Part shown: piece by piece, positions 1 to 64,000 of the stretch
Numbering within the stretch: position 1 is the stretch's first letter
Layout: every line of letters starts with the position of its first letter
Origin: Candidatus Firestoneibacteriota bacterium
GTDB taxonomy: Bacteria; Oederibacteriota; D2-FULL-39-29; JBBTED01
Reading direction: 5' to 3'
DNA length: 64,000 nucleotides
Assembly (NCBI GenBank): GCA_038042445.1
Contig: JBBTED010000018.1
Location: forward strand, 33,419-97,418
Notes under the pieces: model-generated
The model's database searches: none
The model's input: the letters and a program-made list of their open reading frames with translations, nothing else
Told to the model about the DNA's origin: nothing
Program-made: the position numbers and the translations under genes

Positions 1-619
1 AAGATCCAGAGAAAAACAAATTTTAAGCAATTTAAGTTTGAATGATGGAGTAAAAGCTAAAATTTTAGATGTAGGTTGTGGTAGTGGAGGGTTTTTAAGT
101 GGTATAAGTGACAACAATTTTGAAAAATATGGAATAGAAATCAATCCTGAAGGTTATAAAATATGTAAGGATAAAGGTATAAAGGTATACAATCAAGATA
201 TTAAAAATATAAGTTTTGGAGATAAATTTTTTGATGTTATTACTTTATGGCATGTGATTGAACATATTGCTACGCCTTATGAAATAATATCAGAAATAAA
301 AAGAATATTAAAAGATGATGGAGTATTGGTGATTACTATGCCTAATACTGACAGTTTTGGGTTTAAATACGGGCAAAAATTTTGGTTTCATTTAGATGCT
401 CCAAGGCATTTAATTTTGTATAATATGAAAAGTTTGACTCAGCTTATGAGCAAAGCAGGGTTTAGTATTTTAAAAAAGAAGAATATGTTTTTTGAATTTC
501 CTCTTGATTTGTTTTGGTCAATAAGGAAGTCTTGGGTAAGATATTTTATTTATCCATTTTATCCTATGTTTAAAATCTTATCAGAAGAAACAATATTATT
601 GGTTTGTAAAAAACAATAA
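1..619 (+). CDS. Class I SAM-dependent methyltransferase, 5'-truncated by the window edge
   Basis: ILDVGCGSG SAM-binding motif and FDVITLWHVIEH; the frame is open from base 2, so the true start lies upstream of the window. Confidence 0.85.
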   Translation, partial: RSREKQILSNLSLNDGVKAKILDVGCGSGGFLSGISDNNFEKYGIEINPEGYKICKDKGIKVYNQDIKNISFGDKFFDVITLWHVIEHIATPYEIISEIKRILKDDGVLVITMPNTDSFGFKYGQKFWFHLDAPRHLILYNMKSLTQLMSKAGFSILKKKNMFFEFPLDLFWSIRKSWVRYFIYPFYPMFKILSEETILLVCKKQ

Positions 620-637
620 ATGGAGATATAATATTAT

Positions 638-2221
638 ATGGATATACTTTTAATTAATCCTTATTATAGTCAACGCAAAGAATATCATTCCTTTATTGTT
701 CCTGCTCCACCATTAGCCCTTTTATATCTTACAGGTTATTTAAGGAAATATAATGTGGATTGTAAAATATGTGAATTTGGAGTTTTTGATCCAAGCGATG
801 CAATTAATATTGGAGAAAGAGTTAGGTTTGGAATTTCAGATGAAGAGATTAAAAAAATCATTAAAAAAGAAAATCCTAAAATAGTCGGCATAACAAGTAT
901 GTATTCTATATATTATGCTGATGTAGTTGATATTGCAAAAACTATAAAGAAAATTAACAATGATATTAAGATTGTGCTTGGTGGTAATCATGCTTCTTCG
1001 TATTATCCATATATTTTAAAAAATCAAAATATTGATATAGTAGTTATTGGTGAAGGCGAAAGAGCATTTTTAGATTTATGTAATGTTTTGCTCAATAATG
1101 GTGCATTAAAAAATATTAAAGGTATAGCCTATAAAGAGAATGGTAATATAATAAAAAATGAACCAGCTGAAGTATTTTCAAATTTAGATGAAATACCATT
1201 TCCTGCAAGAGATAGTATAGATTTTAAAAAATACATTCCACCTAGACATATGGTTCCATATTTGATGCGTTATCCAGCAGCAACTATTATTACAAGTAGA
1301 GGATGTCCAGGTAAATGTGTTTATTGTACAGTTAAAGCAGTATGGGGAAGAACTTGGCGAGGAAGAGGTGCTAAAAATGTTGTTGATGAGATTGAAATGC
1401 TTGTCCATGATTATGGTATAAAAGAAATTGTTGTTTTAGATGATAGTGCTAGTATTAATAAGCAAAGATGGAGTGATATATGTGATGAAATTATTAATAG
1501 GAAAATAGATATAAAATGGAGCACACCTAATGGTATAGCACATTGGACTCTTGATAAAAATATACTTGATAAGATGAAAAAAGCCGGGTGTTATAGGGTT
1601 ACTTTTGGCATAGAATCAGGTAATGCAGAAACTAGAAAATTTTTGGGTAAGCCGTATAGTCTTCAGCAGGCAAAAGAGATGTTAAAATATGCCAATAAAA
1701 TTGGAATGTGGACAATTTGCACCAATATTTTAGGGTTTCCTTATGAAAAAGAAGATTCAATTCGCGACACAATTAATTTTGCAAAAAAATGCGGGACAGA
1801 TTTTGCGACATTTTACCTTTTAATTCCACAGCCTACATCTGATGTATACGGTTATTTTAAAAAAGAAAATCTCTTAAATCTTGATGCTTTTTTTGAAAAT
1901 GAAAATCCAGATTGGTATGAATTTGAAAAAATTAACTATATTTTGAGTGAAACAGGGACAGATACAATGTTTTTTAAAAAAGAAGAACTTAGAAGGTTGC
2001 AAAAAAATGCTTATCGCTCTTTTATAATATACAGATTTCTATCTTATGCTTTTGTTCCATGGAAAATATTGCATAAATTAAATAGCTGGGAGGATTTTCT
2101 TTATTGCATGAAATTATTTAAAAATGGAGCATTAATTTTGTTTAGGCTATTAAATCCATTTAAAATAGGAACTGTGCATTTTTTATACAAAAAAGGCCAC
2201 GTAAAAAAAGATACCAAATAA
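638..2221 (+). CDS. B12-binding domain radical SAM protein (class B methyltransferase-like)
   Basis: N-terminal cobalamin-binding motifs (PPLALLYL, VGITS, LGGNHAS, VIGEGE) followed by TSRGCPGKCVYC (CxxxCxxC). Confidence 0.9.
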   Translation: MDILLINPYYSQRKEYHSFIVPAPPLALLYLTGYLRKYNVDCKICEFGVFDPSDAINIGERVRFGISDEEIKKIIKKENPKIVGITSMYSIYYADVVDIAKTIKKINNDIKIVLGGNHASSYYPYILKNQNIDIVVIGEGERAFLDLCNVLLNNGALKNIKGIAYKENGNIIKNEPAEVFSNLDEIPFPARDSIDFKKYIPPRHMVPYLMRYPAATIITSRGCPGKCVYCTVKAVWGRTWRGRGAKNVVDEIEMLVHDYGIKEIVVLDDSASINKQRWSDICDEIINRKIDIKWSTPNGIAHWTLDKNILDKMKKAGCYRVTFGIESGNAETRKFLGKPYSLQQAKEMLKYANKIGMWTICTNILGFPYEKEDSIRDTINFAKKCGTDFATFYLLIPQPTSDVYGYFKKENLLNLDAFFENENPDWYEFEKINYILSETGTDTMFFKKEELRRLQKNAYRSFIIYRFLSYAFVPWKILHKLNSWEDFLYCMKLFKNGALILFRLLNPFKIGTVHFLYKKGHVKKDTK

Positions 2222-2234
2222 TTTAATTTAAAAT

Positions 2235-5200
2235 ATGAAAAATTTGCTTAAAAAAATAAATAGTTATTTTTTTTGTGCATTTATTTTTGCAATTTTACTT
2301 GCAGCTGTATTATTACCGTATTATTCTAATGGTAATATTATTTTAGGTGGTGAAGGAAATTATGTTTTAGATTTTAATGTGCTTCTTGGAAAATTAAATT
2401 ATACCTGGCAAAATTGGGGTGTAGGTTTTCCAGCTACCAGTTCAAATTATAATTATTTTATTGTATTCTTTTTTGCATTTCTTCAAAAAATAATTCCAGA
2501 TATTCAAGTTGTAAATTTCATTTTTATATTTATTTTGTATTTTTTGCCATTTTTTTCCGCTTTGTTGGTTTGTCGAGTTTTAAATTTAAAACCATTCTTG
2601 TCATTTTTAATTTCGTATTTCTATGTTGTTAATCCTTTTTCGTTATACTACTTAGGAACATGGGTAAATCATTGGAATTCCTTAGTTTTGTTTATTATAC
2701 CACTATATTTCTTTATTATATTTAAATATTATGAAAAAAACAAATTGCTATTTTTATTTTTTGGATTGAATTCTGCGCTTTGTGCTTTTACAAATGCAAA
2801 TCCTCCATTGATGGTAGTAAATCAAATTTCTATTATTATATCACTTGTTTTTACTGGTATTTATAAAGACCCGAATTTTTCATTTAATAAGTTTGCAAAA
2901 AAATATTTTGTTGTTTTAACGTCATTTTTTCTTTTTAATATTTGGTGGATTTTGAACTGGATGAGTGTAATGGTCGATATCCCACAGATGTATTCTACAG
3001 GATTTGCATTAGGATGGGCTGATTCGTTTAAAATTTTTCCTAACCTAATATGGAGAAATTTTACATTTACATCTTTATTCCCTATTAATTTTTCTGTAGA
3101 TTTTGTCATAAATTTATACAGTTCTAACTTTAGTTTTTTAATAGTAACAATCCCTATTATAATTGTTATATATTTTGTTATGAAATATAAATCATATTCT
3201 CCAGTTGTTAAATTTCTTCTTGTTTGTATACTTATTACACTATTTTTAATGAAGGGTATATTGCCACCATTTGGATTTATATATAAGTTTATGATTATAT
3301 ATATCCCATTTTTTAGTGTTTTTAAAACTCCAATAGAAAAATGGGGAGTTCTATATCTTTTTCTTTTTATTTTGTTGTTCATAATTCTTTTGAAAGATAA
3401 TGATAAGAAAAAGGAATATAAATTTTTGTTAGGATTATTTTTGTTTTATCTGTCCTATGTGAGTTTTCCTTTTGTAACAAGTAAATTTATTTCAGACTAT
3501 AAAATGTTTGATGGTAACATTGCGACACGTAAATATATTGATAAAAAAGAATATAAAGATTTGAGGAAAAACCTTAGTAATGATCCAGTTGATTATAGAG
3601 TATTTAGTCTCCCTGGAAGTTTAAATTATCAGATAGCACTTACAATGCCCAACGACAAATTTTATACAGGAATGGATCCTGTTTTAAATAGTATAAACAG
3701 ACAGTTTATTGCTCAATACAGTAATACTTTAATAAATAACTTTGATGTATTGTACGATAATATTTCAAGTGAAAAATTTTCTCGTTTATTAGCATTATAT
3801 AATATTGGTGCAATTGTTTTAAATAGAGATATACTTCCTTGGTTTGGTTTTAAAGAAAAAGAAGAAATGCAGGATTTGGAAAATATATTTAATAATGAAA
3901 AAATATATAAAAAAGAGCAATTAATTCCAGGAACAGTTTCTTTGTATAAATTACAAAATGAGCATTTTTTGCCTCATATATATTCTTCTGCATCGATTGT
4001 GCCAATTGTAGGAAAAAATCGTTCTTTGTCATCATTAACTTATACTACTTATCTTGATAGCTATCCTGCAATTGCTTTTACATCTCAAGTCTTAGAAAAA
4101 GGTAATTTTGAAAAAATCATTAAAGATAATATATTGTTTGTAAATTCACAACTTTCGGATTTAGCACTTGATTTTGTCGATAAAAATAAATCTTTGCAAT
4201 TATTGTTGGATGAACAAGGGCAAGCTGAGTTTAAAATAAAACAAAGCGCTATTTATGAAGTATTGGTACAATTTAAAAGTTCGGTTTCAGATAAAAATGA
4301 TAAAACATTAATTTTAATAGTTGATAATAATATATTGCCATTACCTGGTAATTGTTTCCAAAATCAGCAATGGATAAGATTTGAAAGTGTTTCTCTAAAT
4401 AAAGGAAAACATAGGATCAGAGTATTTTTCAGAAATGACAGAGGAAAAATCGAAAGCATTAAAATAGTTCCCCAAAAAATGATGCAACAAATATTGAATG
4501 AAACTGATGTATCTTTTAAAAATAATGAGATCCAAACGACCTATTTATTTTATAAAGATGAAACATATTTTCAGGAGCAAAATGATAAATATAGATGGAA
4601 TATTTTAAAACCCAGTAATTATAAAATAAAAATGATACTTTCTCCTAAGGCAGAGTTTATTAAACAAAAAGATACTGAAAAAGATACATTTTGGCATCTT
4701 ACAGATTTTAATGAAAATATTTTGAATGCTGATATGCAAAAGCATAAAAGCATTGGAACGAATAGTTCTAATGTGTTTTCTGAAAATGATGAAAATATAC
4801 CATTATCTGTAAATCTTGATTGGAATCATAATAATGAGAAGTCTGAAAAAATAATACAGAAATCTTTTAAAAATTTAAAACTAAACAATTTGCCGTATTT
4901 TTCTATGATTTTCAAAAAGGATGATTCAGTAAAAGATGTTGCAATTAAATTTTTTGTAAGTAAATATAAAAATGGATTTTTAAAGAAAAGTTTTACTTTG
5001 GAAAATCAGTATTCGAATCATTTTTTTATATCTTCTACTCAAACTTTTATTGCTGATATTTACAAAGAAGCAGTAAAAGTATTGAGATTGCCTGTAGATG
5101 CAGACTGTTTTTTGATGAAAATAGAGATTAGCGTAATTCGAGTTAAAAAGGGGGAATATAAGATATTGAGTCCTCACAAGTTTGAAATTTATAATGCTGA

Positions 5201-6266
5201 ATTTCATACAGAACTGCCTTTTATAATTGAGAATTCTCCACTTGATGAGAAAAAATTGCAAGGTAAAGGTATTGATACATTATCTGAAATTTCGTTCGGC
5301 AAAGATAAAATCTTAAAATTGCAGTTAGAAACCAAGTCGTATGTAGATTTAAAAACTGATTCTCAACTTAGAATGATTTTTAAAAAACCAGAAGAGAAAA
5401 TAAAAAGTAGAGAAAATTTAAAAAATCTTAGATTGTTACTTGATTTGGATTTTGATGGAGATGGTAAAAGTGACAAAAAGGCTGAATATGAAGTTCCTAT
5501 TATGCTTATTCAATCTGATTATGTAATGATTTATTTTGACGTTTATGATGCAGTAAAATCTGAATTTCCCGGTAAAAAAAATTATCATTTGAATGCATTA
5601 AAAATCTCTAAAAATTCCGATATTGATAAAAAGTGGTATAATACACCAATAGTAGTGAGTCGTACATGGTTAAAAAAGAAACTAATTGATTGTAAGGATT
5701 GGAATATGAGCGCCCCAATTTTTGAATTAAATAATAAAAAGTATTATTTAAAGAATATGAACATGAAAAAAATGGAAAATGGAAAATTGTATTTGGAAAT
5801 TGATTCTATTTATTTTCCAAAAGGGGAACATTTGTTTTCTACAATTGTTAATTCTCAATGGCAAGTGAATTTTGCAGAAATTGAACCTGTTAGTATAGAT
5901 GTTGAAAATAAATGGAAAAATAGTGATAATTTGCATTTACCAAAAATCTCTTTTAAAAAGATCAATACTACGAAATATGTTGTTGATGTTGAGACCAGTA
6001 AACCTTGGACATTGGTATTTAGTGAGGCATATCATCCAAAATGGGAAGCATTCATAAATGGTGAAACAGTATCTTCTAAAAATCATTTTGTGGTTAATGG
6101 ATATGCAAATGGATTTTGTATTGACAAAACAGGCAAATATCAAATTGTTATTGAGTATGCAACTCAGAAATATTTTAATATAGGTTTAATTGTTTCTGCT
6201 ATTACATTATTAAGTTGTGTTGGCTATTTGGTCGTAAGAAAACGCAGTGGCAAGTTATTGCTATGA
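2235..6266 (+). CDS. Large polytopic membrane protein, GT-C glycosyltransferase-like (AftD/YfhO-like)
   Basis: Many TM segments in the first ~420 aa, a long extracytoplasmic region, a YfhO-like C-terminus (LVFSEAYHPKW...HFVVNGYANGF...IVIEY) and a final TM helix. Confidence 0.65.
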   Translation: MKNLLKKINSYFFCAFIFAILLAAVLLPYYSNGNIILGGEGNYVLDFNVLLGKLNYTWQNWGVGFPATSSNYNYFIVFFFAFLQKIIPDIQVVNFIFIFILYFLPFFSALLVCRVLNLKPFLSFLISYFYVVNPFSLYYLGTWVNHWNSLVLFIIPLYFFIIFKYYEKNKLLFLFFGLNSALCAFTNANPPLMVVNQISIIISLVFTGIYKDPNFSFNKFAKKYFVVLTSFFLFNIWWILNWMSVMVDIPQMYSTGFALGWADSFKIFPNLIWRNFTFTSLFPINFSVDFVINLYSSNFSFLIVTIPIIIVIYFVMKYKSYSPVVKFLLVCILITLFLMKGILPPFGFIYKFMIIYIPFFSVFKTPIEKWGVLYLFLFILLFIILLKDNDKKKEYKFLLGLFLFYLSYVSFPFVTSKFISDYKMFDGNIATRKYIDKKEYKDLRKNLSNDPVDYRVFSLPGSLNYQIALTMPNDKFYTGMDPVLNSINRQFIAQYSNTLINNFDVLYDNISSEKFSRLLALYNIGAIVLNRDILPWFGFKEKEEMQDLENIFNNEKIYKKEQLIPGTVSLYKLQNEHFLPHIYSSASIVPIVGKNRSLSSLTYTTYLDSYPAIAFTSQVLEKGNFEKIIKDNILFVNSQLSDLALDFVDKNKSLQLLLDEQGQAEFKIKQSAIYEVLVQFKSSVSDKNDKTLILIVDNNILPLPGNCFQNQQWIRFESVSLNKGKHRIRVFFRNDRGKIESIKIVPQKMMQQILNETDVSFKNNEIQTTYLFYKDETYFQEQNDKYRWNILKPSNYKIKMILSPKAEFIKQKDTEKDTFWHLTDFNENILNADMQKHKSIGTNSSNVFSENDENIPLSVNLDWNHNNEKSEKIIQKSFKNLKLNNLPYFSMIFKKDDSVKDVAIKFFVSKYKNGFLKKSFTLENQYSNHFFISSTQTFIADIYKEAVKVLRLPVDADCFLMKIEISVIRVKKGEYKILSPHKFEIYNAEFHTELPFIIENSPLDEKKLQGKGIDTLSEISFGKDKILKLQLETKSYVDLKTDSQLRMIFKKPEEKIKSRENLKNLRLLLDLDFDGDGKSDKKAEYEVPIMLIQSDYVMIYFDVYDAVKSEFPGKKNYHLNALKISKNSDIDKKWYNTPIVVSRTWLKKKLIDCKDWNMSAPIFELNNKKYYLKNMNMKKMENGKLYLEIDSIYFPKGEHLFSTIVNSQWQVNFAEIEPVSIDVENKWKNSDNLHLPKISFKKINTTKYVVDVETSKPWTLVFSEAYHPKWEAFINGETVSSKNHFVVNGYANGFCIDKTGKYQIVIEYATQKYFNIGLIVSAITLLSCVGYLVVRKRSGKLLL

Positions 6267-6943
6267 AAAATTTTGATAAAAATATTTTTTTAAATGGCAA
6301 GTTAATTTATTTATTAATTGCTGACATAATAATTTCCATTTTTTCATGGAGTTTGGCAATTTATTTATATAATATTTTTGGTGAAAAAACGCTGACTTTT
6401 GAAGTTCTGACTAGACATTCTTATATTATTCTAATTGTAAGCGGTGTTTTGGGATATATATTAACATTGGGAGGATTTAGAGTTGTTTCCTTAAAAAAGA
6501 TGCAAGATGTTTTTTTGTATAAAAGTAGGATTTTAATTGCTATAATTTTGTATTGTAGTATTATAGTTTTATTTTTTTGTTTTACACCTCCACATTCTAT
6601 TAGGGCATGGATAGTTTTACTGGTTTATCTGACATCTATTTCTGTTTTTACTTTTATATGGCATAAATGGGGAAAATATATATATCAATTGTTTTGTGTT
6701 ACTTTCTTGGAACAGGATTTTAAAAGATATGTTCCTCCTATTTTATTTGAAAGATTTCCCAAAGGAAAAGAAAATTCCGGAAAAATTTTTATTGGAATTT
6801 TTATTGTACTGATTTTATTTTGTACATTATTGCTAATGTTTCAAAATAAGGAATTGGCTGATTATGTAGATGATTATGCCTATTTTTCATTGGTTATCGG
6901 TGTTGGAATAGAATTATATAGGGGTAGAAAACATTCTAAATGA
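6263..6943 (+). CDS. Hypothetical multi-pass membrane protein
   Basis: About 6 hydrophobic segments; the ATG at 6263 overlaps the upstream stop (ATGA), which makes it a better start than 6215. Confidence 0.7.
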   Translation: MKNFDKNIFLNGKLIYLLIADIIISIFSWSLAIYLYNIFGEKTLTFEVLTRHSYIILIVSGVLGYILTLGGFRVVSLKKMQDVFLYKSRILIAIILYCSIIVLFFCFTPPHSIRAWIVLLVYLTSISVFTFIWHKWGKYIYQLFCVTFLEQDFKRYVPPILFERFPKGKENSGKIFIGIFIVLILFCTLLLMFQNKELADYVDDYAYFSLVIGVGIELYRGRKHSK

Positions 6944-8469
6944 TTAAATATTTCTATTTGCCACTTCTATTATTTGTCGTAATCGCAATTTTTCAAAAAA
7001 TTTTTAATAAGTCCAATAGTGTAAATCATAGTTTGTCATCTGCGGAGGCTTTGCAATTACAAAATAAATTATTTTATATATTGTGTGCATTGTATATTGT
7101 TATTTTTGGAGTATTAAGTATTTTGAGATATGTTTCACTGCATAGTACTTTTTGTGATATGGGAATTTTTGAAAACACAATATGGAAGATAGCATATAAT
7201 AAGGATTTTTATTTGATTTCATTTGGACATTTTTGGCCAATTTTACTTGTTTATGCATTAATTTATAAAATATTTTCATCAGGTATAACTCTTCTTTTGC
7301 TTCAGACAATTGCAATTACTGTAGGTGCATATCCACTATATAAAATAGCTCAAAAGCATTTAAAGGGGGTATTCCCAATAGTAATTGTTTTGTCATACTT
7401 CTTGTATTTTGGAGTCGAATATAATAATTTATTTGATTTTCATCCAGACCATCTTTTTATGACACTATTACTTTTCGGGTTTTATTTTCTGGAAGAAAAA
7501 AACATCAAAGGTTTTATGGTTATTTCTGTTTTAGCTTTATTTATTAAGGAGCCTTTGCTTTTGTCCCTTAGTTTGTTTGGTTTATATGCAGGAATAAAAC
7601 ACAAAAATTACAAAGAAGGGTTTTTTATTTTTGTTATAGCTATACTGTTTTTTATTGTAGTTACGCAAATTACTATACCTTTTTATTTTAAAGGTAAGTA
7701 TCCTTTTGCCAGCAGTGCAATTTCTTCTAAATTTAACTTAGGTTTTTTAGAAATTATCAAAAGTGTTATTTTGCATCCATCCAGTTTGATAGTAGAATTG
7801 TTTTCTTGTAAAGAAAAATTAATTTATCTTTTTTGCATATTTGCTCCACTATTGTTTGTTCCATTGCTTTCACCTTTAGCGCTTTTGCCAACCTTGCCTA
7901 TGATATTTATAGCTATTTTATCTCAGGCATATAATTATTATTCTTTGCAAAGTCATTATTCTGCAAGTATTATTCCAGGCCTATTTGTGGCATTTATTTA
8001 TGGATTAAAAAAAATAGAAAAAGTAAAATGGCTTGCTGTTTATGTTGTAAGTTTTTCAATATATTTTAATGTGGTATTAAGTTCTTCTCCTTCGTCATTA
8101 TTATTCTGGGAAGGTAAGGATTGGATATATTCAAAGAATGCGTATTTGACTACTAATAGAGATAAAATGATAAATGTTGCAATAAAAAAATATATTCCTG
8201 TGGATTCAAAAATCAGTGTTACTACACAAAATTCAATTAATAGCGGTAAATTAGCTAAAAGGGACAAATATTTATTATTTCCTCAATCACAAGATTTTAA
8301 TAAAAGTGATTATGTAATATTAGATTTAAAAAGGGCGCTTTTTGCCGTGGATAGAACTGATGGGGAAAAAATTGTTAATGATATTTTAAAAACACGAAAA
8401 ATACTTTTTGAAGAAGACGGTTTTTATATTTTGACAAAAAAATGTGGTTTGGTGGAAAAAGATGACTGA
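6940..8469 (+). CDS. DUF2079-like membrane protein (predicted GT-C glycosyltransferase)
   Basis: DMGIFEN, GHFWPIL, FDFHPD, KE and HYS motifs typical of DUF2079; polytopic. Confidence 0.75.
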   Translation: MIKYFYLPLLLFVVIAIFQKIFNKSNSVNHSLSSAEALQLQNKLFYILCALYIVIFGVLSILRYVSLHSTFCDMGIFENTIWKIAYNKDFYLISFGHFWPILLVYALIYKIFSSGITLLLLQTIAITVGAYPLYKIAQKHLKGVFPIVIVLSYFLYFGVEYNNLFDFHPDHLFMTLLLFGFYFLEEKNIKGFMVISVLALFIKEPLLLSLSLFGLYAGIKHKNYKEGFFIFVIAILFFIVVTQITIPFYFKGKYPFASSAISSKFNLGFLEIIKSVILHPSSLIVELFSCKEKLIYLFCIFAPLLFVPLLSPLALLPTLPMIFIAILSQAYNYYSLQSHYSASIIPGLFVAFIYGLKKIEKVKWLAVYVVSFSIYFNVVLSSSPSSLLFWEGKDWIYSKNAYLTTNRDKMINVAIKKYIPVDSKISVTTQNSINSGKLAKRDKYLLFPQSQDFNKSDYVILDLKRALFAVDRTDGEKIVNDILKTRKILFEEDGFYILTKKCGLVEKDD

Positions 8470-8513
8470 AAGGAGTACTGGAAGTGCAAACCATAGTTTT
8501 AAAAATGAAGCAA

Positions 8514-8542
8514 TTGACAGAAGAATGATTTGGTTATATAAT
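8514..8542 (+). promoter_or_regulatory. Sigma-70 promoter of the PTS operon
   Basis: Perfect TTGACA (8514-8519), N17, TATAAT (8537-8542). Confidence 0.85.
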
Positions 8543-8550
8543 TTAGAGAT

Positions 8551-8566
8551 TATGGTATATACCATA
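8551..8566. promoter_or_regulatory. Palindromic operator TATGGTATATACCATA
   Basis: Perfect 16-bp palindrome just downstream of the -10 box; recurs twice at 20348-20377. Confidence 0.75.
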
Positions 8567-8614
8567 GCTAAAAAATTAGAATTCATAATTTGAATTAGAG
8601 AGGGGGATTATATA

Positions 8615-9079
8615 ATGAGAATATTAGATTTTTTAGTTGAAGATGCTATAAAAATAAATTTGGAAGCAAAATCCAAAGAAGAGGTGATAAAAGAGTTAGT
8701 GAAATTGTTGAAAGAAGCTGGAAAAATCAGTGATGAAAAGAAAGCGTTGCAAATTTTGATGGAGAGAGAAGAGCTTGGAAGTACAGGTGTAGGACAGGGG
8801 GTTGCAATTCCACATGGTAAAACTATTGCAGTGTCTGATTTGGTTTCTGCATTTGGTTTATCTAAAGAAGGTGTGGATTTTGATGCTCTTGATGGTGCGC
8901 CGGTTCACTTGTTTTTCTTGTTATTAGCTCCAGAAGGTGCTGCGGGTTCACATCTTAAAGCATTGGCACGGATTTCAAGCTTACTCAAAGATAAATATTT
9001 TAGAAAGGCGCTTATAGATGCTAATAGTTCAGCAGATGTATTAAAAATAATTCGTGAGGAAGAGGAGTTAAGGCATTAA
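8615..9079 (+). CDS. ptsN: PTS EIIA, fructose/nitrogen (PtsN-like) family
   Basis: MEREELGSTGVGQGVAIPHGK phospho-His motif; FDALDGAPV. Confidence 0.85.
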   Translation: MRILDFLVEDAIKINLEAKSKEEVIKELVKLLKEAGKISDEKKALQILMEREELGSTGVGQGVAIPHGKTIAVSDLVSAFGLSKEGVDFDALDGAPVHLFFLLLAPEGAAGSHLKALARISSLLKDKYFRKALIDANSSADVLKIIREEEELRH

Positions 9080-9492
9080 TGGTTAATGTATTAGTTGTTT
9101 CACATGGCTCATTTGCAAAAGCATTGCTAAAAACAGCAGAGATGATAATTGGTAAGCAAGCGAATGCTATTAGTGTGTCTATTAATACAGGTGAAGGATT
9201 AGATGAATTGAGAGATAAAATGAATACAGTTCTAAAGAGATTTAAAGGAGAAGTGTTGATTTTATCGGATATGTGTGGGGGGAGTCCATCATTGGTTAGT
9301 TTATCTCTTGTTAAAGAATATAATAATGTGGAAGTTATTGTAGGTGTAAATTTGCCGGTTCTTTTAGAAGTAATGCTTAATAGAGATAAGAGTTTAAAAG
9401 AACTTGCAAAGCTGGCAGTTAAAAGAGGTTTGGAAAGTATAGGTAATATTACGCAGAAGATGAATACGTTAAAAAAATGCAGTTCATTTTAA
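9079..9492 (+). CDS. PTS mannose-family EIIA
   Basis: VVSHGS, DMCGGSP, GVNLP. Confidence 0.9.
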   Translation: MVNVLVVSHGSFAKALLKTAEMIIGKQANAISVSINTGEGLDELRDKMNTVLKRFKGEVLILSDMCGGSPSLVSLSLVKEYNNVEVIVGVNLPVLLEVMLNRDKSLKELAKLAVKRGLESIGNITQKMNTLKKCSSF

Positions 9493-9516
9493 ATACGGTG
9501 GACTACTAGTTAAAAA

Positions 9517-10032
9517 ATGCAAATCGTTTTAGCACGAATAGATGATAGATTAATACATGGACAGGTAGTAGTTGGATGGGTGACTTATACTGGGGCAAAT
9601 CATATAGTGGTTATAAATGATACAGTTGCTAAAAATGAAATGCAAAGAACTTTGCTTGAAATTGCAGTTCCAGTTCATTTAAGAGTTACAATCTGTACAG
9701 TTGATGAGGCACCATCTAAAATTAATGATGTAGAATTTAAAAATGACAAGGGACTATTGCTTTTTACTAATCCTATTGATGTGCAAAAATTACTCGGAAA
9801 ATGCAATGCATTTGAAAGTCTGAATGTTGGTGGAATGAAATTTTCTCCTGGAAAAAAAGAAGTATTAAAGTCTGTGTATCTAAATACACGAGATGCTATT
9901 ACTTTGCTGAAGTTGAATGAATGTGGAATTGAGATTGAAGGGAGAATGGTTCCTACAGATAAAAAAGTAGATGTAGTAAAATATATAAAAGATCATAGAG
10001 AAAATTTCTTAGGAAAGAATGAAAAAAATTAA
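9517..10032 (+). CDS. PTS mannose/sorbose-family EIIB
   Basis: ARIDDRLIHGQV motif; LNVGGM. Confidence 0.92.
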   Translation: MQIVLARIDDRLIHGQVVVGWVTYTGANHIVVINDTVAKNEMQRTLLEIAVPVHLRVTICTVDEAPSKINDVEFKNDKGLLLFTNPIDVQKLLGKCNAFESLNVGGMKFSPGKKEVLKSVYLNTRDAITLLKLNECGIEIEGRMVPTDKKVDVVKYIKDHRENFLGKNEKN

Positions 10033-12181
10033 TTTAATATTTGGCACACATAATCATCAGCCAGTTGGAAATTTTGACTCAATTTTTGAAGAAGCGTATA
10101 GTAGGGCGTATTTGCCATTTATTGAGACTCTTATAAAATTTCCAAGTATAAAGATTACTGCTCACTATTCTGGAGTATTGCTTTCCTGGATATCAAAAAA
10201 ACATCCGGATTTTATCGATAAACTCAAAAATTTGGTTAATGCAAACAGAATAGAATTTATTGGTGGTGGTTTTTATGAACCAATTTTTTCAATAATACCA
10301 GATTCAGATAAAATAGGACAAATAAAGATGCTTTCAAGTTTTTTAAAAAACAATCTGAATTATTCACCAAAAGGAATGTGGCTTACTGAAAGAATATGGG
10401 AGCCACATCTTGCAAAACCGATACAGGAAGCAGGAATTGAATATACAATATTAGATGATTCTCATTTTAAATCTGCAGGTCTTCCTGCAGATAAGATGTA
10501 TGGTTATTTTACAACTGAAGAACAATCCTGTTTGCTTAAAATTTTCCCTATAAGTCAGCAACTCAGGTATTTTATTCCATTTAGACAACCACAGGAAGTA
10601 ATAGAATTTTTAAGAAGCATCGCTACAGAATCAGGAAATAATACTGTTGTTATTGTTGATGATGGAGAGAAATTTGGGATATGGCCGCATACTTATGAAT
10701 GGGTATACGAAAAAAAATGGCTGGAAAACTTTTTTTCTGCATTAGAATCAAATAAAGAATGGTTAATTACTACGACATTTGCTGAAAATATGCAAAATTT
10801 TCCACCACTTGGGCGTTTTTATATTCCATGTGGTTCTTATGCAGAAATGATGGAGTGGGCGTTGCCTGCAGAAACAACTTTAGAATATCAATTATACATG
10901 GAAGAACTTAAAAAAACAGGAAAATATGAAAATGTTGGTAAATTTTTTAAAGGTGGATTTTGGAGAAATTTTCTTGTGAAATATCCAGAAGCTAATAATA
11001 TACAAAAAAAGATGTTTTATGTTAGTAGTAAAGTGAATAAATTAATAAAAAAAACAAGAAAAACATCCCCAAATATGCCTGTATTGGAAAAAGCACAAGA
11101 TGAATTGTGGAAAGGACAGGCAAGTTGTGCATATTGGCATGGAATATTTGGAGGGATATACCTCAATCATCTTCGTTATAGTTTATATAATCATTTAATT
11201 AATGCAGAAAATTTGATTGATACAATTAACTATGGCAATGTAGATTGGCAAAAAACTGAAGAAATTGATTTTGATTGCGATGGATTTACCGAAGTTTTGA
11301 TAAATTCAAACAAGTTAAATATATATGTTGATCCCTTAGATGGTGGGTCAATTTTTGAAATGGATTGTAAGCCTTATGGATTTAATATTTTAAATACACT
11401 TGCAAGGCGAAAAGAAGCTTATCATAAAGATTTATCTTTTGATAAATTGCATACTTCGGCAACTTCTTTAACTAATGCTGGCAGTATTCATGATTTGTCA
11501 CGTACATTTGAAGTAGGATTGGAAAAATTGTTGAAATATGATTGGTATCGTAGAGTGTCTCTTTTGGACCATTTTTTGGGAAATAATACTAAACTTGAAG
11601 ATTTTGCTGGATGTAACTACAGTGAGCAGGGCGATTTTATTAATCAGCCTTATAGTTATAAAATAACAAAAGCAGATGACAAATTATTATTAGAGTTAGT
11701 TCGTGATGGAAACGTATGGGTTTCTGATAGAAAATATCCTGTAAAAATAAAAAAAATAATACAGGTTGCAAAAGGTGAATCAAAATTAAAAATTAATTAT
11801 GAATTAACAAATTTATCCGTAAGTGACATAAATTTATGGTTTGGAGTGGAATTTAATTTGTCAATGTTGACAGGTGATGCTTCAGATAGGTATTACAAAT
11901 TTACAAACATAAATATTAAAGATCGAACTATGGGAAGTGTTGGAGAGATAGATTGTGTGAAAGAATTTAGGGTTGTAGATGGGTGGCATAAATTTGAGAT
12001 GATATTTGAATTTAATAAAGATATAAAATTATGGCGTTTTCCAATAGAAACAATTTCACAATCTGTCGGTAAATTGGAAAAATCTTATCAGAGTTCTGTT
12101 ATTTTTCCAAACTGGAAATTTAGTCTTAAACCAAATGAAAAGTGGAATGTAGTAATTACTCAGGAATTCAAAGGATTATAA
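10019..12181 (+). CDS. GH57 alpha-amylase/4-alpha-glucanotransferase
   Basis: HNHQP, GMWLTERIWEP (nucleophile Glu), DDGEKFGIWP (acid/base Asp), YWHGIFGGIY; C-terminal DUF1926-like beta domain. Confidence 0.9.
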   Translation: MKKINLIFGTHNHQPVGNFDSIFEEAYSRAYLPFIETLIKFPSIKITAHYSGVLLSWISKKHPDFIDKLKNLVNANRIEFIGGGFYEPIFSIIPDSDKIGQIKMLSSFLKNNLNYSPKGMWLTERIWEPHLAKPIQEAGIEYTILDDSHFKSAGLPADKMYGYFTTEEQSCLLKIFPISQQLRYFIPFRQPQEVIEFLRSIATESGNNTVVIVDDGEKFGIWPHTYEWVYEKKWLENFFSALESNKEWLITTTFAENMQNFPPLGRFYIPCGSYAEMMEWALPAETTLEYQLYMEELKKTGKYENVGKFFKGGFWRNFLVKYPEANNIQKKMFYVSSKVNKLIKKTRKTSPNMPVLEKAQDELWKGQASCAYWHGIFGGIYLNHLRYSLYNHLINAENLIDTINYGNVDWQKTEEIDFDCDGFTEVLINSNKLNIYVDPLDGGSIFEMDCKPYGFNILNTLARRKEAYHKDLSFDKLHTSATSLTNAGSIHDLSRTFEVGLEKLLKYDWYRRVSLLDHFLGNNTKLEDFAGCNYSEQGDFINQPYSYKITKADDKLLLELVRDGNVWVSDRKYPVKIKKIIQVAKGESKLKINYELTNLSVSDINLWFGVEFNLSMLTGDASDRYYKFTNINIKDRTMGSVGEIDCVKEFRVVDGWHKFEMIFEFNKDIKLWRFPIETISQSVGKLEKSYQSSVIFPNWKFSLKPNEKWNVVITQEFKGL

Positions 12182-12182
12182 A

Positions 12183-12965
12183 ATGCAAAAAGCAATAATT
12201 GTAGGAATTTTAGGTGGGTTATTTAATTTAGAGGGCAGAGCGATTGGTGAGCTAATGTTTTCTCAGCCATTGGTTGCTGGAACAATAACAGGATGGTTGT
12301 TGGGGGATATACATACAGGTTTGATTATTGGTGCAATACTACAGTTGATATGGATAAATATGCTTCCAGTTGGAGCAAGTATTCCTCCTGATTCATCTTT
12401 GGCATCTGTGTTAGGTGTGACATTTGCTATATCTTTACTTTCTAGTCATAAGTTGCCTTCTGATATCATAATGGCATATTCAGTGGCATTAGCAATTCCA
12501 TTGGGTCTTGTTGGTAAATGGATGGATTTTCATTTAAGGGAATTCAATGCGAATTTATCGCATAGAGTTTCTATGTATGCATCACAGGGAAATACAGTTG
12601 CTATTGATTTAATCACTGGAGCGGCAGTAGTGCTTTCATTTTTTAAGGGGTTTATACTATGTTTTATTGCAACACTTCTGGCAGATAGAATTTTGTTGGA
12701 TATATTGGTATCACTGCCGCATCAGATTAAAGATGGATTGAGGTTATCCTGGAAATTTTTTCCTGCGATAGGAATTGCTGTGATAATAAATATGTTTTGT
12801 GTAAAAAAGTTTATTTCATTTTTTATTGGAAGTTACCTATTTGTTGTTATTCTTTTAGCAGTAGCAGGGTTTAGCAAGATAATTTTATTTTTAATTGTGT
12901 TATCTATTGCAATATTGATGGCATTTGAAATGAGAAAATTTCAAAAAGATGGAGAGATTTGCTAA
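12183..12965 (+). CDS. PTS mannose-family EIIC
   Basis: SQPLVAGTITGWLLGD...G.IIGA.LQLIW...VGASIPPD. Confidence 0.88.
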   Translation: MQKAIIVGILGGLFNLEGRAIGELMFSQPLVAGTITGWLLGDIHTGLIIGAILQLIWINMLPVGASIPPDSSLASVLGVTFAISLLSSHKLPSDIIMAYSVALAIPLGLVGKWMDFHLREFNANLSHRVSMYASQGNTVAIDLITGAAVVLSFFKGFILCFIATLLADRILLDILVSLPHQIKDGLRLSWKFFPAIGIAVIINMFCVKKFISFFIGSYLFVVILLAVAGFSKIILFLIVLSIAILMAFEMRKFQKDGEIC

Positions 12966-13738
12966 TGAAACTTTCTAGATTCGATTTAATAGTTACAATG
13001 TATCGCTCGCTTTTTGTTGAAACTGTTTGGAATTTTGAAAGAATGCAAAGTGTTGGATTTTTATATGCGATTATTCCTGCAATAAGGAAACTCTATCCAA
13101 ATAAAATAAAAAGGATTTCTGCATTAAAGAGACATTTGAAGCCATTTAGTACACATCCATATATGACTGGTATAATTTTGGGGGTTATCCTTAAAAAAGA
13201 AGAAGAGATAGCCTGTGGCACAGAGGAAAATACAAAAGTTATTGATGATATTAAATCAAATATGATGGGTCCTTTAGCTGCACTTGGGGATTCATTTTTT
13301 TGGTCAGCATGGCGTCCTTTAATTGCTCTTTTAGGAACAACGATAACTATGCTTTCTGTGAAAAATCAATGCAGTATTATCTTGGGTCCTGTAGTTTTTT
13401 TAATAATATACAATATTCCTCATTTTTATTTGCGATGTATAGGATTTATAAAAGCGTATAACAGTGGTTTGGGGATAATATCAACCATAAGAAATTTGAA
13501 TATTCAAAAACTTGTGGAAAGATTATATCTTATTGGTGCAATTATGGCAGGATGTGTTATTGCATTGCTTTTTTCATGGGATAAATTTAAACTTTTAGAC
13601 ATAGAATTTATTAGGAATATATTTTTTTTTAGCGTTATTCTTTTGCTAACAGTTGCGTTAAAGTTCCAAATAACAGCAACAAAGCTTTTATATATAATAA
13701 TAATAATATGCACAATTAGCGTATATTTTGGATTTTAA
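12965..13738 (+). CDS. PTS mannose-family EIID
   Basis: WNFERMQ, RHL.PFSTHP, MGPLAALGDSFFW; start at the TAATG overlap. Confidence 0.9.
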   Translation: MKLSRFDLIVTMYRSLFVETVWNFERMQSVGFLYAIIPAIRKLYPNKIKRISALKRHLKPFSTHPYMTGIILGVILKKEEEIACGTEENTKVIDDIKSNMMGPLAALGDSFFWSAWRPLIALLGTTITMLSVKNQCSIILGPVVFLIIYNIPHFYLRCIGFIKAYNSGLGIISTIRNLNIQKLVERLYLIGAIMAGCVIALLFSWDKFKLLDIEFIRNIFFFSVILLLTVALKFQITATKLLYIIIIICTISVYFGF

Positions 13739-13765
13739 TAAATATGATAATGATAAAAAAATATT

Positions 13766-14053
13766 ATGACAACTAAAGCTAATTATTTAGAGAAAGAAGT
13801 TGAGATAGCAAATAAACTTGGATTGCATTTGCGTGCTGCTGCACTTTTTGTTAAACTTGCAAATCAGTATAAAAGTGAAGTATTTGTGAAAAAAGGCGTC
13901 CAGCAGGTAGATGGTAAGTCTATAATGGGGATAATGACTTTAGCAGCTCCGTTTGGTTCTAAAATAAAAATAATGTCAAAAGGGTCAGATGCAAACGAAA
14001 TGCTTAATGCTTTGGAAAAACTTATAAAAATTAAATTTGGAGAAAAAGAATAA
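13766..14053 (+). CDS. ptsH: Phosphocarrier protein HPr
   Basis: NKLGLHLRAA (His15) and DGKSIMG (Ser46). Confidence 0.92.
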   Translation: MTTKANYLEKEVEIANKLGLHLRAAALFVKLANQYKSEVFVKKGVQQVDGKSIMGIMTLAAPFGSKIKIMSKGSDANEMLNALEKLIKIKFGEKE

Positions 14054-14087
14054 TGGCAAGGATTTCTATGAAATGGCAGGAATTATT

Positions 14088-15842
14088 ATGAATGAATCAA
14101 ATACTTTAAAGGGTATTTCTGCATCTGCCGGGATAGTTATAGGGAAAGCTTTTATATATAGTCCGGAAGATATTGTTATTTCTAAATATTCAATAGATAT
14201 ATCTGATGTAAAAAATGAAATTACCAGATTTCAAATTGCTTTAAAAAAAACCAGGCAGGAAATAATAGTATTAAAAGACAAGCTTGGTAAAGAAATAGGG
14301 AAAGTGCACGCTAATATTTTTACAGCGCATCTATTAATACTTGATGATCCTATGCTTACTGCTGATACAATAAACGAAGTAAAAAAATCAAAATTCAATA
14401 TTGAACACGTATTTTCTCAATCTTTGGCAAAGCTTACTCAAATGATAGAGTCTGTAGACGACCCATATTTTAAAGAACGTGGAAATGACATAAAAGATGT
14501 AGGCAGACGTGTCCTAAAAAATCTTGTTGGTAAAAACAGAGAAACATTGGTTGATCTTAAAGAAGAAGTCATAGTTTTTGCAAAAGATCTTTCACCTTCG
14601 GATACTGCAACTATGCACAAAGAAAAAGTTATAGGTTTTGCAACTGATATTGGCGGCAAAACTTCACATACTGCAATAATGGCACGTGCATTGCAAATTC
14701 CGGCAGTTGTGGGTTTAGGTAATGTTACTGAGAAAGTAACAGAGGGTGATATTGTAATAGTTGATGGCAATAGGGGTATAATTTTAATAAATCCAGATGA
14801 AGAAACTATTAAAAAATATTCTATTGAGCTGGAAAAATTTATTGCATTTGAACGTGAACTTGCAAATTTAAAAGATTTAAAAGCACAGACAAAAGATGAT
14901 TATCTAATAAAGATTAATGCAAATATTGAAATTCCGGAAGAAATTCCACTTGTTCATAAACATGGAGCAGAGGGCATAGGATTATATAGAACAGAATTTT
15001 TGTATTTAAACAAGCCAAATCTTCCGAGTGAGGAAGAACAGTTTAATGCGTATAGATTTGTAGTTGAGGAAATGGCACCAAAACCAGTTATATTGCGAAC
15101 TCTTGATGTTGGTGGCGATAAATTTTTATCACATTTAAATCTTGCCAAAGAGATGAATCCATTTTTAGGATTAAGAGCAATCAGACTTTGCTTGGCGCAT
15201 CCTGATATATTTAGAGTGCAATTACGTGCAATATTGCGCGCAAGTGCTTATGGTAAATTAAAAATAATGTTTCCAATGATATCAAGTGTAGAAGAATTAA
15301 AGAAAGCAAAAGAATTTTTGGAAGAGGCAAAGAAGGAATTAAAGACAGATGGTTTTGCTTTTGACGAGAATATTGAGGTAGGTGTAATGATAGAAGTTCC
15401 ATCAGCAGTTTTGATTGCTGATATATTAGCAAAAGAAGTTAGTTTTTTCAGTATTGGAACTAATGATTTAATTCAATATACTTTGGCAATTGATAGGATA
15501 AATGAAAATATTGCACATTTATACAATCCTTTACATCCTGCAATTTTACGTTCTATAAAATTAATCATTGATGCAGCGCATAAAGCAAATATAGTAGTTG
15601 GAATGTGTGGAGAAATGGCAGGAGATTCTATATATACTTCAATATTACTTGGATTAGGGTTGGATAGCTTAAGTATGTCTCCTATTGCTATTCCAGAGGT
15701 GAAAAAGATAATTCGTTCTACGACGTTAAGAGAAGCAAAAGATTATGTTGGTAAAATATTTGCAATGTCAACAGCAGATGAAGTAAAAAAATTTGTTAAT
15801 AGTAGCATTACAAAAAGGTATACAGTTGTTAAAGAATTTTGA
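14088..15842 (+). CDS. ptsI: PTS enzyme I (PEP-protein phosphotransferase)
   Basis: GGKTSHTAIMAR, GIGLYRTEF, EMNPFLGLRAIR, FSIGTNDL, MCGEMAG; the ATG at 14088 follows GCAGGA. Confidence 0.95.
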   Translation: MNESNTLKGISASAGIVIGKAFIYSPEDIVISKYSIDISDVKNEITRFQIALKKTRQEIIVLKDKLGKEIGKVHANIFTAHLLILDDPMLTADTINEVKKSKFNIEHVFSQSLAKLTQMIESVDDPYFKERGNDIKDVGRRVLKNLVGKNRETLVDLKEEVIVFAKDLSPSDTATMHKEKVIGFATDIGGKTSHTAIMARALQIPAVVGLGNVTEKVTEGDIVIVDGNRGIILINPDEETIKKYSIELEKFIAFERELANLKDLKAQTKDDYLIKINANIEIPEEIPLVHKHGAEGIGLYRTEFLYLNKPNLPSEEEQFNAYRFVVEEMAPKPVILRTLDVGGDKFLSHLNLAKEMNPFLGLRAIRLCLAHPDIFRVQLRAILRASAYGKLKIMFPMISSVEELKKAKEFLEEAKKELKTDGFAFDENIEVGVMIEVPSAVLIADILAKEVSFFSIGTNDLIQYTLAIDRINENIAHLYNPLHPAILRSIKLIIDAAHKANIVVGMCGEMAGDSIYTSILLGLGLDSLSMSPIAIPEVKKIIRSTTLREAKDYVGKIFAMSTADEVKKFVNSSITKRYTVVKEF

Positions 15843-15869
15843 TGATAGTGAATATAAAGGAGGGTAAAA

Positions 15870-16925
15870 ATGGTTTTGAATGTTGAAGAAATTAGGAAAA
15901 TAGATAAAAAAAATATGTTGAAACTGCTTATGGATTTTCCAGAGCAATGTGAATATGCTTATAAGTTGGCATGTGATTTCAAGTTGCCCAAAAAATTAAG
16001 CAGGATATCTTCTGTTATTGTTACAGGGCTCGGTGGTTCAGCAATAGGTGGAGATTTGTTAAAAGCATATTTAAATTCTGAAACTAAAATACCAATTGTA
16101 GTTAACAGAAATTATATATTACCGTCATGGGTTAATAAAAACACACTTATATTTGCAGTGAGTTATTCCGGAAATACTGAGGAGACTATTAGTGCCTATA
16201 AAGCTGCAAGAAAAATCGGAGCAAAAATTATATGTATTACAACAGGGGGAGAGTTGTCTGAATTATCCAAGAAAGATAATGTTCCAACGGTTTTTATTCC
16301 AACAGGGTATCCGCCAAGAACTGCTTTAGGATATTTATTCCTGCCTATATTAGTTTTGATGAACAAGTTAGGATTAATTGATAATAAAAGAAAAGAAATT
16401 CAAGATATGATTTTTCTATTGCGAAAGCTAACAAAACAATATGCGCCAGATGTTTCAATAAATTCAAATTTTGCAAAGAAAATAGCTACAAAATTACATA
16501 ATAAACCAGTAGTAGTTTATGGAGTATCAGATTGGACAGAAGCTGTTGCTTTGCGTTGGAAAGGACAATTAACTGAAAATGGCAAGGTACTTGCTTTTGT
16601 TAGTTTATTGCCAGAAATGAATCATAATGAAGTAGTAGGGTGGGATATTTTAAAAGACAAATTGAAAAATTTTGCAGCTATATTTTTAAGAGATGATTCA
16701 GATTTATCAAGAATAAAAAAGAGAATAGAGATAACAAAATCAATAATAACAAAAAGAGCAGGTTGTGTTCAAGAAGTGTATTCATCGGGAGGTAATTTGC
16801 TGTCTAGATTAATGTCTTTAATCTGTTTAGGTGACTTCGTAAGTATTTATGTTGCCATCTTAAATAAAGTTGATCCTACACCTGTTGCAGTTATTGATTA
16901 TCTTAAAAAGCAATTAAAGAAGTGA
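15870..16925 (+). CDS. Bifunctional phosphoglucose/phosphomannose isomerase (SIS family)
   Basis: GLGGSAIGG, SYSGNTEET, PPRTA, ENGK, PEMNHNE, VDPTPV. Confidence 0.9.
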   Translation: MVLNVEEIRKIDKKNMLKLLMDFPEQCEYAYKLACDFKLPKKLSRISSVIVTGLGGSAIGGDLLKAYLNSETKIPIVVNRNYILPSWVNKNTLIFAVSYSGNTEETISAYKAARKIGAKIICITTGGELSELSKKDNVPTVFIPTGYPPRTALGYLFLPILVLMNKLGLIDNKRKEIQDMIFLLRKLTKQYAPDVSINSNFAKKIATKLHNKPVVVYGVSDWTEAVALRWKGQLTENGKVLAFVSLLPEMNHNEVVGWDILKDKLKNFAAIFLRDDSDLSRIKKRIEITKSIITKRAGCVQEVYSSGGNLLSRLMSLICLGDFVSIYVAILNKVDPTPVAVIDYLKKQLKK

Positions 16926-17689
16926 ATTCTGTGCTGAAAAAAATTGACATTTTAGATGTCAAAGTGGATAATGTTGTTTTAAATGATGTAATAGATGTAA
17001 TAAAAAAGTCTATAAAAGAAAAAAAATTTTGTAATATAGTATCAATTAATGCATTAACAGGTATTCAGGCAAAAAGAGATAAAGAATTTAAGAAAATAAT
17101 GAATACTGCAAATTTAGTTTTGGCTGATGGTATGGGAATAATATTAGCATCTAAGTTACTTGGTAAATCTTTGAAAGAAAGAATTGCCGGTATAGATTTG
17201 ATTCCACGTTTATGTAAATTTTCAGAAGAAAATGGGAGTTCTATTTTCTTTTTTGGATCTTTGCCTGGAATAGTAGAAGATGCAATTTTAAAACTTAAGC
17301 AAAAATTTCCTAAAATGAATGTTTCTGGTGTTCAAAATGGATATTTTGATAAAAATATGGAAGGTGAAATAATTAATAGAATTAATTCTTCTGCTACAGA
17401 TATTCTATTGGTTGGATTAGGTCAGCCAAGGCAGGAGAAGTGGATATATAATAATAGAGATAAAATAAATTCTGTATGTATTGGTGTTGGCGGGAGTTTT
17501 GATGTGATTTCTGGTAGGGTTTCGCGGGCTCCTAAAATTTTACAAGAGCTTGGTTTAGAATGGTTGTATCGTTTAATCTTGCAACCGTATAGATTTAAAC
17601 GTATATTATGGTTGCCATATTTTATATGGCTGGTATTAGTTGAGTTTTTAAACGCAAAATGGAAATCGAAAAACGTAAAACTAATGTAA
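16922..17689 (+). CDS. WecG/TagA/CpsF family glycosyltransferase
   Basis: ADGMGI, ERIAGIDL, VGLGQPRQEKW, GVGGSFD, LEWLYRL. Confidence 0.9.
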   Translation: MNSVLKKIDILDVKVDNVVLNDVIDVIKKSIKEKKFCNIVSINALTGIQAKRDKEFKKIMNTANLVLADGMGIILASKLLGKSLKERIAGIDLIPRLCKFSEENGSSIFFFGSLPGIVEDAILKLKQKFPKMNVSGVQNGYFDKNMEGEIINRINSSATDILLVGLGQPRQEKWIYNNRDKINSVCIGVGGSFDVISGRVSRAPKILQELGLEWLYRLILQPYRFKRILWLPYFIWLVLVEFLNAKWKSKNVKLM

Positions 17690-17723
17690 GTTTTTAGTTT
17701 AATATAATTAAGGAGGATTAAAA

Positions 17724-18875
17724 ATGAGGAAGGATAAAAATTTTATTTTTACTTCTGAATCTGTAACAGAAGGACATCCAGATAAAGTTTGCGATCAAAT
17801 TTCAGATGCAATACTGGATGCTATAATGAAAGATGATCCAATGGGGCGTGTGGCTTGCGAAACATTGGTGACTACTGGTTTGGCAATGGTGGCTGGTGAA
17901 ATTACCACGAGTTGTTATGTTGATATGCCTAAAGTTGTACGTGATACAATAAAAGAGATTGGTTATTCAGATGCGAAAATGGGTTTTGATTGGGAGACTT
18001 GTGCTGTAGTTACCGCAATACAAGAGCAATCTCCTGATATTTCTATGGGTGTTGATAAAGAAGGAGCTGGAGATCAAGGAATGATGTTTGGATATGCAGT
18101 AAATGATACTCCTGAACTTATGCCAATGCCAATAATGTTAGCACATAAATTAGTGAGGCGTCTTACTGAATTGCGTAAGAAGAATATATTAAAATATTTA
18201 CGTCCAGATGGAAAATCTCAAGTTACAGTAGAATATGAAAAGGGAAGGCCTAAAAGAGTAGATGCTGTTGTAATTGCAGCGCAGCACAATCCAAATGTTA
18301 AATATTCTACCTTAAAAAAAGACATTTTCGAAAAAGTTATAAAGACTATAATTCCTGCAAAACTATTAGATAAAGGAACAAAAATTTTTGTTAATCCTAC
18401 AGGTAAATTTGTAACTGGTGGTCCTCAAGGAGATACAGGGGTTACTGGAAGAAAAATAATTGTAGATACTTATGGTGGAATGGGAAGACATGGAGGTGGA
18501 TGTTTTTCCGGGAAAGATTCTACTAAAGTTGATCGCTCTGCTTGTTATATGGCAAGGTATATAGCAAAAAATATTGTTGCTGCAGGTCTTGCTGATGAAT
18601 GTGAATTGCAGGTTTCTTATGCAATAGGAGTAGCTGAACCAACTTCAGTTATGGTTAATACTTTTGGCACAGGAAAAGCTGCGGAAGAAAAATTGATAAA
18701 TCTTGTCCGAAAACATTTTCCACTTACTCCACGTGGTATAATTGATCATTTAAAATTGCGTAGACCAATATTTAGAAACACAGCTGCGTATGGTCATTTT
18801 GGAAGAACTGAACAAGAATTTACATGGGAATGGACAGATAAAGCAAAAATACTTAAAGAAGAAATAGAGGGATAG
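17724..18875 (+). CDS. metK: S-adenosylmethionine synthetase
   Basis: [28 protein letters not shown]. Confidence 0.98.
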
Positions 18876-18880
18876 TGAAA

Positions 18881-18901
18881 TCCCCCTTTTGCAAAGGGGG
18901 A
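18881..18901. repeat. TCCCCCTTT-N3-AAAGGGGGA palindromic repeat (CCCCT family)
   Basis: Perfect 9-bp stem; related copies at 25086, 35070 and 61115. Confidence 0.7.
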
Positions 18902-18923
18902 ATAAGAGAAAATAGGAGAATAA

Positions 18924-20183
<1,260 letters not shown>

Positions 20184-20220
20184 GCTAAGTGTAAAGTAAT
20201 TCCTCAGTTATAGGTATTTG

Positions 20221-20275
20221 GTAGACGCCCGGCCTATGCGGGCGTGAAATACCGCAGGCTGAAGCCTGCGACTAC
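20221..20275. repeat. GTAG-type REP doublet (REPIN-like)
   Basis: GTAGACGCCCG-N7-CGGGCGT plus inverted CGCAGGCTGAAGCCTGCGACTAC; the second arm matches 51940-52023. Confidence 0.75.
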
Positions 20276-20311
20276 CACTAGTAAGGACATACATTAGCTG
20301 CAATTTTAGGC

Positions 20312-20377
20312 TTTACATATTTAATTTTTTATATATAATATTAAATATATGGTATATAGCATACGTTATATACCATA
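20312..20377 (+). promoter_or_regulatory. Putative sigma-70 promoter with two overlapping copies of the PTS-operon operator
   Basis: TTTACA-N16-TATAAT, then TATGGTATATAGCATA (20348-20363) and TACGTTATATACCATA (20362-20377), followed by GCTAAAAA as at 8567. Confidence 0.7.
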
Positions 20378-20388
20378 GCTAAAAACTT

Positions 20389-21303
20389 ATGATTTCAAAA
20401 AAATTACGACAGAATTTAATTGGGTTTTCTTTTTTAGCACCCAACATGTTAGGTTTTTTTACATTTACCTTCCTTCCTGTTTTGGCTTCTCTTATGTTAT
20501 GTTTTACTGATTGGGATATACTTACAGAGATAAGATATATAGGATTTTCTAATTTTATAAATTTACTTGGTTTTCATCGTGATATAGTTGCTAATACATT
20601 AGTAGCAAATGATCCGTTGTTTTGGAAATATTTAGGGAATACTCTTTTCTTTGTTTTAGGTATACCTATAGGGATGACAGTTTCTCTTGCTTTAGCTTTG
20701 TTTATGAATCAAAAACTTAAAGGTATAATAGTATTTAGAACAATTTATTTTTTACCTGTTATATCATCACTGATTGCGTGTGCTTTGGTATGGAGGTGGA
20801 TATACAATCCTGATTTTGGTTTGTTGAATAGTTTTTTAGCGAAATTTGGAATTAGAGGTCCTGATTGGCTTTCAAGTACTGTATGGGCAAAACCTGCTTT
20901 GATGATGATGGGGATATGGAAAGGCGCAGGTTATAATATGCTTTTATATCTTGCAGGTCTTCAAGGGGTTCCTGAAGAATTTTATGAAGCTTCATATATA
21001 GATGGAGCCAGTGAAAGGCAGCAATTTTTTTACATTACTTTTCCCATGCTTGCACCTGTCCACTTTTTTATAATAATAATGGGAATGATAGGAACTCTAC
21101 AAATTTTTGGTGAAGCTTTTGTGATGACAGGTGGTGGTCCAGCTGGGGCTACAACTACAATTGCATACTATATATATAATAATGCATTTCAATGGTTTAA
21201 AATGGGTTACGCAACTACAATTGCATGGGTTTTGTTCTTTTTAGCTTTTAGTGTAACTATGTTTCAATGGAAATTTTTAGGTAAAAAGGTACACTATCAA
21301 TGA
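20389..21303 (+). CDS. Carbohydrate ABC transporter permease (MalF/UgpA type)
   Basis: EAA motif LQGVPEEFYEASYIDGAS; TGGGP; FKMGYA. Confidence 0.92.
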   Translation: MISKKLRQNLIGFSFLAPNMLGFFTFTFLPVLASLMLCFTDWDILTEIRYIGFSNFINLLGFHRDIVANTLVANDPLFWKYLGNTLFFVLGIPIGMTVSLALALFMNQKLKGIIVFRTIYFLPVISSLIACALVWRWIYNPDFGLLNSFLAKFGIRGPDWLSSTVWAKPALMMMGIWKGAGYNMLLYLAGLQGVPEEFYEASYIDGASERQQFFYITFPMLAPVHFFIIIMGMIGTLQIFGEAFVMTGGGPAGATTTIAYYIYNNAFQWFKMGYATTIAWVLFFLAFSVTMFQWKFLGKKVHYQ

Positions 21304-22121
21304 AAAAAAGTTTACTAACTAAAATAATACTATATGCTATGTTATTAACAGGAAGTATAATTATGATTATGCCATTTTTATGGATGTTGTCTACTTCTTT
21401 AAAAGAATCCGGTGATGTATTTACTTTTCCTCCTAAATGGATACCAAATCCAATAAAATGGGAGAACTATATAAATGCCTGGAACGCAGTTCCATTCGGT
21501 ATGTTTTTCATCAATAGTGTAATTATTGCTATTTCTGTTACATTTGGAAAAGTAGTGACTTCGTCATTAGCTGCATTTGCTTTTGCGCGGCTTAAATTTT
21601 TTGGAAGGGATAAATTGTTTCTGGCATATTTAGGGACTATGATGGTTCCAGGCCAGGTTACAATGATACCTGTTTTTATTTTATTAAAAAAATTAAACTG
21701 GATTGATACATATCAGGCGCTTATTTTGCCTGGCCTTTTTACTGCTTATGGTACATTTATGTTAAGGCAATTCTTTATGACTATACCTATAGATTTAGAA
21801 GAAGCGGCTATAATAGATGGATGCAGTACTTTTAGAGTATACTGGAACATAATAATACCTCTTTCTAAACCAGCATTGGCAACTTTAGCTACTTTTGTAT
21901 TTTTAGGTAGTTGGAATGATTTTATGTGGCCATTAATTGTTACCAATTCTATGGAAATGAAAACACTGCCAGTTGGTCTTGCTTCTTTTCAGGGTTTATA
22001 TAGCACAGATTGGACGTTACTTATGGCAGCTGCGACTATAGTATTGATACCTGTTTTAATTGTATATATCTTTAATCAGAAATTCTTTGTCCGCGGTATA
22101 GTTTTAAGTGGTATAAAATAA
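21300..22121 (+). CDS. Carbohydrate ABC transporter permease (MalG/UgpE type)
   Basis: PFLWMLSTSLK, LEEAAIIDG, WNDFMWP. Confidence 0.92.
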   Translation: MKKSLLTKIILYAMLLTGSIIMIMPFLWMLSTSLKESGDVFTFPPKWIPNPIKWENYINAWNAVPFGMFFINSVIIAISVTFGKVVTSSLAAFAFARLKFFGRDKLFLAYLGTMMVPGQVTMIPVFILLKKLNWIDTYQALILPGLFTAYGTFMLRQFFMTIPIDLEEAAIIDGCSTFRVYWNIIIPLSKPALATLATFVFLGSWNDFMWPLIVTNSMEMKTLPVGLASFQGLYSTDWTLLMAAATIVLIPVLIVYIFNQKFFVRGIVLSGIK

Positions 22122-22250
22122 ATCTATGGTTTTGATAAAATGAAGTTATATGTGATAAACTTCGGAAAGGAGACGATATATTGAAAATTTAGGAGTGTGG
22201 TAAAATAATGAATTCAAAAAAAGTAACGATTCAAAAAAAACAAGACTAAA

Positions 22251-23888
22251 ATGTTATCCAAAATTCCAACAAGAATCCTAATAATTGATAATAATCAAGT
22301 CCAAAACGAATTATATTCTAAGTTAAAAAATAAAGGTTATGAAGCAATAGTTGTTTCTAATTCTGATGAAGGGATAAAAACAATAAAAGAGAACAAATTT
22401 GGTGTAATTATTATTAATACAAAGATAGTAGACAAAAAAACTATTAGCGTAATGAGAAAGATAAAAGAAATGGACTCCAGAATAGAAAGAGTTGTAATTT
22501 GTAAGAATACTAAAGATGCAAAAATGGAATATTTTGACCGAATTATTAATAAATCTATGAATGTTGAGGATGTGGTTGTTATAATAGAAAAAACATTAGA
22601 AAAATACCAATTGAAAGAAATGGTTGCTATGTATGAAAGAACGATGGATGTTTTTTCAACTTTAGAGTTCAATGAGTTGCCGAAGGTTATTATTGATTCT
22701 ACTGTAGAAGAATTGAGAGCTGATGATGCTTCTTTAATGCTTTTTGATGATAACAAAAAACAACTATATATTGTTGATTCAAATGGTTTATCTAAAGAAA
22801 TTATAAGTGCAACCAAAATGTCTGTTGGTGAAGGAATATCCGGGTATGTAGTAAAAAATAGGAGACCACTGCTTCTAATAGATGGTTTAGAAAATGATCC
22901 AAGATTTAAACATATAAAACAAAAAGGTGTGCAAAGGAAAAATCCTATAACATCTTCTATTGTTGTGCCTTTGATAAAAAATAATAAAGTATTAGGGATT
23001 TTAAATATTAATCGTAGAAATATTATTGAGCATTTTACTGAGCATGATTTACATAAGGCAAATACAGCTGCTTCTTTGATAAGCGTTGCAATTGAAAATG
23101 CAAAGATGCATTCTCATATTAAGAAAACCGGGGAACAGGAATTATTGAAAGTCCATGATGAACTTCAAGAAGCATCTGAAAAGATAAGACAGATGCAGGT
23201 GCAACTCATTAGAGAAGAAAAGTTTTCCTTGCTGCATAAATTGACTTCATCTCTTGTGCATCAATTACGTACTCCTTTAAGTATAATTGATTTATCAGCT
23301 CAGTTTTTAAAAAAAGAAATTCAAGGTTCAGAAAAAATCATTTCAACTTTAAATACTATACAAAGAAATATACAACGTGCTAGTGATATTCTTCAGGATA
23401 TGTTTGAGATGGTGCTTATTAAGGCTGAGACAATGAAATTTGAACGGTGTAGAATAGGAGAGATACTGGAAAAAGCAATAGAAATAATGCAACCAAAATT
23501 AAATGGAGCAGGAGTTAATGTTAGAATGAAATGTGCAAAAGAAGAATTGCAATACATAAATATAAATAAACATTATTTGGAGCATGTGGTTGTAAACTTA
23601 ATTTCTAATTCAATAGATGCTATGTCTGAAGGTGGAGAAATAAATATTGACTTAAGTGTAGATCCAAAAAGCGAAAAAATTGTTATGACTTTTGTTGATA
23701 CAGGTAAAGGTGTTAAAGAAGAACATTTAAAAGAATTATTCACTCCTTTTTTTACAACCAAAGAAAAAGGTATAGGACTTGGGCTTTTTACAGTATTACA
23801 AATTATTGAAGCTCATCGTGGCGATATTAAAGTGAAAAGTGAATTAAATGTAGGAACAACATTTATTATTTCCCTTCCAATTAAGTAA
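22251..23888 (+). CDS. Cytoplasmic histidine kinase: degenerate receiver, GAF, HisKA, HATPase
   Basis: GAF (ASLML, GEGISGYV, VPL...LGILNI); H-box HQLRTPL; N, G1, F and G2 boxes; the receiver-like N-terminus has N in place of the phospho-Asp. Confidence 0.88.
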   Translation: MLSKIPTRILIIDNNQVQNELYSKLKNKGYEAIVVSNSDEGIKTIKENKFGVIIINTKIVDKKTISVMRKIKEMDSRIERVVICKNTKDAKMEYFDRIINKSMNVEDVVVIIEKTLEKYQLKEMVAMYERTMDVFSTLEFNELPKVIIDSTVEELRADDASLMLFDDNKKQLYIVDSNGLSKEIISATKMSVGEGISGYVVKNRRPLLLIDGLENDPRFKHIKQKGVQRKNPITSSIVVPLIKNNKVLGILNINRRNIIEHFTEHDLHKANTAASLISVAIENAKMHSHIKKTGEQELLKVHDELQEASEKIRQMQVQLIREEKFSLLHKLTSSLVHQLRTPLSIIDLSAQFLKKEIQGSEKIISTLNTIQRNIQRASDILQDMFEMVLIKAETMKFERCRIGEILEKAIEIMQPKLNGAGVNVRMKCAKEELQYININKHYLEHVVVNLISNSIDAMSEGGEINIDLSVDPKSEKIVMTFVDTGKGVKEEHLKELFTPFFTTKEKGIGLGLFTVLQIIEAHRGDIKVKSELNVGTTFIISLPIK

Positions 23889-23895
23889 TACTTAT

Positions 23896-25506
23896 ATGCC
23901 TACCATTCTTATTGTTGATGACGAAAAAGATTTTTGTAATTCCCTTTCTGATTTACTTCAAAGTGAAGGATATGAAACTATAAGTGCATTTGGAGGCAGA
24001 GAAGCTATTTTCATATTAGAAAACAAATCTATAGATTTAGTATTTTTAGATATTAATCTTCCTGGAATGAAGGGAATTGAAGTTTTGGAGAAAATTAAAA
24101 ATATAGAAGAAAGTCTACCTGTTATAATGCTTACAGGTTATGGAGAGATAAAATCAGCTGTTGACTCAATGAAAAAAGGAGCCTTCCATTACCTGACCAA
24201 ACCATTTAACAATGACGAGTTGTTAATTGTGATTAAAAAAGCTATTGAAATTAAAAAATTAGGCAGAGAGGTTTATTTACTTAAAGAAAGATTACAGAAG
24301 CATGAAGAAAAAACAAAAATTATTTGTAAAAGCGAGAAAATGGAAAGGATGCTTGATGAAGTGAAACGCGTTGCACCAACGGATATGACAGTAATAATTC
24401 AAGGTGCTTCTGGTACAGGAAAAGAGTTGATTGCAAGATTTATTCATGAACTAAGTAAAAGAAAAACAGGCCCATTTATAGCGATAGATTGTGGGGCATT
24501 GCCTGAAAATTTAGTTGAGAGTGAACTTTTTGGTTATGAGAAAGGTGCTTTTACAGGCGCTGACAAGGTGAAGCCTGGACATTTTGAACTTGCAGATGGG
24601 GGCACTTTATTTCTTGATGAAATTAGTAACTTATCACAAACTGTTCAAATGAAGTTGTTGCGTGTTTTGCAGGAAAAAAAAGTTCAACATCTTGGAGATA
24701 AAAAAGAAATAGGGGTTGATATTCGTATAGTTGTTGCAAGCAATATAAATCTTGATGAACTAATGCCCAAAGGTCTATTTCGTGAAGATTTATATCACAG
24801 GTTAAATGAATTTACTATTAATTTGCCGTCACTCAAGGAAAGAAAAGAAGATATACTAATATTAGTTGAACATTTTTTGAAACAAGCCAATTGTGAACTT
24901 AGCAAGAAAATCAAAGGTGTTGCTCACAATGCAATGGAAATTCTCAGTGAGTACAGTTGGCCTGGTAATGTGCGGGAGTTAAAAAATACTATTAAAAGAG
25001 CAGTATTATTAACAGAGGGAGATATAATTCTTCCGGAGCATATTAAATTGACAGATAATGCTTTGTCACATAAAATCTCCCTTAATCCCCCTTTGCTAAA
25101 GGGGGAAATTTCCTTAAAACAGATGCTTAATGCAATTGAGAGGGAATTGCTGATAAAAGCTTTAATGCAAACGAATTATCATAAAAGTAAGGCATCAAAA
25201 CTTCTTGGAATAGATAGAAGTGTATTGTCTGATAAAATTAAAAAATATAAAGTATCTTCATCGAGTTTTTTAAAAAATTTCAGATATACAAACAATTTAA
25301 AAATAGGTAGTAAACATAGTCTTAAAAAAATAATTGATGATATAGAAAAACAAAAGATTACTGATGTTTTAAAAGAAGTAAATTATAAAATAGCCCAAGC
25401 ATCAAAAATTCTTAAAATCACAAGAACAGATATTTATTACAAAATCAAAAAACATAATATAACATTACCTATTGCAAATAAGTCTGTTGTCAGGCATCCT
25501 GCCTGA
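23896..25506 (+). CDS. Sigma-54-dependent response regulator (NtrC family) with two C-terminal Fis-type HTH domains
   Basis: REC (VDDE, FLD, KPF), Walker A GASGTGKE, GAFTGA, LFLDE, WPGNVREL; two HTH_8-like repeats. Confidence 0.93.
   Translation: MPTILIVDDEKDFCNSLSDLLQSEGYETISAFGGREAIFILENKSIDLVFLDINLPGMKGIEVLEKIKNIEESLPVIMLTGYGEIKSAVDSMKKGAFHYLTKPFNNDELLIVIKKAIEIKKLGREVYLLKERLQKHEEKTKIICKSEKMERMLDEVKRVAPTDMTVIIQGASGTGKELIARFIHELSKRKTGPFIAIDCGALPENLVESELFGYEKGAFTGADKVKPGHFELADGGTLFLDEISNLSQTVQMKLLRVLQEKKVQHLGDKKEIGVDIRIVVASNINLDELMPKGLFREDLYHRLNEFTINLPSLKERKEDILILVEHFLKQANCELSKKIKGVAHNAMEILSEYSWPGNVRELKNTIKRAVLLTEGDIILPEHIKLTDNALSHKISLNPPLLKGEISLKQMLNAIERELLIKALMQTNYHKSKASKLLGIDRSVLSDKIKKYKVSSSSFLKNFRYTNNLKIGSKHSLKKIIDDIEKQKITDVLKEVNYKIAQASKILKITRTDIYYKIKKHNITLPIANKSVVRHPA
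25086..25106. repeat. CCCCT-family palindrome embedded in frame in the activator gene
   Basis: TCCCCCTTT-GCT-AAAGGGGGA, the same stem as the intergenic copy at 18881; read as ...NPPLLKGE... Confidence 0.65.
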
Positions 25507-25562
25507 CAAATTATATGATTATGAATATTTCATGTCCATATTGTGTCAAATATAACCACATA

Positions 25563-25601
25563 GCTGTAAAATTTTACAGCATTTAGCTGTATTATTTTAC
25601 A
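25563..25601. promoter_or_regulatory. Tandem upstream activator sequences (TGT-N8-ACA x2)
   Basis: Perfect palindrome GCTGTAAAATTTTACAGC (25563-25580) and a second copy GCTGTATTATTTTACA 23 bp downstream, about 80-115 bp upstream of the -24 box. Confidence 0.7.
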
Positions 25602-25676
25602 TATTTGGGTTAAATATTTTCATCTCTTAAAACCCCTTTGTTTTATTAGAGTTTAATTCGCATTTTCTATGTAATA

Positions 25677-25693
25677 TTGGCACGAAAATTGCA
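25677..25693 (+). promoter_or_regulatory. Sigma-54 (RpoN) -24/-12 promoter
   Basis: TTGGCACGAAAATTGCA matches TGGCAC-N5-TTGC with exact GG-N10-GC spacing, directly downstream of a bEBP gene. Confidence 0.88.
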
Positions 25694-25706
25694 TTATATA
25701 ATAATC

Positions 25707-27119
25707 ATGGTAAAAATTACAAAATGGGGTAGGGGTAGAGACGTATTGCAATGCTTTTCTACATTTATAATTTTATCATTTTTTTCTTCAATTGGTTATG
25801 CTGATTTTGAGGATCTTGGTGTTGGGGCAAGATCATTTGGAATGGGTAATGCTTTTTCTGCATTGGCAAATGATGCGAGTGCGATTTATTATAATCCAGC
25901 AGGACTTACTAATATTAAAAATGCTCAAATAATGACTGCTTATGACAGACTTTACCTTGGACTTTCTGATAAAAGTATTTTAGGGGATGGATTTGTATCG
26001 GTTGTTTCTCCTCTTGATGAGGTTACTGGTATTGGAATAAGTTATGTAAATTTTCATCTTGTTAATTATTATCAGGAACATACGTTTGTTCTTTCTTATG
26101 GCAATAAGATATTTTCTCAGTTGTCTGCCGGTATAAATGTTAAAGGTTTATCCAGAGGTTTAAGTGAAGATATCTATACAAAAGTTGACCCATTATTTTT
26201 GGAAAAAGGGTATACAAAAACAAATTTTAGTTTTGATACAGGTTTGCTCTATAGACCATTTCCAAGTTATTCATTTGCACTTACAGCTTATAATATAAAT
26301 CAACCGGATTTAGGTTTAAAAGACAAAGATATTGTTCCTATGAGTTTAAAATTAGGTTTTGCGTATCGTTATCATGCAAGCGATTTTGTTGTAGATTTTG
26401 CATATACTAATAAAGATTGGGATGTATATTTTGGAACTGAGAACTGGTTTTTTGAAAGATGTTTTGCACTAAGAGGCGGTGTTAAAACTGGAAGCAGAGC
26501 AGACAATGATTTGAGTGTTGGAATCGGATATAATTCTGGAAACATACAGTTTGATTATGCAGTTCAATATCCATTAAGTGGAATAAAAAATACTTTTGGT
26601 TCACATCGCATTTCTTTTGGAGTGAAATTTGGAGATGTGCTTCCGGAGTCAGATGATGAATTCGGATATATTCCTATGGTACCAAAAGAAGAAATTGAAA
26701 AAATCCAAAAAGAAGCAGAAGAGTCTGCACAAATGGTTCAAAAACTAAAAGAGGAGATTGAAAACTATAAAAAGAATTTAGAAGCCCTATCTGCAGAAAA
26801 TGAAAAAAATAAAGAAAAAGAAGCAGAAGAATTAACAAAAAAAATTGAGCAATATAATAAAGAAATGACAAAAGCTCTAAAATCTGAAGTAGATGCAAGA
26901 GAAAAATTAAATAAAATAACTGTAAAAAATACAACATCTATAAAGGTAGATAAAAATACTTATGTAGTTGAAAAAGGTGATACTTTAAAATCTATAGCAA
27001 TAAAGTTATATAATGATGAATCTCGGTGGGTTAGTATTTATAATCTTAACAAAGATAGAATTAAGCAAGGGATTGTTGAGTCTGGGCAGATTTTGATTTT
27101 ACCTGAGGAGAGGAAATGA
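25707..27119 (+). CDS. PorV/PorP(SprF)-like outer-membrane beta-barrel fused to a coiled coil and C-terminal LysM
   Basis: Signal peptide; GVGARSFGMGNAFSALANDASAIYYNPAGL hatch motif; alternating beta strands ending HRISFGVKFG; LysM YVVEKGDTLKSIA...GQILILP; exact start uncertain. Confidence 0.8.
   Translation: MVKITKWGRGRDVLQCFSTFIILSFFSSIGYADFEDLGVGARSFGMGNAFSALANDASAIYYNPAGLTNIKNAQIMTAYDRLYLGLSDKSILGDGFVSVVSPLDEVTGIGISYVNFHLVNYYQEHTFVLSYGNKIFSQLSAGINVKGLSRGLSEDIYTKVDPLFLEKGYTKTNFSFDTGLLYRPFPSYSFALTAYNINQPDLGLKDKDIVPMSLKLGFAYRYHASDFVVDFAYTNKDWDVYFGTENWFFERCFALRGGVKTGSRADNDLSVGIGYNSGNIQFDYAVQYPLSGIKNTFGSHRISFGVKFGDVLPESDDEFGYIPMVPKEEIEKIQKEAEESAQMVQKLKEEIENYKKNLEALSAENEKNKEKEAEELTKKIEQYNKEMTKALKSEVDAREKLNKITVKNTTSIKVDKNTYVVEKGDTLKSIAIKLYNDESRWVSIYNLNKDRIKQGIVESGQILILPEERK
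25735..25762. repeat. Degenerate GTAG...CTAC REP-like palindrome
   Basis: GTAGAGACGTATTG/CAATGCTTTTCTAC imperfect inverted repeat at the 5' end of the barrel gene. Confidence 0.55.
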
Positions 27120-30100
27120 ATAACAGGTTAGCGGTTCTAAAAATATCCAATGTTATTGTAGCCGCAGAGCGAAGCTCTGCTAAAAAAGTAGTTGCAAGGT
27201 TAAAGACAGCAAAGCTTACGCTTTGCAGCTACATAAATCATATCAAATATATGAGTTTGTTGAATTTTAGAATGGTTAATCTATTACCTATTGCTTTTAT
27301 TTTACTATTAACGGGCCAGGTTTTTGCAACAAGCAGAACAATGAGCGGTACCGTATACACGGATGAGGGAGTGACTAATATTGGTTCTGGCAAAAATATG
27401 GCAATATCAGTTAATGGTGGTGTTGCAACTACTTTTGTAACAGGAGCAAATGGTGTTTATTCAGTAGCTGTAAATGTTACTACTAATGACAAAATATGTG
27501 TTTACTTAGATAATGAAACAGAAAAAGCTACTTTAGTTACTATAATTCTTGATGCTGACTTAAGTGGATTTAATTTGTACCAAAATCATTTAATTTTGCG
27601 TAAAGAAACAGGTGGTGCTGGAATTAACAATACTGATTTATCAGGTGCAGATAATGGTGATGCTGATATTCTTTATAATGTAAGTGGAGCTAATTTAACT
27701 GTTAATGCAGGAGTTGAATTGTATGTTTGGACAGGACATACTTATGCGTCTGATGGTAATATTAATGCTGATGCAATAAAAATTAACGGGATTTTTACTA
27801 ATACGACTGCAGGTTCAATAATTACTTGTGATGATGCAGGAAGTATTACTGTGAATGGAACTTGGACATTAACTGGAGGTGTAGGCAATTTAATTTCTTT
27901 AAAGTCTGATTTAGCAGGAAGTCAGTTTGATGTAATTAATAACGGTACAGTAAATTTGAGTTATGTTGATTTAAAAGATTGTAATGCTTCTTCTTCGATT
28001 ATTGTGACTGATGGAAATGATAGTGGAAATAACACATACGTTATTTTTCAGCCTGCTGTATATGATGGTGCAGTGTTAACAGGAGATGGTGCTGGAAGTA
28101 ATTCAGTATCTATTGATTCAATAAGTGGTGTTACAACAGGTGTTCAGATACTTTGCTTTAAAATCAGTAATCCTGCGAGTACGGGAAATCAGGCAATAAA
28201 AATAGATCAGTTCACAATACATTTAGATGGCTCAAGTACAGCAGTAATTACTAATATTGCAGAAATTGCATTATCAGGTGCAGTAACTTCAACAGTTACT
28301 ACTCCTGTTTCTAATGATATTACCTTTGGGACTCCTAATGTAGGTTTTGATGGTGGCATATTGAGTGTTTCTAATAATACTACTTCTTCTGATATTGTTG
28401 TGAAAATTAAATTAAAAACTACTTTAACTGCTACAGAAACTCAATTCTGGAAATTCAATGTTGATGATGATGATGTTTCAGAGTCAAATTTGACATCAGA
28501 TATGATGGGTACAACTGGAGTAGATATAGCTGGTTCAAGTTGTGCATTATCAATTGTTGCTACGAAGTTAGTATGGACAACGCTTCCTGCAGACACCAGA
28601 ATAGTAGACGTAAGTGATGAAGTAGTGAGTGGGTTAGTATGGCAGACACAGCCTGTAGTAAAGGCAGTGGATGCAAATAATAATGTAGATATAGATTCAG
28701 TAGAAACAGTAACATTAAGTTTGGTAGGTGGAGCAGGAACATTTGCTGGAACATTAACAGAAGGATGTGTAAGTGGAGTGGCAAATTTTGTTGGTAATGG
28801 AATAAAGTATACAGTAAGTGGAAATAATGATGGTGAAGGATTTGTCCTAAGAGCAAGTGGAGGTGCATTAACAACAGCAGATACAAGTGGATTATCAGCA
28901 GATGTAGTAGCAACGAAATTAGTATGGACTACAGTTCCAGCAGATAGCAGGAGAGTAGATGTAAGTGATGAAGTAGTAAGTGGATTAGCATTTGAGACAC
29001 AGCCAGTAGTAAAGCCAGAGGATGATGATAATAAAGTAGATGCAGATTCAACGCAAATAGTAACATTAAGTTTAATAAGTGGAGTAGGAACATTTGCAGG
29101 AACATTAACTAAAGCTTGTGTTCTTGGGGAAGCAAATTTCAGTAGCAATGGAGTAAAGTATACAGTATCAGGTAATAATGAGGGGGAAACATTTGCAATA
29201 AGAGCAAGTGGAGGTAGTTTAACAGCAGCAGATACTGGTTTATTATCATCAGATATAGTAGCAAGTCAGTTGGTGTGGACACAATCAGCAAGTCATAGTG
29301 GAGTACCGAATGGAGACATAATAAGTGGAGTAGTATTTAATACACAGCCAAAAGTGGAGACAAGAGATGCAGATAATAAGTTGGATACTGATTATGTGAG
29401 TTCAGTAGTTTTAAGTGAGACAGGTGCTGGTTTTTTAAGTGGCACAACATCAGTAGCAGCAGTAAGTGGAGTGGTAACATATACTGGGATAGCATATAAT
29501 GTGAATGCGGACCAGGAGAGTTTCACATTAAAAGCGGACAGTGGAAGTTTAACACAAGGGTCAGATACAAGTAAGGTGGCAGATGTAGTAGCAACGAAAT
29601 TATCTTTTACTGTCCAGCCACAAGAGACAGGGCAAGCAGCAAATACAATAGTATCAGGTAATGTATTTGACACACAGTCTCAAGTAGAAGCAAGGAATAA
29701 TAGTGATAAAAAGGATGTAAATTTTATAGATACAGTTACAGTAGTTGAAACAGGAACAGGTAGTTTAAGTGGAACAAGTTCAGTAGCAGCAGTGGCAGGT
29801 GTAGTAACATTCACTAATTTAGTATATACAGCGGTTGTAGACAATGAGATGTTTAAGTTAAGTGCAGATGATACTCCTGGAGGGCAGGAAGGAAATTTAA
29901 CCGGAACATTTGAGTCTGCGAATACAACAGCGAATGTCCTTGCAACAAAATTAGTGTTTGATGTCCAACCTTCATCAAGTGTAGTTATGAATATTGATGT
30001 GGTAATTCATCCTGTCCTTAAAGCTTTAGATGCAAATAATACAATAGATGTTAATAATACTGATACACTTACGATTAGTGCAGTATTATCAGCAGATTTG

Positions 30101-33049
30101 TCACCTGCCCCAGGAATTCTTACCATAACACCTTCTTCTGGTAGTAATATGATAAGTGGTAGTTGGACATCTACACTATTAAGACATAATACTCCAAATT
30201 TAATTAAGATAAAAGTTATTGGAAGTACTGTAGTTGGGCCTTATTATTCTAATGATATAAATGTACTTTTAGATACAACTTTACCATCTTCAATTATGGA
30301 TCTTAGTGCTTCTACAGGAGCTCTTGAAGGAGAAATAAATCTAACATGGACAGCACCAGGTGATGAGGGAAATAGTGGGACGGTTACAGGTTATCTTGTC
30401 CGATATTCAACAAGTCCGATAAATAATCAAACTGATTTTGATAATGCCACTACTTATACACAAAGTTGGTCACCTTTATCGTATGGTAATACTGAAAATC
30501 AAACTATTACTATGCCAGTAAATGGTGTTACTTATTATATTGCTATTAAAGGTTTTGATGAGGTGCCGAATTATGCTCCATCATTTAATACTACAGGCAA
30601 TAGTGCAGTATCACAAATAGATAGTGTGGCACCGTCTAACATAACTAATTTAGTTGTTACTACAGGTGCTTTGAAGAGTCAGCTTAATCTAAACTGGACA
30701 TCTGTTGGTGATAATGGAAATAGCGGGACAGCAACAAGTTATATTGTCCGATATTCTACTGCTCCTATTCTAAATCAGAATGATTTTAATAATGCATCAA
30801 TTTATGTTCAAAGTTGGACTCCTTTAGCAACAGGAAATGCTGAAAGTAAAGTTATTTCTGGGCTTCAATCAGGTGTTCTTTATTATGTTGCTATTGAAGC
30901 AAAAGATGAGGCTGGAAATCAAGCAGGTCTTTCTAATACAGCCAATGCTAATGCTACGACTCAGATTGATGTGGCACCACCTGCTGCTATTATAAATTTA
31001 GCTGCAACTACTGGTTTGCAACATACTCAGATAAATTTAACATGGACAGCTACAGGTGATGACCAGGATGTAGGAACAGCATCAAGATATATTGTCCGAT
31101 ATTCAACAAGTGCGATAAGTAATCAAACAGATTTTAATAATGCTAATACTTATGTGCAGAATTGGGTTCCATTATCAGCAGGTAATCTAGAAACCAAGAT
31201 ACTTGCAGGATTAACAGCTGGTGTTACTTACTATATTGCTATTGAAGCAGTAGATATCGAAAGTAAGCAGGGAGCTATTTCAAATACTACAGGTAATAGT
31301 GCAGTTGCTAAAAATGATATTACTGTTCCTAGCAATATTGGTGATTTAGTAGCTACTACTGGTTCAATTGAGGGAGAAATTAATTTGACATGGACGGCAT
31401 CAGGTGATGATGGAAATATTGGGACAGCTACGGGATATATTGTCCGATATTCAACAAGTGCGATAAGTAATCAAACAGATTTTAATAATGCTAATACTTA
31501 TGTTCAGAGTTGGGTTCCTTTATCAGCAGGTAATGTGGAAACCAAGACACTTACAGGATTAACACCTGGTGTTACTTACTATATTGCAATTGAAACAATA
31601 GACGAAAAACCAAATCAAGCAATTGATTTTAATAAAACTGGAAATAGTGCAATGGCTCAATTGGATGTTACCAAACCGTCTGCTATTACAAATTTATCTA
31701 CTTTTATTAGTGAAAATGATGAAAAAGGAGCAATTCATCTGACATGGACAGCATCAGGTGATGATGGAAATATTGGCACAGCTACAGGATATCTTGTTCG
31801 ATATTCAACAATCGCGATAACTAATCAAACAGATTTTGATAATGCAACTACTTATCAAAATACTTGGGTTTCTTTGCCTACAGGTCAGAAAGAAGAAAAA
31901 ACTATAACTGGTTTTTTGCCGGGTGTCCAGTATTACATTGCTATTGAATCAGTAGATGATAGAGGGAATACATCTGATTTATCTAATATTGCTGAAGGGA
32001 CTCCACGAATTGATTTGATTCCACCATTAGAGCCAATAGGTATAAAATGTGATTTTAATGCTTCTGGTTATTTTGTTATTAACTGGAAAGCACCAAATAG
32101 AAATGAAGATGATAGTGTTCTAAATGATTTATCTGAATATCATATTTACCGTACGGCTAATATTGATGGTGAATATGTATTGAAAAGTTCTGTATCTAAA
32201 GATACATTGAATTGGGTAGATATGGAAGTAACAACTACTACATCTGAAACATATTATTATATCATAAAGGCAGTAGATTATTTCGGTAATGAGAGTAAAT
32301 TATCAATGCAAATAAGTAATATAAATAAAGAAATTAGTATTGCTTTTAATGATGAAATTACTTTAAAATTACCTATAGAGATGAACAAATTGATTTATGG
32401 AGAATCTAATAAATATAAAGAAGACATTCGTTTTCAGTTAAAAAAGAAAATTGATGATGGAAAAAGAGTTTTAGGTAGTTATGAAATAAAAGCGATAAAG
32501 GAAAAAAATGGTGCAGAAATTAATAATTTCACTTTTGACAAACCAATTGAAATTGCTTTTAAATATAGAAATAATAGTAGAGCACAAATGTTCAAAGCTT
32601 CTTTTATTCAAGAGGACTTTAAACCTACGGTTTTTGTGCATAATGGAGTTGAGTGGGTGAAATTAGGTGGAAAAGTGGATAATAATTTAGAAAAAGTTGT
32701 TATAAAAACATCTAAGTTAGGAAATTTTATGCTTAAAGCTTCTGCTTCTTTAACTGAATTTACTATTGTTCAGATTACTCCTTCTAAAATATTTACACCA
32801 AATGGAGATGGACAGTGGGATGTAATTGAGTTCTACTTTGAAAATCCACGTGATACTTATGTTAATTCAACAAAAATTTTTGATATTACCGGAGCTGAAG
32901 TTTGCGATATGCAATTAAGCAGTACAGGTAATTCTTATGTTTGGGATGGAAAAAATAGAAATGGAGAAATTGTTTCTAATGGAGTTTATATTTACCAGAT
33001 AGAAGTTGAAGGTAAAGTTTTAAATGGCACTATAATAGTAGCAAAGTGA
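27116..33049 (+). CDS. Large secreted surface protein: Ig-like repeats, FN3 repeats and a T9SS-like (CHU_C/FlgD-type) C-terminal sorting domain
   Basis: Signal peptide ending VFA-TS; five ~110-117-aa repeats and five to six 116-aa FN3 repeats; C-terminus FTPNGDG.WD...IFDITG..V...WDGKN.NG..VSNGVYIYQIE; start is 27116 or 27251. Confidence 0.85.
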   Translation: MNNRLAVLKISNVIVAAERSSAKKVVARLKTAKLTLCSYINHIKYMSLLNFRMVNLLPIAFILLLTGQVFATSRTMSGTVYTDEGVTNIGSGKNMAISVNGGVATTFVTGANGVYSVAVNVTTNDKICVYLDNETEKATLVTIILDADLSGFNLYQNHLILRKETGGAGINNTDLSGADNGDADILYNVSGANLTVNAGVELYVWTGHTYASDGNINADAIKINGIFTNTTAGSIITCDDAGSITVNGTWTLTGGVGNLISLKSDLAGSQFDVINNGTVNLSYVDLKDCNASSSIIVTDGNDSGNNTYVIFQPAVYDGAVLTGDGAGSNSVSIDSISGVTTGVQILCFKISNPASTGNQAIKIDQFTIHLDGSSTAVITNIAEIALSGAVTSTVTTPVSNDITFGTPNVGFDGGILSVSNNTTSSDIVVKIKLKTTLTATETQFWKFNVDDDDVSESNLTSDMMGTTGVDIAGSSCALSIVATKLVWTTLPADTRIVDVSDEVVSGLVWQTQPVVKAVDANNNVDIDSVETVTLSLVGGAGTFAGTLTEGCVSGVANFVGNGIKYTVSGNNDGEGFVLRASGGALTTADTSGLSADVVATKLVWTTVPADSRRVDVSDEVVSGLAFETQPVVKPEDDDNKVDADSTQIVTLSLISGVGTFAGTLTKACVLGEANFSSNGVKYTVSGNNEGETFAIRASGGSLTAADTGLLSSDIVASQLVWTQSASHSGVPNGDIISGVVFNTQPKVETRDADNKLDTDYVSSVVLSETGAGFLSGTTSVAAVSGVVTYTGIAYNVNADQESFTLKADSGSLTQGSDTSKVADVVATKLSFTVQPQETGQAANTIVSGNVFDTQSQVEARNNSDKKDVNFIDTVTVVETGTGSLSGTSSVAAVAGVVTFTNLVYTAVVDNEMFKLSADDTPGGQEGNLTGTFESANTTANVLATKLVFDVQPSSSVVMNIDVVIHPVLKALDANNTIDVNNTDTLTISAVLSADLSPAPGILTITPSSGSNMISGSWTSTLLRHNTPNLIKIKVIGSTVVGPYYSNDINVLLDTTLPSSIMDLSASTGALEGEINLTWTAPGDEGNSGTVTGYLVRYSTSPINNQTDFDNATTYTQSWSPLSYGNTENQTITMPVNGVTYYIAIKGFDEVPNYAPSFNTTGNSAVSQIDSVAPSNITNLVVTTGALKSQLNLNWTSVGDNGNSGTATSYIVRYSTAPILNQNDFNNASIYVQSWTPLATGNAESKVISGLQSGVLYYVAIEAKDEAGNQAGLSNTANANATTQIDVAPPAAIINLAATTGLQHTQINLTWTATGDDQDVGTASRYIVRYSTSAISNQTDFNNANTYVQNWVPLSAGNLETKILAGLTAGVTYYIAIEAVDIESKQGAISNTTGNSAVAKNDITVPSNIGDLVATTGSIEGEINLTWTASGDDGNIGTATGYIVRYSTSAISNQTDFNNANTYVQSWVPLSAGNVETKTLTGLTPGVTYYIAIETIDEKPNQAIDFNKTGNSAMAQLDVTKPSAITNLSTFISENDEKGAIHLTWTASGDDGNIGTATGYLVRYSTIAITNQTDFDNATTYQNTWVSLPTGQKEEKTITGFLPGVQYYIAIESVDDRGNTSDLSNIAEGTPRIDLIPPLEPIGIKCDFNASGYFVINWKAPNRNEDDSVLNDLSEYHIYRTANIDGEYVLKSSVSKDTLNWVDMEVTTTTSETYYYIIKAVDYFGNESKLSMQISNINKEISIAFNDEITLKLPIEMNKLIYGESNKYKEDIRFQLKKKIDDGKRVLGSYEIKAIKEKNGAEINNFTFDKPIEIAFKYRNNSRAQMFKASFIQEDFKPTVFVHNGVEWVKLGGKVDNNLEKVVIKTSKLGNFMLKASASLTEFTIVQITPSKIFTPNGDGQWDVIEFYFENPRDTYVNSTKIFDITGAEVCDMQLSSTGNSYVWDGKNRNGEIVSNGVYIYQIEVEGKVLNGTIIVAK
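27158..27232. repeat. GTAG-type REP doublet inside the 5' part of the large ORF
   Basis: GTAGCCGCAGAGCGAAGCTCTGC and inverted GCAAAGCTTACGCTTTGCAGCTAC. Confidence 0.7.
28556..30270 (+). repeat. Five tandem intragenic Ig-like repeats
   Basis: VATKL-type starts at 28556, 28907, 29258, 29588 and 29939 (periods 351/351/330/351 bp). Confidence 0.8.
30272..32011 (+). repeat. Five tandem 348-bp FN3 repeats
   Basis: D..xP..I..L starts at 30272, 30620, 30968, 31316 and 31664; conserved LTWTA.GDDG..GTA..Y.VRYST. Confidence 0.85.
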
Positions 33050-33150
33050 CGCGAAGCGTCACTTCCGCATGTAGTAAGCGGGAATCCAGTGTCTTTTATT
33101 GGTAGTAGTACGCTTAGGCGGACGAAGTATGTAGTTGCCGATTTATCGGC
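33044..33150. repeat. Cluster of palindromic repeats (GTCA-type and GTAG-type)
   Basis: AAGTGACGC-GAA-GCGTCACTT hairpin; TTCCGC-ATGTAGTAA-GCGGGAATCCAG (same loop as 57472); GTAGTTGCCGATTTATCGGC. Confidence 0.65.
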
Positions 33151-33177
33151 ATATTGTTTTAGGAGGGGGATTTTAAA

Positions 33178-35058
33178 ATGTCTGATTTTAAATGGAAGTT
33201 TTCTGAACATCTGAAATTTGTGCCAAGATTATCAGGTGTAGAAAAAAACAAGATGGAAAAGACTACTGATATACAAAATACGATTAAACAATTGAGATTG
33301 AGTGAATTGCAAATGTTATATATAGAAAAAGTAGAGGAATCACGCAAGTTAATGGATAAAACAGAAGACTTAGTTAAGTTGATAGAAGAAAAAAATAATA
33401 ACTGGAATGACAAATTAGAATCATTAAGACAAAAAGAAAGTGAAATAAGTTCTTTGTCTGAAAGGTTAGAAACAAAAGAGAAAATTGCAGATAAATTTGT
33501 TGATGAGGTGAAATCTAAAAAAGATAAATTGGAGATAAATGCAGAAGAAATAAATAGATATAATAAAGAATTAGTATCGTTACTGGTAGAATTAAAAGGG
33601 AAACAGTATAGTAAAGAATTTGAGCAAATAGATAAACTTAATAAAGAATTGCGTCTATTAGCTGAGGAAAGAGATATAGCAGTTACGAGATGCGAAGAAA
33701 AAACACAGGAAGTTGAACGTGTTAGATGGGAGTTGCAGTCTTTAGCTATACAGTTTGAAGAGAGGGAGAAGAATTGGAATGAGAAAATTAAGATGTATGA
33801 GCCTGATAAGGAAAAGTTAGAGAAGCAGAATGCAGATAAAGGACAGCAGATAGATAGATTAAAAAAAGAATTGCAGGCATTGATAGAGGAGAGAAATATA
33901 CTAAATACCAATTACGAAGAAAAAATACAGGAAGTTAAACGGCTTAAAGATGAGTTGCATTTTTTAAACATACGGTTTGAAGAGAAAGAGAATAATTGGA
34001 GTGAGAATATTAAGTTATTTAGGCAGGAGCAGGTAGAATTAAACAGGCAGAATGCAGATAAAGGACAACAAATAGATAGATTTAATAAAAAATTACAGGC
34101 ATTAGCAGAAGAGAAAAATACAGTAAGTACGAAATATGAAGAAAAAGTAAAAGAAATAGATAGATTAAATAGTGAATTCAAAAAAACACTTGAAAGATTT
34201 AGGGAAAATGAAAAAGTAGGAGAAAAAAATAGTGAAGAGTTAAGGGATAAGAAAAGGGAATTAACATTAAAGGAACAAGAAATAAATCAACTTAAAGAAA
34301 AATTAAAGATATTAGAGGGAAAGAAAGATGTGGATGGGAAAATAAATGATACAAACGTTCAAGAAAAAACTAAACAAATTGAAGAAATGTTAAAAGTGGA
34401 AAGAGTAGTTATGAAAGAATTAATTTTTGGTGTTGTTCACCAAATACGTAATCCATTGGGAATAATTAGTACAAATACTCAATTCCTTTTGAAAAAGAAA
34501 AAATATAAAAAGGGTGAAGACAAATTATTGCAAGTGATTTTTAATACTGTTGAAAGTTTTAATAGGAAAATTGATATATTTCTTGAACTTGCCAATCCAA
34601 TAGAATTGTTTACACAGGTTGTTTCTTTAAGTAAGGTTTTAGATGGGATTTTTTCAATTGTTGAAGAAAAATGTAAAATGCAAAATATTAAGTTAATAAA
34701 AGGTTATCCTGCAGACTTACCTAAAGCAGAGGTTGACGCTAATAAATTGAGTCAGGCATTGCTTAATATTTTCTCCAATTCTTTGTTTGCTACTCCTGAG
34801 GGAGGTACTATTGAAGTAAATACACATTTGGATTTTGGAAAAAAAGAAGTTGCGATTAGATTTGTAGATAATGGTAGTGGAATTTCTCAAGTGTATATTG
34901 ATCAAGTAGGGATACCATTTTTTACCACAAAGAAAGACGCATTAGGATTGGGAATTTTTTCTGCAAAACGTATTATAATTTCTCATAAAGGGCATATTAA
35001 AATCGATACCAATTCTGACAAAGGAATAACTGTAACTGTATTTTTGCCATATTGTTAA
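33178..35058 (+). CDS. Histidine kinase with a long coiled-coil (74-aa repeat) N-terminus
   Basis: H-box HQIRNPL, N-box LLNIFSNS, DNGSGI, PFFTTK, LGLG; about 400 aa of heptad-rich sequence; no TM helix. Confidence 0.85.
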   Translation: MSDFKWKFSEHLKFVPRLSGVEKNKMEKTTDIQNTIKQLRLSELQMLYIEKVEESRKLMDKTEDLVKLIEEKNNNWNDKLESLRQKESEISSLSERLETKEKIADKFVDEVKSKKDKLEINAEEINRYNKELVSLLVELKGKQYSKEFEQIDKLNKELRLLAEERDIAVTRCEEKTQEVERVRWELQSLAIQFEEREKNWNEKIKMYEPDKEKLEKQNADKGQQIDRLKKELQALIEERNILNTNYEEKIQEVKRLKDELHFLNIRFEEKENNWSENIKLFRQEQVELNRQNADKGQQIDRFNKKLQALAEEKNTVSTKYEEKVKEIDRLNSEFKKTLERFRENEKVGEKNSEELRDKKRELTLKEQEINQLKEKLKILEGKKDVDGKINDTNVQEKTKQIEEMLKVERVVMKELIFGVVHQIRNPLGIISTNTQFLLKKKKYKKGEDKLLQVIFNTVESFNRKIDIFLELANPIELFTQVVSLSKVLDGIFSIVEEKCKMQNIKLIKGYPADLPKAEVDANKLSQALLNIFSNSLFATPEGGTIEVNTHLDFGKKEVAIRFVDNGSGISQVYIDQVGIPFFTTKKDALGLGIFSAKRIIISHKGHIKIDTNSDKGITVTVFLPYC

Positions 35059-35069
35059 ATAATTTATTT

Positions 35070-35101
35070 CTTCCCCTGATAAGGGGGAGATAGAGGGGGT
35101 T
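35070..35101. repeat. CCCCT-family palindromic repeat
   Basis: CTTCCCCTGATAAGGGGGAGATAGAGGGGGTT, near-identical to 61115-61147. Confidence 0.75.
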
Positions 35102-35105
35102 ATAA

Positions 35106-36329
35106 ATGTATAATATTCTTATTATAGATGATGAACAGGAGATGATTGATGCACTTAGAAATATTTTAGAGCAAGATGGATATACTGTTACTGCTACAAC
35201 TGATGGTGTAAGTGCATTAAAAAAAGTAGAAAACAATAATTTTGATGTTGTTTTATTAGATGTTCGCATTCCTGGTATGGATGGTATTCAGATTTTAGAA
35301 CAGATTAAAAAAACAAATAAAAATCTTCCTGTTATTATGGTTACAGGCTATGGAGATACAAAAACTTCAGTACAGGCAATGAAATTAGGAGCATTTGATT
35401 ATATTTCTAAGCCTTTTAATTATGAAGAATTAATTAATCTTATTGAGAAAGCTGTTCAAATGAATAAATTAGAAGGGAAATCTGGAATATATGAAAACCA
35501 ATTGACAAGGAAACCTGAAGGGGCTCGGGCAATTGAAAAGGAGAAAGAGAAAAAAATAGCTCAAGAAAGTGTGCCTTATATCAAACATAATCGAATCCAG
35601 TTGAAAGTAGTATTTGCAATTTGTTTGAGCGTAATAATTTTATCACTTGGTATTTTTTATTATTTGCAAATTTTTTCCGGCAAAACACAAATCTATTTGA
35701 CTACTTGTACTAATCCTTCTGCTATAACATGTGACAAAGAATATCTTTGGATAAATGACTGGGTTACAAATATAATATATAAACATAAACTAGTTAAACA
35801 GCTTCCTGTTGTAAAAAAATATAGCTTTAACAATTTACACCTAACAGGCATAGCATTAGCAGGGAATATGATTTTTACATGCGATATTGAAAATAAGAAA
35901 ATTTATAAGCATAATATTGATGATAACCTGACAATTATTGATACTTATCCTAGCCCTGGTATTAGTCCATCAGGTATTTTCTGGGATGGGAAATATCTTT
36001 GGTCATGCGATGCTGAAAGTGATAAGATATACAAACAATATTTTGACGGTAAAAATCTTGTTGTTATTGAAACATATCCAAGTCCTTCAACACATCCTAT
36101 AGGTGTTGCTTATTATAAAGAATATTTATGGTCTGCTGATGCTGATACAAATAAGATATATAAACATGAATTAGATAAAACTCTTTCAGTTGTAGACACG
36201 TATTATATACCTAAAGAAGAGGCATCTATTTCCAGTTTTACATTAATAGACGGTAAAATATGGGTTGTTACTGAAGACAATAATAAAGTATTTTCATATA
36301 GTTTATCACATATTATGAAGAATAAATAA
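35106..36329 (+). CDS. Receiver domain + TM helix + extracytoplasmic beta-propeller repeat protein
   Basis: Intact REC (IDDE, LLD, VTG, KPF); hydrophobic VVFAICLSVIILSLGIFYYL; five PSGI.WDGKYLW..D....IYK-type repeats. Confidence 0.8.
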   Translation: MYNILIIDDEQEMIDALRNILEQDGYTVTATTDGVSALKKVENNNFDVVLLDVRIPGMDGIQILEQIKKTNKNLPVIMVTGYGDTKTSVQAMKLGAFDYISKPFNYEELINLIEKAVQMNKLEGKSGIYENQLTRKPEGARAIEKEKEKKIAQESVPYIKHNRIQLKVVFAICLSVIILSLGIFYYLQIFSGKTQIYLTTCTNPSAITCDKEYLWINDWVTNIIYKHKLVKQLPVVKKYSFNNLHLTGIALAGNMIFTCDIENKKIYKHNIDDNLTIIDTYPSPGISPSGIFWDGKYLWSCDAESDKIYKQYFDGKNLVVIETYPSPSTHPIGVAYYKEYLWSADADTNKIYKHELDKTLSVVDTYYIPKEEASISSFTLIDGKIWVVTEDNNKVFSYSLSHIMKNK

Positions 36330-36371
36330 AGGAGAATCTGTCATTGCGAGAAAGATAGAAGGGAGAATATA

Positions 36372-37853
36372 ATGATCCAGTGTCCAAAATGCAAAACAGA
36401 AAATAATGACATAGCCAAATTTTGCCAAAACTGTGGAAGAAAGCTAGGACATTCTTCATCAGGGGTTTTCTTAAAAACAGTTATTGCGATAATATTGGTT
36501 TTGGCTATAGGATTTGGGGCGTACTATTTTAATGCGTCTAAAACTTTGCCCAGTCGTGCTGATTTAATGATTAAATCAACGGAAAAAAAATCAAAAGAAA
36601 TAGAAATAATTGGGATAAAGGAGGTTTTTCAGGAACAATTTAATGAGGGAAATAAATTGTTGCGGGAAGCTAAGGAATTATATTATGCCGGTAAATATAC
36701 AAAGGTATTGAAAACAGCAAAAAGAGCTAATGAAGTTATTGATAAAGTAAAATTAGGAATAAGAGATTTTGTTGATATTGAATATGGGCGATTATTTGTG
36801 GAAGGAGAAGAACAGATACAAAGTGGTAACTACGAAAAAGCACTTGAATGTTTTGAGAAAGCTATGGAATGTAGGAAAGGCGATATTCCATCTACAGGAA
36901 AAATAGAGCATTGTAAAAATAATCTTTATGAAATGTATTTTAAAAAAGGGCAGGAATATGTTCCGAATTTATTATGGGATGAGGCAATAAATGCGTATCA
37001 AATAGCGCTGAAATATAAACCTGATGACAAACAAGCAGAGGATGAATTAAAAATTGTGCAAGCAAAGAAGGAAGAAGCATATAAAATAGAGGAAGCAAAA
37101 GCAAAGGCAATAGCAGCAGCAGAGAAGAAGAAATATGAAAATATGGTATACATACCAGCAGGAGAATTTGAAATGGGAAGCAATGATTGTGTTGATGAGA
37201 AACCAGTTCATAGAGTATATCTTGACGGATACTATATAGACAAATACAAAGTAACGAATGAGCAATATGCGAAATTTTTGAATGAATGGGGAAAGACAAT
37301 AGACAGGAATGGCAATGAAATGATTGACATAGAAAATAGCGCAATATCAAACGAAGGAGAAAAATTTGTTATTCAATCTGGCTATGAGAAATACCCTGTT
37401 ATATATATAAGTTGGTATGGAGCCAATCAATATGCGAAGTGGTGTGGTAAAAGATTACCAACAGAAGCAGAATGGGAGAAGGCATGTAGTGCTGGAAGTA
37501 AAACAAAATATTGTTTTGGGGATGATGAAAATAAACTTGGTGAATATGCATGGTATAAAGATAATTCAGATGGACGGACACATCCAGTAGGAAAGAAGAA
37601 ACCAAACAAATGGGGATTATATGATATGCATGGTAATGTATGGGAATGGTGTTCTGATTGGTATGATGAAAAATATTATGAAAAGAGCCCTAAGGATAAT
37701 CCTAAAGGATCTAACACGGGGACTAGTAAAGTTCTTCGTGGTGGTACGTGGGATTTCATTGCTAATGATTGTCGGTCATCTTATCGCGGCAGCGGCACGC
37801 TGGTCAGCTGGGGCGATCTTGTAGGTTTCCGTTGCGTGCGAGTAGCGAAATAA
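36372..37853 (+). CDS. Zinc ribbon + TM + TPR + FGE-sulfatase (C-type lectin fold) protein; candidate DGR target
   Basis: CPKC...CQNC; one TM; TPR helices; IPAGEFEMG, RLPTEAEWEKA, GLYDMHGNVWEW, RGG.W, GFRC; lacks the FGE catalytic Cys pair. Confidence 0.88.
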   Translation: MIQCPKCKTENNDIAKFCQNCGRKLGHSSSGVFLKTVIAIILVLAIGFGAYYFNASKTLPSRADLMIKSTEKKSKEIEIIGIKEVFQEQFNEGNKLLREAKELYYAGKYTKVLKTAKRANEVIDKVKLGIRDFVDIEYGRLFVEGEEQIQSGNYEKALECFEKAMECRKGDIPSTGKIEHCKNNLYEMYFKKGQEYVPNLLWDEAINAYQIALKYKPDDKQAEDELKIVQAKKEEAYKIEEAKAKAIAAAEKKKYENMVYIPAGEFEMGSNDCVDEKPVHRVYLDGYYIDKYKVTNEQYAKFLNEWGKTIDRNGNEMIDIENSAISNEGEKFVIQSGYEKYPVIYISWYGANQYAKWCGKRLPTEAEWEKACSAGSKTKYCFGDDENKLGEYAWYKDNSDGRTHPVGKKKPNKWGLYDMHGNVWEWCSDWYDEKYYEKSPKDNPKGSNTGTSKVLRGGTWDFIANDCRSSYRGSGTLVSWGDLVGFRCVRVAK

Positions 37854-37929
37854 AATCTACTTTACATAAAATCATTATAAGTGCTATAATTCCTATTATT
37901 TTATTAATGTATTTAATAATTAAAAAATT

Positions 37930-38919
37930 ATGATAGAACAGAAAAAAGAAAGTACAGAAATAGATTCATGGGTAACGTATAGACCTGAAATCAAAATTTT
38001 GGATTGTACTGTTCGTGATGGCGGTTTAATTAACGACCACAAATTTGACGATAAATTTGTAAAGGCTGTTTATGATACCTGTGTTTTGGCTGGTGTAAAT
38101 TATATGGAGCTTGGTTATAAGGCTTCAAAAAAAATATTTGCTCCAAATCAGTTTGGTAAGTGGAAATATTGTGATGAAGATGATATCCGTAGTATTGTTG
38201 GTGAAAATAAAACCTCACTTAAGCTTTGTGTGATGGCAGATGCAGAAAGAACAGATTATCATGAAGATATATTGCCTAAGGAAAAAAGTGTATTTGATTG
38301 TATTCGTATAGCTACTTATATTCACCAGATTCCTACAGCTATTGATATGGTAAAAGATGCACATGATAAAGGTTATGAAACTGTAATGCAGCTTATGGCA
38401 ATTTCTGTGGTGCAGGATAGAGAACTAAATGATGCACTTGAGGTAATAGCTAAGACACCAGTGAGTGCTATTTATCTTGTGGATAGTTTTGGAGCTTTGT
38501 ATTCTGAACAAGTAAGGGATTTAATAAAAAAAATGCTGCATTATACAGAAGGAACTGGTAAAGAAGTAGGAATGCATGCTCATAATAATCAACAACTTGC
38601 TTATGCAAATACAATAGAAGCTTTAATTGTTGGAGCTACCCGGTTAGATGTTACAATTAATGGGTTAGGTCGTGGTGCGGGAAATTGTCCTATGGAATTA
38701 CTTCTCGGTTTTCTTAAAAATCCGCGTTTTAATTTAAGGCCTGTGCTTGAATGTGCCCAAAATATATTTGTTCCATTAAGTGAAAAAATAGATTGGGGAT
38801 ACAGTATACCATATATGATAACAGGTCAGTTAAATCAGCATCCACGTGAAGCTATAAAATTAAGGTCAAGTGATAAGAAAAATAATTATGTAGAGTTTTA
38901 TGACCAGATGATTGAGTAA
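37930..38919 (+). CDS. DRE-TIM metallolyase (HMGL-like / 4-hydroxy-2-oxovalerate aldolase-like)
   Basis: LDCTVRDGG, YLVDSFG, HAHNNQQLA, GLGRGAGN. Confidence 0.85.
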   Translation: MIEQKKESTEIDSWVTYRPEIKILDCTVRDGGLINDHKFDDKFVKAVYDTCVLAGVNYMELGYKASKKIFAPNQFGKWKYCDEDDIRSIVGENKTSLKLCVMADAERTDYHEDILPKEKSVFDCIRIATYIHQIPTAIDMVKDAHDKGYETVMQLMAISVVQDRELNDALEVIAKTPVSAIYLVDSFGALYSEQVRDLIKKMLHYTEGTGKEVGMHAHNNQQLAYANTIEALIVGATRLDVTINGLGRGAGNCPMELLLGFLKNPRFNLRPVLECAQNIFVPLSEKIDWGYSIPYMITGQLNQHPREAIKLRSSDKKNNYVEFYDQMIE

Positions 38920-38929
38920 TATTAAATGT

Positions 38930-39005
38930 GGGGCTGTAGCGTAGTTGGGAGCGCGTCTCCTCGGCAGGGAGAAGGTCACGGGTTCAAATCCCGTCAGCTC
39001 CACCA
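38930..39005 (+). tRNA. tRNA-Ala(GGC)
   Basis: Cloverleaf GGGGCTG/CAGCTCC with G3:U70, A73 and encoded CCA; anticodon loop TCGGCAG; T-loop TTCAAAT. Confidence 0.93.
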
Positions 39006-39025
39006 AAAACAATCAAAATTTTTAT

Positions 39026-39979
39026 ATGGACTTATTTGTTTCAATCATTATACCTTTTAAAAAATTCAATTCTTTTGTAGAAGAATGTGTTCAATATTGC
39101 AATAGTCTTGATTATTCTAATTACGAAGTGATTCTTCTGCCAGATGAAGATGAAAAGAAACAATTCCCGAAAGTAATAATTCATCCTACAGGTGATATAG
39201 GTCCTTCTGAAAAGCGAAATATTGGTATGAAAATTGCAAAAGGCGAAATTCTTGCTATGCTTGATGATGATGCTTATCCTGTATCTCAATGGTTAAAAAA
39301 AGCAGTGCAAAATTTTGCTGATCCTGAAGTTGCTGCTGTTGGGGGTCCTGCAGTTACACCTGATTCAGATGATTTTATGCAAAAAGCGAGTGGTTTAGTT
39401 TATTCATCAATTATGGCAAGTGGTGAGTATACATATCGTTATTTGCCAAAAGCAAGAAGGGAAGTTGATGATTATCCAACTTGTAATTTAATAATTAGAC
39501 GTTCAGTTCTTGAAGAAATAGGTGGTTTTGATAAGAAATACTGGCCAGGTGAAGATACAATAATATGTTTAAAAATTACAAAGGAATTACACAAGAAAAT
39601 AATATATGACCCGAAAGTTTTTGTTTATCATCACAGAAGAAGATTGTTTTTATCCCATTTAAAACAAGTTGCAAGTTATGCCCAGCATAGAGGAAATTTT
39701 GTTAAGAAGTTCCCAGAAACATCAGCAAAATTATCATATTTCATTCCATCGTTTTTTGTTTTATGGCTTATAATAGGTTTTATATTATCAGTATTTGTTT
39801 CCCAAATAACAATAGTTTATCAAATAATTTTAGCTGTATATCTATTATTGCTTTTATTTTTTACCAGCTTTACTAATCTGAGGTTGTATCTAATTACTAT
39901 GCTTGGTATATATATAACTCATTTTACTTATGGAGTTTATTTTCTTATAGGCTTATTTACAAGAGAGCTTAAAAGATGA
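39026..39979 (+). CDS. Glycosyltransferase family 2 with C-terminal TM helices
   Basis: SIIIP, KRN.G...AKGEILAMLDDD, GGFD, PGED; start moved downstream of the tRNA. Confidence 0.88.
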   Translation: MDLFVSIIIPFKKFNSFVEECVQYCNSLDYSNYEVILLPDEDEKKQFPKVIIHPTGDIGPSEKRNIGMKIAKGEILAMLDDDAYPVSQWLKKAVQNFADPEVAAVGGPAVTPDSDDFMQKASGLVYSSIMASGEYTYRYLPKARREVDDYPTCNLIIRRSVLEEIGGFDKKYWPGEDTIICLKITKELHKKIIYDPKVFVYHHRRRLFLSHLKQVASYAQHRGNFVKKFPETSAKLSYFIPSFFVLWLIIGFILSVFVSQITIVYQIILAVYLLLLLFFTSFTNLRLYLITMLGIYITHFTYGVYFLIGLFTRELKR

Positions 39980-39986
39980 TAGATAA

Positions 39987-40688
39987 TTATTTTGTAGCAG
40001 TATGGATTGAAATTGAACCAAAAAGTAGTGGGTAATGTTTTACATCTTTAAAACCAAATGAGAGTAATATATTCTTAAGTTCTAATGGGGTGTGAAAATC
40101 TATTATAGAATTTGACAAATATTTATAAGCTTGTTTATTCCCGGAAATAAAATAGCCAAACCAAAATATAAACCATTTACTATATAAATGAAAAAATTTT
40201 CTTATTATTTTGTTTTTAGGTTGACTTGACTCTACTATAACAAATTTACCATTATAAGACAGAACCCTGAATATTTCTTTTAAATAAATTGCTATTAATG
40301 GATTTTTATATGTTATATTTCTAAAAGCAAAAGATATGCCAATACAATCAAAGTATTCGTTAGAAAACGGTAATTTTGAAGCATCTTCCTTAATAAATGA
40401 AATAATTTTTGAATTATTAGTTTTTTGTTTTGCTACATCTAGCATTTGAGCACTGTAATCCAAACCAATAATCCTTGTGTTTTTATCTGCTAATTTTGCT
40501 ATATTAATTGCTAAATCACCTGTTCCACAACAAATATCCAAGACTGTTTTTGGTGATATACTAAAGCACTCTTTTGCTGCTTTAAATCGCCATTTGTTAT
40601 CCAATCCTAAAGTTATAACTTTATTTATAAAATCATATTTGTTTGTTACAGATGTAAATATATTATATAGAAAATTTGATTTTATCAT
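39987..40688 (-). CDS. menG: Demethylmenaquinone/ubiquinone methyltransferase (UbiE/MenG family)
   Basis: KYDFIN...LGLD..WR, LDICCGTGD, LPF....FD, ISFAFRN, AYKYL..SI. Confidence 0.85.
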   Translation of the reverse strand: MIKSNFLYNIFTSVTNKYDFINKVITLGLDNKWRFKAAKECFSISPKTVLDICCGTGDLAINIAKLADKNTRIIGLDYSAQMLDVAKQKTNNSKIISFIKEDASKLPFSNEYFDCIGISFAFRNITYKNPLIAIYLKEIFRVLSYNGKFVIVESSQPKNKIIRKFFHLYSKWFIFWFGYFISGNKQAYKYLSNSIIDFHTPLELKNILLSFGFKDVKHYPLLFGSISIHTATK

Positions 40689-40976
40689 TATATTTGATTG
40701 GGGGGGTAGATGAGGGAACTTTTTCTCCTTCGCTCGTTTCTCTTGCTCCTCCGAAACCTGCCACCCTTACTTTATCCTCGCTATCGCTTGGCGTTCGGGT
40801 TGGCTTCAAGTCCCTTTTATATTTGATTTGGGGTGGATGAGGGGACTTTTTCTCCTCCGTTCGCTTTGCTCACTCTTCCGAAACCTGCCACTCCTCACTT
40901 TTTCCTCGCTTTGCTCGGCGTTCGGAGTTGGCTTCAAGTCCCTTTTATATTTGATTTGGGGTGGATGAGGGGACTT
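40689..40976 (-). repeat. Tandem ~128-bp repeats, each ending in a copy of the tRNA-His 3' end
   Basis: TATATTTGAT-T(T)GGGG...GATGAGGG(G/A)ACT at 40689, 40818 and 40946 (periods 129 and 128 bp); the two interiors are clearly homologous. Confidence 0.88.
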
Positions 40977-41034
40977 GAACCCCCAGCCTCACGGGCCACA
41001 GCCATGCGCTCTAACCAGTTGAGCTACATCCACC
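40957..41034 (-). tRNA. tRNA-His(GTG)
   Basis: Reverse complement G-GTGGATG...CATGG-CTGTGGC-CCGTG...CATCCAC-C-CCA, with G-1 and C73. Confidence 0.95.
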
Positions 41035-41045
41035 ATTTTACTTCA

Positions 41046-41122
41046 TGGTGCGCCCGAGAGGATTCGAACCTCCGGCCAATTGATTAGAAATCAATTGCTC
41101 TATCCAACTGAGCTACGGGCGC
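41046..41122 (-). tRNA. tRNA-Arg(TCT)
   Basis: GCGCCCG...ATTGA-TTTCTAA-TCAAT...CGGGCGC-A-CCA. Confidence 0.95.
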
Positions 41123-41141
41123 ATATTTAAAATTTTAAGAT

Positions 41142-41219
41142 TGGTCGGGGCGCTCGGATTTGAACCGAGGGCCTCCTGCTCCCAAAGCAGGCGCGCTAAG
41201 CCAGCTGCGCCACGCCCCG
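41142..41219 (-). tRNA. tRNA-Pro(TGG)
   Basis: CGGGGCG...CCTGC-TTTGGGA-GCAGG...CGCCCCG-A-CCA. Confidence 0.95.
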
Positions 41220-41432
41220 ATTGTAAATTTAGATTCTACCCAAAAAAAAGTTTAAAGTCAAAATATTTTTATGACAAATATTTTTTAAAACTAAATTTAA
41301 AAGATGCATTTATTCTAATAAAAATGTTATAATGACATAATTTTTTACTAATTTGGTAATCTTTCCGTATAAGGAAGTAAAACAAAATTATAGTATTCAT
41401 TCTACGAATGATGAAAGGAAGGAAAGTAATTT

Positions 41433-43289
41433 ATGAAAAGGGATAACATAAGAAATGTTGCGATAATCGCGCACGTGGATCATGGCAAGACAACATTGGT
41501 TGATGCAATGTTAAAACAGACACACTCAGTAAAGATTGGCGTAGCGTCTACAGATTTGATTATGGACAGTATGGATCTTGAGCGGGAACGGGGTATTACG
41601 ATTAAAGCAAAAAACGCTTCGTTAATGTATAAAGGAATTAAGATTAATATTGTTGATACTCCTGGGCATGCTGATTTTGGTGGCGAAGTGGAACGTACAT
41701 TAAGAATGGCTGATGGAGTGTTGTTATTGATAGATGCAAAAGAAGGTCCTATGCCGCAGACCAAGTTCGTTCTAAAAAAAGCAATGGAACTTGCACTCAA
41801 AGCTATAGTTGTGATTAATAAAATTGACAAACCTAATGCGCGAGTAGATGAGTCTGTAAATAAAACCTTTGATCTTTTCGTAAAATTGAATGCGAATCAT
41901 CTTCAGCTAGATTTTCCTATCATTTACGCTTCTGGTATTCGAGGACTGGCATCGAAATCTGCAGAGGATCTTCTTGCTAAGCTTGCAAACAGTGATACTC
42001 CTCCAGATATTTTCCCTTTATTTGAAACTATCATAAATAGCATACCTGCACCTGAAGTTGAAATAAACGATTCTTTTACTATGCAGGTATTGGCTTTGGC
42101 TTACAATAATTACAAAGGACGAATGGGTATAGGAAAAGTGAAATTTGGGAAAATAAAAATTAACCAGAATATGATGTTAATAAAACCAGACAATAGCAGG
42201 ACAACTGATCAGATTAAAAGTTTGCAGATGTATGAAGGTTTAAATCAGGTGGATGTTGAGGAAGCCGAGGCCGGTGATATAGTGGCAATTGGCGGATTTT
42301 CGGATGTTCACATTGGAGATGTTATAACAGATCCTATAAATCCCAAAATTCTTCCTGCTGTACAAATTGAACCGCCAACTATAAAGATGACTTTTGGCGT
42401 TAATACTGCACCTGGTTCTGGCAAGGAAGGTAAATTTGTGACTTCGCGAAATCTGCGTGATCGTTTAATCAAAGAACTTGAAACTAACGTGGCTTTGAAG
42501 GTTGAAGGATTAGATCAAGGGACTGATACTTTTTTAGTTTCCGGAAGAGGTGAGCTTCATTTGGCAGTATTAATAGAAACTATGAGAAGAGAAGATTTTG
42601 TATTGCAAGTCGGACAGCCAAAAGTTATTTTTCATGAAGAAAATGGCGTAAAGCTTGAACCTTACGAAAATCTTTTTATTGATGTACCTCGCGAACATCA
42701 GGGAACTGTCATTGAAGAACTTGGGAAACGCGGCGGTGAGATACTGCATATGGACGCAACTATTGGTGGTGATATCCATGCCGAATATTTGATTCCTACA
42801 CGCGGATTGCTTGGTTTGAAAAACCTACTGATGAATCGCACGCGAGGAACTGTTGTAATAAACAACCTATTTGATTCATATAAACCTGTGCATGATATTG
42901 ATCTGCGTGATAACGAACATGGCTCCCTTATAGCTAGCGAACCGGGAATATCTAATGCATATGGATTGAATAATGCTCAAGAACGAGGTGCTTTATTTAT
43001 AAATCCTAGTGTTGAAGTTTACGAAGGTATGGTAGTAGGCAGACATAACATTGAAAGTGATCTTGAGATAAACGTATGCAAAGGTAAAAAACAATCTAAT
43101 ATGAGAGCTTCTGGTACTGACGAGGCTATCGTTCTTACTCCTCCTGTTGATGTGACTCTGGATTTTGCCCTGGAATACGTAGGCGCTGATGAATTGGTGG
43201 ACGTAACACCGAAAAACATTCGTATTCGCAAGCAAGTTTTAACCTCAGTGAATAGAAAAAGGCAAAGAAGAAACGAGAAGGAGCGATAA
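41433..43289 (+). CDS. typA: Translational GTPase TypA/BipA
   Basis: AHVDHGKTT, ERERGITI, DTPGHADFGGEVER, GRGELHL, VYEGMVVG. Confidence 0.97.
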   Translation: MKRDNIRNVAIIAHVDHGKTTLVDAMLKQTHSVKIGVASTDLIMDSMDLERERGITIKAKNASLMYKGIKINIVDTPGHADFGGEVERTLRMADGVLLLIDAKEGPMPQTKFVLKKAMELALKAIVVINKIDKPNARVDESVNKTFDLFVKLNANHLQLDFPIIYASGIRGLASKSAEDLLAKLANSDTPPDIFPLFETIINSIPAPEVEINDSFTMQVLALAYNNYKGRMGIGKVKFGKIKINQNMMLIKPDNSRTTDQIKSLQMYEGLNQVDVEEAEAGDIVAIGGFSDVHIGDVITDPINPKILPAVQIEPPTIKMTFGVNTAPGSGKEGKFVTSRNLRDRLIKELETNVALKVEGLDQGTDTFLVSGRGELHLAVLIETMRREDFVLQVGQPKVIFHEENGVKLEPYENLFIDVPREHQGTVIEELGKRGGEILHMDATIGGDIHAEYLIPTRGLLGLKNLLMNRTRGTVVINNLFDSYKPVHDIDLRDNEHGSLIASEPGISNAYGLNNAQERGALFINPSVEVYEGMVVGRHNIESDLEINVCKGKKQSNMRASGTDEAIVLTPPVDVTLDFALEYVGADELVDVTPKNIRIRKQVLTSVNRKRQRRNEKER

Positions 43290-43432
43290 AAAAGTACAGC
43301 TAAAAACTTTACTGATGTGGTGCGATGTGGTGCGAATAAGCTTGTATTTTGACTTACCTTTAAGATATAATAAACTTTAATATGAATCATATTCAGAATG
43401 CAAATAAAATGACTAAAGGAGATGGTGTAATT

Positions 43433-44647
43433 ATGAATTCAACACAAAATAATTTTTCTGGGCTTGGTATAGCTCCGGGATTTTTTGAAGTACTCGAAAG
43501 ATTAAAATTTCACGTACCAACTCCAATTCAGCATAAGGTTATACCTATAGCAATTGAGGGTAAGGATATTATTGGGGTTGCTCAGACTGGTACAGGTAAG
43601 ACTCTTGCTTTTGGTATTCCAATGATTCAACGTCTTACTCAGAAAAAAGGTAAAGGTTTGGTTCTTGTTCCTACGAGGGAACTTGCCATTCAGGTAAACG
43701 AGGCTATTATAAAGTTTGCTTTGGCATTTAAGATGAGAACATCTGTGCTTATTGGTGGGGATTCTATGTACACACAAACTAAGTCTTTGAGAAATGAACC
43801 ACGTATTATTGTTGCAACTCCTGGGCGTCTTATTGATCATATTACTCGTCGTAATGTACGTCTTGATAATGTAGGCATTCTTGTTCTTGATGAAGCAGAT
43901 CGTATGCTTGATATGGGCTTTGCTCCACAAATAGAACGTATCTTGAAGCTTGTTCCAAGAGATCGCCAGACCATGCTTTTTTCAGCTACAATACCAACCA
44001 GTATAGTTAATATAGCAGCTACATATATGCAGTTGCCTGTACGTACTGAGATCGCACCTTCCGGGACAGCAGCTGAACTTGTTTCTCAGGAGATGTTTAT
44101 TGTAAGTAAGGAATTGAAAAGCAAGCTTCTTGGAGAATTGCTTAAACAATATACAGGTTCTGTGCTTTTGTTTATGCGAACAAAAATAGCAGCGCAGAAA
44201 ATTACACGTACTTTGCGAACAATGGGATATGCTGCAGCTGAAATTCATTCAGATAGAAGTTTGGGGCAACGTAAGGAAGCATTGCAAGGTTTTAAATCTG
44301 GTAAATATCGTATTCTTGCTGCAACTGATATTGCATCGCGAGGTATTGATGTGATAGGAATTGAATTAGTTGTAAATTATGATTTACCTGATGATCCAGA
44401 AAATTATGTTCATAGAATAGGTCGTACTGGAAGGGCTGGAATAAAAGGTCATGCTATTACTTTTGCAACTCCAGACCAAGGCGGAGATGTGCGAAATATA
44501 GAAAGAATTATTAGAACATCAATTCCTTTGTCTAAACATCCGGAAATTCCTGTAGAACGTTTTTCAGCCATAACTAAGACATTTGCATGGAAACATAAAA
44601 CTTATCGAGGTAAACGAAACAGTTTTCATAGCCGTTTCAAAAGATAA
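43433..44647 (+). CDS. DEAD-box RNA helicase
   Basis: PTPIQ, AQTGTGKT, PTRELA, TPGR, DEAD, SAT, HRIGRTGR; ATG 43433 follows AAGGAG. Confidence 0.93.
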   Translation: MNSTQNNFSGLGIAPGFFEVLERLKFHVPTPIQHKVIPIAIEGKDIIGVAQTGTGKTLAFGIPMIQRLTQKKGKGLVLVPTRELAIQVNEAIIKFALAFKMRTSVLIGGDSMYTQTKSLRNEPRIIVATPGRLIDHITRRNVRLDNVGILVLDEADRMLDMGFAPQIERILKLVPRDRQTMLFSATIPTSIVNIAATYMQLPVRTEIAPSGTAAELVSQEMFIVSKELKSKLLGELLKQYTGSVLLFMRTKIAAQKITRTLRTMGYAAAEIHSDRSLGQRKEALQGFKSGKYRILAATDIASRGIDVIGIELVVNYDLPDDPENYVHRIGRTGRAGIKGHAITFATPDQGGDVRNIERIIRTSIPLSKHPEIPVERFSAITKTFAWKHKTYRGKRNSFHSRFKR

Positions 44648-45391
44648 TTAACTTCTGTTAAAATTTATTATTGCTAAAATACTGGTAATAACACTAAAGG
44701 TTATTAATACTGATAAAGAAAGAATAACAGGAAATTGATTTGTTCCAAGCATGATGTGCCTTAAAATATCAACTCCGTAAGTAAGTGGATCTATTTTTAC
44801 AAAAGTACTAAGCCATGAAGGCAATTTAGTAATTGGAAACATTGAACCGCTTAAGAAAAAAATCGGCATTACAACAAAATTCATAATACTTCCAAATCCT
44901 TCTGCTGTTGTCATTCTGCTTGCAATTAATATTCCAAAAGAAGTAAAAGCAAATGAAATCAGAAACATTAAAACCATTACTTTCAAAACAATTAATAATG
45001 TAAGTTTTACGCCTACAAATGGCGCTAATATTAGAACTATAGTTCCTTCTAATAGTGCTAATGTGCTTCCACTTATAGTTTTTCCTGCTACTATAGAAGT
45101 TCTGGAAATTGGTGCAACAAGAATTTCTTTTAAAAATCCAAATTCTCTATCCCATACAATGGTTATGGCTGAGTGCATTGAAGTGAAAAGTATAGCCATA
45201 GTTATAATTCCGGGAAAAATGAATTGGGTATAATTTATTCCTCCAAATCCGATGAAAGAACTTTTTAATCCATACCCCATTGTAAAAAGCCAGAGTAAAG
45301 GTCTGGCAAGAGAAGATAATAAATGTGTTTTATCTCTATAAAAACGTTTAATGTCTCTGAGCCATATCATATATATAATTTCTAAATACAT
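44648..45391 (-). CDS. ABC-2 type exporter permease (DrrB-like)
   Basis: DREFGFLKEILVAPISR, FFLSG..FP, DPLTY.VD. Confidence 0.9.
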   Translation of the reverse strand: MYLEIIYMIWLRDIKRFYRDKTHLLSSLARPLLWLFTMGYGLKSSFIGFGGINYTQFIFPGIITMAILFTSMHSAITIVWDREFGFLKEILVAPISRTSIVAGKTISGSTLALLEGTIVLILAPFVGVKLTLLIVLKVMVLMFLISFAFTSFGILIASRMTTAEGFGSIMNFVVMPIFFLSGSMFPITKLPSWLSTFVKIDPLTYGVDILRHIMLGTNQFPVILSLSVLITFSVITSILAIINFNRS

Positions 45392-45392
45392 T

Positions 45393-46178
45393 TCAAAGCC
45401 TTCTTTTTGCCATAACAATTCTTTTTGTAAATTCTCCGGAATCATTTGTGGTGTTTTTAACTTCACGTCCTATTAATTCTAAAAATACATCATTTATGGT
45501 GGATTTGCCTGTTTGTTTTTTTAAGCTGTCTGGTGTATCTAATGCAATAATTTTTCCATAATTTATTATTGCGATTTTATCGCAGTTTTCTGCTTCATCC
45601 ATATAATGCGTTGTAAGAATAACAGTTATTCGATCTTTACGCTGAATATCTTTTATAAACTCCCATATATGATTTCTTGTTTGTGGATCCAATCCTAAAG
45701 TTGGTTCATCCAGAAAAAGAACTGGTGGGCGATGCATTAATCCTCTTGCTATTTCCAACCTTCTTTTCATTCCGCCAGAAAAAGTTCTAACTAAACATTT
45801 TCTCCTGGTAGTAAGATTAACCATTTCTAAAACTTCGTCTATTCTTTTTCTTCTTAAATCCTTTTTCATTTTGTAGATAATTCCATGAAATTCCAGATTT
45901 TCTTGTGCAGTTAAACGTTCATCTAAACTGGGGTCCTGAAAAATAATTCCAATTGATTTTCGGACATCTGAAGGATGTTTCTGAATGTTGTATCCATTTA
46001 CAAAAGCTGTGCCAGATGTTGGCTTAAGCAAAGTACATAACATTTTTATAGTCGTAGTTTTTCCTGCACCATTAGGACCTAAAAACCCAAATATCTCTCC
46101 CTTTTTAACATCAAAAGATATGTTATCTACAGCAATTATATCCTTATATTTTTTTGTTAAATTATGTATTTCAATCAT
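45393..46178 (-). CDS. ABC exporter ATP-binding protein (DrrA-like)
   Basis: GPNGAGKTT, FSGGMKRRLEIA, LDEPT, TTHY. Confidence 0.93.
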   Translation of the reverse strand: MIEIHNLTKKYKDIIAVDNISFDVKKGEIFGFLGPNGAGKTTTIKMLCTLLKPTSGTAFVNGYNIQKHPSDVRKSIGIIFQDPSLDERLTAQENLEFHGIIYKMKKDLRRKRIDEVLEMVNLTTRRKCLVRTFSGGMKRRLEIARGLMHRPPVLFLDEPTLGLDPQTRNHIWEFIKDIQRKDRITVILTTHYMDEAENCDKIAIINYGKIIALDTPDSLKKQTGKSTINDVFLELIGREVKNTTNDSGEFTKRIVMAKRRL

Positions 46179-46294
46179 ATTTATTTATTTTTTAATCATT
46201 CAAACAAATATTTTATCAAGTTCTAACTCTCTAGACAACAAAAAACACAAAAATTTAAAAATGGGTCAGTCTTGTGTTTTTTTTGTTATATCGC

Positions 46295-46347
46295 GTAGGG
46301 GCGGATTTATCCGCCCAATAATTAAGGGCTGGCAAGTCAGTTCCTAC
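46295..46347. repeat. GTAG-type REP doublet
   Basis: GTAGGGGCGGATTTATCCGCCC and degenerate inverted partner GGGCTGGCAAGTCAGTTCCTAC; same family as 55532. Confidence 0.7.
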
Positions 46348-46427
46348 TGACTTATTCCAATAGCAATGCGAATAATCTTGAATTAAAATTTATATTCAAG
46401 GTATAATAAAGATTGGGGTGATAAAAA

Positions 46428-47174
46428 ATGATTTCTTTTATTGCATTTATTGGAGTTTTTTCTGTGATTGTACTTGTTCACGAATGTGGGCATTTTATTG
46501 CAGCTAAAAGATTCGGCGTAAAAGTTTATGAATTTTCCATAGGGTTTCCATTTGGCCCCCGTGTTTTTCTTTTTAAACATAAAGAAACAGAATTTACTTT
46601 GAGATTGTTTCCATTGGGTGGATTTGTGAGTTTTTCAAAAGAAGGTGATGAAAATACAGGGAATTTATTTGAAGTTTCTAATTTAAATCGTGCATTAATT
46701 GTTTCTGCAGGTTCTTTTTTTAATATTATTTTTTCCTTTATAGTTTTTACAATGGTATTTTTTATTGCCAGACATCTTAATTTTATTGATGCTATAGCAT
46801 TAACAGCTAAAACTATGGGAATAATATTATCCGGTACTATAACTACCATTTTAAATATTATTTCTGGAAAAGGTTCTATGGAAGCATTCATAGGGCCTGT
46901 AGGTATTGCTGTTATGGCAGGACAAGTAGCAAATAAAGGGATTTTAGATTTATTGTATTTTTCTGGTATATTAAGTATGAGTCTTGGAATAATGAATTTT
47001 ATCCCATTTCCTGCTTTAGATGGTGGACAGTTATTTTTACTTCTTATAGAGGCAGTTAAGAAAAAGAAATTGAGTTTAAAAACATATCAAATAATCAATT
47101 CTATTGGTTTTTTACTATTTATTCTTTTAACAATTATAGTAACTTATAAAGATATTATTAGATTTATCGCCTGA
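46428..47174 (+). CDS. Site-2 protease (M50, RseP-like) without PDZ domain
   Basis: HECGH, FSIGF, PLGGFV, GPVGI, NFIPFPALDGG. Confidence 0.9.
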   Translation: MISFIAFIGVFSVIVLVHECGHFIAAKRFGVKVYEFSIGFPFGPRVFLFKHKETEFTLRLFPLGGFVSFSKEGDENTGNLFEVSNLNRALIVSAGSFFNIIFSFIVFTMVFFIARHLNFIDAIALTAKTMGIILSGTITTILNIISGKGSMEAFIGPVGIAVMAGQVANKGILDLLYFSGILSMSLGIMNFIPFPALDGGQLFLLLIEAVKKKKLSLKTYQIINSIGFLLFILLTIIVTYKDIIRFIA

Positions 47175-47175
47175 A

Positions 47176-48354
47176 ATGACAGAAACAAAAATGCCTGTTG
47201 CGTTTCATATTATGCTTAAGCCAAGCGGTCCCGCTTGCAATTTAAATTGTGCTTACTGTTTTTATCTTGATAAACGATATTTATATCCAGATACTACTTT
47301 ATTTCGTATGTCCGATGAGGTCCTTGAAGAATTTACAAAACAATATATAACTTCTCAGGAAGTTCCTGAGATAAATTTTGCATGGCAAGGTGGTGAGCCT
47401 ACTTTAATGGGTTTAGATTTTTTTGAAAGAGCTGTGAGCCTGCAAAGAAAATATTTACCTCCAAGAACGCGTATATTTAATTCATTCCAGACAAATGGTA
47501 TATTAATTGATGAAAACTGGTGTAAATTTTTAAGGGACAACAATTTTCTGGTTGGTTTAAGTTTAGATGGTCCTGCTCAGTTGCATAATGCCAATCGTAT
47601 GGATAAAGGTGAAAAAACTACTTTTGATAAGGTACTCAATGCTTTAAAGCTTATGCAGGAACATAATGTTGAATTCAATGTTCTTTGTGTAGTGAATTCC
47701 GTTAATGCTAAGTGTCCAGTAGAGGTTTATAAATTTTTCAAACAGCAAGGAGTTAAGTTCATTCAATTCATACCTGCTGTGTATCAAAAATCTGATGGAA
47801 CTGTAACAGATTGGACTGTCCGACCATTACAGTATGGCAAATTTCTATGCGATATTTTTGATGAATGGGTAAAAAAAGATGTAGGCGAAATATTTGTGCA
47901 GATTTTTGATGTTGCATTAGGCTCATGGCTTGGAATGGAACCTAATCTTTGTGTTTTTGCTAAATCTTGTGGAAAAGCACTTGCTATGGAACATAATGGA
48001 GATTTGTATTCCTGTGACCATTTTGTATTTAAAGAGAATTTACTTGGAAATATTTTAAAAACATCTGTTAAAGAATTGGTTTATTCGGATTTTCAGAAAA
48101 AATTTGGAACAGACAAATATGATGCTTTGCCAGAATACTGTAAAAAATGTTCAGTGTGTTTTGTATGCAATGGAGCGTGTCCTAAAGATAGATTTCGTAA
48201 AACTCCTGATGGTGAAGCTGGATTAAATTATTTATGTGACGGATATAAACAGTTCTTTACACATATTGATAAGCCAATGCAAATAATGGCTGATGAATTA
48301 AAAGCCGGTCGCTTAGCCGCAAATGTAATGCATCTATATAATTATAGTGTTTGA
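47176..48354 (+). CDS. Anaerobic sulfatase-maturating enzyme-like radical SAM/SPASM protein
   Basis: KPSGPACNLNCAYCFY, WQGGEPTL, GDLYSCDH, CxxC-x5-C-x3-CPK SPASM cysteines. Confidence 0.9.
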   Translation: MTETKMPVAFHIMLKPSGPACNLNCAYCFYLDKRYLYPDTTLFRMSDEVLEEFTKQYITSQEVPEINFAWQGGEPTLMGLDFFERAVSLQRKYLPPRTRIFNSFQTNGILIDENWCKFLRDNNFLVGLSLDGPAQLHNANRMDKGEKTTFDKVLNALKLMQEHNVEFNVLCVVNSVNAKCPVEVYKFFKQQGVKFIQFIPAVYQKSDGTVTDWTVRPLQYGKFLCDIFDEWVKKDVGEIFVQIFDVALGSWLGMEPNLCVFAKSCGKALAMEHNGDLYSCDHFVFKENLLGNILKTSVKELVYSDFQKKFGTDKYDALPEYCKKCSVCFVCNGACPKDRFRKTPDGEAGLNYLCDGYKQFFTHIDKPMQIMADELKAGRLAANVMHLYNYSV

Positions 48355-48379
48355 CGCAATGTGATTTTATTTATATAAT
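48351..48379 (+). promoter_or_regulatory. Putative sigma-70 promoter of the toxin-antitoxin pair
   Basis: TTGACG-N17-TATAAT followed by a GAGGTG RBS. Confidence 0.6.
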
Positions 48380-48396
48380 TAAAATTGAGGTGATAA

Positions 48397-48621
<225 letters not shown>

Positions 48622-48627
48622 AAGAAT

Positions 48628-48987
48628 ATGCGTTTTCTAATAGACGAGAATCTTCCAAGAAGTATTGTTGAAAAACTTATTACTTGTGGTCATGATGCTA
48701 TTGATCTTAGAACAATAGGGAAATTAGGTATTTCTGATGAAGAAGTTATGTTTATTGCACAGAGAGAGAATAGAATCGTAATTACTGCTAATTATAAACA
48801 TTTTGCAAATCTTATTCTTTTTCCTCCACAAAAATTTCCTGGTATAGTGGTTGTAAAAATGCTTCAATGTACTATAACAACAGTGATAAATAAAACTATA
48901 AGTTTTTTATGTTCAGCTGCAGAAGATACTCTTTTAAACACAACTGTTATTATAGAACCTCATCGTGTTCGTAGAAGAACATTTTAG
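48628..48987 (+). CDS. DUF5615 PIN-like toxin (VapC45-like)
   Basis: MRFLIDENLP, GHDA, SDEEV...A..ENRIVIT; paired with DUF433. Confidence 0.85.
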   Translation: MRFLIDENLPRSIVEKLITCGHDAIDLRTIGKLGISDEEVMFIAQRENRIVITANYKHFANLILFPPQKFPGIVVVKMLQCTITTVINKTISFLCSAAEDTLLNTTVIIEPHRVRRRTF

Positions 48988-49152
48988 TAACAATGTTGAT
49001 AATTCCCTTTTGCATATATAATATTTTGCTCAAAATCTAATAAAAGTCCAATACTTTTTCTGCCATCTTTGAAATCTAGAAATTTGTTGTAAAATATTTG
49101 AGATTTGATACAATAGCTACCAGAGTAATATCATAAAATAAATACAAAAAAG

Positions 49153-51203
<2,051 letters not shown>

Positions 51204-51209
51204 ATCCTG

Positions 51210-51914
51210 ATGAAAGCAAGTTTAATGATTTTAGTATTGATTTTTTATTGTGCGTTTGGAAATACTGCTTTTGTTTATCCTATAAATGTCATAGTTTTAG
51301 ATGCCGGGCATGGCGGAGATGATATTGGCGTAATAGGAATAAATGGAACAAAAGAAAAAGATGTAACTTTAAAATTTGCATTGGCTATCAAAAAAAATTT
51401 TGAAAATATGCCAGAAACTAAATTAATATTAACACGTGATTCAGATATAAATTTAAATAGTCGTGATAGAATAGTTATGGCAAATATGAATAGCGGTAAT
51501 ATTTTTGTAAGTTTGCATGCAAATGCTTCATTTTCCAAGTTGTATTCAGGATGTGAAATATATCACAATGCTTTTGTTTTATCTGGAAATGAGACCGAAG
51601 GGAATACTGGAAGTAAAAATTTGCCGGGAGGTTTTGTTTTCTGGAAATCAGCTCAAAATAAATTTGTTGATGATAGTGCCGTATTTGCAAAAAAAATATT
51701 AGATGAACTTAATTCTGAATTTGCTGTGCAAGGAGAAACAGGCATAGTTAAAAATATCAGAGATATTCCACTTGCTGTATTACAGGGTTTAAAAATGACG
51801 GCTGTAGTTATTGAAATTGGTTATATTGACAATTCTGTTGATGAAGCTAAGCTTGCAGACGAAAATTTTATAAACAAATTTGCATCAGCGATTACACGAG
51901 CTGTATCACATTGA
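51210..51914 (+). CDS. N-acetylmuramoyl-L-alanine amidase (Amidase_3)
   Basis: LDAGHGG, EKD, SLHAN, IEIGY zinc/catalytic residues; signal peptide. Confidence 0.9.
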   Translation: MKASLMILVLIFYCAFGNTAFVYPINVIVLDAGHGGDDIGVIGINGTKEKDVTLKFALAIKKNFENMPETKLILTRDSDINLNSRDRIVMANMNSGNIFVSLHANASFSKLYSGCEIYHNAFVLSGNETEGNTGSKNLPGGFVFWKSAQNKFVDDSAVFAKKILDELNSEFAVQGETGIVKNIRDIPLAVLQGLKMTAVVIEIGYIDNSVDEAKLADENFINKFASAITRAVSH

Positions 51915-51939
51915 AATAAAATATGATTTTGTATAAAAG

Positions 51940-52023
51940 GTAGTCGCAGGCTTTAGCCTGCGGATTCTGTTAGGGATGAAAAAATACTAATAGATAAGAA
52001 CGCAGGCTAAAACCTGCGACTAC
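51940..52023. repeat. GTAG-type REP doublet (REPIN-like)
   Basis: GTAGTCGCAGGCTTTAGCCTGCG and inverted CGCAGGCTAAAACCTGCGACTAC. Confidence 0.82.
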
Positions 52024-52076
52024 CAAAACTAAAGAATTTTAACAATATTGAAGTGAAATCGGAGGCAACGGTAATT

Positions 52077-52652
52077 ATGAATAAAAAAAACATTATCAAA
52101 ATACTAATACTTATCGTATTACTTGGTTTTTTTGGATATATAATAAAAAGAATTATAGTACCTGATTCAACAGGTGTAATTCCACCTGTAATTACAGGAA
52201 AAGAAGAGCTTATTCCGGTAAATTTATATTTTGCTTCTTTAGATGAAAATTATTTGATTCCGGAAGAGAGGAATATTTATAAAACCGAAAGTATAAATGA
52301 TCGTGCAAAACAGGCAATAATTGAACTTATTAAGGGACCAGTAACTCCTAATTTGTCAGTGACTATTTCTAAAGGAACATATTTGAGAGAACTTTATATA
52401 GATGCCCAAAAAATTGCTTATGCTGATTTTTCAAAAGAATTGAAAGAAGGTCATCCAGGTGGAACATCTGCTGAAATCATTACAATTTACTCTATTGTGA
52501 ATACATTAGCAAAAAATTTTCCTTTGGATATATCTAAGGTTCAAATACTAATAGAAGGTAATCCTGTAGAGACTTTAGTTGGGCATTTAGATTTAAGTTC
52601 GCCATTGGGTTTAAATGATTCATTGATAAAGGAATCAAAAGAGGTAAAATAA
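52077..52652 (+). CDS. GerMN domain protein
   Basis: TM anchor, LYF....L.PE.R, ELIKGP, AE..TIYSIVNTL, VQILIEG, GHLDL; GGAGG RBS. Confidence 0.88.
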   Translation: MNKKNIIKILILIVLLGFFGYIIKRIIVPDSTGVIPPVITGKEELIPVNLYFASLDENYLIPEERNIYKTESINDRAKQAIIELIKGPVTPNLSVTISKGTYLRELYIDAQKIAYADFSKELKEGHPGGTSAEIITIYSIVNTLAKNFPLDISKVQILIEGNPVETLVGHLDLSSPLGLNDSLIKESKEVK

Positions 52653-52656
52653 TTTT

Positions 52657-53445
52657 ATGTGTATTGGTATATTTGATTCAGGGCTTGGCGGTTTGACTGT
52701 GGCAAAGGAGATATTTAAGAATTTGCCATACGAAAGAATTGTTTATTTGGGAGATACTGCTCATTTACCTTATGGTTCAAAATCTAAAGAAATTATTACA
52801 ATGTTATCTGTTAGAAACGTTGAATTTCTGCTTAAATCTAATGTAAAAGTCATAGTAATTGCCTGTAATACTGCATCGAGTTTAAGCTACAATTCACTTA
52901 AGAAAAAATTTGATTTGCCGATAATAAATGTTATATATCCCGGTGCAAAAGCAGCTGTTCTTGCTACAAAAAATAAAAAAATAGGAATTATCGGAACACT
53001 GGCTACAATTGGCAGTGGTTCTTATGAAAAAGCAATACGTAGTATTTCTTCGGATATTAAAGTTTATTCTAAAGCCTGTCCTTTGTTTGTACCGCTTGTG
53101 GAAGAAGGGAAATTACAAGATGAGATTACACGTTTTGTTGTGAGAGATTATCTTTTGCCATTTAAAAAATTTGGAATGGATGTTTTGATTTTGGGGTGTA
53201 CTCATTATCCATTGTTGAAATCTATGATACAAGAGGTAATGGGGAAGGATGTTAAATTGATAGATTCTGCAAGTGAAGTATCTTTGGAAGTAAAACGTGT
53301 ATTAACACAGAAAAATTTGCTTCAAAAGAACAAGAAGAATAAAACCCATAAATTTTTCGTTACAGATTTTCCACAGCAGTTTGAAAAACTCGGAAAAATA
53401 TTTCTGGGCAGTAAATCTTTTAATGTGAAAAAAGTTGAAATATAA
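52657..53445 (+). CDS. murI: Glutamate racemase
   Basis: FDSGLGG, PYG, IACNTA, LGCTHYP. Confidence 0.96.
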   Translation: MCIGIFDSGLGGLTVAKEIFKNLPYERIVYLGDTAHLPYGSKSKEIITMLSVRNVEFLLKSNVKVIVIACNTASSLSYNSLKKKFDLPIINVIYPGAKAAVLATKNKKIGIIGTLATIGSGSYEKAIRSISSDIKVYSKACPLFVPLVEEGKLQDEITRFVVRDYLLPFKKFGMDVLILGCTHYPLLKSMIQEVMGKDVKLIDSASEVSLEVKRVLTQKNLLQKNKKNKTHKFFVTDFPQQFEKLGKIFLGSKSFNVKKVEI

Positions 53446-54287
53446 TGCGTAAAATTTTTGCTAAAGATATAACGTCTGTAGTTGCTGCGTTGTGTATTAA
53501 ATCAAACTATGAGATGCGAAGTGATTTGCAAAAAGCATTAAAAAATGCTTTTAATTCTGAAAAAAATAAATTATCCAAGGAAATCCTATCAAAACTTCTT
53601 GAAAATGAACAGATTGCTTATAATGAAAAAATACCAATGTGTCAGGATACTGGAATGGTTATTGTTTTTTTGGAATTGGGACAAGATGTTCATATTTGTA
53701 ATGGTAATTTATATGATGCAATTAATGATGGAGTACGGAAGGGTTATAAAAATGGTTATTTGAGAAAATCAGTAGTATCAGATCCTATATTGCGAAAAAA
53801 TACAAATGATAATACTCCTGCAGTTATTTATACGGAAATTGTTCCCGGGAATAAACTTAAAATAACAGTAATGCCAAAGGGATTTGGAAGTGAAAATAAA
53901 AGTAGTGTTAAAATGTTAATTCCATCAGATGGTGTGGAAGGTATAGAAAAATTTGTTTTAGAAACTGTCCGAAATGCAGGTCCTGATTCATGTCCTCCTT
54001 ATGTAGTTGGTGTTGGAATAGGAGGAACAATGGAAAAGGCAGGTTTTTTATCCAAAAAAGCACTTTTAAGAAAACTTGGTGGATTTAATAAATTATCACA
54101 TATTGCAAAGTTGGAGAAAAAGCTTTTAAAAGAAATAAATAAACTTAAAATTGGTGTGCAGGGATTTGGAGGTAAAATCACTGCTTTAGCTGTTAATGTA
54201 GAAGTTTATCCTACACATATTGCAGGTTTGCCAGTTGCAGTTACACTTTCCTGCCATGCTTTTCGTCATGAGGAAATTATAATATGA
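53445..54287 (+). CDS. Fe-S fumarate hydratase/tartrate dehydratase alpha subunit
   Basis: PMCQDTG, LRKSVV, KGFGSEN, CPP, GVGIGG, CHA.RH. Confidence 0.92.
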
Positions 54288-54805
54288 AAATATCAACTCC
54301 ATTAACCGCAAAAAATATTTCATATTTGAATAAAGGGGATAAAGTTTTAATAACCGGATATATTTATGTAGGTCGTGATGCAGTTCATAAAAAATTTTCA
54401 GAAATAATTGCTGCTGGTAAAAATATTCCAGTTTCACTTGAAGGGCAAATAATTTATTATATGGGGCCTACTCCTGCGAAACCGGGCAAAATAATAGGTT
54501 CTGCAGGTCCAACTACAAGTAGTAGAATGGATAAACATACGCCAAGTTTATTAAAACTTGGGCTTAAAGGTATGATAGGTAAAGGCAATAGATCAGTTGA
54601 AGTTGTCAGGTCAATACAAAAACATAAAGCAATTTATTTTGTAACTATAAGTGGTGCAGGTGCTCTTTTATCAAAAAAAATTAAACTATGCGAAGTTATA
54701 GCATATCCAGAATTGGGGCCAGAGGCATTGATGAAAATATATGTGGAAGATTTTCCAGCTATCGTGGCTATTGATTCAAAAGGGGGAAATATATATGAGA
54801 ATTGA
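54284..54805 (+). CDS. Fe-S fumarate hydratase/tartrate dehydratase beta subunit
   Basis: [29 protein letters not shown]. Confidence 0.92.
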
Positions 54806-55535
54806 TGGCAGAAAATCAGATGAGTTAAGGAACATAAAAATTACAAGAAATTTTAACAAATATGCTGAGGGTTCTGTTCTGATAGAGGCAGGTAATACTA
54901 AAGTTATATGTACAGCTACTGTTACTAAGGATGTTCCATCATTTTTGAAAGATACTGGACAGGGGTGGATTACTGCAGAGTATGGAATGTTGCCTCGTTC
55001 AACTCACACGAGGATTATTAGAGAATCAGCAAGAGGGAAGACAGATGGCAGAACTCAGGAAATTCAGAGGCTAATTGGTCGTTCATTGAGGTCAATAGTA
55101 GATTTAGAAAGTATTGGACAAAACACAATATTTGTAGATGCTGATGTTATTCAGGCAGATGGAGGAACCAGAACTTTGTCAATAACCGGTGCATTTATAT
55201 CGTTGGTTGATGCAATAAATTTTATGCGAGAAAAAGAGATGATTTTATCCTGTCCTATAAAGGATTATATTGCAGCTATAAGTGTAGGTGTAATTAAAAG
55301 GGAGAAATTTTTAGACTTATGCTATGAAGAAGATAAGAATGCAGAAGTAGATATGAATGTTATAATGACAGGATCTGGTGAATTTGTAGAAATTCAGGGG
55401 ACTGCGGAAAAAACTCCATTTGCAAAATCCGAATTAGATGAATTGCTTGCTTTAGCATCTGACGGAATAAAAAAAATAATAAATATACAAAAGCAATTAG
55501 TAGGGAATATAGTAGAAAAATTAAAAGCAACGTAG
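54795..55535 (+). CDS. rph: Ribonuclease PH
   Basis: R.DGR...[43 protein letters not shown]. Confidence 0.96.
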
Positions 55536-55583
55536 GGGCGAGTTTACTCGCCCAATAAACGGGTGGAAAAGCCTCGCCCCTAC
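55532..55583. repeat. GTAG-type REP doublet supplying the rph stop codon
   Basis: GTAGGGGCGAGTTTACTCGCCC and inverted GGGTGGAAAAGCCTCGCCCCTAC; TAG 55533-55535 is the rph stop. Confidence 0.78.
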
Positions 55584-55604
55584 GCAAAAAATGGAAATTT
55601 TAAA

Positions 55605-56207
55605 ATGAATGAACTAATTCTTGCAACACGAAATAAAAACAAAGTAAAAGAAATTAAAAATCTTTTAAAAGGCATAAAAGTAAAAATTTTTACTGTCGAT
55701 GATTTTCCGTTTTTACCAGAAGTTGTTGAAAATGGCAAAACCTTAACAGAAAATGCAATTAAAAAAGCCAAAACTATTGCAAAAAAAATTCATAAAATAG
55801 CATTAGCAGATGATTCAGGATTAGAAGTATCTATGTTAGGTGGTGCTCCGGGAGTTTATTCTGCACGTTTTTCTGGTAAAGGATGTACTTATGCAGACAA
55901 TAATAATAAACTCCTGAAATTAATGAAAAATGTTCCGATAAATAAGCGAAATGCAAAATTTGTTTGTGTTGTGGCATTGGCATTTCCTGATGAAAAAATT
56001 ATTACTGTTGAAGGAATATGTAAAGGTAAAATAGCAGATAGTTCAAAGGGGAAGCAGGGATTCGGATATGACCCTGTTTTTATTCCAAAAGGATACAACA
56101 AAACTTATGCACAGCTTGGATTAAAAACAAAGAACAAAATAAGCCATCGCTCTCTTGCACTTGAAAAAATTAAAAAAATACTTTTGTCATTGAGTATTTA
56201 TAATTAA
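55605..56207 (+). CDS. rdgB: dITP/XTP pyrophosphatase (HAM1 family)
   Basis: ATRN..K, ADDSGL, PGVYSAR, GFGYDP, KNKISHR. Confidence 0.95.
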   Translation: MNELILATRNKNKVKEIKNLLKGIKVKIFTVDDFPFLPEVVENGKTLTENAIKKAKTIAKKIHKIALADDSGLEVSMLGGAPGVYSARFSGKGCTYADNNNKLLKLMKNVPINKRNAKFVCVVALAFPDEKIITVEGICKGKIADSSKGKQGFGYDPVFIPKGYNKTYAQLGLKTKNKISHRSLALEKIKKILLSLSIYN

Positions 56208-56208
56208 A

Positions 56209-57423
56209 ATGCATAAAATAATTATTTACTTGATTATGTTTTTATTCGCACCAATTGCTGTGTATTCACAGGATGATATAGTTCCAATGGTAAATTCTCC
56301 TGCCGGGACTATAGCTGCTACTACTGTAAGTATTAATGGTCAAACAGTTGTGTTTGATAAGAGTGGTGTTTGCGAAATAATAAATGGTGAAAAACGTGTA
56401 GTTGGTAGTATTGATTTTTATTTTCCACCTGATTGGCAGTTTGTTAATCAGAAATCTGCCAAAATATTATCATCTGACCCTAAATTATTAGATACCGGTG
56501 TATATGAATTCAGTGGAGAAATATTAGTACCGAATACATCAAATTCTATGGTATATACCCAGATAGTTCGACAGGAAGATAATAATATGAATTTCGAAAT
56601 TTCCATAGAAAATAAAGGTGCAGATGTAGAAATATGGAACACATATTATACATTTGAATTGCCAAATAAAAGTGTTGCAGGAAAAAAAATAATAATTAAT
56701 GGTGCTGAAGTGTTTTTGCCAGAAAAGATATCGGAAAATGTAAATATTGTGAATGAAATTGTTAGTGATAAACTTGTTTTGCCTTTATCTGTGCAGATAG
56801 ATACTCAAGAAGAACAAAGATGGAATATATATTATGATAAAACAAATAAGCCTGATAATTTTCTTGTACGGCTTGTTATGGGAGAAAAACAATTCCTAAA
56901 ATCTGGCGATAAAATGAATGCATCTTTTACATTGGTATTTATATCTGAATCTGAAAGTAAATCTGATTCACAAGGTAAAGAATTATTGAAAAATAGTGAT
57001 TTTGCACAGGGATTAGAAAGCTGGAGTTTAAGTCAAAGTGGATATGCAAATGCGCAAGCTCGAGTTACAAGTGAAGGTCCTGATGGAATATCTGCAGTGT
57101 GTATTGAAGTAAGTAAAACTGGAACTCAAGGATTACAAGTGAGATTTAGTCAATCGTCAATAAATGTGCAGAGCAAACAATTTCATATATTGAAATTTTG
57201 GGCAAAATCAGAAAGACCAGGTGCAATATATGTTTATATAAATCAATCAGGTAAAGGGTTTAGCTATGTGGGTTTTAATGAAATAGTAACTATGACTTCA
57301 CAATGGCGTCAATATCAATATAAAATTTTACTTACAGAAGACAATGTTACTATAACTTTTGGTTTGGGATTACAACTTGGGGCAACTTGGTTTGCAGGAA
57401 TTTCTCTGCAAGTTGTAGAATAA
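56209..57423 (+). CDS. Secreted protein with a C-terminal CBM4/9-like carbohydrate-binding domain
   Basis: Signal peptide; ELLKNSDFAQGLESW...LKFWAKS...TSQWRQY...WFAGISL. Confidence 0.65.
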   Translation: MHKIIIYLIMFLFAPIAVYSQDDIVPMVNSPAGTIAATTVSINGQTVVFDKSGVCEIINGEKRVVGSIDFYFPPDWQFVNQKSAKILSSDPKLLDTGVYEFSGEILVPNTSNSMVYTQIVRQEDNNMNFEISIENKGADVEIWNTYYTFELPNKSVAGKKIIINGAEVFLPEKISENVNIVNEIVSDKLVLPLSVQIDTQEEQRWNIYYDKTNKPDNFLVRLVMGEKQFLKSGDKMNASFTLVFISESESKSDSQGKELLKNSDFAQGLESWSLSQSGYANAQARVTSEGPDGISAVCIEVSKTGTQGLQVRFSQSSINVQSKQFHILKFWAKSERPGAIYVYINQSGKGFSYVGFNEIVTMTSQWRQYQYKILLTEDNVTITFGLGLQLGATWFAGISLQVVE

Positions 57424-57471
57424 CACTCCATTTACTACAGAAATTTCCCAAAATGATATTTCTGTAGTTCT

Positions 57472-57593
57472 GCCATACCCGAATGTAGTAATCGGGTATC
57501 CAGAGTCTTGTTTAGCAATATTTTAAAGACACTGGATTCCCATCATTTGTCAGGCAAGATGCCTGACCTATTGCTGAATGTATTCGGGATGAC
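57472..57593. repeat. GTCA-type (RPE/dRS3-like) palindromic element with a nested second palindrome
   Basis: GCCATACCCGA-ATGTAGTAA-TCGGGTATCCAG ... CTGGATTCCC [TGTCAGGCAAGATGCCTGAC] ... CGGGATGAC. Confidence 0.65.
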
Positions 57594-57738
57594 AAAAAGT
57601 CTATTTGGAAAATTTCTGCATTTACTAAATTGCCATTGCAAAAGAATTAAATTTGTGCTATAAAAATATACTATCTGGTTCTTTGTATTTTAAATCGTTT
57701 TTAGTAAAGGCATCATTCTATAAATATACATAAAAAAT

Positions 57739-59610
57739 ATGGCTGAACGTAAAGTTTCAAAAAACAAGAATTTTATTCCATGGATTATAATAATTTTTGC
57801 TGCAATTTTAATGTGGAATTATTTTGGACAGTTTTTGCAGAATGTTAAACGATACAGCTATTCAGAGTTTGTAAAATCAGTTAAAGAACATCAGGTTACA
57901 GAAGTTACATTGTCTGGTAATGACATTGTTGGAAAACTGAAAAATGGTGTTATGTTTTCTGCATATTCCGTTGATGACCCGGAACTTATTAAGCTTTTAC
58001 TTGGGAATAATATCAAAGTAGAGGCAAAACCTATAGATTCCAAATTAAGTGTAATATTATTAACTTTAGCTCCATGGTTATTTTTTTTAGTTATTATGTT
58101 CTTAATATGGAGGCAGATGCAGGGTGTTGGAACTACGGCGTTTAGTTTTGGAAAAAGCAAAGCAAAACTTTTTAGTGCTAATCAGTCCAAAATTACATTT
58201 AATGATGTTGCTGGTGTTGATGAAGCAAAACAAGAATTACAGGAAATCATTGAATTTTTAAAAGACCCCCAAAAATTTCAAAAACTTGGAGGGAAAATAC
58301 CTAAAGGAGTTTTATTGATTGGTTCTCCTGGAACAGGCAAGACATTGTTGGCAAGAGCAGTTGCGGGTGAAGCTGGAGTGCCATTTTTTTCAATAAGTGG
58401 ATCTGATTTTGTTGAAATGTTTGTTGGTGTTGGAGCTTCGAGAGTACGGGATTTATTTGATCAGGGTAAAAAGAGTGCGCCCTGTATAATTTTTATAGAT
58501 GAGCTTGATGCAGTTGGAAGACATCGTGGAGCTGGGTTAGGTGGGGGACATGATGAACGTGAGCAAACTTTAAACCAACTATTAGTTGAAATGGATGGTT
58601 TTGATGGAAATACTGCTGTTATATTGGTAGCTGCTACAAATAGACCAGATGTTTTAGATCCTGCATTATTAAGGCCTGGTAGATTTGACAGAACTGTAGT
58701 TGTTGATAATCCTGATATATTAGGTCGTGAAGGTATATTAAAAGTTCATGTGCGAAATATTCCTTTAGACCCAAATGTGAATTTGAAAATTTTAGCTCAG
58801 GGTACACCTGGTTTTTCTGGTGCAGATTTGGCAAATTTAGTAAATGAATCTGCGTTATTGGCAGCAAGACGAGACAAAAAATATGTTACAATGGAAGAGT
58901 TAGAAGAAGCAAAAGATAAAGTTATGATGGGGCCAGAACGCAGAAGCAGAATAATAAGTGATAAAGAAAAGAAAGTGACTGCTTATCATGAAGCAGGGCA
59001 TGCATTGCTTGCAAAGCTTTTGCCGGGTGCTGAACCATTGCATAAGGTGACAATAATTCCACGAGGTCGTGCATTAGGAATTACATTTAGATTGCCGACT
59101 GAAGATAGGTATAATCGAACTAAAACCGAATTTTTTAATGATATTACTATATTATTAGGTGGTCGCGTTGCAGAAGAGTTAATATTAAAAGATATTACAA
59201 CTGGTGCAAGAAATGATTTGGAAATAGCGACTGATATTGCGCATAAAATGGTTTGTGAATATGGGATGACTGAATTTTTGGGTCCACGTACATATGGCAA
59301 AAAAGATCAGGAAGTATTTTTGGGAAGAGATCTTCTAAAAGAGAAAAATTTTAGTGAAGAAACATCTAAATCAATTGATGCAGAAATACGTAAGATAATT
59401 GATGAATGTTACAATAAAGCTCATTCAATGATTTCTGCAAATAAAGAAAAATTAATTAATTTAGCTGAAATTCTATTGAAAAAAGAAGTTTTGGATGGCG
59501 AACAGGTAAATAAAATATTTAATGGTAGCAGTGAATTTCTTGATAATGCAAAGAATGAGGATTTCAATACTCCTGTAGTTGAACAAATAGAACCAGTTGC
59601 TAAAACTTAA
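57739..59610 (+). CDS. ftsH: ATP-dependent zinc metalloprotease FtsH
   Basis: Two TM helices, [29 protein letters not shown]. Confidence 0.98.
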
Positions 59611-59614
59611 AATT

Positions 59615-60172
59615 ATGGATACAGCAAAGATAAAAAAAGCAGTATTAATGATTCTTGAAGCAATAGGTGAAGATCCAAAACGTGAAGGCTTGAAAGAGAC
59701 TCCTGAAAGAGTCGCACGAATGTATGAAGATTTCTTTAGCGGTTTACATAAAAATCCTAAAGATGACCTCAAAACAACTTATTCGCAGGAGCATGACGAA
59801 ATTATTTTATTAAAAGACATATCATTTTATTCAATATGTGAACATCACCTTTTGCCTTTTTTAGGTAAAGCGCATGTAGCTTACATTCCTGAGAAAAATA
59901 GGGTAGTTGGTCTTTCAAAATTAGCACGTGTTGTAGAAACTGTTTCTAAAAAACCTCAGATGCAGGAACGTTTGACTTCAGAAATTGCAAATACTATAAT
60001 GGAGTCTTTAAAGCCTAAAGGTGTAATTGTAGTAATTCATGCAGAACATTTGTGTATGACTATGCGTGGGATAAAAAAACCTGGTTCACATATGGTTACT
60101 TCTGCGGTAAAAGGAATATTTAGAAAAAACTCTACTACTAGAGCTGAAGCATTTGCATTAATAAACGGATAA
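59615..60172 (+). CDS. folE: GTP cyclohydrolase I
   Basis: [35 protein letters not shown]. Confidence 0.97.
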
Positions 60173-60186
60173 AAATGACGTGAAAC

Positions 60187-60243
60187 GTCATCCTGAACTT
60201 GTTTCAGGAACTCATAGAGATGCTGAAATAAATTCAGCATGAC
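60187..60243. repeat. GTCA-type palindromic repeat doublet
   Basis: GTCATCCTGAACTTGTTTCAGGA and inverted AGATGCTGAAATAAATTCAGCATGAC. Confidence 0.8.
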
Positions 60244-60269
60244 AATATTAAGGAGAAAGGGGAAAAGTT

Positions 60270-61085
60270 ATGGAAGTAATTGTTGTAAAAGATTATGAGG
60301 AAATGAGTAAAGAAGGTGCTAAAATTGTAAGAGACGCTATTCTTGAAAAGCCAAATTTGGTTTTAGGTTTAGCTACTGGGAGTACACCTATTGGGTTATA
60401 TAAAGAATTAATACGTATGCACAAGCAAGAGAAATTAAGTTTTAAAAGAGTTGTAACTTTTAATTTGGATGAATATATAGGTCTTGATAAAGCACATCCA
60501 CAGAGTTACTGGTATTTTATGCATGATAATTTGTTTAATCATATAGATATACCAAAGAAAAATATTCATGTTCCAGATGGAAAAGCAGATGATATTGAAA
60601 AGTTCTGTTTATGGTATGAAAAAGAAATGGAAAAACTTGGTGGAATTGATTTGCAGGTTTTAGGAATAGGCAGAGATGGTCATATTGCTTTTAATGAGCC
60701 TGGTTCTTCTTTGGGTTCAAGAACAAGAATTAAAACTTTAACAAAGGAAACTATTGAAGATAATGCGAGATTTTTTAAGAATATGGATGAGGTTCCTAAA
60801 TTTGCAATTACAATGGGTGTTGGAACTATAATGGATGCAAAACATTGTTTGATGTTAGCTAATGGTGCTAATAAAGCAGGAGTTTTAGCTGCTACAGTGG
60901 AAGGTTCAGTTACGGCGCAAGTTACAGCTTCTGTATTACAATTGCATTCAAAAGTTACTACAATTTGTGATGAAGCATCATCAACGTGTTTGAAACGTAA
61001 AGATTATTATAAATGGATTACTGAGAATAAATATAAAGTTCCAAAATCAGCAAAAAAAGCTTCTGTAAAATCAAAGAAGAAATAA
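60270..61085 (+). CDS. nagB: Glucosamine-6-phosphate deaminase
   Basis: LGLATGSTP, FNLDEY, LGIGRDGHIAFNEPG, AITMGVG. Confidence 0.96.
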   Translation: MEVIVVKDYEEMSKEGAKIVRDAILEKPNLVLGLATGSTPIGLYKELIRMHKQEKLSFKRVVTFNLDEYIGLDKAHPQSYWYFMHDNLFNHIDIPKKNIHVPDGKADDIEKFCLWYEKEMEKLGGIDLQVLGIGRDGHIAFNEPGSSLGSRTRIKTLTKETIEDNARFFKNMDEVPKFAITMGVGTIMDAKHCLMLANGANKAGVLAATVEGSVTAQVTASVLQLHSKVTTICDEASSTCLKRKDYYKWITENKYKVPKSAKKASVKSKKK

Positions 61086-61114
61086 AATTCCTAAAATTGT
61101 AAATTCCTCTATTT

Positions 61115-61147
61115 CTCCCCCTGATAAGGGGGAGTTAGAGTGGGGTT
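61115..61147. repeat. CCCCT-family palindromic repeat
   Basis: CTCCCCCTGATAAGGGGGAGTTAGAGTGGGGTT, near-identical to 35070. Confidence 0.75.
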
Positions 61148-61203
61148 GGATTGTAATGGCAACTGTTTAAACTGGTCAACCTAATAAGATATATATAATA
61201 AAA

Positions 61204-63102
61204 TTGATAAATAATATCCTAAAAACTTCAGAATTAGTTAATGAATTGAATGCCATTAAAAATTCAAAATCAAGTATTCTTTTTTCTAATAAAATTAAAT
61301 CTCTTACCCCTGAACAATTATCTGTCCTGAAATATAACGGAAATTTTTCTTTGGATTGGGAAAAAATAAAAGTTGCACCAGGATTTGATGCCAGCCGCAT
61401 AAAAAACTCCAATTTTTATGGAGATGTGATTTTAGGGAAATTTGATAAACCCTCTTCTTTAAATAATATTCCAACAGGTATTTATAATGCTACTATTATA
61501 GATTCTGAAATTGGAAATGATGTTCTTATAATGAATACCGGTATTATCTCAAATTATATTGTTCAAGATAAAAGCGTAATTTTTAATTGTGGTGAGATTA
61601 GAACAGATAAAAAAACAAGTTTTGGCAATGGAATAGAAATTTTAATTGCACTTGAAACTGGAGGTCGTGAAATTTCTGTATATGCAGAAATTACAATACC
61701 AGTTGCAGAAAAAATTGCAAAGTCTCGTTTTGACAAAACTTTATTAAAGAAATATACGAAAATAGTAGCACAATATGAAAAAAGTGTGACTTCAAATACG
61801 GGGGTTATTTCAAAGGGTGTAAAATTAATAAATACACCTAAAATTATTAATACTTATATTGGAGAATACGCTAATATTGATAATGCACAATTGCTTAATA
61901 ATGTAACAATACTTAGTGATGAGGATGAACCTACAGAAATTTCAGATGGTGCAATAGTTTCAGATTCAATTGTGCAATGGGGATGCAATGTTACTAGTAT
62001 GGCAGTTGTTGAGTTTTCAGTATTAACAGAGCATTCACATGTTGAAAGCCATGGTACAGTTAAAAATTCCATAATTGGTCCTAATACAGGTGTTTCAGAA
62101 GGAGAGGTTATTTCCTGTTTGTTGGGGCCTTTTGTTGGGTTTCATCATCAGGCACTTTTGATATCAGCACTTTGGCCATTAGGGAAAGGCAACATAAGTT
62201 ATGGGGCGAATATAGGTAGTAATCATACCTCAAGAACTCCGGATCAGGAATTATGGATTGGAGAAGGAGTTTTTTTTGGCCTCGGATGTAACATAAAATT
62301 TCCTTCGGATTTTACATACTCTCCTTATACAATAATTGCTACTGGTGTAGATACACTGCCTCAGAAACTTCTTTTTCCGTTTTCACTGGTAAATTCACCA
62401 TCACAGGTTTTTGATGAAATTTCTCCTGCTTATAATGAAATATTCCCAGGATGGATACTTTCAAATAATATTTTTATGATAAAACGTAATGAAGGCAAAT
62501 ACATAAAAAGAAATAAAGCCAAAAGAACTAAATTTGTTTTTGAAGTATTTAGACCAGAAATAATAAATATGATGGTTGATGCAAGAAAAAGACTTCAAGT
62601 TAAGAATGTAAAAGAAATATATACAGATAGGGATATTACTGGGCTTGGCAAAAATTATATGAGTGAAGATGCCAGAAAAAATGGAATAGAAGCTTATACA
62701 TTTTATATCAAATACTATGCATTGCTTGGTTTAAAGACAAGACTTGAATATCTTGTTTCATCAGAGAATAAAAGTAAAATTAGAAATATTATGCGAGATA
62801 AAACAGGTGATAAACGGTGGGAGCATGAAAAAAAAATATTGATTTTAGAGCTTACAAACAATACAATTATTCAAAATTTAAAATTACTTATTGAAATGCA
62901 GAAAAAAATAGCAAAAGATATTCAGGTTTCAAAAGAAAAAGATGATATGCGTGGCAGGCAGATAATAGAGGATTATGATGTTGTGCATACAAAAGCCAAA
63001 GATGATAGTTTTGTAAGGGAAACATGGAGAATTACTAAAACTATAAAATTAGAAATTAAAATATTAATGCAAAAATTGAAAGGAGCTGGTAAAAATGTCT
63101 GA
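61204..63102 (+). CDS. DUF4954-like protein (left-handed beta-helix)
   Basis: L...GN...DW..I, FGNG.EI....ETGGRE, GPFVGFHHQALLI, GANIGSNH; hexapeptide-like repeats; start uncertain. Confidence 0.75.
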   Translation: MINNILKTSELVNELNAIKNSKSSILFSNKIKSLTPEQLSVLKYNGNFSLDWEKIKVAPGFDASRIKNSNFYGDVILGKFDKPSSLNNIPTGIYNATIIDSEIGNDVLIMNTGIISNYIVQDKSVIFNCGEIRTDKKTSFGNGIEILIALETGGREISVYAEITIPVAEKIAKSRFDKTLLKKYTKIVAQYEKSVTSNTGVISKGVKLINTPKIINTYIGEYANIDNAQLLNNVTILSDEDEPTEISDGAIVSDSIVQWGCNVTSMAVVEFSVLTEHSHVESHGTVKNSIIGPNTGVSEGEVISCLLGPFVGFHHQALLISALWPLGKGNISYGANIGSNHTSRTPDQELWIGEGVFFGLGCNIKFPSDFTYSPYTIIATGVDTLPQKLLFPFSLVNSPSQVFDEISPAYNEIFPGWILSNNIFMIKRNEGKYIKRNKAKRTKFVFEVFRPEIINMMVDARKRLQVKNVKEIYTDRDITGLGKNYMSEDARKNGIEAYTFYIKYYALLGLKTRLEYLVSSENKSKIRNIMRDKTGDKRWEHEKKILILELTNNTIIQNLKLLIEMQKKIAKDIQVSKEKDDMRGRQIIEDYDVVHTKAKDDSFVRETWRITKTIKLEIKILMQKLKGAGKNV

Positions 63103-64000
63103 TAGGAAAATATGTATATTTGAAGATGAAAAATATGGGAATTTGTATCCCATAGCTTTGACACATCCTGTTTTTGAGCTTAAATGTGGCCATACTTTTT
63201 TGTATGAAAAGATAATACGTAATTTTAATAATGCAAAAGCAGTGTATTTTGTTCGGGAATATCTTGTAAGCTTAGTAAAGAAAAAGATTGGAAATGTTTC
63301 TGTGACTGAAGGGAATGGTGTAACCATAAATGATTCGAATTCGCTTAAAGGAAACGATGTTTTATTTATAAATGGCAGATGGGTTTTTATGAATTATGAT
63401 TTGCAATTAGATGGAGATGAAGAAATTGGAATCGATAAGGATGGAACGATTATTTATGCAAGATTGAATAGGAATATAGTTGAGGGTTTTACAGGAACTG
63501 ATATTTCGCAATTTCTAAAAAATTCAAAGGATAAAATTAAAAATATAAAGACTATAAATGTAGCAGTTGTGAATTATTTATGGGATTTGGTGAAATTTAA
63601 TCCTGAAGCAATAAAAGATGATTTTAAACATCTCAAGGAAACAGGGATAAAAGGAAAATTTGCCAAAAGTTCTGAAGTGTTTGGTGATAACAATCTTGTT
63701 TTTGTTGCTAAAACAGCTCAGGTTCATCCTCAGGTTGTTCTTGATACAACCCTTGGTCCTGTAATAATAGATGAAGGGGCAATTGTGTATCCTTTTACAA
63801 GAATTGAAGGGCCTAGTTGTATAGGTCGCAATACATTTATAGTTGGAGCTAAAATAAGAGAAGGTTCTGCAATAGGAGAAACCTGTCGTATTGGTGGAGA
63901 AGTTGAAGAAAGTATTGTACATGGATTTTCAAATAAATATCATGAAGGATTTTTAGGTCATGCATATTTGGGCGAATGGGTTAATCTTGGTGCATCTACA
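63095..64000 (+). CDS. GlmU-like putative sugar nucleotidyltransferase/acetyltransferase, 3'-truncated by the window edge
   Basis: Not in the ORF track; translates as MSDRKICIFED...LYP..LT.PVFELKCG...INGR...YLWDLV..N...GPVIID...CRIGGEVEESIVHGFSNKYHEGFLGHAYLGEWVNLGAST. Confidence 0.88.
   Translation, partial: MSDRKICIFEDEKYGNLYPIALTHPVFELKCGHTFLYEKIIRNFNNAKAVYFVREYLVSLVKKKIGNVSVTEGNGVTINDSNSLKGNDVLFINGRWVFMNYDLQLDGDEEIGIDKDGTIIYARLNRNIVEGFTGTDISQFLKNSKDKIKNIKTINVAVVNYLWDLVKFNPEAIKDDFKHLKETGIKGKFAKSSEVFGDNNLVFVAKTAQVHPQVVLDTTLGPVIIDEGAIVYPFTRIEGPSCIGRNTFIVGAKIREGSAIGETCRIGGEVEESIVHGFSNKYHEGFLGHAYLGEWVNLGAST

Follow-up and report, generated by a model that had tools for sequence, protein, structure and literature searches.

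A candidate sigma-54-controlled pair of a PorV/PorP-like barrel and a giant type-B-like cargo protein in a bacterium outside the Bacteroidota

What kind of system is encoded at this locus? The window, a stretch of 64,000 nucleotides from the genome of an uncultured groundwater bacterium, carries adjoining genes for an outer-membrane barrel and a giant adhesin-like protein, and we consider it rather likely that they are one regulated copy of a repeated surface-display pair, in which each cargo has a barrel of its own. The genome is not that of a member of the Bacteroidota, and a relative from the same class is labelled Candidatus Firestonebacteria. The initial annotation had taken barrel and cargo for a cognate pair, comparable to those of T9SS type-B cargo, in an apparently non-Bacteroidota genome, a proposal supported here by a CHU_C domain, a PorV-like fold, conserved adjacency and a predicted complex. 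Seven co-oriented open reading frames lie between 22251 and 37853, with the domains and the domain order first read from the letters, as ORF coordinates and Pfam and NCBIfam searches bear out; all features given below are on the plus strand. That these seven genes form one system, as was first thought, is not supported: the terminal FGE gene is not syntenic, the activator gene is rare at related loci, and a terminator-like hairpin splits the locus.

The barrel and its cargo

HMM searches, a structural model and Foldseek agree in assigning to the barrel gene (25707..27119) a 14-strand PorV/PorP-like outer-membrane barrel followed by two long helices and, at the C-terminus, LysM; in the model (pLDDT 82), the helices span residues 327-408 and LysM residues 418-466. 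The predicted fold is of the FadL type and most like solved PorV. Its best PDB matches are the PorV chains 6h3i_F and 8gl6_F (TM 0.62-0.64, rmsd 4.4-4.8 Å), with 6h3i_F at the top (E 3.7e-12, target-normalised TM 0.64). Of the original label 'PorV/PorP-like', the PorV-like fold stands, while the scores lie nearer PorV/PorQ than PorP. The window barrel reaches 65.4 bits against the PorV/PorQ model NF033709, below its cut-off of 90, it does not match PF11751 at E 0.01, and TIGR03519 is absent from its matches at E 0.1. It thereby misses every curated cut-off, those of PorP_SprF and PorV/PorQ included, which counts against our reading. Across the barrel family, NF033709 is matched at E 0.01 by 20 of 20 members (best E 8e-29) and PorV by 17 of the 20; of the PorP/SprF models, TIGR03519 is matched by nine and PF11751 by four. 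Paralogous barrels on contigs C96 and C160, each adjoining a CHU_C cargo, pass PF11751 with 34.3 and 41.2 bits (cut-off 22.3), and a further barrel, P0007, is 60% identical to that of the window.

The cargo gene (27116..33049), whose start overlaps the stop of the barrel gene by 4 nt, encodes a giant secreted Ig/FN3 adhesin-like protein of 1977 residues with Pfam matches to fn3, CHU_C and FlgD_ig. Its CHU_C sorting domain (32717..33046; Pfam) runs to the very last residue, and a signal-peptide-like segment can be read by eye at residues ~46-72, so that a C-terminal sorting domain is combined with a candidate N-terminal signal. The sorting domain passes PF13585 with 29.5 bits in the whole cargo and 36.9 bits in the last 110 residues alone (cut-off 27); against TIGR04131 it stays below the cut-off of 35, with 22.8 and 29.0 bits, respectively, a result that weighs against the preferred interpretation. 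Within the family of these C-terminal domains (CTDs), CHU_C is matched by 31 of 31 members at E 0.01 and TIGR04131 by 30 of 31. Type-B sorting domains have five conserved motifs, A-E, that are required for secretion, as stated in excerpts of PMC12618676.

Conserved adjacency argues for a functional link between the two proteins. An ORF ending in a CTD lies directly upstream of the barrel gene at 61 of 79 related loci in genomes and 60 of 79 in metagenomes, the best relatives from the metagenome scan showing ~46% identity at most over long matches. In the same genome, 16 of the 28 barrel paralogues adjoin a CTD cargo, and 20 of 25 CTD matches end 15 or fewer residues from the C-terminus. The window pair, in which a porP/sprF-like barrel gene adjoins its cargo, is thus not unique: pairs of this kind number at least 16 in the genome, this one included. 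Its order is barrel then cargo and that of most relatives cargo then barrel, which counts against our reading.

Three runs of a co-fold of barrel and CTD, proposed earlier as a check, gave ipSAE values of 0.88, 0.87 and 0.89, and the best of three controls gave 0.02; at least 97% of the contacts agree between runs, and the pLDDT of the partners is at least 83. In the calibration of the method, this mark is attained by 116 of the 157 solved complexes and by 2 of the 215 mismatched pairs. The prediction supports binding of the CTD to the barrel, although the pass may reflect likeness to solved PorV-CTD complexes (8gl6) and, taken by itself, would not establish that the two bind.

Candidate sigma-54 control and the flanking genes

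Upstream of the pair, a cytoplasmic sensor kinase (22251..23888) combines a pseudo-receiver with GAF (55 bits), HisKA (36.5 bits) and HATPase_c (84.5 bits) domains. Its N-terminal Response_reg match is under the Pfam cut-off at 26.9 bits, and the acceptor Asp is missing from this receiver-like domain as read from the sequence. The presumed partner of this kinase is the adjoining NtrC-type, sigma-54 enhancer-binding response regulator (23896..25506), in which Pfam finds Sigma54_activat (230 bits), Response_reg (106 bits) and, in two stretches, HTH_8, corresponding to two tandem Fis-type HTH domains. A GAFTGA motif and a Walker A motif (GASGTGKE) are readable in it.

Tandem enhancers and a consensus -24/-12 promoter had been noted between activator and barrel gene, and motif counts against chance expectation bear this out. 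Two enhancer-like sites of the form GCTGTA-N6-TACA (25563..25580 and 25586..25601) stand 23 bp apart, ~80-115 bp upstream of the promoter; the motif gives three matches (two sites) where 0.01 are expected by chance, with no further copy elsewhere in the 2.81 Mb genome. The promoter itself, TGGCACGAAAATTGCA (25678..25693), matches the consensus TGGCAC-N5-TTGCW, of which the window holds two copies against 0.07 expected by chance. The second copy lies within the PtsI gene. The genome encodes rpoN (408 bits, above cut-off), so that the pair appears to lie behind a -24/-12 promoter with the GG/GC consensus, enhancer sites unique to the locus and an adjoining intact GAFTGA activator, a constellation that points to sigma-54-dependent transcription. 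The TTG at 25677, listed as the start of the barrel gene, overlaps the promoter, and the likely start is therefore the ATG at 25707. It follows the -12 element by ~12 nt, and the almost leaderless transcript that this entails counts against our interpretation.

A consensus scan places a terminator-like hairpin with a T-rich tail after it (33136..33151) beyond the cargo gene and ahead of the second kinase gene, where it would part the barrel-cargo unit from the genes downstream. The first of these encodes a soluble histidine kinase (33178..35058) with an N-terminal coiled coil of ~400 residues, HisKA and HATPase_c (Pfam), in which no hydrophobic segment is seen by eye. Its presumed partner is the next protein (35106..36329), which according to Pfam and a model consists of a receiver, one TM helix and a periplasmic five-bladed propeller of glutaminyl-cyclase-like fold (Response_reg 125.7 bits; model pLDDT 88). 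The propeller finds its best PDB matches in 3mbr, 2iwa and 3nol, with TM 0.68-0.73 at 10-13% identity; the structural matches to the receiver include receiver domains of PorX, at 35% identity. Proteins of this architecture form a family of 29.

How do these neighbors behave in relatives? The coiled-coil kinase and the receiver-TM-propeller protein are syntenic at loci L023, L025, L030, L032, L113, L114, L155, L169 and L183, and, judging from such gene neighborhoods, the two accompany barrels of the LysM type in several other genomes. The activator is found upstream of the barrel at 2 of 79 genome loci, both in one other genome, and at 0 of 79 metagenome loci. The idea that sensing genes flank the pair on both sides thus holds in relatives for the downstream genes and rarely for the activator (2 of 158 loci), and of the synteny that was to be checked in relatives, that of the barrel-cargo pair and of the downstream kinase-propeller pair is seen.

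The last gene (36372..37853), encoding a protein with a zinc ribbon, a TM helix, TPR and an FGE-sulfatase domain (213 bits; Pfam), was rejected as a member of the module: its FGE domain was matched near the barrel at none of 79 genome loci and at one of 79 from metagenomes, 1 of 158 overall, and the gene is missing from loci L113 and L114. The label 'variable' that had been given to this protein is likewise unsupported. As a lectin varied by a diversity-generating retroelement it was discarded, there being no near-identical template repeat of the 3' end of its gene in the genome, where the other copies are paralogues at 66-76% identity only; nor did any ORF resemble a reverse transcriptase in a crude screen for motifs.

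Export route and alternative readings

An FCB member with a canonical T9SS, the outcome that would have refuted the initial annotation, is not what the searches indicate, a divergent SprA-like gene being all that they found of such a system. Its product of 1742 residues contains five colinear TIGR04189 pieces, the best at 110 bits and below the cut-off of 200 (canonical SprA, the positive control, gives 606 bits), and is 24% identical to canonical SprA (E 1.5e-75). Among 99 genomes from the phylum, 92 have a match to the SprA-like family and 97 one to the barrel family. GldL, GldM and GldN found no match in the genome in searches that had no positive control, and the GldK search returned generic FGE domain matches only (best 70 bits, cut-off 350). 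The GldM and GldL models also found no match in three FCB-type genomes intended as controls (two Ignavibacteria-labelled, one Neomarinimicrobiota-labelled), TIGR03517, TIGR03513 and PF12081 matched nothing in ten genomes including FCB-type intended controls, and PF12081 found no match in 17 genomes of the phylum of genome G045, so that these negatives are uninformative. The peptidase body of PorU was not found in the genome; NF033707 matches 21 ORFs by its C-terminal domain only (profile positions ~955-1094), again in a search lacking a positive control. Should GldK, GldL, GldM, GldN and PorU truly be absent, SprA-dependent export would have to proceed without its known motor, which counts against our reading. 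An ABC transporter encoded beside the SprA-like gene was considered as a motor and dropped, as the pairing is not conserved in four Elusimicrobia-labelled genomes.

What the analysis shows are domains, promoter and enhancer sites, synteny and a predicted interface; from these we infer the following course of events. The GAF kinase would phosphorylate the adjoining NtrC-type activator, which would bind both locus-specific GCTGTA-N6-TACA sites and open the sigma-54 promoter, yielding a single mRNA that covers both barrel and cargo. For the steps that follow, the type-B cargo and PorP/SprF of the Bacteroidota serve as the analogy: barrel and cargo would cross the inner membrane via Sec; the CHU_C-type C-terminal domain would then dock on the extracellular loops of its cognate PorV/PorP-like barrel, and export would probably proceed via the SprA-like outer-membrane protein. 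The adhesin may afterwards be kept on the surface by the barrel, whose periplasmic helices and LysM domain would pin the complex to peptidoglycan. The barrel is therefore proposed to be a private anchor or carrier of its cargo that is tethered to peptidoglycan, and by the same analogy a single polypeptide would cover the joint job of PorP and PorE. PorE is made up of TPR, propeller and OmpA domains.

Could the barrel instead be a mobile, PorV-type shuttle that picks up cargo at the translocon and then passes it along or sets it free, its LysM domain being active in assembly only and not a lasting anchor? Its HMM and fold matches, closer to PorV/PorQ than to PorP, would suit this, as would the predicted use of barrel loops for the interface, described for PorV in passages of PMC10994853. 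We nevertheless regard a shuttle as unlikely, as a peptidoglycan-binding tail speaks against free diffusion, 28 mostly cargo-linked paralogues are unlike a single universal PorV, and the genome search yielded no body of a PorU-type sortase to receive the cargo. Quite improbable, too, is a device that needs no SprA and accomplishes export by itself, in which the barrel would help its neighbor across or into the outer membrane, comparable to two-partner secretion. The strict pairing of one cargo with one barrel, often through overlapping genes, and the failure to detect a T9SS motor or ring would agree with such a device; however, the motor searches are those that had no positive control, the SprA-like gene is about as widespread in the phylum as the barrels, and large proteins are not known to cross a 14-strand FadL-type barrel. 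That the neighbors are functionally unrelated, a FadL-like uptake channel beside a protein that ends in an ordinary FlgD/Ig-like module, is very unlikely: FadL structures nearly equal PorV in Foldseek scores and PDB matches of the CTD profile include FlgD and C5a-peptidase Ig domains, but the adjacency seen at 121 of 158 related loci and again in the 16 pairs of the genome, the C-terminal position of most CTD matches and the contrast between co-fold and controls all speak against it.

To the reading of the pair as a cargo with its private, wall-tethered barrel, a second, speculative layer can be added, in which the downstream soluble kinase would phosphorylate the receiver-TM-propeller protein and the periplasmic propeller would modulate export or anchoring. 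A broader scenario we advance tentatively and hold to be doubtful: Firestonebacteria-type and Elusimicrobia-labelled bacteria might use a reduced system akin to type IX secretion, with a short SprA-like translocon and one private wall-tethered PorV/PorP-like barrel per cargo, and without a PorKLMN motor-ring or PorU sortase. In LysM-type modules like the present one, a dedicated 'inside-out' two-component pair, a soluble coiled-coil kinase and a receiver with a periplasmic glutaminyl-cyclase-like propeller as output, might gate export or anchoring from the cytoplasm.

Comparison with known systems

Type IX secretion is described as exclusive to the Bacteroidota in excerpts of PMC12618676. The families found here for cargo tag, carrier barrel and translocon would make these elements core features of another candidate phylum. 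If the absence of motor, ring and sortase holds, it bears on two questions, namely what in the system is ancestral and at which step energy is really required. The fusion of barrel and LysM offers a simple test case for the anchoring of cargo to the cell wall by PorP-type barrels, and the putative locus-specific sigma-54 switch a handle for inducing a single pair at a time.

PorX and PorY exert two-component control over the T9SS, the output of PorX being a cytoplasmic enzyme domain. The downstream genes resemble them as a kinase and a receiver with a non-DNA-binding output beside secretion parts; they differ from PorX in that the output lies in the periplasm, as a propeller that follows a TM helix, and any link to secretion is speculative. 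With PorV of the SprA translocon (6h3i, 8gl6), the window barrel would share the binding of a substrate CTD by the extracellular loops of the carrier, as described in passages of PMC10994853. PorV, however, is a single general carrier for type-A CTDs with PorU, whereas the window genome has 28 paralogues with mostly one cargo each.

Complexes of PorP, PorE and cargo and of SprF and SprB are published, according to excerpts of PMC9143113. In PorP-PorE-PG1035 of Porphyromonas gingivalis, as presented there, a type-B CTD protein is bound by an outer-membrane barrel that connects to a peptidoglycan-associated partner in the periplasm, an arrangement similar to that proposed for the window pair. 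This partner, PorE, is a separate protein, described in the literature as a fusion lipoprotein of several domains whose C-terminal domain binds peptidoglycan, while in the window LysM is fused to the barrel. The SprB-SprF and other type-B pairs of Flavobacterium johnsoniae, as portrayed in parts of PMC12618676 and PMC9143113, share with the window pair a large repetitive adhesin with a CHU_C/TIGR04131-type end, a cargo gene that adjoins its own FadL-fold barrel, many pairs per genome, and a barrel proposed as both carrier and surface holder of the cargo. The gene order published in the excerpts of PMC12618676 is type-B cargo then porP/sprF, the reverse of that of the window copy. Unlike SprB-SprF, the pair described here resides outside the Bacteroidota, its barrel is nearer PorV/PorQ than PorP and carries a coiled coil and LysM, GldKLMN were not detected (GldL, GldM and GldN in searches without a positive control), and transcription is predicted to depend on sigma-54.

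Gene layout and the barrel-cargo pair

The seven co-oriented genes proposed in the initial annotation are present at 22251-37853, as judged from ORF listing, Pfam and NCBIfam. They encode a soluble kinase with pseudo-receiver, GAF, HisKA and HATPase domains (22251-23888), an NtrC-type activator with a receiver, a sigma-54 AAA+ domain and two Fis-type HTH domains (23896-25506), a barrel protein with coiled coil and LysM domain, a giant cargo protein of 1977 aa (27116-33049), a second soluble kinase with a ~400 aa coiled coil (33178-35058), a receiver protein with a TM helix and a propeller (35106-36329), and a protein combining zinc ribbon, TM, TPR and FGE domain (36372-37853). The barrel gene likely starts at ATG 25707, because an ORF beginning at the listed TTG (25677) would share sequence with the promoter, and its stop overlaps the cargo start by 4 nt. 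The window is low in GC, with 0.29-0.37 in this region, which is bordered by housekeeping genes: PTS, MetK, AhcY and an ABC permease upstream and, on the downstream side, an HMGL-like gene plus one for a glycosyltransferase. Elsewhere in the window, Pfam at E 1e-5 matched nothing in a 1343-aa ORF (2235-6266), and an M50 peptidase gene adjoins a radical-SAM/SPASM gene (46428-48354).

Is the barrel, as had been claimed, PorV/PorP-like? Its AlphaFold model (pLDDT 82) combines a 14-strand barrel with two long helices (327-408) and a LysM domain, and among PDB entries it comes closest to PorV of the F. johnsoniae translocon (6h3i_F and 8gl6_F, TM 0.62-0.64), with FadL structures ranking behind at a much worse rmsd. 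Among 20 family members, profiles for PorV/PorQ matched all 20, for PorV 17 and for PorP/SprF nine. The window barrel itself stays under all curated cut-offs (PorV/PorQ family 65.4 vs 90) and had no PorP_SprF match in the profile search. We consider its working likeness to PorP/SprF or PorV strong, though it falls short of membership by curated score. Since 'PorP/SprF' or 'PorV/PorQ family' is the name that NCBI's pipeline gives to some of the relatives, annotation already reveals the homology.

The last 110 residues of the cargo, the proposed sorting domain (CTD), clear the Pfam CHU_C cut-off of 27 with 36.9 bits and fall short of the TIGR04131 cut-off of 35 with 29.0; aligned with 30 relatives, CHU_C matches 31/31 and TIGR04131 30/31. 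Co-folding of barrel 33-325 with the CTD scored 0.88, 0.87 and 0.89, against 0.02 for the best control, with at least 97% of contacts common to the runs and a partner pLDDT of at least 83; in calibration, 116 of 157 solved complexes attained this mark, as did 2 of 215 mismatched pairs. Since PorV-CTD complexes have already been solved, this demonstrates likeness to that interface rather than proving binding.

Such pairs abound in the source genome, where local HMMs gave 28 barrel and 25 CTD matches, 20 of the latter within 15 residues of the C-terminus. Contig ends cut three of the 28 barrels. A same-strand cargo with C-terminal CTD adjoins 16 of the 28: 11 in the order cargo-barrel, four barrel-cargo, including the window pair, and one with cargo on both sides. 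Two extra pairs, on contigs C112 and C11, fall outside this count, missing the C-terminal limit by a few residues. The paralogous barrels on C96 and C160, both of which come after CHU_C cargos, pass the Pfam PorP_SprF cut-off. Of the 79 genome loci of related barrels, 76 extend more than 400 bp upstream, and 61 have a CTD-ending ORF immediately ahead of the barrel; of the 79 metagenome loci, 69 have such room and 60 have the ORF. An island of ~28 kb (C63:3561-31675) carries, all on one strand, five paralogues of the barrel and seven genes for CTD cargo, and rpoN (52127-53557) is found on the same contig. In another barrel-cargo pair (C155:14556-16145; L154:2556-4145, minus strand), the barrel has a C-terminal CsgG/FlgO-like domain in place of the LysM domain, and TPR or OmpA tails are found on relatives elsewhere; given these different tails, the periplasmic tail of such barrels seems to be an exchangeable module.

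A putative sigma-54 switch

The proposed -24/-12 promoter and tandem enhancers exceed chance expectation by far. The promoter, TGGCACGAAAATTGCA, spans 25678-25693. Chance would yield 0.07 copies of its consensus in the window, which holds two; the second, inside the PtsI gene, is probably due to chance. For GCTGTA-N6-TACA the expectation is 0.01, and two such sites, spaced by 23 bp, occupy 25563-25601, one of them as a perfect palindrome; no further copy exists anywhere in the 2.81 Mb assembly. Such confinement is in keeping with a regulator that serves this promoter alone. The activator's sigma-54 AAA+ domain scores 230 bits and contains a GAFTGA motif; the genome encodes RpoN (408 bits, above cut-off) and only five full-length sigma-54 activators plus two fragments, and a sigma-54-type site directly follows three of the other activators. 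At its C-terminus it carries a tandem pair of HTH_8 domains, in parallel with the paired binding sites; a single HTH_8 is usual for NtrC-type activators, and two are uncommon.

A transcription start ~12 nt past the -12 element would make ATG 25707 almost leaderless; the alternative start TTG 25746 has a purine-rich stretch ahead, and its use would shorten the signal peptide. Given a terminator-like hairpin 3' of the giant gene (33136-33151), the likely transcription units, read from sequence, are kinase and activator, barrel and cargo, and kinase and receiver-propeller, possibly with the FGE gene.

What looks from its motifs like a second sigma-54 regulon is found on five other contigs (C96:18951-24675, C160:425-6691, C36:24203-34520, C95:1616-2877 and C176:5160-6630). 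It comprises four consensus promoters (TGGCACGA-N3-TTGCA), each without an adjoining activator gene, all preceded by palindromes in tandem, CTATGGAA-N4-TTCCATAG or sequences close to it; a separate palindrome copy lies at C95:5082. Of the four promoters, one drives a gene whose Ig-repeat product exceeds 3336 aa, and two drive operons in which a Laminin_G_3 protein is followed by a cargo with CarboxypepD_reg and CHU_C and then by a PorP_SprF barrel. Sigma-54 would thus control more than one cargo-barrel pair in this genome.

Conserved neighbors, host lineage and the secretion core

Which of the neighbors belong to the pair? LysM-type barrels are a minority (8/79 genome and 7/79 metagenome loci), and the claim of flanking signaling genes holds on their 3' side, where the kinase and receiver-TM-propeller pair is syntenic in L023, L025, L030, L032, L155, L169 and L183, and likewise on contig C36 of genome G001. 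L029 has the propeller gene downstream on the opposite strand, and L204 has it with no kinase match within 6 kb. In G005, a genome of the same class, the receiver-propeller orthologue lies on a 53,556-bp contig (C123) that begins inside the giant gene, so that the comparison covers the downstream side: giant CTD gene, coiled-coil kinase (39% identity) and receiver-propeller (49%) follow in the window order. The activator, in contrast, precedes the barrel only in L021 and L031 of the 79 genome loci, both from one MAG, and in none of the 79 metagenome loci; at the corresponding position, L021 shows a TGGCAT-N5-TTGCC site together with a TGTGTA...TACACA palindrome; the site in L031 is weaker. The FGE gene, proposed as a member, we no longer count, its domain occurring in 0/79 genome loci and 1/79 metagenome loci and the gene being absent from loci L113 and L114.

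The receiver-propeller family had only 29 proteins in a large protein search. In its model (pLDDT 88), the periplasmic part is a 5-bladed propeller (35688-36329, residues 195-407) nearest in fold to type-I (bacterial and plant) glutaminyl cyclases (TM 0.68-0.73, 10-13% identity), a modeled likeness from which we claim no enzyme activity. Bacteroidota T9SS cargo is known for an N-terminal pyroglutamate, made by a cyclase unrelated to these; by eye, the predicted mature N-terminus of the window cargo is not Gln.

The host assembly comprises 181 contigs and is 90% complete, its nearest relatives in the genome collection being of the same class, with none at genus, family or order level. Most named barrel relatives are labeled Elusimicrobia and appear to lie outside the window's 99-genome phylum, because the two locus sets share no sequence; both lineages presumably fall outside the FCB group.

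The search for a type IX core yielded a SprA-like ORF of 1742 aa on contig C87, with five colinear pieces of the SprA model (best 110 bits, below cut-off). It is 28-33% identical to ORFs of 1735-1836 aa from four Elusimicrobia-labeled genomes, and 24% identical (E 1.5e-75) to the canonical SprA of an Ignavibacteria-labeled genome, which at 606 bits served as a working positive control. The SprA-like family is present in 92 of the 99 genomes of the phylum, above cut-off in seven, and the barrel family in 97. Other core components did not emerge: GldL, GldM and GldN profiles had no match in this genome, GldK matched generic FGE domains only, and PorU matched 21 ORFs only through its own C-terminal domain. 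As the GldL and GldM models also had no match in the intended FCB-type controls, with PF12081 unmatched in 17 genomes of that phylum too, absence of all these parts is not established. A PF16949 'ABC_tran_2' gene, which itself follows an ABC ATPase gene, lies upstream of the SprA-like gene and overlaps it (C87:24881-32498; L100); the ABC pairing is not kept in the four Elusimicrobia-labeled genomes, and a downstream ComF-like gene is kept in three of them.

Two articles that mention both Elusimicrobia or Elusimicrobiota and type IX secretion were consulted, and neither describes such a system: one treats them as unrelated topics (PMC12204202), and the other has the type IX term in its reference list only (PMC7031533). 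By titles, no link between type IX secretion and sigma-54 was found.

A two-layer reading and its relation to known systems

On balance, we lean towards a two-layer reading, in which a kinase- and activator-driven barrel-cargo transcript is combined with docking of the CTD on a private, wall-pinned barrel. The GAF kinase and the activator would turn on the single transcript; the cargo would probably pass through the SprA-like protein, and its CTD would then bind its private barrel. The barrel would keep the adhesin on the surface, with the LysM tail pinning it to the wall. The second kinase and the receiver-propeller protein probably act after translation.

The cargo-upstream order of the related loci is that of Bacteroidota, where type-B cargo followed by porP/sprF is the published gene order (PMC12618676). 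In the corresponding account of P. gingivalis, the jobs are split between PorP and PorE, whereas the barrel-LysM protein of the window would combine both in one polypeptide (PMC9143113).
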